A stretch of 20,000 nucleotides of DNA. Source: an uncultured virus (IMG/VR IMGVR_UViG_3300021185_003028) (taxonomy: Duplodnaviria; Heunggongvirae; Uroviricota; Caudoviricetes). Positions 1 through 20,000 of this stretch are shown piece by piece. Below the pieces are notes generated by a model that saw only the letters and a list, made by a program, of their open reading frames with translations, made no database searches and was not told the origin of the DNA. Numbering within the stretch: position 1 is the first letter of the stretch; each line of letters opens with the position of its first letter. The position numbers and the translations under genes were made by a program. The stretch lies in IMG/VR virus record IMGVR_UViG_3300021185_003028; one strand, given 5' to 3'.

Positions 1-2508
1 TTTGTCGATGGTCATATCACGGTCGATAACGATGCCAAAGTCGTCAGGAGACTCACCCCATTCGATTGCTATGCGTCGATTCGACGGCAACGGAGCAGGT
101 GCGGTCTTGGCAAAGAAAATCATAGGCTTGTCACCCAAATCGAACTCAGTACCAATGTTTTCGTTGCTCCACATAGCCGCCTTATGGGCGAATGTGCCTG
201 CCTTCTTGACTCCGAATGGTTGCCCGAAGTCCAATTGAGGTGTCACATCGGGGTCTTTCATTGCCACGATTTGCTCACGAATCAGAACACCGATGGCCGT
301 TGCGTCTCCCCCATCCAATATCGAGTCGAATAGAACCTGTTGAACGGTTTTGACTACATTCGGAGTCGAAGAACGGCGGAGTTCAACGCCTCTGTAACCG
401 TGTTTGCCATTGAAATCACGGTATGCGTACCGCTTCTTGACGCCCCATTGGAAGTATCGCTCGTAGTAGGCGTCAGGTTTGATGTTGAAGAACTCGTTCT
501 TATCGACATTGAGCGTCTCTTTGACGAAGTCGTCGAACGATTTGTTCAGTTCTCGGCACAGAATGTCAGCCATGTCCTTTACATCGGCCTCCGTGAAGGG
601 TCGAATCGTCTTCTCGACCTCGTCGTGGTTGGATATTGCCACCTTGCAGGAGTCAGTGTCCTGATACAGGGTGGTGAAGCGGAGTTCCATACACCCATGA
701 GATGCGGGTATATAGTCTTTTTGTGGATATACACCTGACTCGGTGAAAAACAAAGTGCGTTTGTTGATGTAGTGTTTGTTCCAATCGTTGTGCAGTCGTG
801 CGGTTTCGGTGATGTCAGAGCCAATCTCAGGGTCGGCGAGACGGAACGGTCGGTTGCGAGTCTTCTCAGTTCGACCCGAACCCAAAACGCCGTACCACGA
901 GTTCATGTTCTCCTTCATGACACGCTGTTGCCTATCGAGGAGTAGCAATTTGTCAGGGTCTGCCTCGGTTCTCATCTCGTCTTTCAACGCTTGACGAGCC
1001 GACGCAAGTCCTCTCAGGACACGAGCCATGATTGATTCTTTGTCTCGTCGATAGAATCGTCCACCTCTCGTCTCGGTGACAGGGAATGGAAACCCTTCGG
1101 GATAATCGGATTCGATAACTTTGGTGTCAGGGCCAAAATTGCCTGTGATAATCGCCGACGGGTATTCCATCGAGTTATCCAATTCAAATGCGTTCCGCCA
1201 AACACCCACAGGGGCTTCCATGACGAAGCCTCCTTGCTCGATGCCCCCTTCGGGCATTGAATCTCTAACGACCTGCACAGAGGGCAGTATGACCCCTTCA
1301 CGCATCAACAAATGGCCCATCATGTCTTCAACGAGCATCATGTTGCTGTGACTGTTATGGAGAGTGGAGTTATGATAGGCGGTCTTCATGACATAGAAGG
1401 GGAGCAGGTCTAACTTCTCCATACACCGTGCGGCACAGACATTGTCCCATGCGTTATACACAGCGAGCATCATCGGGTCTTTGACCATCAGTTCAGTGAT
1501 TCGGGTTCGTGGTACTTTGCCATAGCCAAGTGTACTGTGCGCCATCCACGATAGCGAAGCCGCTCCTGTTGTTGCGGCCGCTCCTTGCACCTGTTCAGCG
1601 TATGCGATTTTGGTATCGAATGTGGGCATGCGGCGCATGAAATCGAATGACGGGACTTTGTACCGATGGTATCGAAGAACCTTGCGTACACGGTTCACGA
1701 GATACGGTATGTCGTATCCCTTGATGTTCTGACCTGCGAGTACATCGGGGTCGTATCTCTTGAGAGCATCGACCCACCAATTCATCAGGTCAGTCTCTCT
1801 TTGCATCAGGTCGGGGTTATCGAAGTTAATGACCTTGACTTTGTCACGAGGAACAGGAGGTATCGGTTGGTCGTGTTCGACTATGTCCTCCAACGCTTCT
1901 TGGGAAGACATGAACCGTTGAACGAGTCGCTCAGAAGTCGGTGATGTTGTTGCTATCTCGTGCATGCCTGTCTTCACATCGAACAGAGCGATTGACACGA
2001 CAGGTTCGGGTGCGTTCTCCATGTCGAGAGAATCGGCGGTTTCAATATCGAAGTACAGTAGGTCGGGTGTGAAGTCCGATGCGGGAACTTGAGAATCGTA
2101 GATATTCACAGGTCTGAGGTTATCCATGTCCTTCGACATATCGACTTCAATAACTGCGTACCAACCGTAGAGCCATCTGACCATTGACGACCATCGTGCA
2201 TCGGCGGCGTAGTGTGGATAGTAAAAGTCACGAATCTCTCGATAGTGAAACGGTGATGCAATCTCAATCTCCATCAGGGGCTTGCCATCGACACTCTCCA
2301 TGTCGCTGATTTTACTGCCGACGAAGCCGTCAATTTTACTGCCGAATGGGTGCTCGTTCTTGGGCTTGGCAGTCCAAAACCTCGGCTTGCATCCATGCAC
2401 TCGTAACTTGACTGTGTCACCGTTGCGAGCCTTGCATCTGAGCACGGTACTCCATGACTTCTTATCGCCCTCAGCGGCTACATCAATAATCAACAGAGGC
2501 TCTCGCAT
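1..2508 (-). CDS. polB: Family B DNA polymerase, 3' end outside the window (>836 aa)
   Basis: Manual translation from ATG 2508 (MREPLLIIDV..., GGTGA SD upstream) is open to base 1. ExoI LYFDIET (~2040-2058), ExoII GQNIKGYDIPYL, ExoIII YNAWD, motif A ELDNSMEYPS (1156-1185), motif B KENMNSWYG (~889-915), motif C YQDTDS (649-666), KKRYA. Absent from the ORF track because there is no stop in the window. Confidence 0.97.
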   Translation of the reverse strand, partial: MREPLLIIDVAAEGDKKSWSTVLRCKARNGDTVKLRVHGCKPRFWTAKPKNEHPFGSKIDGFVGSKISDMESVDGKPLMEIEIASPFHYREIRDFYYPHYAADARWSSMVRWLYGWYAVIEVDMSKDMDNLRPVNIYDSQVPASDFTPDLLYFDIETADSLDMENAPEPVVSIALFDVKTGMHEIATTSPTSERLVQRFMSSQEALEDIVEHDQPIPPVPRDKVKVINFDNPDLMQRETDLMNWWVDALKRYDPDVLAGQNIKGYDIPYLVNRVRKVLRYHRYKVPSFDFMRRMPTFDTKIAYAEQVQGAAATTGAASLSWMAHSTLGYGKVPRTRITELMVKDPMMLAVYNAWDNVCAARCMEKLDLLPFYVMKTAYHNSTLHNSHSNMMLVEDMMGHLLMREGVILPSVQVVRDSMPEGGIEQGGFVMEAPVGVWRNAFELDNSMEYPSAIITGNFGPDTKVIESDYPEGFPFPVTETRGGRFYRRDKESIMARVLRGLASARQALKDEMRTEADPDKLLLLDRQQRVMKENMNSWYGVLGSGRTEKTRNRPFRLADPEIGSDITETARLHNDWNKHYINKRTLFFTESGVYPQKDYIPASHGCMELRFTTLYQDTDSCKVAISNHDEVEKTIRPFTEADVKDMADILCRELNKSFDDFVKETLNVDKNEFFNIKPDAYYERYFQWGVKKRYAYRDFNGKHGYRGVELRRSSTPNVVKTVQQVLFDSILDGGDATAIGVLIREQIVAMKDPDVTPQLDFGQPFGVKKAGTFAHKAAMWSNENIGTEFDLGDKPMIFFAKTAPAPLPSNRRIAIEWGESPDDFGIVIDRDMTIDK

Positions 2509-2534
2509 AGATGAATCACCTCGACCCACCTATT

Positions 2535-2807
2535 TCAATCACGCTTTTGCGCTCGTTCTAACTCGTCAATTTTGGATTGGAGTAGATTGCGCTCGTTCTC
2601 GATTCTGAGCATGGCGGCGGCAATGTAAATGAGATTGTCAAGGACTTCTTCAAGTCCCATCTCAAGCCATGAATCCTGCTTAGTTCCCCATTGAGTAGTG
2701 TCGTCTCCGACACGAAGGCCGTGACCGTATTGCTTGATGCCTACGGCCATGCGTTCTTTGATTATCTCAATGATGCGAGCGTTGTCGTCTGATTCATGCG
2801 GTTGCAT
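2535..2807 (-). CDS. Small all-alpha protein of the MazG/dimeric-dUTPase-like NTP pyrophosphatase type (90 aa)
   Basis: Pattern ER..G..QYG..L...WLEMGLEEVLD..IY (EExxD metal-binding helix), typical of a widespread viral family; adjacent to polB. Confidence 0.55.
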   Translation of the reverse strand: MQPHESDDNARIIEIIKERMAVGIKQYGHGLRVGDDTTQWGTKQDSWLEMGLEEVLDNLIYIAAAMLRIENERNLLQSKIDELERAQKRD

Positions 2808-3342
2808 ATTTTGGCCTCCACCATTTAGGCGGTGTTCTCACCGACCATGTTGCGAAGCCTGCCTTATCACGCATATAGAACTCACGGTATGCTTTGGTCG
2901 CTGACGGCCATTCAAGCAGGTCTTCGTTCTCACCCTTGCTCTGATTGAAACATCGAGCGAACGGTGTTGCACCTCGCTTAGGCCATCCTCTTGCCTCGTG
3001 CATCAAGTCCAAATCAAGGATATGCTGTATTTGCGCCCACGATGCGTGCTCTTTGCCGAATCGCTTTTTGTATTCGTAGCAAATGGCCTGTGTATGACGC
3101 AAGTTCCAAATGAAGTTAGACAGTGAAGTAGCAACCCAAATAGTCGCAGGGTGGTGTCGATAACCGCCCTTATGCGGCTTTTTAGTGCCGACTGTGAGAG
3201 GCATTAGTTCAGGGGCAACGCCACGAATCAGCAAGGCTTGAACGGCCATTTGAACGCCCTCCTTTGCCTGTGAACGCACATGCTTATCACATAGATTGAT
3301 AGCACATACGATAGGTGAATCGTCGGTTGCCATGATGTTCAT
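2794..3342 (-). CDS. Pyrimidine-dimer DNA glycosylase (DenV/Pyr_excise-like) family protein (182 aa)
   Basis: MNIMATDDSP..CA..LCDKHV, HHPATIW, EYKKRFGKEHAS, TPFA, AYREFY..DK..FATW..R.PPKWW match this family's signature. Start moved to ATG 3342. Confidence 0.8.
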   Translation of the reverse strand: MNIMATDDSPIVCAINLCDKHVRSQAKEGVQMAVQALLIRGVAPELMPLTVGTKKPHKGGYRHHPATIWVATSLSNFIWNLRHTQAICYEYKKRFGKEHASWAQIQHILDLDLMHEARGWPKRGATPFARCFNQSKGENEDLLEWPSATKAYREFYMRDKAGFATWSVRTPPKWWRPKYATA

Positions 3343-3566
3343 TCTTCTCGCTCCCATACGATGCCCTGTTCAAGGTGGTCTCGGTTGCACACTACACGAT
3401 AGCGGCGTAGCAATTTGTCGAGTCGTGTTTGCATAACAATCACGGGGATTGCGAGGAACTTATTGCATCCATCAGCAATTTCCTGTGCGTCTTCGTATGT
3501 TCGCTGTATTGACAGCACTTCGCTCATGTAGTCTTTTTCCCAAAACCATTTCCATGTTCTTGTCAT
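3339..3566 (-). CDS. Hypothetical protein (75 aa)
   Basis: ATG lies ~20 nt downstream of a TATATAGGTG promoter motif; stop overlaps the next start (ATGA). Confidence 0.65.
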   Translation of the reverse strand: MTRTWKWFWEKDYMSEVLSIQRTYEDAQEIADGCNKFLAIPVIVMQTRLDKLLRRYRVVCNRDHLEQGIVWEREE

Positions 3567-3587
3567 GTTCTATACCATGCGCCACAC

Positions 3588-4574
3588 CTATATAAGCGTG
3601 ATGGTTCGGATGAAGCATTTGACTGCGAGAATATCGTCTTGGGCCACGCTTGCGATTTTGAGTGCTTCGCCCAAGCCCATCAGGACGCCTGCTTGCATTT
3701 TGAGAGGCATGTCTTCGTCGGTGGTCACGAGGTCATAGATGGCATCGAGAATCTCAACGCCTGACATGCCCCTTGCACCGAGCGCATCAATCTCCTTATC
3801 GACTTCACGCATCAGCCTCATGTCGTTCTTGGTCAGAGCCTTGAACGCCCTCGATAGCAAACGCTTCGCCCTGTTCGGCTGAACCGTCACCACGAACTCT
3901 TCAACATCGGCGAGTTCGACTTCACCTGCAACACGAGTCAAAGTCCAAAGCAAGTTCAGAGCCTTTCGCATCGAGCCACGAGAAGTCCTCATCAGCAAGT
4001 CCAACGCCTCGTCGGTTAATGCTGTCGATAGGGCAAGGAGAGCGGGTCTCATCTCATCAGGGTGAATCGGAGTAAATCGAGTCGATGCAAATGCACATCG
4101 GTCTTTGATGGGGTCAATCAATTTTTGAGGATAGTTCGCACTGAGAATGAATCGAGTCTGTGGGTATCGCTCCATCATCCTTCGTAGTGCGGCCTGTGCT
4201 TCGGGTGTGAGGTTGTCACACTCGTCAAGGAACACCACATTGAATGGGATTGGTCGAGTCTTGCCATCGACTTCGTATGTGCCGATGACTCCACGAGAAG
4301 CGAACTCCTTGACCTTAGAACGGATGACTGAGATAGAGCGTTCGTCAGAAGCGTTCATCTCAAGCCAATTAGACGACCATGCGTCACCGAAGGCTGTCTT
4401 CATCAATGCGATAGCAGTCGAGGTCTTGCCTACGCCCTGCATACCTGCAAACAGTAGGTGAGGTATGTCCTCGCCCCTGTGGATGCCTTCGACCATTGCT
4501 TTGAGCCGAGAGATGATGTGAGTCTGTCCTACAACATCGTCAAGCGTCTCAGGTCTGTGCTGTTCAATCCACAT
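3588..4574 (-). CDS. rfcS: Replication factor C small subunit (clamp loader AAA+), 328 aa
   Basis: [17 protein letters not shown], Walker [18 protein letters not shown], Walker [20 protein letters not shown] (SRC motif), GSMRKALN. Start at ATG 4574 with GGTGA SD. Confidence 0.95.
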
Positions 4575-4599
4575 GATGCTATCACCTTGCCACACCTAC

Positions 4600-4698
4600 T
4601 TAATCATCTAAGGATGCCTGCCACGACTCGTGACAGTCTTCACATAGCGAATTATTTGTCGATGCCGTAGGCACGCATACAGGACAGTCAGCACTCAA
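4600..4698 (-). CDS. Putative 32-aa zinc-finger microprotein (TTG start)
   Basis: MSADCPVCVPTASTNNSLCEDCHESWQASLDD has two CxxC pairs, follows a GAGG SD-like sequence and fills the intergenic gap. Confidence 0.5.
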   Translation of the reverse strand: MSADCPVCVPTASTNNSLCEDCHESWQASLDD

Positions 4699-4708
4699 AT
4701 CAACCGCC

Positions 4709-5200
4709 TCAGAAGGGGGACTTGCGCTTTGCGGCCATTGCGTCAGCACGCTCTTTTGCCTCTGCGGCTTTGAGAGCACGGATGGATGCCTTTTCCTCTT
4801 CCATCTCAAGGATTGCATCACGAACGATGATTGATGCGGCGACAATTTCACCGATGAGTGTGTCTTTGTTGTCATGGATTTCGACTTGCCAATCCATGCC
4901 ACGCTTGAAGAATGATACATCTTTGATGTTGCGGTCTTCGGTTGCGGTGATAACGCCACTGTCTTTGAGAATCTCAAGGCACTCGTCCTTAACCCAAACG
5001 CTTGCCGCTCCTCTTCGGTCGCCATACACTGATGCGATAACGAACTGTGATTCTTCTGATGGCTTGAGTGCAATGTACTTCACTGCACCTGCGCTTCGCT
5101 CGACTGCGACGAATCCACCTTTGGCGGTGAAGTCATCGACAATTTTTGCTTTGGTCAGTCTTTTCATCTCTTGTTTTCCGATTGAGTCTGTGTTGCTCAT
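4709..5200 (-). CDS. Hypothetical protein (163 aa) with C-terminal coiled coil
   Basis: Protein-like composition; upstream CATATAGGTG promoter motif at the usual spacing. Confidence 0.8.
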   Translation of the reverse strand: MSNTDSIGKQEMKRLTKAKIVDDFTAKGGFVAVERSAGAVKYIALKPSEESQFVIASVYGDRRGAASVWVKDECLEILKDSGVITATEDRNIKDVSFFKRGMDWQVEIHDNKDTLIGEIVAASIIVRDAILEMEEEKASIRALKAAEAKERADAMAAKRKSPF

Positions 5201-5730
5201 GATTCACTCATGGATACCACACCTATATGAAGGTTGTACTTATCGTTGAAATCTCCATTTGAGTATTTTTCACAACAGCCACGACATGATAATCGGCCAA
5301 CAGGGACAATATCACGCTCGAACTTTATGCCACAGGAGGGACACGACAAGACATATCGTGGCCGTCGGCGATTGAGCGTCCGAGCGAAGTCGTTTGACTC
5401 TGATTTGAAGAGATAGAATGACTGCCACCCCTCCTCAAGTTCAGTGAATTGAGGGCCGTGTCCTGCCTCAGAGCCGAGAAGGTAATGGCACATTTCATGG
5501 TGGAGTAGGCCCTTGAGCAAATGCCCACGACACTCTTTGAATGCGAGTGGGTGAAGTAGGATTGTTGGCCGTGACCCGTCGAATACGATTCGTGCTTGCA
5601 CCCTACGGTTATCGGCGTCGAGATACCCGAAGTCGAATGATGTTGGCAGTCCCAACGACCATCGTCGTTCAGAACATAAAGCATAGAATATGTGGTGCAG
5701 GTGAGTGGTGTGTGCGCTCGTTAGAGTCAT
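5197..5730 (-). CDS. SprT-like zinc metalloprotease with C-terminal zinc ribbon (177 aa)
   Basis: LLHHEMCHY (HExxH), GHGPQF, Y.LSCPSCG ... CRGC. Probable start ATG 5730; longer in-frame starts exist at 5916/5940. Confidence 0.85.
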   Translation of the reverse strand: MTLTSAHTTHLHHIFYALCSERRWSLGLPTSFDFGYLDADNRRVQARIVFDGSRPTILLHPLAFKECRGHLLKGLLHHEMCHYLLGSEAGHGPQFTELEEGWQSFYLFKSESNDFARTLNRRRPRYVLSCPSCGIKFERDIVPVGRLSCRGCCEKYSNGDFNDKYNLHIGVVSMSES

Positions 5731-5732
5731 TG

Positions 5733-5897
5733 TCAATCCTTCTTGCAGGGGTACATTCCATTGGGGTGTGTCCGTATCAGAATCTCGTTTCCTCGACGGA
5801 ACATGACGAACTCCTGTGCAGGATTCACCAACATGAGCGTTTGAAGTAGTCTCCCTAATTCGGTAGGGTCGCCGAGCATCTCGACAGTCTTCTCCAC
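5733..5897 (-). CDS. Possible small hypothetical protein (54 aa, GTG start)
   Basis: Frame reads VEKTVEMLGDPTELGRLLQTLMLVNPAQEFVMFRRGNEILIRTHPNGMYPCKKD and stops 2 nt before the SprT ATG. Confidence 0.4.
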   Translation of the reverse strand: MEKTVEMLGDPTELGRLLQTLMLVNPAQEFVMFRRGNEILIRTHPNGMYPCKKD

Positions 5898-5940
5898 ATA
5901 CAGACGAGTGCAACATACGGTATAAGACCTCTTCGCCCAC

Positions 5941-6216
5941 CTATATGAGCGTGAAGACTATTGCGTTTGCACTGTGAGCAGGGTTGTAGTCGATGTGCCA
6001 CGATTGATATGAATGCGTTGGATTGATGACTTGAACGAAGTGCTTATCCACATCAAATCCATCGACCCGCCATTGGTGCTCCATGCCCATAATCGCCCGT
6101 TGAATGTCATTCATGTTGGTGTATGGCAGGGACTGAAATGAGTCTCTTACCTCCGCATCCCATAGAATGTAAAGGCGTGAGCCGTCCAATTCCCATGCTA
6201 CTACTGTTTGGCGCAT
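5941..6216 (-). CDS. Hypothetical protein (~91 aa)
   Basis: ORF is tightly packed with its neighbours; GTGA SD before ATG 6216. Confidence 0.65.
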   Translation of the reverse strand: MRQTVVAWELDGSRLYILWDAEVRDSFQSLPYTNMNDIQRAIMGMEHQWRVDGFDVDKHFVQVINPTHSYQSWHIDYNPAHSANAIVFTLI

Positions 6217-6221
6217 TTGAA

Positions 6222-6542
6222 TCACGAGTAGTCGATGGTAACATGCACATCAGCGTGAGGTGCTACGGAGGGCTGAGATAGCGTTACAGCGACTCCTTTG
6301 GTGCATCGGACACCTGCGGGGAATATGACTGAACTACTGCCTCCTTCGGGGGTAAATACGAAGCGAGCGAGTACCTCTCCTGTGCCACCTGATGAATCGT
6401 CATCTCTAACTTCGATGAGCAAAGGCCCTGATGGAGGGTCGGGTGGAGGAGCACCAACGAATGACGACACATTGATTCCGAATACCACGAATTGATTTCC
6501 TGCAAGGACACCATCTGAGGTGAACGACTTTACGAGGGACAT
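6222..6542 (-). CDS. Small beta-rich protein, possibly virion decoration (~106 aa)
   Basis: Gly/Ser/Pro/Val-rich, with VRDDDSSGGTG..LARF...FPAGVRCTKGVAV resembling small jelly-roll virion proteins of marine viruses. Function is inference. Confidence 0.55.
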   Translation of the reverse strand: MSLVKSFTSDGVLAGNQFVVFGINVSSFVGAPPPDPPSGPLLIEVRDDDSSGGTGEVLARFVFTPEGGSSSVIFPAGVRCTKGVAVTLSQPSVAPHADVHVTIDYS

Positions 6543-6760
6543 GAGTCGATACTGTGTCAAGCGTGGTTCATAACAAAAGTGCTATCGGCTTCGATAATAT
6601 ATAGGTGAAAACATAGTAAAAAATTGGTCGTAGCGTTTTTCAACAGTATGTGAGTGTTTGTCGATTTTTTATGGTACTGGATGAACATAGGGGGGGTCGG
6701 CTCGCCCCCACGAGCCGCCCCCGCCGTTGTCGATTGGGTTGGGTTTTTTTTCTCCGCCGC

Positions 6761-7555
6761 TCAGAATCGGCGGGTGCTCGGCACTTCTTCCCATGTGGTC
6801 GTATGTGCCTTCTTGGTGCTCCACATGCGGCCGTACTTGGCGCATCCCTTGACGCTCGTGCGGTTGCTCTCTCGTGCGGCTTCGATAGCCTGTGGATAGA
6901 GGGCGTGGGCCATACCGAGGACGCCTCTCCATGCCTGTCGCTCGTGTGGCATCATGAGGTAGCCGTTGTAATTCTTGCGAGGGGACTGCTTAACGAGGGT
7001 CTCGACTCGGTCGCCTGCTTGGTGGGTGATTGGCTTTTCTTGGAGGAGGGAGCGAGCACCTTGACAGCGGCGGCTCAGTTCGTAGGAGCGGGTCAGGTTG
7101 AAGGAGGATTGCCAAACGGTGCGGCGACCCTCACGGACGACCTCGCCCATGAGAATGTCGTGTTGCATCTGTGCGAAGTGGATGACCTCGTGCATGAGGG
7201 TCTTGATGAGGTCGCCCTCGTCTCGTGCGTTGGTCATCGAGCCGATGTTGAGCATAAGGGTCATTTGGGATTTGTCAGGGCGTCCCTCGTGTATTCCGTG
7301 AGTGTAGCCCATCGAGCCACGAGTAGGGCCTTGAGCACGGGTTAGAGTGACATTCAGAGCAACGCCGCTGAGGTCGAGGTCATGGCATAGGTGGGTGATG
7401 CTGTTGCCGATGACATTGGCGACGAAGGTCTTCATTGGAGTCTTGCCGACTGTCTTGGTGAATGTGATGGTTGGCAGGTCTCCGACGCTGTCGAATACGA
7501 TGAGTCGGGACACGGGGTCTCGTCGGGCTTGGTATGGTTGGGGGTTGTTCGCCAT
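6761..7555 (-). CDS. Zincin-like metallopeptidase domain protein (264 aa)
   Basis: TLMHEVIHFAQ (HExxH) and downstream Y..MPHERQAW third-ligand motif. Leaderless ATG 7555 lies 24 nt after a TTTATA box. Confidence 0.8.
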   Translation of the reverse strand: MANNPQPYQARRDPVSRLIVFDSVGDLPTITFTKTVGKTPMKTFVANVIGNSITHLCHDLDLSGVALNVTLTRAQGPTRGSMGYTHGIHEGRPDKSQMTLMLNIGSMTNARDEGDLIKTLMHEVIHFAQMQHDILMGEVVREGRRTVWQSSFNLTRSYELSRRCQGARSLLQEKPITHQAGDRVETLVKQSPRKNYNGYLMMPHERQAWRGVLGMAHALYPQAIEAARESNRTSVKGCAKYGRMWSTKKAHTTTWEEVPSTRRF

Positions 7556-7610
7556 GTTTAGTCCTAAAGGCCGCCACCCTATAAAGGTTTGTATTTTCCT
7601 ATACATTAGG

Positions 7611-7657
7611 AAAGACTATAAGGTCACAGCCCCCGTCTTCCAGTGGACGACGACGAC
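7611..7657 (+). repeat. Element E copy (AAAGACTATAA..CAGCC..TTCCAGTGGACGACGAC)
   Basis: Matches consensus AAAGACTATATACTGACAGCCYTATGTTCMAGTGGAYGAYGA. Confidence 0.85.
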
Positions 7658-7782
7658 TAAGGGGGCGGCGGCCTCTGAGTCATGCGTTTTTCAGAGATGG
7701 AGCAGGCACGCCACGCAGGCACGCCACGAGGGCGGCAGGGCGTCGGAGATGGGTGACGCCCCGCCTTGAGATGGTGGTCGCT

Positions 7783-8037
7783 TCAACCCTGCACGCAGTC
7801 GTCCCACGAGATAGGCTCAAAGCCTTCAACGCCTCGGTGGTTGAACTCTTCCGAACCGCTTTGGAACATCACGACATTGGTCTTGACGAATCCGTCAGGT
7901 GCGTCGGATTCGTTGCGGTATGTGGCATGAATGAATGGTTGAGTCTGTTCAGTGTCTTCACGCATGTAAAACAAAGGCGAGATGACTCCGTTCTTCTGTC
8001 CGTGTGTAGGCTTGGGTGAGGGTGTGTGTCCGTCCAT
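7783..8037 (-). CDS. Hypothetical early protein (84 aa)
   Basis: Own promoter AACCTTTATA..CTACGGCAATAC-ATG. Confidence 0.8.
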   Translation of the reverse strand: MDGHTPSPKPTHGQKNGVISPLFYMREDTEQTQPFIHATYRNESDAPDGFVKTNVVMFQSGSEEFNHRGVEGFEPISWDDCVQG

Positions 8038-8091
8038 GTATTGCCGTAGTGATGGGGGGATATAAAGGTTCGCATTTTCCTATACTTTAGA

Positions 8092-8136
8092 AAAGACTAT
8101 ATACTGACAGCCCTATGTTCAAGTGGATGATGATGA
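8092..8136 (+). repeat. Element E copy
   Basis: aaagactatatactgacagccctatgttcaagtggatgatgatga. Confidence 0.95.
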
Positions 8137-8256
8137 CCCGACCCACCCCCACGACAAAAAAAGTGTGAGGGCGAGCCTGTCGGCTCTCATCGGCGGCCCG
8201 CCCCTGTTGGGACGGGTCTCGCCTGTGCTGTGCGTTGTCTGACCCTGTGGCCGTTC

Positions 8257-8580
8257 TCACTGGTTGTCGAGGTAGCAAGCGACCCACTCTTCACCGAAGA
8301 CGGTGGAGGCGTCGAGGTCAGCCCATGAGAGGCGGTTCTCGACTGTGATGCACTCGACCCTAACGCCGTTGGCGTTGGTGTGGCGGTGGATGCTCATAGG
8401 TGTGATTTTAACGCCGCTCGTGGTTGGGCCATCGACTCGTGCTGAGATTTTGTTTCCTGAGCGTGCGAGAACTGTTACGAACGCTTTCCCTAATGGAAGG
8501 TTAGCAAAGTACACTTCGCCGACCTCAAAACAAATTAGGTCGGTGGCGGGGCTGTTGTCGGGGGTTGTCTTGTATGACAT
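8257..8580 (-). CDS. Hypothetical early protein (107 aa), F.VG..Y family, paralog of 15767-16099
   Basis: FEVGEVYF...VTVLARSGNKI; own promoter TTTAAT..CTACGACTAAAC-ATG. Confidence 0.8.
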   Translation of the reverse strand: MSYKTTPDNSPATDLICFEVGEVYFANLPLGKAFVTVLARSGNKISARVDGPTTSGVKITPMSIHRHTNANGVRVECITVENRLSWADLDASTVFGEEWVACYLDNQ

Positions 8581-8656
8581 GTTTAGTCGTAGAGGCTACC
8601 CCTATTAAAGACTTTCGCCTAAAGGTTCTGAGCGAGATAAGAGAGTATAGGTGCGG

Positions 8657-8699
8657 AAAGACTATATACTGACAGCCTTATGTTCCAGTGGATGATGAT
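8657..8699 (+). repeat. Element E copy
   Basis: aaagactatatactgacagccttatgttccagtggatgatgat. Confidence 0.95.
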
Positions 8700-8759
8700 T
8701 AGCCGAGGGGTGGGCGGCCTCGCAGTACATCGTTTTTCAGATGTTGGCGGCCTGTCGGC

Positions 8760-8903
8760 TCAACGCCGTTCGCCGCTTGGGTTGCGGCACTTGCTCAGAG
8801 AGTGAACGCCCGTCTTTCGTGCGCCGCCTCGTGAATACTTGCCGTTGTAGCCTGCCTTATTGCGGCTGTGGGCCTTGTTGGCTCGTCCCTGCGCCTTAGC
8901 CAT
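8760..8903 (-). CDS. Highly basic 47-aa peptide
   Basis: MAKAQGRANKAHSRNKAGYNGKYSRGGARKTGVHSLSKCRNPSGERR; ATG 2 nt after the upstream stop; below the ORF-track cutoff. Confidence 0.55.
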   Translation of the reverse strand: MAKAQGRANKAHSRNKAGYNGKYSRGGARKTGVHSLSKCRNPSGERR

Positions 8904-8905
8904 CC

Positions 8906-9214
8906 TCAAGCCCCCCGTGTCATGTTGAGCACCTTATCGACTCTAAGAGCGGTGCGTGTGCGTGGTTGGTTGTCACGGCGAAGCATGACGGTCTTAACGA
9001 CGCCGTTGCGGACGATTGCCACGACATTCTCGCCGTTTGACTTGGAGTCACACGAGGAGTCTCGGTGAGCGTTCAGACGGACAGCATAGACAGCCATTGA
9101 AACATCTCGGCCAACGACTTCCACAGCCGCTTGAATGTTCATCAATGCCTCGCTTCGCTCGTCCGCTGTGAGGCGGGTGTTCAGGCGGTCGAGGGCGTGT
9201 GTGTTTGTTCGCAT
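8906..9214 (-). CDS. Hypothetical protein, possible RelE/BECR-fold RNase-like (102 aa)
   Basis: N-terminal THALDRL..R and C-terminal VVAIVRNGVVKTV pattern; own TATA promoter. Confidence 0.6.
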   Translation of the reverse strand: MRTNTHALDRLNTRLTADERSEALMNIQAAVEVVGRDVSMAVYAVRLNAHRDSSCDSKSNGENVVAIVRNGVVKTVMLRRDNQPRTRTALRVDKVLNMTRGA

Positions 9215-9265
9215 GGTTAGAGATGGGAGGCCACCCCTATATATACATGCCTCTCAAAGGTTCTC

Positions 9266-9290
9266 GTCCCCGCTCGCTCTGAGCGGGGAC
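9266..9290. terminator. Perfect 10-bp GC hairpin between cassettes
   Basis: gtccccgctc-gctct-gagcggggac, just downstream of the 9316-9621 stop. Confidence 0.55.
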
Positions 9291-9315
9291 ATAACCGAAG
9301 GACTGATGCTCGTTT

Positions 9316-9621
9316 TCAGCAGTCGCACTCGTCTTCTTCTGACTGTGCTCGAATCTCGGCGACTCGCTTGCGAGTAGCCTCAAACATGTATTGGTCTTCG
9401 TGGCCTGTGCCATTGCATGCGGCCATGATTGCCATAGCAAATGTCATGGCGTCGTCTTTGGTCATTTTGATGCTCGTCCCGTGTCCGCCTGCGCTCATGA
9501 AGACGCCGATGTGTTGGCTTCTCTTCACCACTACGGAGATGTCGGTCGGTGTTCCTTGAGAGTCGTTCCATCCATTGAAGGAGCGGCCTGCGTGCGTGTC
9601 TGTCATGGTCTGTGTTCCCAT
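9316..9621 (-). CDS. Hypothetical early protein (101 aa)
   Basis: Start moved to ATG 9621 behind a TATATATAGGGG promoter; the longer track ORF runs through element E. Confidence 0.75.
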   Translation of the reverse strand: MGTQTMTDTHAGRSFNGWNDSQGTPTDISVVVKRSQHIGVFMSAGGHGTSIKMTKDDAMTFAMAIMAACNGTGHEDQYMFEATRKRVAEIRAQSEEDECDC

Positions 9622-9677
9622 ATTTACAGATGGGAGGTCGCCCCTATATATAGATGCCGATTTTAGTATAGAATAAA

Positions 9678-9720
9678 AAAGACTATATACTGCCAGCCTT
9701 ATGTTCAAGTGGATGATGAT
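9678..9720 (+). repeat. Element E copy
   Basis: aaagactatatactgccagccttatgttcaagtggatgatgat. Confidence 0.95.
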
Positions 9721-9804
9721 GCGGCGGACATAGCCGCCCGCCAAAAACGCACGACTGCGCCCCTGCTGTCAGGGACTCAGCGCAGGCGGCGGCGGTGGTT
9801 CGCC

Positions 9805-10326
9805 TCAGTATTCTTCACAGTTCCCGTCATCAACGATGAAGCCGTTCTGATTCATCCAAGCATCCGAGACAATGCCGACAATGCACGAAGCAGGAATGTC
9901 GCCATGAATCTCGGTGTCGCCGCCGTATCCGTGCGGGTCGTCTTGTATGGTGACGCCAGTGGCCTTGAGTGCGTCCATATCAACGGCGAAGGTGATGCCA
10001 TCAGGAGACCACTTCAAATCGACTCCGTCGAACTTTACATAGGTGTTCTTGGTGATGCCTTGCGAGCGTCTCAATTGTTGCTTATACATGCCGAAGCGGT
10101 TGCCGCTTGCGACTTCGCTCTTAACTTGGAAATCACGAGGGATGCCGAACTTGAACCCGTTGGCAATCAATTGCCGTCGCTTGGCTCGGAAGAGTGGAGA
10201 GTCAAAGTTCGGGAGGTCGAATCCCCGTGAATCCATAGAGAGGATACCGTCTTTCATGATGGTCTCGGCGTGCCTTGCATCGGTTCGATGGAAGGCGAGG
10301 TTTCGGGTGGGGGTTGCGTCTTGCAT
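9805..10326 (-). CDS. Putative ADP-ribosyltransferase-fold protein (Tpt1/KptA-like H-clade), 173 aa
   Basis: AFHRT....AETIMKDGI resembles LYHGT...IL.EGL; FAVDMDAL strand; terminal EIHGDIPASCI. Confidence 0.6.
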   Translation of the reverse strand: MQDATPTRNLAFHRTDARHAETIMKDGILSMDSRGFDLPNFDSPLFRAKRRQLIANGFKFGIPRDFQVKSEVASGNRFGMYKQQLRRSQGITKNTYVKFDGVDLKWSPDGITFAVDMDALKATGVTIQDDPHGYGGDTEIHGDIPASCIVGIVSDAWMNQNGFIVDDGNCEEY

Positions 10327-10371
10327 GGTTAGTCGTAGCCGCCGCCCCTATATAACATGACCGCTCAAAGT

Positions 10372-10539
10372 TCAGAGCCATGAGAAATCTTCGGGGTGAT
10401 AGATTCGACCGTGACCCGACGGGAATGCCTTGCGGCGTTCTTCGACTTGCCACGCCGTCCAACGGTTATTGACGACGATAGGAAGCCACAGCGGCAAGGT
10501 TGCCAACAACAGGAGATAAACGAACCATCGAGCAAACAT
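10372..10539 (-). CDS. Small membrane protein (55 aa)
   Basis: MFARWFVYLLLLATLPLWLPIVVNNRW...; ATG directly abuts the upstream TGA; not in the ORF track. Confidence 0.6.
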   Translation of the reverse strand: MFARWFVYLLLLATLPLWLPIVVNNRWTAWQVEERRKAFPSGHGRIYHPEDFSWL

Positions 10540-10719
10540 TCAGGCCACCGCCGTCCATGTGTCGAGTAGATAATTGAAGACCGCAGTCCAGTCACGGTTC
10601 AGGTGAGCCACGCCACCTTCGACAATGTCAGTCAGGTCGTCGCCGTTCTCTGCGTGGTTTGCGAGAGACTTGGCTCGGCCGCTGTATAGGGTTCGGAGGA
10701 GGTCGGTGTTGTTGCTCAT
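10540..10719 (-). CDS. Hypothetical early protein (59 aa)
   Basis: MSNNTDLLRTLYSGRAKSLANHAENGDDL...; CCTATATAGG promoter ~20-30 nt upstream. Confidence 0.7.
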   Translation of the reverse strand: MSNNTDLLRTLYSGRAKSLANHAENGDDLTDIVEGGVAHLNRDWTAVFNYLLDTWTAVA

Positions 10720-10756
10720 ACCCCGACGAGTAGATGCTCCTATATAGGCATTCCGC

Positions 10757-11038
10757 CTAAATCTTTCGTGCTTTGACGGTTGCGCCGTCGATTGAATAGG
10801 CCCACTTTTTCAGAGTGATGGAGGTCAATTGTCCTCGCTCCATGTGCAGGCGACCGCCCTCCTTATCGCCGATGATAGCCGAAGCCTCCCGACGGATTGA
10901 CGCAACGGCGACAGCCTCAGAGAGACGGAACAAAGCACAGTCCCGACGAAGTCTGACGACCTCAGCAATGCGGAAACGGTGCAGGCGTTTGGTCGCCTTG
11001 CGGCTCTCTCGGCGTTCGGCACGACTCAGGCGGCTCAT
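10757..11038 (-). CDS. Arg-rich basic hypothetical protein (93 aa)
   Basis: GGAGG SD upstream; MSRLSRAERRESRKATKRLHRFR. Confidence 0.65.
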   Translation of the reverse strand: MSRLSRAERRESRKATKRLHRFRIAEVVRLRRDCALFRLSEAVAVASIRREASAIIGDKEGGRLHMERGQLTSITLKKWAYSIDGATVKARKI

Positions 11039-11087
11039 ATTTCAGAGCCGCCCTCCCATGTTCTTGAGCGTGTCGGCTCAAGTCCAC

Positions 11088-11270
11088 TCAAATGCCTGCG
11101 GCTATGACTGCTTGGAGTTCTTTCTTTGCTTCGTCCCATGCTTTTTTGAGTTCGTCGCAGGTATCAGGGCAAGACCATTCGTAGGCTTCGCCTGCAATTC
11201 TTTCGGCTACTTCTGCTTCGTAGCGGGCTTCTGACCAGTCTTCATCGGGGGTGTCGGAGTGTTCGTCCAT
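11088..11270 (-). CDS. Acidic small protein (60 aa)
   Basis: ATG 11270 behind AAACCTTTATT..TAGGACTAAAC; 18 D/E versus 6 K/R. Confidence 0.75.
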   Translation of the reverse strand: MDEHSDTPDEDWSEARYEAEVAERIAGEAYEWSCPDTCDELKKAWDEAKKELQAVIAAGI

Positions 11271-11308
11271 GTTTAGTCCTAAAGGTCGGGGGGTAATAAA
11301 GGTTTTGC

Positions 11309-11554
11309 TCAAGCGAGTCTCTCCCATAGATTGAAGCAGGTGGTCAAGGTCACTTCATCAATGAAGGCGTCCTCTTCTTCTGATGGGGTTTCATCATATC
11401 GGGTGTTGAAGTCGAAGACCTCACGCTTGACAATGTCTCGCACATTGCTGTATTGGCGGTCGGGATTTCCCCATGAGTCCAAGAAGACTCTTGAGATTCG
11501 TCCTGAGATTTGTGGGCTTATTGGGCGGGGGGTTAGGCGGCTGTTTGTTCGCAT
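11309..11554 (-). CDS. Hypothetical early protein (81 aa)
   Basis: ATG 11554 behind a TTATATAGGGG promoter. Confidence 0.75.
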   Translation of the reverse strand: MRTNSRLTPRPISPQISGRISRVFLDSWGNPDRQYSNVRDIVKREVFDFNTRYDETPSEEEDAFIDEVTLTTCFNLWERLA

Positions 11555-11623
11555 GTATTTGATGGTAGGGTGTCCCCCTATATAAGCATGCCGCTCAAAG
11601 TAAATACGAAAGTATAGATTAGG

Positions 11624-11667
11624 AAAGACTATATACTGACAGCCCTGTGGTTCAAGTGGACGACGAC
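11624..11667 (+). repeat. Element E copy
   Basis: aaagactatatactgacagccctgtggttcaagtggacgacgac. Confidence 0.95.
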
Positions 11668-11723
11668 TAAACGCACCACTCCGAGCCTGTGGGCCGCCGC
11701 CCTCGTTCTGATGTTTGGGCGGC

Positions 11724-12005
11724 TCACTGGAAAATCCATTCAAAGCCTGCCTGCTGAATGTGAAAGCGGGTCAAGCCGTCGGGCATTTCTGTCTTGAAGA
11801 ATCGGCACGGCTCGCCCTCCATCTCGGCGCAGGTCGTGAAGTCGTCGAAGGTCTCGCCCTCGTCGAGCATATCGGAGACGATGACAGCGGCCAAAAAGTC
11901 GGCCTCTGAAATCTCGACACGGTGGGTCATCATGGTGTGCCAATCGGCTTCACCTTCGTCAGTGCGTCGGACTCGGTCGCATGTTCCTAAGAAGTGGCGG
12001 CTCAT
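11724..12005 (-). CDS. Acidic hypothetical early protein (93 aa)
   Basis: ATG 12005 behind GAAAGGTTTATA; ends QAGFEWIFQ. Confidence 0.75.
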   Translation of the reverse strand: MSRHFLGTCDRVRRTDEGEADWHTMMTHRVEISEADFLAAVIVSDMLDEGETFDDFTTCAEMEGEPCRFFKTEMPDGLTRFHIQQAGFEWIFQ

Positions 12006-12069
12006 ATCCCTCCCTGTGCATGGGGGGATATAAACCTTTCGGCCTATCAAACCTTTGAGATGAACACCA

Positions 12070-12099
12070 CCCTCGACGGCTTACAACGCCCGTCGAGGG
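12070..12099. terminator. Perfect 10-bp hairpin between cassettes
   Basis: ccctcgacgg...ccgtcgaggg downstream of the 12124-12372 stop. Confidence 0.55.
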
Positions 12100-12123
12100 C
12101 GACTCACTCGCCTGCTTCTTTAC

Positions 12124-12372
12124 TCATGCAAACATCGACGCCCACGCATTGACCATCTCACGGACATCAAACATGATGCACTCGGTTCGGCGGGTCATTG
12201 CGTGAAATAGGTCGGCTTGGTCTTCAAGGTCGAGCATCTGAGAAATTATTTGCTGTGCCTCGAATGAGTGAACATCAGCGACGGAAAGACGACCCATGAG
12301 GGAGCGTGCTTTGGTCGTGAGTTCAGATTGGCTAAAAATCGTGCGGGTGGGGGTTGGGCTTTCTTCGTCCAT
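12124..12372 (-). CDS. Hypothetical helical early protein (82 aa)
   Basis: ATG 12372; promoter nearly identical to that of 7783-8037 (TTTATATCCCCC..CACTACGGCAA.ACATGGACG). Confidence 0.75.
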   Translation of the reverse strand: MDEESPTPTRTIFSQSELTTKARSLMGRLSVADVHSFEAQQIISQMLDLEDQADLFHAMTRRTECIMFDVREMVNAWASMFA

Positions 12373-12536
12373 GTTTTGCCGTAGTGGTGGGGGGATATAA
12401 ACATATCGGTGTCCAAAACCTTTATATCCCGCCACCATGTAGGACACATGAGAGGGGAGGGGCGAGCGGCCTCCTGAATCGAGTTCACTTGGGGAGGGTG
12501 CGGGTGCTACTAAAGAATCAACGCACACGAAACGAA

Positions 12537-12561
12537 GTATCGGCTAAATGGTATCGGCTAA
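12537..12561 (+). repeat. GTATCGGCTAA direct repeat, 2 copies
   Basis: 12537-12547 and 12551-12561. Confidence 0.9.
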
Positions 12562-12613
12562 ATGTCACCCGCCCCCTGATGAGGCGGGTTCAGAATCAGC
12601 GGCTCGGCTCGGC

Positions 12614-12862
12614 TCAAGAAAGGTTGGCGAGTGCTCGGTTCAAGGTCTCGTGACGCCATACGACAAAACGAGCAACCAATAGGCGGTTTTGGTTGTATTC
12701 ACGAACCATCTCGCCTTCGGGGAATCCGAGCCAACCGTTTTTGGTATCATCAGAAAGAATCGCTCGTGCTTCGGTCAGGTCGATGTTGTTGAATCTCCCT
12801 GTTTCAATCAGTCGTTGTGCTTCGTTTGCGACCCATTGGGTCATGAATGTTGCTTCGTCCAT
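12614..12862 (-). CDS. Hypothetical early protein (82 aa)
   Basis: ATG 12862 behind AACCTTTATA..CTACGGCAATAC. Confidence 0.75.
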   Translation of the reverse strand: MDEATFMTQWVANEAQRLIETGRFNNIDLTEARAILSDDTKNGWLGFPEGEMVREYNQNRLLVARFVVWRHETLNRALANLS

Positions 12863-12905
12863 GTATTGCCGTAGGTGTAGTAGGATATAAAGGTTTCTAT
12901 AACCT

Positions 12906-12946
12906 AAATAAAAAAAGTGGACGAGCCGACCCCCATCGGCTCGCCC
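12906..12946 (-). terminator. Hairpin plus oligo-T terminator of the large ncRNA
   Basis: Minus strand GGGCGAGCCGA-TGGGGG-TCGGCTCGTCC-ACTTTTTTTATTT. Confidence 0.75.
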
Positions 12947-13528
12947 TGAGAAAGGGAGAACACGGCCCGTATTGGTCGTGGGTAGCGTGCTCAAGGTTCG
13001 AGCGGGGTTGATTTGGTTTCGGGAGTCGTTGGTTCGACGCCTGATTACTACGACCTTCCCCGTGCCTCCCGCACGGGTTTAGGTAGTCGAGTCACAGTGG
13101 TTCACGCATGCGGTGATTACTTGTGCTGTCATGTTTCATCTATTCAAATCAGAACCCCCGCTCTTGGAGGTTCGTCAGAATAAGAGAGGGCGTGGGTGTT
13201 TGGTGCGTTGCGCTGTGTTAGCCGCCTATTCCCGACCGAAGTCCATTTGATGCCACGAGGGCGGGTGCGTTCATACAGGGAGCGAAGGGGCAGGGCTTAT
13301 CACCGAGTCTTCTGACCTTAGCCACTTAGCACGATACTCAGTGCCTCCGAAGGATTTAGGTCGCCTCACCTTAACCCCCGCTAACTCCTTTGTTGCCGTT
13401 CCCCGTGTGCGGTTGGATGACCGACGGGTTAGGCTCAAGGTGTTGCGAGGAGGTGATTCTCTCTCATCTGTTAGCCCCACATGTCCCCATGTGGAGCGAC
13501 TGTCAAAGGCGGGTTTGACTCCGCCCTC
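12910..13528 (-). ncRNA. Putative large structured non-coding RNA (~620 nt), family unrecognised
   Basis: Early-type promoter (TTATATA 13550-13556 plus TAGGAC) with no ATG at the start position, no credible ORF, dense stems including long-range pairing and a UUCG tetraloop, and a terminator at the end. Confidence 0.7.
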
Positions 13529-13575
13529 AAATGTCCTACGGGTCTCGCCTATATAAGGCTTGTCCCGAAAGGTTC

Positions 13576-13687
13576 AGAGCGGCGGGTTCGTCGTCAGCCT
13601 ATTCACGAACCCACGCCCCTCGTAAAAGGTGCGCCTCCCGACTCGCCCCCAATTCAGGGGACAGGCTGTGGGTGGTAGTTCCGCTCT
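13576..13687 (-). ncRNA. Putative ~112-nt structured RNA with closing stem and pseudoknot
   Basis: Promoter TTTAAT..TAGGACTAATC followed by AGAGCGG in place of ATG. The 5' AGAGCGG pairs with the 3' CCGCTCT, and there is a 10-bp internal stem whose loop can pair with a 5' segment. Confidence 0.65.
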
Positions 13688-13741
13688 GATTAGTCCTATG
13701 GGCCACACCCTATTAAAGATTCCTATATGTTTCTATTAACG

Positions 13742-13783
13742 AAAGGTTTATAGGGTGACAGCCCTGTGTTCATATTGGACGAC
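13742..13783 (+). repeat. Degenerate element E copy
   Basis: aaaggtttatagggtgacagccctgtgttcatattggacgac. Confidence 0.75.
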
Positions 13784-13900
13784 TCCTCCTAAAGGGGTCA
13801 GGCCAAAGAAAAACGCCGCACGGCGTAACATCAGAGAAGGGCGGGCGACCACTATCAGCCCGAATGTGGCCGCCCTAAGAGTCGAAGGCTGTGAGCCGTC

Positions 13901-14275
13901 TCACATGCACATGTAGGTTTCAGAAGGCATGCGGTATGCACGGTATCGGTTGCCTACGAGAGCACGCAGAGCCTGATAAGCGTCTGTGTGAATGTAGAAG
14001 CGGTCGAGGTGCTCGCAGATGTGAAAGTTAGCACAGCAGGCAATTGAGATGATGGTTGCTTCAATTGCTCTCTTGCCCTCGTCAGTCCACTTTGCAGGCA
14101 GTAGCGAAGACCATGAGTTCTCGCAAGCGGCGGCGATAGCCATGCGGTGCGTAGCGTGGTTGATGAGTTCAAAGTTCTCCATGAACACCTCAGTAGTGCG
14201 AGGATTCATTTTGGCCTCAAGCACGATTTCAAGGTATTGTTCTTTTGTCAGCGGGTGTGTCGGTCTGTCCGTCAT
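13901..14275 (-). CDS. Hypothetical early protein (124 aa)
   Basis: Promoter AAACCTTTAAG..TAGGACTAAAC-ATG. Confidence 0.8.
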   Translation of the reverse strand: MTDRPTHPLTKEQYLEIVLEAKMNPRTTEVFMENFELINHATHRMAIAAACENSWSSLLPAKWTDEGKRAIEATIISIACCANFHICEHLDRFYIHTDAYQALRALVGNRYRAYRMPSETYMCM

Positions 14276-14351
14276 GTTTAGTCCTATACGCTTTCCCTAC
14301 TTAAAGGTTTTGTATTATCGTTCTGACATGGGTCGGCTATTTTAGCCGCCC

Positions 14352-14389
14352 TCCACTTGAACGGTATGGCTGTCAGTATATAGTCTTTT
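14352..14389 (-). repeat. Element E copy, inverted
   Basis: Reverse complement aaaagactatatactgacagccataccgttcaagtgga. Confidence 0.9.
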
Positions 14390-14390
14390 C

Positions 14391-14580
14391 TATAATATAC
14401 TATTATAATAATAATATAATAATTAAAAGAATGAGAAGCACTATGACACACACACATGATAGAGAGAGAGAAGTGTGTGTGTGCTCAGGGGTATGCCGTC
14501 CGCATCATTGTTTATCGAAACCGATAGGCTACGCCCCTGAAATGGGGTGTTTAATTCAGGGGGACATTCAGGGTTTTTTC
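14391..14580. other. AT-rich tract plus hairpins; candidate replication origin
   Basis: 14391-14432 is almost pure A/T in a roughly 55% GC genome; (AC)5/(GT)5 stem 14446-14482; cccctgaa/ttcagggg inverted repeat 14534-14562. Confidence 0.45.
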
Positions 14581-14648
14581 ATATGAAGAATTGTCAAAAC
14601 CTATCGGCCTCTCGTACTTTCATGCGTCAAAAGTCTGAATCGTCCCCA

Positions 14649-14855
14649 TCATTGTTTGTAGCAATTCACGAAGTCACCTATAAACCAACGAGCCAATTGA
14701 GACCACGATTTGAAAGCAGGGAGGTACAGATTCCGATACCATTGGGCGTAACAGAACTGAGCCTCGTGCTCATCGTTCAGGCGTTGGTTCACCTGCTCTA
14801 TGGCTCTCTCGCTCGCCTCCATGACAACATCAAACGGGGTGAGTTCGTCGGTCAT
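14649..14855 (-). CDS. Hypothetical protein (68 aa)
   Basis: TGATG translational coupling to the upstream gene; GGTGA SD. Confidence 0.7.
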   Translation of the reverse strand: MTDELTPFDVVMEASERAIEQVNQRLNDEHEAQFCYAQWYRNLYLPAFKSWSQLARWFIGDFVNCYKQ

Positions 14856-15121
14856 CAGAAGTCACCTGCGAGCCAAGCCGCACGCTCCGCACGGTTGGCA
14901 CGGATGGACGCTCGCCACATTGCACAGCGGTCGTCAGCGTTGATGTATGCGACAGCGTCGGCGTGTGGTGTGCCTTGACAGACCATAGCCACGATTGCAC
15001 GAGCACGACCCTTGATGTGGGTCACAATGCAAGCGGTTGAGATGCCGCCTGAAAAACCGTCTGTGTATGCTCGACTTGCGGCGAGGCGTGCTCCGAGTGT
15101 TGGTCGTGTGTCTCCGTCCAT
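14855..15121 (-). CDS. Hypothetical early protein (88 aa)
   Basis: Promoter TTAATA..TTACGAGTAAC-ATG. Confidence 0.75.
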   Translation of the reverse strand: MDGDTRPTLGARLAASRAYTDGFSGGISTACIVTHIKGRARAIVAMVCQGTPHADAVAYINADDRCAMWRASIRANRAERAAWLAGDF

Positions 15122-15271
15122 GTTACTCGTAAGGGATGCCCCTTATTAAGACTATCGGTCTCCAAAACCTTTATATCCCCCTGACCCCTACGATTAACAT
15201 AGCCGACCTCAGCGGAGGACGGGAGAAGAGAAGGAATAAGCGGAGGCTTATTTCAAAATCCTATCAGAACG

Positions 15272-15296
15272 AAAAGACTATATACCCCCATCTCAT
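15272..15296 (+). repeat. Element E variant, 24/25 identical to a minus-strand sequence inside polB (697-721)
   Basis: aaaagactatatacccccatctcat versus aaaagactatatacccgcatctcat. Confidence 0.85.
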
Positions 15297-15337
15297 AGCA
15301 ACAACAAAGGCCGACCCACCCGACAGGCCGACAGTCA

Positions 15338-15378
15338 ATAAAAAAAGACCCACCCGCTCAGAGCGGGCAGGTCTTTCA
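15338..15378 (-). terminator. Hairpin plus oligo-T terminator
   Basis: Plus strand ataaaaaaagacccacccgctcagagcgggcaggtcttt. Confidence 0.65.
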
Positions 15379-15511
15379 CTGGGGGGGAGACGGCCTCACG
15401 CCGTCCGAGATTAGCGGGCCATTGCGGCCCTTGTTGCCGCCCATAGGGCGGCTGTATCATTTCCGTTTATCTTCTCACCTCCTTGCGTTGTTTTGTTCGT
15501 TCTCGTGTTGC

Positions 15512-15715
15512 TCAGACGGTCTTGACGACGACCTTTTGGTGGATGCTGTGCTTGCTTGGGGAGGAGACTCGCCAAGAGCCACAGTCCACGCACGAGAGGT
15601 CGAGGTTCTCGACGCCGAAGAGGTCGGTCTTGACCTCAAGGGTGAATGATGGGCAACCACATTCACAGGTGACGGTCTTGGTCGGGCTTCGGGGGGTTGT
15701 TGTCTTGTCTGACAT
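15512..15715 (-). CDS. Zinc-ribbon microprotein (67 aa)
   Basis: TCECGCPSF...LSCVDCG; own promoter TTATATAGGGGG..CTACGGTTAAAC-ATG. Confidence 0.8.
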   Translation of the reverse strand: MSDKTTTPRSPTKTVTCECGCPSFTLEVKTDLFGVENLDLSCVDCGSWRVSSPSKHSIHQKVVVKTV

Positions 15716-15766
15716 GTTTAACCGTAGGAGTCCCCCCTATATAAGCCTGCCTCTGAATGGTTTTGC

Positions 15767-16099
15767 TCAGTTATGAGCGGCACGGTGGCCCTCTTCGCTC
15801 CACTGCTCGTCTGTGAAGTCGTTCTCGGTGTCCTTGCTTGCACGGATGCACATAGCCATTGAGTACGACCCGAAGGGCATGAAATACTCGTTGCCGTCAC
15901 AGTCTGTATTGATGCGGCGGGCTACTGGTGCGTCGTCGCTGTTGCCGTGCGGGTGGTGAATCCATACCGTCTTTGATGTGCGGCGGACAATCTCGACGCT
16001 CACGATTGAATGATAATTCGAGGCGAAGCGGCCGTAGTATTCACGGCCAACGATGAAGGTTGAGGGGCGGGCTTCGGGGGTCTGAGTGTGTGCGCTCAT
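15767..16099 (-). CDS. Hypothetical early protein (110 aa), F.VG..Y family
   Basis: FIVGREYY...VEIVRRTSKTV...RRI...DGNEY...GSYS; promoter TTTAAT at the usual spacing to ATG 16099. Confidence 0.8.
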   Translation of the reverse strand: MSAHTQTPEARPSTFIVGREYYGRFASNYHSIVSVEIVRRTSKTVWIHHPHGNSDDAPVARRINTDCDGNEYFMPFGSYSMAMCIRASKDTENDFTDEQWSEEGHRAAHN

Positions 16100-16249
16100 A
16101 ACCATGCGTGGGGGTGCGACCTATTAAACCTATCGGTCACGAAACCTTTATATGCCTCCACCCTTTAGGGTTAGATAAGCAGGGATTGAAAGCCCGCTGA
16201 CTAAGGCACGGGGGGAGATGCCGTCTCATGTACGGCCTGCCCGCTCGTA

Positions 16250-16292
16250 GTCGTCCACTGGAACATGGGAGACGACACCCTATAAACCTTTC
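16250..16292 (-). repeat. Element E copy, inverted and partly degenerate
   Basis: Reverse complement gaaaggtttatagggtgtcgtctcccatgttccagtggacgac. Confidence 0.8.
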
Positions 16293-16334
16293 GGCGTGGC
16301 GTTCTCTTGAGAGGTGGGAGAATGTAGGATAGGC

Positions 16335-16352
16335 AAGACTATATACCGACAG
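16335..16352 (+). repeat. Element E 5' half
   Basis: aagactatataccgacag(c). Confidence 0.75.
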
Positions 16353-16397
16353 CACAAGGGAGCAACAAAGCCGCCCGCACCCGCAGGCCGACGGTCG

Positions 16398-16438
16398 AGA
16401 AAAAAGAACCCCGCCCGTCCTGAGTCGGGCGAGGTTCG
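16398..16438 (-). terminator. Hairpin plus oligo-T terminator
   Basis: Plus strand aaaaaagaaccccgcccg-tcctgagt-cgggcgaggttc. Confidence 0.65.
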
Positions 16439-16540
16439 GCGACCGTGCGAGAGACCCCGCACGGGGTCGGATTTACGGAGCGGGGGAGGGTTGCCCCTCA
16501 AGCCCGCCCCGACCGTGTCAGAGGGCGTCTAAGAGCCGTC

Positions 16541-17053
16541 TCAAGCGTCCTGTGGGTGAACCTTCACGACTGCGCTGTATGGCTTGACCATGTCGGCTTG
16601 AAGGGTTGCTTTCCATGCCTTGAAGTCAGCGTCGGTCTTCTTGGAGGAGACGATGTGGTGTTCAGCGTGGAACGCTTCAATGGCTTCGTCAGACTCGCCG
16701 TTTTGGCGCATGATGGAGGCGTCAGCGAATGCACGCATGAACTTGTTCATGGCAGGGTTGTTTGAGCCGTGAACAGCAAGCAAGAACGCTTCAAGGTTGA
16801 AGCCGAGTGTGCTCTTGACGGTGGTGGACGCCTTGCCGACGGTGTAGTGTCCGACCATGTCGGTTTCAACGCCTGTGAGGTTGTCGGTGACTGTGTAGTC
16901 GTAGTCGTTGCTTGAGTTCTCGTTTGCTCTGACTGCTTCCATGTCAATTTTCATGTGCTTGCCTACGATTTTGTCGAGGGGTGCAATGACGCTGACCTCA
17001 ATAGCAAGGGTGGTCGGGGTTCGGGCTTCCGTTGTCTTCATCTCTTGGGACAT
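16541..17053 (-). CDS. Hypothetical protein (170 aa), most upstream gene of the early array
   Basis: Long ORF with protein-like composition; TGATATA promoter at the usual spacing. Confidence 0.85.
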   Translation of the reverse strand: MSQEMKTTEARTPTTLAIEVSVIAPLDKIVGKHMKIDMEAVRANENSSNDYDYTVTDNLTGVETDMVGHYTVGKASTTVKSTLGFNLEAFLLAVHGSNNPAMNKFMRAFADASIMRQNGESDEAIEAFHAEHHIVSSKKTDADFKAWKATLQADMVKPYSAVVKVHPQDA

Positions 17054-17220
17054 AACACTCCATTAGTGGACTACTATATCAATGTGTCGTCTATAACCTA
17101 CGAAGGGTATATATACTAAAGCAATGCGGCTCGTTTTCTCGGACATTTCAGAGGCTCGCCGAGGCCGATTTTCACGCATGGGGTCGGCGACCCCTCGCAC
17201 GCCTGACACGCCGCCGCCGC

Positions 17221-17258
17221 ATCCACTTGAACGGTGACGCTGTCAGCCTATAAAGGTT
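17221..17258 (-). repeat. Element E copy, inverted
   Basis: Reverse complement aacctttataggctgacagcgtcaccgttcaagtggat. Confidence 0.85.
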
Positions 17259-17360
17259 GGGGTGCGACTACTTCGTTTGACCTAAAGAGAATGTCAGACC
17301 GATACCTTTATAACCCTTTCGGTGTCGGCCTGCAATAGCGGACGAGAAAGTATCGGAGGG

Positions 17361-17398
17361 AAACCTTTATAGGCTGTCAGCCCTATGTTCAACATGGG
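17361..17398 (+). repeat. Degenerate element E copy
   Basis: aaacctttataggctgtcagccctatgttcaacatggg. Confidence 0.75.
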
Positions 17399-17449
17399 CG
17401 GACGGGCCGACGGGCCGACCCGACAAAAAATCAATCTGAACATCAACAG

Positions 17450-17536
17450 GTATCGGCTAAAGTATCGGCTAAGTCGCAAGTATCGGCTAAATATCAAGAG
17501 CCATCATCAATGGTATCGGCTAAATGTATCGGCTAA
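17450..17536 (+). repeat. GTATCGGCTAA direct repeat, 5 copies
   Basis: Starts at 17450, 17462, 17480, 17513 and 17526. Confidence 0.95.
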
Positions 17537-17607
17537 CTCGACATTCCCATGTCTTCTGTTCAAATCCGATTCCCAAATAAGTCAAATCTCAACGCATCGT
17601 TTCTGAG

Positions 17608-18201
17608 TCACTCATCGTCATTATCGTCTTCGATAACTTCGGCCTCAATCTCAATCGTCCTGAGTTCTTCCTGAACCACTTGCCTGAATTGGTCAATCGG
17701 GTCGTAGCCAATGTTCACCACGACTTGCGGCTTGGCATCCTGAGCACCTGACATTTTGTCTAATTGGTCTTGCTGTTTGATGAGTCCACCCACCATGAAC
17801 GAGACATTGTTGAGGTTGGAGACATTGTCAGCCAATGCGTGTGCCTGATGGATAATGCCCTCCGTCAAATTGAGCATTCTTTTGCGTCTTGCGTAGGAAT
17901 CGAGCCTCAGCCAATCGGTGTCACCCATTTCAGCCTTAGCAATTGTCAGGTGACGAAGGTCTTCGGCTTGTATCCTTGCCAAGCGCATAAGGCGAGTCAC
18001 CGTCTCTTGCGTGAGGCGACTATCCAAATCGGCTTCTCCGAGTCGTCGTCTAACCTCACTTTCTTTGTAGCCCTGTACGAGCAACATGGCAGTCCATCGT
18101 ATCAGAGAATCATCGACGCCGTCGGTCTGTCCTCCGCCCCAAGCGTCAATCGCAGTCACTTCGGATTCAGGGCCTTCGGCCCAATCATCATCGTCGTCCA
18201 T
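17608..18201 (-). CDS. Putative terminase small subunit-like protein (197 aa)
   Basis: HTH-like N-domain (LLVQGYKESEVRRRL..TQETVTRLM), long helices, C-terminal strand PQVVVNIG and acidic tail. Architecture only; start at ATG 18201. Confidence 0.5.
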   Translation of the reverse strand: MDDDDDWAEGPESEVTAIDAWGGGQTDGVDDSLIRWTAMLLVQGYKESEVRRRLGEADLDSRLTQETVTRLMRLARIQAEDLRHLTIAKAEMGDTDWLRLDSYARRKRMLNLTEGIIHQAHALADNVSNLNNVSFMVGGLIKQQDQLDKMSGAQDAKPQVVVNIGYDPIDQFRQVVQEELRTIEIEAEVIEDDNDDE

Positions 18202-18239
18202 GATTGTTTCACGACACCTATCGTTTTTGAGGATTGCGG

Positions 18240-18401
18240 TCATTCGTCTTCGGGACAGGACGGACAAACCATCCCATGTGAAGTGAATAACCACCCGTCT
18301 GTGACGAGCCTTTTCTTGGATGCCCGACCACCCTTTCGACCGCATTGGAGACAGTCAGTGCTCGTGACAATTGGCAAGTCTTTCTGTGTATATCGCTTCA
18401 T
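18240..18401 (-). CDS. Zinc-finger microprotein (53 aa)
   Basis: MKRYTQKDLPIVTSTDCLQCG...DGWLF...VCPSCPEDE; not in the ORF track. Confidence 0.7.
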   Translation of the reverse strand: MKRYTQKDLPIVTSTDCLQCGRKGGRASKKRLVTDGWLFTSHGMVCPSCPEDE

Positions 18402-18422
18402 GGTTTAACCTCTCATCGAACC

Positions 18423-18437
18423 ACCTATTTAATAGGT
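18423..18437. promoter_or_regulatory. Palindromic bidirectional promoter ACCTATT-T-AATAGGT
   Basis: Perfect 7-bp inverted repeat, 21 nt from both divergent ATGs (18401 minus, 18459 plus). Confidence 0.7.
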
Positions 18438-18458
18438 CTGATTCTCGTAGAATCTCCA

Positions 18459-18701
18459 ATGGCAAAGAAGGTTCGGTGGGTCAAGCACCTCAGAATAATA
18501 CCTGCGAACACATGGATGACAGCCGCTCTCATGTCAGACATGATGCGCCATAAGACGGACATAGGAGCACGACAATTGTCAATACGCCTACGAGCCGCAG
18601 TAGCACTCAAAGCAGGCGTTCAGGTGCGCCATATAGCCAACGATTCACGAGAGTATTCGATATTCTCTCACTCGTCGCTCATGGACTATCTCACTTCGTA
18701 A
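18459..18701 (+). CDS. Putative winged-helix DNA-binding protein (80 aa); only credible plus-strand gene
   Basis: WMTAALMSDMM...IGARQLSIRLRAAV..GVQV...SREY resembles a wHTH; start at ATG 18459. Confidence 0.55.
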   Translation: MAKKVRWVKHLRIIPANTWMTAALMSDMMRHKTDIGARQLSIRLRAAVALKAGVQVRHIANDSREYSIFSHSSLMDYLTS

Positions 18702-19008
18702 GAAGGCGAGTGATGATAGCCGCCTTAGTACCCGCAGTATCGACCCCGTGTCCCTCAGCGAATGTGATGAGTTCACTCTTGGTCATTTTGTTGAGTGCGC
18801 TCTTGCTCGGCATTGACTCAACAATCTCCTTAGCATCCTCAACGAAGTCCACCACATCATCAGCCAAGTCTTTGACTTCATCAAGTGTGATTGTTCCATC
18901 GGCCAACGCCGCATCAATCTGTGGTTTAATCAGTAGGTATCGCTTGTAGAGAGCGTAGATGATAACAGCACCCGCTCCGCCAATCAACAGAAGACTTTCA
19001 GTGTTCAT
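18691..19008 (-). CDS. Membrane-anchored protein with C-terminal SAP/HeH-like domain (105 aa)
   Basis: N-terminal TM LLLIGGAGAVIIYALY; C-terminal LNKMTKSELITFAEGHGVDTAGTKAAIITRL. Confidence 0.75.
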   Translation of the reverse strand: MNTESLLLIGGAGAVIIYALYKRYLLIKPQIDAALADGTITLDEVKDLADDVVDFVEDAKEIVESMPSKSALNKMTKSELITFAEGHGVDTAGTKAAIITRLLTK

Positions 19009-19050
19009 GGGCTGTCCTGTGCAGACCACCTATATGAAGTGATATTGTCC

Positions 19051-20000
19051 TCATTGGATTAGACCGTACTGTTGAAGTAACATAATCAATTCGTCATAGG
19101 CATCAGCGAGATTCTGAATATCGACTTGACTGTTTCCTGTCAATTGAGGAGCGGTTGGGAATTGAGGAGGGGGAGGCAATTGAACGGTTTGCGCTCCGAA
19201 GAATCCAAGCGTCCCTGCGTCATTGCTCTCGATAACCCCACTTGCCTTGAAGTCCTTTTGAGCGAAGAACGAACCTGTCGTTCCCATTCCACCTCCGCCC
19301 GTCGGCCTCGTCAAATCCTCCAAGTCAATCTCCTCGATAGCCGCCATAGACACGGCCCAATTCACATAATTCCCGCTTCCCGTCGTGAAACCGAGGTACA
19401 CATCATGTTGCGCTATGTCGGCATTGGGAATCCATTGATTGAGCAGAGTCCACCCACTGCTCGTTTGCAGGCTGAACATTATGTGAGCGGTTATCCGATT
19501 GGTTGAATTGCTGATATAGACTTGAATAGCCGCTCCATCGTAGGTGTTGCCTTCTACGAGCCTGAACTTGGTGAACGGAACACCACTTCCATAGCCCGAT
19601 ACGGACAGTAGGTTGATTTGATTGCCACCGTCACGACCGTAGTGGTGGCCGACTTCAATTCGGCACGCACGGTGTCGCCCTGACGATGTATCAGCGAGGA
19701 AGAATTGACCCATTGCTCGTTGAGCATTGTTGAGGTCACGCCCCTTGACAAGTGCAAAAGTCCACCATCCAACGGAGAGGTTTGTTTGTTGGCTTGATAT
19801 GTCGTACACCTCAGTCGGCAGAGAGCCAGTCCCCGAAGAGCCAGTAGCACCTTGAGCACCAGTAGCACCAGTCGGGCCTTGAGGGCCGACAGGGCCTTGA
19901 GCACCATCCGCACCATCAGAACCATCCGCACCATCAGCCCCCGCAGGGCCAGTAGGGCCAGTAGGGCCTTGAGGGCCTTGAGGGCCGTGAGGGCCAGTAG
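19051..20000 (-). CDS. Collagen-repeat tail/head fibre protein, 5' end outside the window
   Basis: The frame of the 19051-19809 ORF stays open to the window end, with about 19 Gly-X-Y triplets ([24 protein letters not shown]...) followed by a beta-rich domain. Confidence 0.88.

Follow-up and report, generated by a model that had tools for sequence, protein, structure and literature searches.

An unusual unit in the swappable accessory 'early' cassette region of an uncultured marine virus raises the question of what a well-formed archaeal promoter is driving when the position normally occupied by the start codon holds no ATG. The DNA analysed here (the window) is a stretch of 20,000 nt from virus record IMGVR_UViG_3300021185_003028, and the unit lies on its minus strand, between a gene that ends at nt 13901 and another that starts at nt 12853. 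The initial annotation proposed a minus-strand gene for a structured non-coding RNA (ncRNA), with its own promoter and outside the known families, and in the current study this proposal is supported by RNA libraries, by evidence against coding, by covariation and by a search of Rfam 15. That nt 12996–13528 hold a real structured ncRNA gene is considered highly likely; the fuller statement, that minus strand nt 13528–12996 form a gene in its own right, the product of which is a stable structured ncRNA of two domains and about 520–530 nt, in a marine tailed virus of archaea of magrovirus type, is considered likely. The virus carries a family-B DNA polymerase (PolB), an RFC clamp loader and, as a tailed-virus structural gene, a collagen-like tail fibre, and all 24 of the runs listed are marine or seawater metagenomes, a combination that agrees with the magroviruses. 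The nearest annotated clamp loaders are those of haloarchaeal tailed viruses (35% identity). From these features we infer that the virus is 'magrovirus-like', with Poseidoniales as its putative host.

Among the alternatives, the one that survives best, although improbable, is that the RNA is a distant and expanded member of a known family (manA, GOLLD, ROOL, or a viral form of archaeal RNase P or SRP RNA). Its size class and its carriage by a virus do resemble those of GOLLD and ROOL, which the abstract of 10.1101/2024.12.08.627333 describes as large, ornate RNAs often found in phages and prophages, but Rfam 15 was silent both at gathering score and at E<=10. The Infernal search against Rfam, one of the checks suggested at the outset, matched no family: nothing in the window RNA reached a gathering score, and at E<=10 a 1.5 kb segment gave EBER2 noise only, the RNA alone gave nothing, and its homologue in the divergent relative L001 gave only miRNA and Hrs10 noise. 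Archaeal RNase P and SRP RNA were not found by Rfam, nor tRNA or tmRNA by ARAGORN, in keeping with the earlier impression that signatures of these four were lacking. The GOLLD and ROOL models of Rfam gave no match. The manA model (RF01745, gathering score 55.2 bits) found nothing at E<=10 in either the window or L001, and nothing at E<=1 in five related virus records, the control genomes being silent as well. A cassette at locus L016 with an RNase P-like look was set aside, as Rfam gave it no support.

Comparison with GOLLD and ROOL, as these RNAs are generally understood, nevertheless reveals several likenesses. All are longer than 500 nt, multi-domain and carried by tailed viruses of prokaryotes; they are separate RNAs with no obviously controlled adjacent gene, and their loops and linkers contain conserved, mutually complementary motifs through which RNA–RNA contacts are possible. 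The present RNA differs in belonging to an archaeal virus, in its archaeal TATA promoter, in being represented by two lineages and in its lack of an Rfam match. With manA, placed in marine metagenomes and T4-like cyanophages by passages of PMC2864571, it shares the marine viral setting, but the published manA RNAs are, in those passages, located in the 5' UTRs of genes, whereas this RNA is stand-alone, with a terminator and a second promoter before the next gene and RNA contigs that stop at nt 12996. Sections of Hou et al. 2016 (PMC5069720) describe Tan1, a 229-nt ncRNA of high abundance that is attributed to marine group II archaea, and it too is an orphan structured RNA of marine metatranscriptomes, with contigs ascribed to the same host group. 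Tan1 differs in length and sequence, the sequence given in Table S5 of that paper being rich in GGGAAAC-like repeats and, when compared by eye, sharing no motif with the present RNA. No Rfam family matches the present RNA, and its description as a new class has the support of only two lineages.

The genomic setting is that of one self-contained promoter–terminator unit within a series of small, interchangeable units that share junction boxes. Same-strand protein cassettes have their ATG 22 nt past the TATA box (e.g. the starts at nt 14275, 10326, 9214 and 8580), and in the ncRNA unit a TATA box, TTATATA (nt 13550–13556), stands at the spacing seen in these leaderless cassettes, approximately 21–22 nt from the start position. 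Between the two lies a TAGGAC box (nt 13533–13538), which recurs in the promoters of a neighbouring small RNA unit and of the upstream gene, where ataggac precedes CAGAGCGG and the ATG at nt 14275, respectively. At the position of the ATG, the two RNA units carry instead GAGGGCGG (nt 13521–13528, large RNA) or CAGAGCGG (small RNA), so that every element of the ATG-less promoter originally described is present. Further upstream, a promoter or junction box, TCTGAACCTTTCGGG (nt 13564–13578, minus strand), has the form common to the neighbouring cassettes, similar boxes being found 40–50 nt ahead of the starts at nt 10326, 9214 and 8580.

At the other end of the unit, the terminator that had been predicted is also in place (nt 12910–12946). 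It consists of a hairpin (nt 12919–12946; 11 bp, loop UGGGGG) and a T7 run (nt 12910–12916), and in L001 the inner stem and loop are identical while the outer stem differs but still pairs. Judged by sequence signals alone, the RNA gene has its own promoter and terminator. The spacer that separates the terminator from the 3' end of the RNA (nt 12947–12995) is devoid of RNA contigs, is absent from L001 (where about 11 nt separate the RNA end from the terminator) and is the most variable stretch relative to the close relative L009, from which nt 12854–12995 differ by 12 substitutions in 142 nt.

The neighbouring small RNA unit (nt 13575–13688, minus strand, about 114 nt) has its own promoter, TTTAATA (nt 13711–13717), starts with CAGAGCGG and has a predicted 9-bp helix that joins its two ends, the 3' arm overlapping the TCTGAACCTTTCGGG box. 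RNA contigs extend into it in two of the runs described below (nt 13516–13671 in X12, nt 12996–13664 in X6), and the two RNAs may share a transcript. L009 has a second unit of this small-RNA type. As an array, although not as regards the RNA, the region is reminiscent of the PeSL cassettes in the hyperplastic regions of T4-type phages, which are likewise promoter-to-terminator units. PeSL units carry small protein genes, and we know of no large structured RNA described in them.

Contigs of sea-water metatranscriptomes were available from four runs (X6, X7, X9 and X12, from four studies), which were chosen for holding the RNA stretch. In all four, contigs lie within nt 12996–13671 and none covers the flanking genes in the 9 kb examined, with the reservation that contigs do not show strand, level or true ends, and that an uncovered stretch is no proof of silence. 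The contigs span nt 12996–13349, 13320–13430 and 13401–13517 in X7, nt 12999–13177 and 13176–13517 in X9, nt 12996–13664 in X6 (with an adapter fused at nt 12996), and nt 13157–13416 and 13516–13671 in X12. Elsewhere in the 9 kb, contigs were found at nt 9000–9114 (X7), nt 14392–14423 (32 nt, X6) and nt 16521–17019 (X6 and X7). A 3' stop at about nt 12996 is shared by X6, X7 and X9, shared contig stops being a weak hint, and the 5' contig end, at nt 13517, is 11 nt short of the predicted start (G13528) and falls in the loop predicted for the 5' hairpin. The contig ends at nt 12996 and 13517 thus point to a stable RNA body of 522–533 nt (nt 12996–13528, minus strand), its 3' end lying 4 nt beyond the closing helix and about 85 nt ahead of the hairpin and T7 terminator. 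The initial annotation had expected a transcript of about 620 nt, ending near nt 12910. Contigs of all four runs do fall on the unit, but these strand-blind contigs end at nt 12996 in all three runs that reach this side, making the RNA about 90–100 nt shorter than proposed.

These data also bear on a second, very improbable alternative, that the RNA is a long untranslated part of an mRNA acting in cis, either the 5' leader of the gene starting at nt 12853 or the 3' trailer of the gene ending at nt 13901. Some read-through is indicated by the X6 contig, which continues upstream through the small unit to nt 13664. The upstream gene, however, is followed by its own hairpin and T5 run (about nt 13809–13827), and the RNA has its own TATA box at standard spacing; a terminator and a separate promoter stand between the RNA and the downstream ATG, the neighbours are without RNA contigs, three runs stop at nt 12996, and L001 has a different gene downstream of the RNA.

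Relatives of the RNA are few. Comparison by blastn with 50,697 phage records gave no match, and the flanking small proteins found no relatives in viral contigs, where the conserved downstream protein and three RNA motifs led only to the contig of L001. An 18-mer detected six loci in metagenome contigs, of which four are real (L007, L008, L009 and L011), L010 and L012 having been dropped as chance matches in AT-rich coding sequence, and the linker motif detected six loci in genome contigs, one on the same contig as L001 and five by chance. The 17 new loci among 20 recovered with a clamp-loader profile gave nothing credible with covariance models R1, R2 and R3, nor did five whole records; weak R2 matches at L014 (E 0.07) and L017 (E 1.8) look coding and were excluded from the pair count given below.

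The fold that emerges has two domains joined by an invariant linker. It begins with a 5' terminal hairpin of 8 bp (nt 13505–13528, pairing probability 0.72), in the place of which L001 has a 7-bp hairpin of other sequence. The initial annotation had instead paired nt 13521–13528 with nt 13257–13264, closing a domain of about 270 nt, but a match of this kind is expected by chance (the sequence has 3 perfect 8-mer complements, and 300 shuffles averaged 2.96) and it has no clear counterpart in L001, while the local hairpin is kept in both lineages. The next hairpin, H2 (nt 13474–13497), has a GGGA loop and is followed by GGCUAA; no block of the RNA is better conserved, a single transition separating the lineages over 27 nt, and nine of the ten pairs of H2 are invariant in both lineages and one changes from A-U to G-U. 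H2 confirms and extends the CCACATG/CATGTGG stem first noted at nt 13477–13494. The 5' domain is closed by a long-range helix between nt 13459–13470 (GAGAGAG core) and nt 13176–13188 (CUCUCUU core), identified by pairing probability (0.93–0.99) and comparison with L001, in which the purine/pyrimidine core is kept; clean covariation was not found in this helix, and L011 and L009 have a 2-nt insertion and one A-to-C change within nt 13459–13470. Inside it, the branched arm P3 (nt 13366–13456), with a CAUCCA terminal loop, is matched in L001/L007 by model R2 and has 31 pairs, of which 8 are changed on both sides.

The variable central domain (nt 13189–13365, about 175 nt) is left outside the settled fold, and its alignment to L001 is unreliable. 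Two hairpins within it show compensatory changes in L009: the GAC-UUCG-GUC hairpin at nt 13234–13243, one of those originally listed, where a G-C pair has become A-U (nt 13243/13234), and a hairpin at nt 13329–13344 with a G-C to C-G swap (nt 13344/13329). The latter swap favours this local hairpin over the previously suggested stem of nt 13301–13308 with nt 13336–13343, which suffers two uncompensated changes in L009 (nt 13340 and 13337).

The linker, ACGAACCUCCAA (nt 13164–13175), is identical in both lineages and leads into the 3' domain (nt 12996–13163), the closing helices of which are nt 13156–13163/13000–13007 and nt 13145–13151/13009–13015; this domain also contains a GGGAG-loop hairpin (nt 13059–13077) and has a 4-nt tail, GAAC, ending at nt 12996. 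The GGGAG-loop hairpin is the CCCGTGC/GCACGGG stem of the initial annotation, retained with three both-side changes in L001. Two other early proposals fared less well: the stem at nt 13152–13173 competes with the covarying long-range helix nt 13156–13163/13000–13007, and that at nt 12961–12980 is outside the stable RNA and absent from L001. The linker's CCUCC and the GGAGG in the loop of the 3' domain are complementary and, because both partners are invariant, it is from complementarity only that we infer a possible tertiary contact between them.

Support for the fold comes mainly from comparison between lineages, the folding energy of the single sequence being modestly unusual and alike on both strands (z -2.76 and -2.61). 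Models R1 (3' domain) and R2 were built from the window lineage alone, and both find their counterparts at the syntenic place, R1 in L001 (nt 3885–4039, E 0.0017) and R2 in L001/L007 (E about 1e-10). Across the two models, 19 of 93 pairs are changed on both sides in the divergent L001/L007 lineage, against 0–3 in slid controls, in alignments that were fitted to the model structure and in which each covarying pair represents one divergence; there being two lineages only, this amounts effectively to 3–4 distinct sequences. For R1 the count is 11 of 52 pairs, against 3.7 in shuffles (reached by none of 500) and 1–3 in slid controls; the 8 of 41 pairs of R2 were reached by 111 of 500 shuffles, although other measures were reached by none of the 500. 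The proportion of cells paired is 95.7% (R1) and 95.1% (R2), compared with 33–49% in slid controls, and RNAalifold gives structure conservation indices (SCI) of 0.75 and 0.90, with column-shuffle z values of -8.3 and -9.6. A plain MAFFT alignment put the 3' ends out of register. The register of the closing helices and of the GGGAG hairpin is independent of the aligner because invariant flanks anchor them. Two more compensatory swaps occur inside the window's own lineage (those in L009, above). The proposed check by homologues and covariation thus returned a fold kept with both-side changes in L001/L007, within the scope of two lineages.

The same comparison counts against conservation at the DNA level, in which what is kept would be, for example, a site of recombination or junction between cassettes, an origin of replication or a signal for packaging, and the transcript would be a by-product. 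The mosaic cassette array is compatible with such a function, as are the jump in similarity to L009, from 78% to 96% at about nt 13579, and the extra unit of L009. Its probability is nevertheless judged to be very small: the compensatory changes include G-U pairs valid solely in the minus-strand RNA, as the initial annotation had noted of the stems, conserved blocks are found inside the unit and not merely at its borders, and RNA libraries contain the transcript, which ends sharply at nt 12996.

Within nt 12854–13900, the ORF list has no ORF longer than 71 aa, the largest being of 69 aa (nt 13271–13480, minus strand, GTG start) and 71 aa (nt 13341–13556, plus strand), which bears out the claim that no credible ORF is present. 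TAA, TAG and TGA occur in all three minus frames. Relatives L011 (99% identical) and L009 (96%) have frame-breaking indels of +2, +1 and +1, among them a 2-nt insertion after nt 13467 and a 1-nt insertion after nt 13350, both inside the 69/71-aa ORFs. Conservation of the nt 13271–13480 ORF in relatives had been named as grounds for rejecting an RNA gene; these indels break it, and the 22 substitutions in L011/L009 split 7/5/10 over the three phases and so show no codon phase; the next CDS has two substitutions, both in third codon positions. Relative to L009, the RNA has changed by 4.1% and the adjacent CDS by 0.8%, the RNA evolving faster, a point that weighs against the RNA gene. That the unit is a coding region, for one small protein or several or under a non-standard genetic code, has a probability close to nil, for although the two ORFs exist and plus frame 0 has two stops only, the indels break both, the substitutions lack codon phase, L001 has no ORF homologous to those of the window, and no single stop reassignment opens any minus frame.

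For the preferred reading, an independent gene for a structured ncRNA, a course of events can be proposed. Transcription would proceed to the hairpin and T7 terminator, and the transcript would then be cleaved, or trimmed back, as far as the closing helix to give the 3' end. The invariant, single-stranded CCUCC linker and the GGGAGG loop would pair with each other, in the same molecule or in two copies, or else with a conserved external partner, and during infection the RNA would be a scaffold or decoy that acts in trans. Provided that the ncRNA gene is real, this putative trans-acting scaffold or decoy role has a little under an even chance of being correct, whereas a putative self-assembling RNA particle and a putative ribozyme are each rather unlikely, the remaining probability being left to other roles. 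Bulge-helix-bulge excision, circularisation and a self-cleaving ribozyme downstream of nt 12996 were considered and rejected: the RNA contigs contain no joints, the end regions are without complementarity (by eye), Rfam shows no ribozyme, and the L001 spacer is only about 11 nt. The protein of 124 aa encoded upstream was examined as a candidate partner of the RNA. Its homologues form 10 clusters (54–90% identity, on contigs of up to 78 kb in other assemblies), and its predicted structure is a helical bundle of high confidence; the PDB gave no match at E<=0.001 and neither Pfam nor PHROG a family, and the protein is therefore uninformative on RNA binding.

A more specific proposal, which we regard as a long shot, is that the RNA is the founding member of a class of trans-acting RNAs for host takeover. 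Its invariant, exposed GGGAGG loop and CCUCC linker would mimic the Shine-Dalgarno sequence and its complement at the 3' end of 16S rRNA (the anti-Shine-Dalgarno), titrating ribosomal subunits or Shine-Dalgarno-led host messages while sparing the leaderless viral mRNAs; or else the motifs would zip copies of the RNA into an RNA-only particle similar to those of ROOL and GOLLD.

To our knowledge, large and elaborately folded RNAs are rare, those that are understood being ribozymes, scaffolds or cages, and we know of none described in print from archaeal viruses. A literature search for a comparable RNA in archaeal viruses found nothing, and a term search of magrovirus papers, covering the articles proper, found no mention of ncRNA. 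The RNA is short enough for in vitro transcription, and its folding, multimers and partners are therefore testable without culture. That the RNA ends well before the terminator also suggests an RNA-processing step, archaeal or viral, which lends itself to mapping. In the abstract of PMC5434244, magroviruses rank among the most abundant viruses in surface ocean waters, and an RNA of their making would add a new element to the account of how they deal with hosts that are uncultured.

The stretch at window nt 12996–13528 (minus strand), here termed the large RNA, is a real structured-RNA gene. Its status as an RNA is well supported; it is known from two lineages only, and is new to Rfam and, as far as this can be searched, to the literature. 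The initial annotation had suggested a novel large viral RNA, and this stands in that it is real and new to Rfam, but it is less singular than was then thought. The window also encodes a family-B DNA polymerase (nt 1–2529, minus strand), an RFC-type clamp loader (nt 3588–4595), SprT-like proteins and a collagen-repeat tail-fibre protein. Among annotated clamp loaders, the closest come from haloarchaeal tailed viruses (35% identity), and all of the public runs listed with the stretch (24 of 24) are marine or seawater metagenomes. Given its polymerase, clamp-loader and tail-fibre genes, its likeness to haloarchaeal viruses and the marine runs, the source appears best described as a magrovirus-like archaeal tailed virus.

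Homologue searches of phage records and of viral, metagenome and genome contigs recovered only two lineages. Type A is that of the window itself (L008, identical; L011, 99%; L009, 96%), while type B consists of L001 and L007, which are two bases apart (L004–6, L013 and L032 represent the same contig as L001). A genome collection assigns the type B contig (L032/L001, 55,503 nt) to a metagenome-assembled genome of a bacterium (Legionellales), most probably owing to mis-binning. The patchily similar stretch in type B has on one side the same upstream gene as the window (protein 43% identical) and on the other a conserved downstream gene (77%). The upstream gene, which in both lineages always lies immediately before the RNA, specifies a 124-aa protein (nt 13901–14275, minus strand) with 10 homologue clusters elsewhere; its confident, all-helical model (pLDDT 83.6) shows no likeness to solved structures at E≤0.001. 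The 65 nt following its stop codon (nt 13836–13900, minus strand; L001 3289–3355) are conserved far better than the protein (43%) and contain a 10-bp hairpin, GGGCGGCCAC / GUGGUCGCCC.

The RNA stretch is not coding. There are no ORFs longer than 71 aa in nt 12854–13900, all three kinds of stop occur in every minus-strand frame, and the RNA of type A relatives contains insertions of 2, 1 and 1 nt. By codon phase, the 22 substitutions in these relatives number 7, 5 and 10, and in the adjacent CDS both substitutions (2/2) fall at third positions. A 69-aa ORF, conservation of which the initial annotation had named as evidence against an RNA gene, is broken in L011 and L009, and no homologous ORF was found in L001.

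Same-strand protein cassettes carry a TATA box, TT(T/A)A(T/A)(T/A)AGG, with the ATG exactly 22 nt downstream (e.g. starts at nt 14275, 10326, 9214 and 8580, minus strand), so that the messages of this virus would seem to be leaderless. Most small genes follow the pattern, including those starting at nt 5200 and 3566, and at least one operon-internal gene (start at nt 2807) has a Shine-Dalgarno-like GGTGGAGG box instead. Two units have GAGGGCGG (nt 13528) or CAGAGCGG (nt 13688) at the position of the ATG. At nt 13528, a promoter of the leaderless-gene type thus heads a unit without a start codon, just as had been described earlier. The claimed terminator is likewise present, as a hairpin (nt 12919–12946) followed by a T7 run (nt 12910–12916). 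Many minus-strand gene starts are preceded, at about 45 nt, by a TCTGAAC(C)TTT box. Another repeated box, CTGTCA(G/C)CCTATAAA(GG/CC)TTT, with GGAGGAGTCGTCCAAT before it, lies upstream of promoters (nt 13740–13790, minus strand; L001 3373–3392, 3459–3480 and 4225–4245); it is promoter-like when the opposite strand is read, and may serve as a divergent promoter or bind a regulator.

Folded as a single sequence, the stretch scored slightly better than its shuffles, and did so equally on either strand (z –2.76 and –2.61), so the case for structure rests on comparison. Covariance models were built from type A alone and then tested for finding and fitting type B. Model R1 (3' domain, nt 12996–13175) matched L001 3885–4039 along its whole length (22 bits, E 0.0017), and R2, covering hairpin H2 (nt 13474–13497) and the branched arm P3 (nt 13366–13456; model span 13359–13501), matched both L001 and L007 (53–54 bits, E about 1e-10). 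In the resulting alignments, which are biased towards the model, 95.7% of cells in the 52 pairs of the 3' domain are paired and 11 pairs have changed on both sides, a number reached by 0/500 shuffles (mean 3.7; slid controls 1–3). For H2 and P3 (41 pairs, 95.1% of cells paired) 8 pairs have changed on both sides; 111/500 shuffles reach this number, but none of the 500 reach the cell count or covariation score, and slid controls give 0–1. RNAalifold recovered the main helices from the same alignments (SCI 0.75 for the 3' domain and 0.90 for H2 and P3; column-shuffle z –8.3 and –9.6).

The register of the best helices is independent of the aligner, as it is pinned by invariant flanks. The closing helix (nt 13156–63/13000–07) lies between an invariant CCAAG and the RNA end, and shows A-U to C-G and G-C to A-U changes; in the second closing helix (nt 13145–51/13009–15) the L001 sequence is wholly different yet complementarity is kept. 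Of the stems proposed in the initial annotation, nt 13477–94 holds, as do nt 13059–77 (GGGAG loop invariant, 3/7 pairs swapped) and the UUCG hairpin, where L009 has changed G-C to A-U at nt 13243/13234; L009 also shows G-C to C-G at nt 13344/13329. Read on the minus strand, several pairs are G-U, in agreement with the strand assigned. The stem at nt 13152–73, a competitor of the covarying closing helix, survives in part. Three others are lost: the 8-bp pairing of nt 13521–28 with 13257–64 is attributable to chance (3 perfect 8-mer complements; 300 shuffles average 2.96) and lacks a clear partner in L001, nt 13301–08/13336–43 is broken by two L009 changes, and nt 12961–80 falls outside the stable RNA. 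We propose an architecture, 5' to 3', of a 5' hairpin, H2, a 5' domain (closing helix GAGAGAG/CUCUCUU) that carries P3 along with a variable central domain (~175 nt) without a settled fold, the invariant linker ACGAACCUCCAA, and a 3' domain with two closing helices.

Metatranscriptome contigs from four runs (four studies) were compared over nt 9000–18000; the runs were chosen for containing the stretch, and their contigs show neither strand nor level, and shared stops are a weak hint. Run X7 covers nt 12996–13517 (four overlapping contigs, k-mer depth 116–232) and X9 nt 12999–13517, its contig beginning three unaligned letters earlier, i.e. at 12996 (L009 differs at 12998). X6 covers nt 12996–13664, with sequencing-adapter letters joined directly at 12996, and X12 nt 13157–13416 and 13516–13671. 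No RNA contig from the four runs covers the genes flanking the RNA on either side, and DNA carry-over fails to explain the pattern, since these flanks are silent in the same comparison. The only other pieces were nt 9000–9114, a 32-nt scrap at 14392, and 16521–17019. A 170-aa ORF (nt 16541–17053, minus strand), without Pfam or PHROG family, is mostly covered by contigs of X7 (16521–17019) and X6 (16525–16719) and has the appearance of an expressed gene of unassigned function.

More weight is given to the end at 12996, where an adapter is joined and three studies agree, than to that at 13517. The latter falls 11 nt downstream of the predicted start, in the 5' hairpin loop, and may be a processed end or reflect loss of the extreme 5' end during library preparation. 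This gives a stable RNA of ~522–533 nt, ending at 12996, rather than the ~620 nt initially estimated. Its 3' end lies 4 nt past a closing helix, with the tail GAAC (GCAC in L009, GACC in L001), and ~85 nt short of the terminator T-run; in L001 the terminator hairpin follows the equivalent end after only ~11 nt. Maturation of the 3' end would proceed by cleavage or trimming.

The initial annotation saw no tRNA, RNase P, SRP or tmRNA signature, and no known RNA family is recognizable: neither Rfam 15 (gathering score, whole window) nor ARAGORN gave a match, and Rfam at E≤10 returned only noise for 1.5 kb, for the RNA alone and for the L001 homologue. A manA-motif identity was rejected (no RF01745 match at E≤10), and a search of five related records for RF01745 at E≤1, run without a positive control, found none. 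Term searches of three magrovirus papers gave no mention of a non-coding RNA. Tan1, a 229-nt RNA that Hou et al. 2016 (PMC5069720) describe as abundant and ascribe to marine group II archaea, the presumed host group here, differs in sequence when compared by reading.

Just upstream of the large RNA lies a small RNA unit of ~114 nt (nt 13575–13688, minus strand; promoter TTTAATA, 13711–13717), beginning with CAGAGCGG. It has a predicted three-armed fold closed by a 9-bp helix between its own ends, is also covered by RNA contigs (13516–13671), and has no Rfam or tRNA match (13575–13717). L009 has a second such ORF-free unit (L009 440–640), and near nt 13579 its similarity to the window rises abruptly from 78% to 96%. 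At the equivalent place, the more distant relatives L002 (2447–2915) and L016 (1905–2650) carry other ORF-free units of 88 to ~450 nt. The units of relatives have the same promoter, the same first bases (CAGAGCG) and complementary ends; the bodies of those in L002 and L016 are unrelated, and they lack Rfam matches. One L016 unit has an RNase P-like look (GAAAGUCC box), which was rejected for want of an Rfam match. The different units at this place make the large RNA one occupant of a swappable region of RNA and small-gene cassettes.

If the gene is real, the reading we favour, tentatively and as somewhat short of an even chance, is that the RNA would be a trans-acting scaffold or decoy for host takeover; next in line come a self-assembling RNA particle and a ribozyme. 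The scaffold or decoy reading is preferred because the RNA sits among accessory early cassettes, is replaced by other RNAs in relatives, and is present in RNA libraries. Four elements are strictly invariant and probably unpaired: GGCUAA after H2, the CAUCCA loop, the CCUCC linker and the GGGAGG loop. The linker and the GGGAGG loop complement each other; they could hold the two domains together, link one copy to another, or contact a conserved partner outside the RNA. These invariant elements are the best handles on the function of the RNA.

Follow-up and report, generated by a model that had tools for sequence, protein, structure and literature searches.

The window, a stretch of 20,000 nucleotides from an uncultured virus (IMG/VR IMGVR_UViG_3300021185_003028), very probably encodes on its minus strand a real, transcribed and structured non-coding RNA of a new class. 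The small RNA, of 112 nt, lies upstream of a large RNA of ~530 nt. Both have clear promoters and comparison-supported folds, and the small RNA appears to be one of a previously undescribed group of viral small RNAs. According to our overall explanation, which we give a probability of about 0.5, a stable structured RNA would be made from its own promoter with partial read-through, and would act in trans as a decoy or scaffold.

The window is part of a marine tailed archaeal virus, as it carries an archaeal-type clamp loader, a PolB with its closest counterparts in haloarchaeal tailed viruses (24.6% identity, E 3e-47) and leaderless genes. In PHROG the clamp loader has a match to the clamp-loader family, and proteins related to it, on marine contigs of up to ~88 kb, carry the name replication factor C small subunit. 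The related viral contigs were retrieved with the clamp loader as bait. A blastn comparison of 12800-14300 with phage records gave no match.

The small RNA is preceded by an archaeal-type BRE/TATA promoter at 13721-13688, and the predicted start is A13687. The promoter elements are as follows.

13711..13721, minus strand: BRE/TATA-like element AATCTTTAATA, a one-mismatch copy of the AACCTTTA motif
13688..13699, minus strand: promoter-proximal element ATAGGACTAATC, ending one base before the predicted start

The BRE/TATA is located ~30 nt upstream of A13687, and its counterpart in the homologous locus L036 is AACCTTTAATA. With at most one mismatch, the AACCTTTA-type motif occurs 27 times, whereas 9.08 ± 2.96 occurrences are expected and none of 200 shuffles reaches that number. 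At five other minus-strand sites (7582, 8063, 11297, 12888 and 14302) the motif is followed by ATG after 25-26 nt; in the small-RNA copy, AGAGC is present after 26 nt in place of ATG. Four copies of ATAGGACTAA with at most one mismatch are present in the window, all on the minus strand, where 0.52 ± 0.70 are expected and 0 of 200 shuffles reach four. Three of the four end in ..TAAAC-ATG, and the small-RNA copy ends in ..TAATC-AGAGCGG. The aligned copies confirm the initial annotation, according to which this promoter leads to AGAGCGG and its siblings lead to ATG. The base equivalent to A13687 in the sibling genes is the A of the leaderless ATG. The small RNA has no start codon at its predicted 5' end.

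The predicted RNA folds into a four-way junction composed of the following elements.

13576..13687, minus strand: 112-nt structured RNA domain with a four-way junction (RNAfold, RNA-library contigs)
13681..13687, minus strand: 5' strand of the closing stem, AGAGCGG, RNA nt 1-7, pair probabilities 0.73-1.0, identical in L036
13576..13582, minus strand: 3' strand of the closing stem, CCGCUCU, RNA nt 106-112
13634..13675, minus strand: arm 1, long, with internal loops and the tip CCCC-UGAAUU-GGGG (RNAfold)
13614..13633, minus strand: arm 2, a short hairpin CGC.CCUU / GAGG.GCG (RNAfold)
13584..13612, minus strand: arm 3, an 8-bp stem GGGUUCGU/ACGAACCC with the 13-nt loop GAAUAGGCUGACG, pair probability 0.998-0.999

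The minimum free energy of the 112 nt (13687..13576) is -51.9 kcal/mol by RNAfold, with a z-score of -2.98 and 0 of 200 shuffles as good, and the nested fold is beyond chance. When 230 nt were folded blind, with no end chosen, closure was again found at nt 112. The letters and pairings quoted in the initial annotation are all present on the minus strand where it had placed them. Its 7-nt terminal pairing (13681-13687 with 13576-13582) is exact in the RNAfold structure, and its CCCC-TGAATT-GGGG hairpin is found as the tip of arm 1. The pairing of GCGCACCUU with GAGGGGCGU contains one A/G mismatch or bulge. The letters of the proposed 10-bp stem, GUGGGUUCGU/ACGAACCCGC, do pair, but RNAfold draws 8 bp because the two outer pairs each share one nucleotide with neighbouring helices. 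The 7-bp closing stem by itself is unremarkable, as a helix of at least 7 bp is obtained from 15.6% of the internal anchor positions in these structured RNAs; this count of perfect helices anchored at nt 1-2 is a poor test, with a structured null and with bulged stems missed. The closing stem is weak evidence taken alone, and appears to gain weight from the homologue and the paralogues.

One independent homologue of the 112-nt RNA was found, in L036, where a single metagenome scan gave 2 distinct sequences; the locus L035 is 99.9% identical to the window and was counted as not independent. The homologue has seven substitutions and two insertions, and the fold is kept (z -3.03, 1 of 200 shuffles). 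Five of the seven substitutions are in unpaired positions (38 of the 112 are unpaired), and the other two are at the top of arm 2, which re-forms. The insertions of 1 and 26 nt are located in the junction and in an apical loop, respectively: arm 1 has the 26-nt insertion exactly in its apical loop, with the C insertion plus A52G at its base. In arm 2, four tip changes leave a CCUC/GAGG hairpin with a 4-nt loop, and arm 3 is 100% identical. Although the L036 domain is 27 nt longer, its closing stem still forms between the 5' end and the 3' strand. Full two-sided compensatory changes are absent from all pairs of the homologue. Within its 230-nt context, closure of the homologue at its own 3' end fails; a second AGAGCGG unit follows and competes for pairing.

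Viral contigs yielded 9 loci with the pattern of TAGGACTAATC followed by AGAGC, and metagenome contigs 30; together they have 29 distinct downstream sequences, 23 of them with a TATA-like element upstream. In cellular genomes the promoter-plus-AGAGC pattern gave three matches and no host clue; L046 was judged to be a chance match inside a coding sequence, and the other two are bacterial by record title. In related marine viral contigs, at least 19 different RNAs begin with AGAGC behind this promoter. According to blind 230-nt folds, the extreme 5' end closes a domain of 26-117 nt in 13 of 19 promoter-bearing units (six are not closed) versus none of six chance matches, closure being counted when at least four of nt 1-6 are paired with a partner at most 120 nt away. 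The closing partner changes along with the 5' end: CGG/CCG in the window RNA, CAGAC/GUCUG in the units U22 and U17, CGACCCGACA/UGUCGGGCG in U02, and CGAA/UUCG in U03. These AGAGC RNAs are ~80-120 nt long, and their interiors look unrelated. The window RNA shows the same organization, with the BRE/TATA plus ATAGGACTAATC promoter one base before AGAGC and a 5' end that closes one domain. A covariance model of the U01/U17/U22 subfamily (R1) found its own four copies alone at E below 1e-19, and the window RNA was absent at E up to 10. As the subfamily model misses the window RNA, the class of AGAGC RNAs rests on its promoter, its start sequence and its architecture, and not on any homology that could be demonstrated between the interiors.

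Several different AGAGC units are present per genome. The second unit of L002 and the unit U16 of L026 stand alone, followed by T-runs or a hairpin and without a large RNA. A site of 21 nt in the window is occupied in L026 by a promoter and another 110 nt. The window holds no second copy of the 112-nt unit, and a 42-mer and a 17-mer of the arm 3 loop, used as probes for near copies, had no match in viral contigs. Judging from these arrangements, the locus is a variable cassette slot that holds zero, one or more promoter-plus-RNA units. The initial annotation had described a two-RNA locus; two RNAs do adjoin here, but the description understates the slot.

A small protein is a most improbable alternative. 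The same-strand ORF at 13574-13708 (44 aa, GTG start) is open both in the window and in L036 (53 aa), where the insertions sum to 27 nt and the end of the frame is thus kept. However, the GTG falls within the promoter and precedes the predicted start by 21 nt, and the transcript would begin without a start codon. Over seven codons the frame is shifted by the insertions of 1 and 26 nt, and the remaining substitutions alter residues (RRTFYEGRG versus GRTSHEGRG), so that purifying selection on a protein is not apparent. Moreover, the AGAGC units have no common frame, and by inspection the first L002 unit stops after 22 codons.

The remainder of the RNA locus consists of the following elements.

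13528..13575, minus strand: spacer with the large RNA's own promoter (TTATATA, 13556-13550), conserved in L036, L019 and L026
12996..13527, minus strand: large ~530-nt structured RNA, with contigs in four of the four RNA-library runs examined and homologues in L036, L001, L019 and L026
12910..12946, minus strand: hairpin plus T7 run, the likely transcription end of the whole RNA locus, conserved in L036, L001, L019 and L026

Given the same TATA-to-start spacing, the large RNA is predicted to start near 13527. Its RNAalifold structure has 87 pairs, 31 of them with compensatory change. The small RNA is located directly upstream of the large RNA's promoter, as the initial annotation had it.

The small-RNA region is transcribed, since it is present in marine RNA libraries. 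Of the 24 listed runs, 20 are RNA libraries that contain part of 12850-13800, from about 20 studies. The contig of run X1 covers 12996-13664 at a depth of 33.6 with no differences, and ends at 12996 in sequencing adapter. The contig of X6 covers 13401-13678 at a depth of 168.4. X6 is the one run in which the flanking genes of the virus are also seen, with contigs at a depth of 2-3, and the depth of its RNA-locus contig is tens of times that of the flanks. In X2 and X3 the RNA contigs reach 13517; no contig covers 13518-13687 there, and the absent cover was given no weight. The contigs of X1, X2, X3 and X6 give no cover over 13679-13835, which was weighed neither for a start at 13687 nor against the small RNA. 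The contigs of X1 and X6 join the small-RNA region unbroken to the large RNA (to 13664 and 13678), although contigs cannot give ends, strand or level, and a contig over two features is not equal to a single transcript. The initial annotation had proposed an independent RNA of ~112 nt. The promoter of its own, the compact fold and the presence of the region in RNA libraries agree with this proposal, but the RNA contigs run on into the large RNA, and we put the existence of a discrete ~112-nt species slightly below an even chance.

The small RNA may thus never exist as a separate molecule, because two runs join its region to the large RNA. It would then be an optional 5' domain of a long large-RNA isoform made from the distal promoter, acting only in cis in folding, stability or assembly; we regard this as the strongest of the alternatives, though an unlikely one. 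The continuity of the X1 and X6 contigs agrees with it, and no T-run terminator is present between 13576 and the large RNA. In L002, ~230 nt more of structured RNA follow a 113-nt AGAGC domain with no promoter in between. The large RNA contains the closing-helix sequence AGAGCGG/CCGCUC too, as the helix that closes its 3' domain. On the other hand, a conserved promoter belonging to the large RNA is retained between the two RNAs, units of this kind occur by themselves elsewhere, and a contig that spans two features is no proof of a single transcript. Homologous large RNAs also do without this small RNA, as L019 and L026 carry a different unit in front and L001 carries none. For the same reason the two RNAs are not an obligate pair, and of the suggestion that the small RNA is a partner of the large RNA there stands the joining of both in the contigs of two runs.

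Duplex prediction for the small and large RNAs as whole molecules was uninformative (RNAduplex, 21 of 200 shuffles as good). The sequence AGAGCGGGGGUUC in the large RNA was considered as a pairing site for the small RNA and rejected; it pairs instead with the large RNA's own 3' end. By inspection, GAGCGGGG/CCCCGCUC of the large RNA becomes GCACGGGG/CCCCGUGC in L001, L019 and L026, which is a two-position compensatory change. A search for antisense targets found no complement of at least 12 nt elsewhere in the window. The 10-mer ATAGGCTGAC, in common with the promoter at 17242-17251, was set aside as within chance (by estimate, ~4 such 10-mers are expected). When the small RNA was aligned globally to the large RNA's 3' domain, the score was 58 versus 44.0 ± 6.7, with 8 of 300 shuffles as high. 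The score comes mostly from the ends, and is only suggestive of homology between the two.

An element acting at the DNA level, such as a regulator-binding, recombination or MITE-like site with inverted repeats and the fold as a by-product, was also considered. The closing stems are terminal inverted repeats at the DNA level, and the gain and loss are cassette-wise, as between L026 and the window. However, the gained or lost block includes the promoter and is therefore not bounded by the inverted repeats. The single copy in the window and the different interiors of the units are unlike MITE copies, and the region is abundant in RNA libraries. We give this explanation hardly any credence.

The initial annotation had further proposed an 8-bp pseudoknot between two strands.

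13661..13668, minus strand: candidate pseudoknot strand CAGCCUGU, overlapping arm 1 pairs of the nested fold
13595..13602, minus strand: candidate pseudoknot strand AUAGGCUG in the arm 3 loop, the complement of CAGCCUGU

The complementarity exists, as CAGCCUGU (13668-13661) and AUAGGCUG (13602-13595) can form 8 bp with one G-U included, but it is not beyond chance (about 5-9% of shuffles are as good) and has no comparative support. The duplex is matched by shuffled loops in 87 of 1000 trials and by shuffled bodies in 49 of 1000. Both strands are invariant in the only homologue; the check by homologue covariation returned the kept fold in the diverged L036 and no covariation for the pseudoknot. 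The pseudoknot must break arm 1 pairs, and reaches -54.8 versus -51.9 kcal/mol before any pseudoknot penalty. Loop complements of 5 and 6 bp can be drawn in U01 (p = 0.074) and U17 (p = 0.456), and comparable loop pairing is absent from the remaining AGAGC units examined.

The same complementarity might act between molecules. The 13-nt loop of arm 3 would then pair with CAGCCUGU of another or the same copy, and a pRNA-like, self-associating RNA would form a dimer or ring. The 8-bp complement, the loop complements in U01 and U17, and the 100% conservation of both strands in L036, where other loops are changed, fit this model. The full 8 bp leaves 2 and 3 loop nucleotides, and would probably be easier to form between molecules than within one. 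The pRNA of phi29 type has ~120 nt, a strong promoter of its own, a terminal helix of the 5' and 3' ends and a multi-helix three-way junction. In pRNAs the loops are complementary to each other, relatives keep the architecture with little sequence conservation, and the family is in Rfam. The small RNA resembles phi29 pRNA in its viral origin, approximate size, own promoter, terminal helix, junction and possible loop-loop complementarity. In contrast to pRNA, it has a four-way junction, no Rfam match and a loop pairing without statistical support. The virus is archaeal, with several different units per genome, and its PolB is of the RNA-primed type with a clamp loader, so that a phi29-like system with protein-primed replication is not matched. 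With the shuffle results and the broken arm 1 pairs added, we judge self-association to be very unlikely.

The initial annotation had also suggested a tRNA-like decoy or a ribozyme. The recommended checks with Rfam and a tRNA finder were run and did not bear this out. ARAGORN found no tRNA gene in the window or in 13 related loci. Rfam gave no match at gathering scores in the window or in the related loci, including no tRNA, tmRNA or ribozyme family such as hammerhead, twister, HDV-like, pistol or hatchet, and nothing relevant over 12700-13900 at E up to 10. Accordingly, the small RNA is neither a tRNA nor a pRNA, nor is it a known ribozyme. In common with tRNA, it has a 7-bp helix of both ends and three further arms, superficially a cloverleaf, and it is of comparable size. 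GGGUUCG is reminiscent of the beginning of a T arm, and the two U16 hairpins CGGG-UUCAACC/UUCAACA-CCCG presumably fit the T-loop consensus. The tRNA consensus consists of canonical arm sizes and linkers, a 7-nt T loop, and a discriminator plus a CCA-type tail. The small RNA does not fit it: its linkers measure 5, 0, 1 and 1 nt, its first arm has 42 nt and the loop of its last arm 13 nt, and the stem is followed by GAAC in place of a CCA-type tail. A tRNA-like decoy or self-cleaving ribozyme is therefore highly improbable.

Other known RNAs were compared. The C/D-box consensus has a C box RUGAUGA near the 5' end and a D box CUGA near the 3' end. As for an archaeal C/D-box sRNA, UGAUGA is absent from the 112 nt, and CUGA occurs at the 3' end alone, spanning it (CUCUGA). 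A resemblance of GACGAACCC to haloarchaeal CRISPR repeats was considered and set aside; no CRISPR-repeat family is among the Rfam matches at E up to 10, and the host is marine. GOLLD and ROOL are large phage-borne structured RNAs next to tRNA genes. The present locus likewise combines a large viral RNA of elaborate structure with small structured neighbours. It differs in that neither RNA is in Rfam, the small neighbours are not tRNAs and the host is archaeal. Adenovirus VA RNAs and Epstein-Barr EBERs are abundant RNAs with their own promoters, an end-joining stem and a branched interior, and they bind host proteins. The AGAGC RNA is likewise a small viral non-coding RNA with its own promoter, a terminal stem and a branched interior. 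The VA RNAs and EBERs differ in that they belong to eukaryotic viruses, are made by RNA polymerase III and have no sequence or model similarity to the small RNA; the only EBER2 model match, at E 0.35, is the terminator hairpin at 12910-12947.

For the promoter-driven RNA acting in trans, we propose the following course. The host RNA polymerase would start at A13687, and the terminal helix would hide both RNA ends from exonucleases, so that the RNA accumulates. As no T-run terminator follows the small RNA, some transcripts would continue past the following promoter and into the ~530-nt large RNA. Trimming would then release the 112-nt unit, or the unit would remain the 5' domain of the long isoform. 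It would act in trans as a stable protein-binding decoy or scaffold, with the variable interior of the unit as the recognised part. The RNA would belong to a conserved-promoter regulon, probably an early one for host takeover or anti-defence. The decoy function is proposed by analogy, and for the small RNA a role as decoy or scaffold, taken as a separate claim, is possible but doubtful.

According to PMC11065993, the early anti-defence genes of other archaeal viruses share a conserved strong promoter. Short, fast-evolving accessory units under one strongly conserved promoter in an archaeal virus are common to those regulons and the present locus; the units described there are protein genes of Sulfolobales viruses, and here some units are RNAs. 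More speculatively, marine archaeal tailed viruses might carry hypervariable RNA-gene cassettes as counter-defence or host-takeover decoys. Each cassette would consist of a near-identical strong promoter and an AGAGC-initiated, end-closed RNA of ~80-120 nt, and would be gained, lost, duplicated and exchanged between strains beside an abundant ~530-nt RNA. We consider this extended picture improbable at present. If it is true, the cassettes would be for RNA what anti-defence islands are for the proteins of other viruses, and would rank among the most highly expressed viral products in surface-ocean metatranscriptomes.

Full-text literature searches found no non-coding RNA family for tailed viruses of marine planktonic archaea, and in PMC5434244 and PMC11706807, which concern these viruses, promoters and non-coding RNAs are not mentioned by term. 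With the shared promoter as a simple sequence tag, all members of the class can be gathered from ocean metagenomes. These uncultivated viruses, and by extension probably their hosts, thereby obtain a first explicit promoter model. If the RNAs are decoys or anti-defence RNAs, the RNA side of the archaeal virus-host conflict would be opened; if they are assembly or replication RNAs, this would be new for archaeal viruses. Either way, the function is now approachable with synthetic transcripts.

The proteins flanking the RNA locus, P0001 and the product of an 82-aa downstream ORF, retrieved no relatives in viral contigs when used as baits. P0001 has no Pfam or PHROG family and just 10 related clusters. 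Its AlphaFold model is an all-helical bundle (pLDDT 82.4), for which Foldseek found no PDB match at E 0.001 or better. P0001 is located upstream of the RNA locus in 9 further loci, corresponding to 8 distinct contigs.

We take the small RNA to be a real, transcribed, structured non-coding RNA. More broadly, we regard it as representing, in this window, a new class of small, end-closed RNAs that marine archaeal viruses transcribe from one conserved promoter. The features of the locus are as follows.

13901-14275 (-): P0001, a neighbour protein of 124 aa
13714-13721 (-): promoter octamer of the small RNA
13687..13576 (-): small RNA, 112 nt, predicted
13556-13550 (-): TTATATA in the promoter of the large RNA
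about 13527..12996 (-): large RNA
13000-13010 / 13156-13165 (-): closing helix of the large RNA 3' domain

The small RNA folds at -51.9 kcal/mol, compared with -40.5 ± 3.83 kcal/mol for shuffled sequences (z -2.98; 0 of 200 as good). The fold is a four-way junction closed by AGAGCGG/CCGCUCU. Of its three arms, the first is long and ends in CCCC-UGAAUU-GGGG, the second is a short hairpin, and the third is an 8-bp hairpin whose loop has 13 nt. The closing-stem pairs have probabilities of 0.73-1.0, and those of the main arm pairs sampled are about 0.99-1.0. When 230 nt were folded blind, with no end chosen, nucleotides 1-7 remained paired to nucleotides 112-106. The 10-bp stem described in the initial annotation is present, but it has one nucleotide in common with each adjoining helix and folds as the 8-bp hairpin. 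The terminal helix plausibly protects both RNA ends; from general RNA biology, it would shield them from exonucleases. ARAGORN detected no tRNA or tmRNA genes, and none of 4227 Rfam families matched at gathering scores. With E values up to 10, the interval 12700-13900 gave only two irrelevant matches, the terminator hairpin as EBER2 (E 0.35) and a snoRNA (E 7.6). Both programs were likewise blank for 13 related loci.

Part of the interval 12850-13800 is contained in the 24 sequencing runs listed, which come from 21 studies; 20 of these runs are RNA libraries. The contigs of four runs were mapped onto 11000-16000. Run X1 gave a single contig, 12996-13664, with no differences, a depth of 33.6 and adapter sequence at the 12996 end. 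X2 gave 12996-13349 (depth 212.5) and 13401-13517 (depth 232), and X3 gave 12999-13177 and 13176-13517. In X6, the contig 13401-13678 has a depth of 168.4, and contigs from flanking genes of the same virus (11011-11493 and 13836-14257, no differences) have a depth of 2-3. According to these depths, the small-RNA region in RNA libraries far exceeds DNA carry-over of the window virus. The contigs carry no strand, ends or levels, and the orientation of the transcripts is therefore taken from the promoters and the terminator. The separate 112-nt molecule is a prediction.

The promoter octamer AACCTTTA, allowing one mismatch, has 27 copies in the window against 9.08 ± 2.96 expected, and none of 200 shuffles reached 27. 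At five minus-strand sites (7582, 8063, 11297, 12888 and 14302) ATG follows it after 25-26 nt, and at the small RNA AGAGCGG comes 26 nt later. The second element, ATAGGACTAA, is found four times (0.52 expected), immediately before the start; three copies end in TAAAC-ATG, and that of the small RNA ends in TAATC-AGAGCGG. The usual archaeal BRE/TATA is a T/A-rich box with an upstream purine-rich element, centred ~27 nt ahead of the first base of a leaderless ATG. Because this spacing fits, and a bacterial -10/-35 reading would put the start beyond the ATG, the first base of the small RNA is predicted to be A13687. The start proposed in the initial annotation thus agrees with the promoter spacing.

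Another promoter type, TTTATAGG(C/G)TG(A/T)CAGCC, combines a TATA box with a palindrome after it (AGGCTGnCAGCC), and a dimeric regulator may bind there. It is frequently back to back with the first type, with many sites in the related locus L001 and others, and is located in the window at four sites.

13741-13760 (+): second promoter type
about 14355-14375: second promoter type
17242-17258 (-): second promoter type
17362-17385 (+): second promoter type

Beside the RNA locus, at about 14385-14485, ~40 nt of near-pure A/T (ctataatatactattataataataatataataattaaaag) precede an inverted repeat, CACACACACA..(16 nt)..GTGTGTGTGTG; the whole stretch may be a replication origin or unwinding element.

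The clamp-loader search gave three related viral contigs. L002 has two units behind the same promoter, ending in TAATC and starting with AGAGC: a 113-nt branched domain closed by AGAG.CAGACA/UGUCU.CUCU, and an 84-nt rod closed by GAGCG.CCCGACA/UGUCGGG.CGCUC (z -5.71). Scanning for the promoter end plus AGAGC detected 59 instances, with 29 distinct downstream sequences, in 9 viral-contig and 30 metagenome-contig loci. A TATA-like element lies upstream of 23 of the 29, and the six that lack it (U05, U07, U13, U21, U27 and U29) were set aside as chance matches. The blind 230-nt folds covered 19 promoter-bearing units that have 150 nt or more downstream; in 13 of them, at least four of the first six nucleotides were paired with a partner at most 120 nt away, compared with 0 of 6 chance matches. 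The domains closed in this way measure 26, 34 and 82-117 nt. The closing partner tracks the 5' sequence past AGAGC (CGG/CCG in the small RNA, CAGAC/GUCUG in U22, CAGACAC/GUGUCUG in U17, CGAA/UUCG in U03), and the closing stems of U16 and U14 reach 15-18 bp. Inside, the units are unlike one another. The covariance model built for the U01/U17/U22 subfamily contains 29 pairs, six with compensatory change; it recovers its own four copies only, and the window small RNA was not found with it.

The main rival explanation is that the small RNA acts solely within a long form of the large RNA, as its 5' domain. The two regions are joined in contigs of two runs, and no T-run follows the small RNA, which fits read-through. 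On the other side, the large RNA has its own conserved promoter, also in the L001 homologue, and the slot before it varies: in the window the small RNA stands there alone, and in L036 it is accompanied by a second unit. L019 and L026 have a different unit in the slot, together with about 290 nt of additional structured RNA, and in L001 the slot is empty. Elsewhere, around 12598-12620, 21 nt of the window correspond to a promoter and a 110-nt unit in L026. The units behave as cassettes. By analogy, and because the promoter is strong and shared, the units turn over like cassettes and their interiors vary, we infer that the AGAGC RNAs may bind proteins as stable decoys or scaffolds during an early programme of host takeover or anti-defence. 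In other archaeal viruses, early anti-defence genes are marked by conserved strong promoters (PMC11065993), and this also favours the decoy or scaffold reading.

The L026 unit in place of these 21 nt, U16 (2861-2970), has a 15-bp closing stem and the hairpins CGGG-UUCAACC-CCCG and CGGG-UUCAACA-CCCG, which we take to match the tRNA T-loop consensus. Just past the terminators of the RNA loci, the short motif (A/C)(C/T)CGATACTTT is repeated two or three times (TTTAGCCGATAC..).

Window, about 12552-12575: motif repeats
L001, about 4085-4115: motif repeats
L002, about 2915-2975: motif repeats
L026, about 2995-3017: motif repeats

In the scanned viral and metagenome contigs, the small RNA has two homologues only, L035 and L036. 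Over 1951 nt, L035 and the window share 99.9% identity, so L035 is the same strain and not independent. The flanks of L036 are about 94% identical, and its RNA differs by seven substitutions and two insertions. Five of the seven are in unpaired positions (38 of the 112 nucleotides in the window RNA), and the other two affect the top pairs of arm 2; this arm forms again, as CCUC/GAGG around a new loop of 4 nt. A 26-nt insertion lies inside the apical loop of arm 1, and a 1-nt insertion and A52G lie at its base. Folded alone, the 139-nt L036 RNA shows the same architecture (z -3.03). Within 230 nt of sequence, its 5' end takes a different partner; the probable cause is that the next unit also starts with AGAGCGG. 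In these two sequences, with no full two-sided compensatory change, the differences fit a structured RNA and are modest evidence for it. A small protein was considered and rejected: the same-strand frame 13574-13708, open in the window (44 aa) and in L036 (53 aa), starts at a GTG 21 nt upstream of the predicted RNA start, the L036 insertions put 7 codons out of frame, and residues are altered by the substitutions.

An 8-bp pseudoknot had also been proposed. The strands CAGCCUGU (nucleotides 20-27) and AUAGGCUG (86-93) are indeed complementary, and both are identical in L036, the sole independent homologue, but the duplex energy of -12.6 kcal/mol was equalled in 87 of 1000 trials with shuffled loops and in 49 of 1000 with shuffled bodies. 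The pairing costs part of arm 1, giving -44.0 for the remainder and -10.8 for the helix, or -54.8 against -51.9 kcal/mol, with the pseudoknot penalty excluded. Loop pairing gave p = 0.074 in U01 and p = 0.456 in U17, and none of this kind was detected in the other units. Thus the pseudoknot is not general across units, and in the small RNA it is possible but unsupported.

The large RNA is present in all four mapped RNA runs, where contig depth reaches 232, and 305 per bin. In the alignment of five homologues, 31 of 87 predicted pairs show compensatory change, and no Rfam family matched. Its 3'-domain helix is GAGCGGGG/CCCCGCUC in the window and L036 and GCACGGGG/CCCCGUGC in L001, L019 and L026, where two positions change together. 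The RNA-library contigs stop 4 nt past this helix, and the X1 contig end at 12996 lies about 80 nt ahead of a hairpin plus T7 terminator. The helix contains the letters AGAGCGG/CCGCUC, as does the closing stem of the small RNA. At 13455-13465 (-) the large RNA contains AUCACCUCCU, presumably the letters of the conserved 3' end of 16S rRNA; relatives keep just CCUCC or CCUCU, and the likeness may be chance. P0001 has the invariant ends MTDRP.. and ..PSETY(M/L)CM and is again found upstream of the RNA locus in 9 other loci, on 8 distinct contigs. It is predicted to fold as an all-helical bundle, and no PDB entry matched it at E ≤ 0.001.

Most window genes are on the minus strand, and they include the following.

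1-2529: family B DNA polymerase
3588-4595: clamp loader
19051-19998: collagen-repeat tail fibre

Of 50,697 phage and virus records, 217 matched the polymerase, and the best matches come from haloarchaeal tailed viruses; HVTV-1 shows 24.6% identity across 89% of the query (E 3e-47). Clamp-loader relatives bear the name replication factor C small subunit and occur on marine contigs that reach about 88 kb; among those listed, the closest cellular relative with a name is archaeal, with 43% identity. The loci from the AGAGC scan carry marine sample names. From the polymerase matches, the clamp-loader relatives and these names, we conclude that the window virus is a marine tailed archaeal virus. In gene content, the window resembles the viruses of Marine Group II archaea reported in PMC5434244. 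Two adjoining genes, 5197-5940 and 6761-7555 (-), show weak SprT-like matches (E 2e-4 and 5e-3), both under the Pfam cut-off, and the promoter of the latter, TAGGACTAAAC-ATG, is of the type common to the small RNA.
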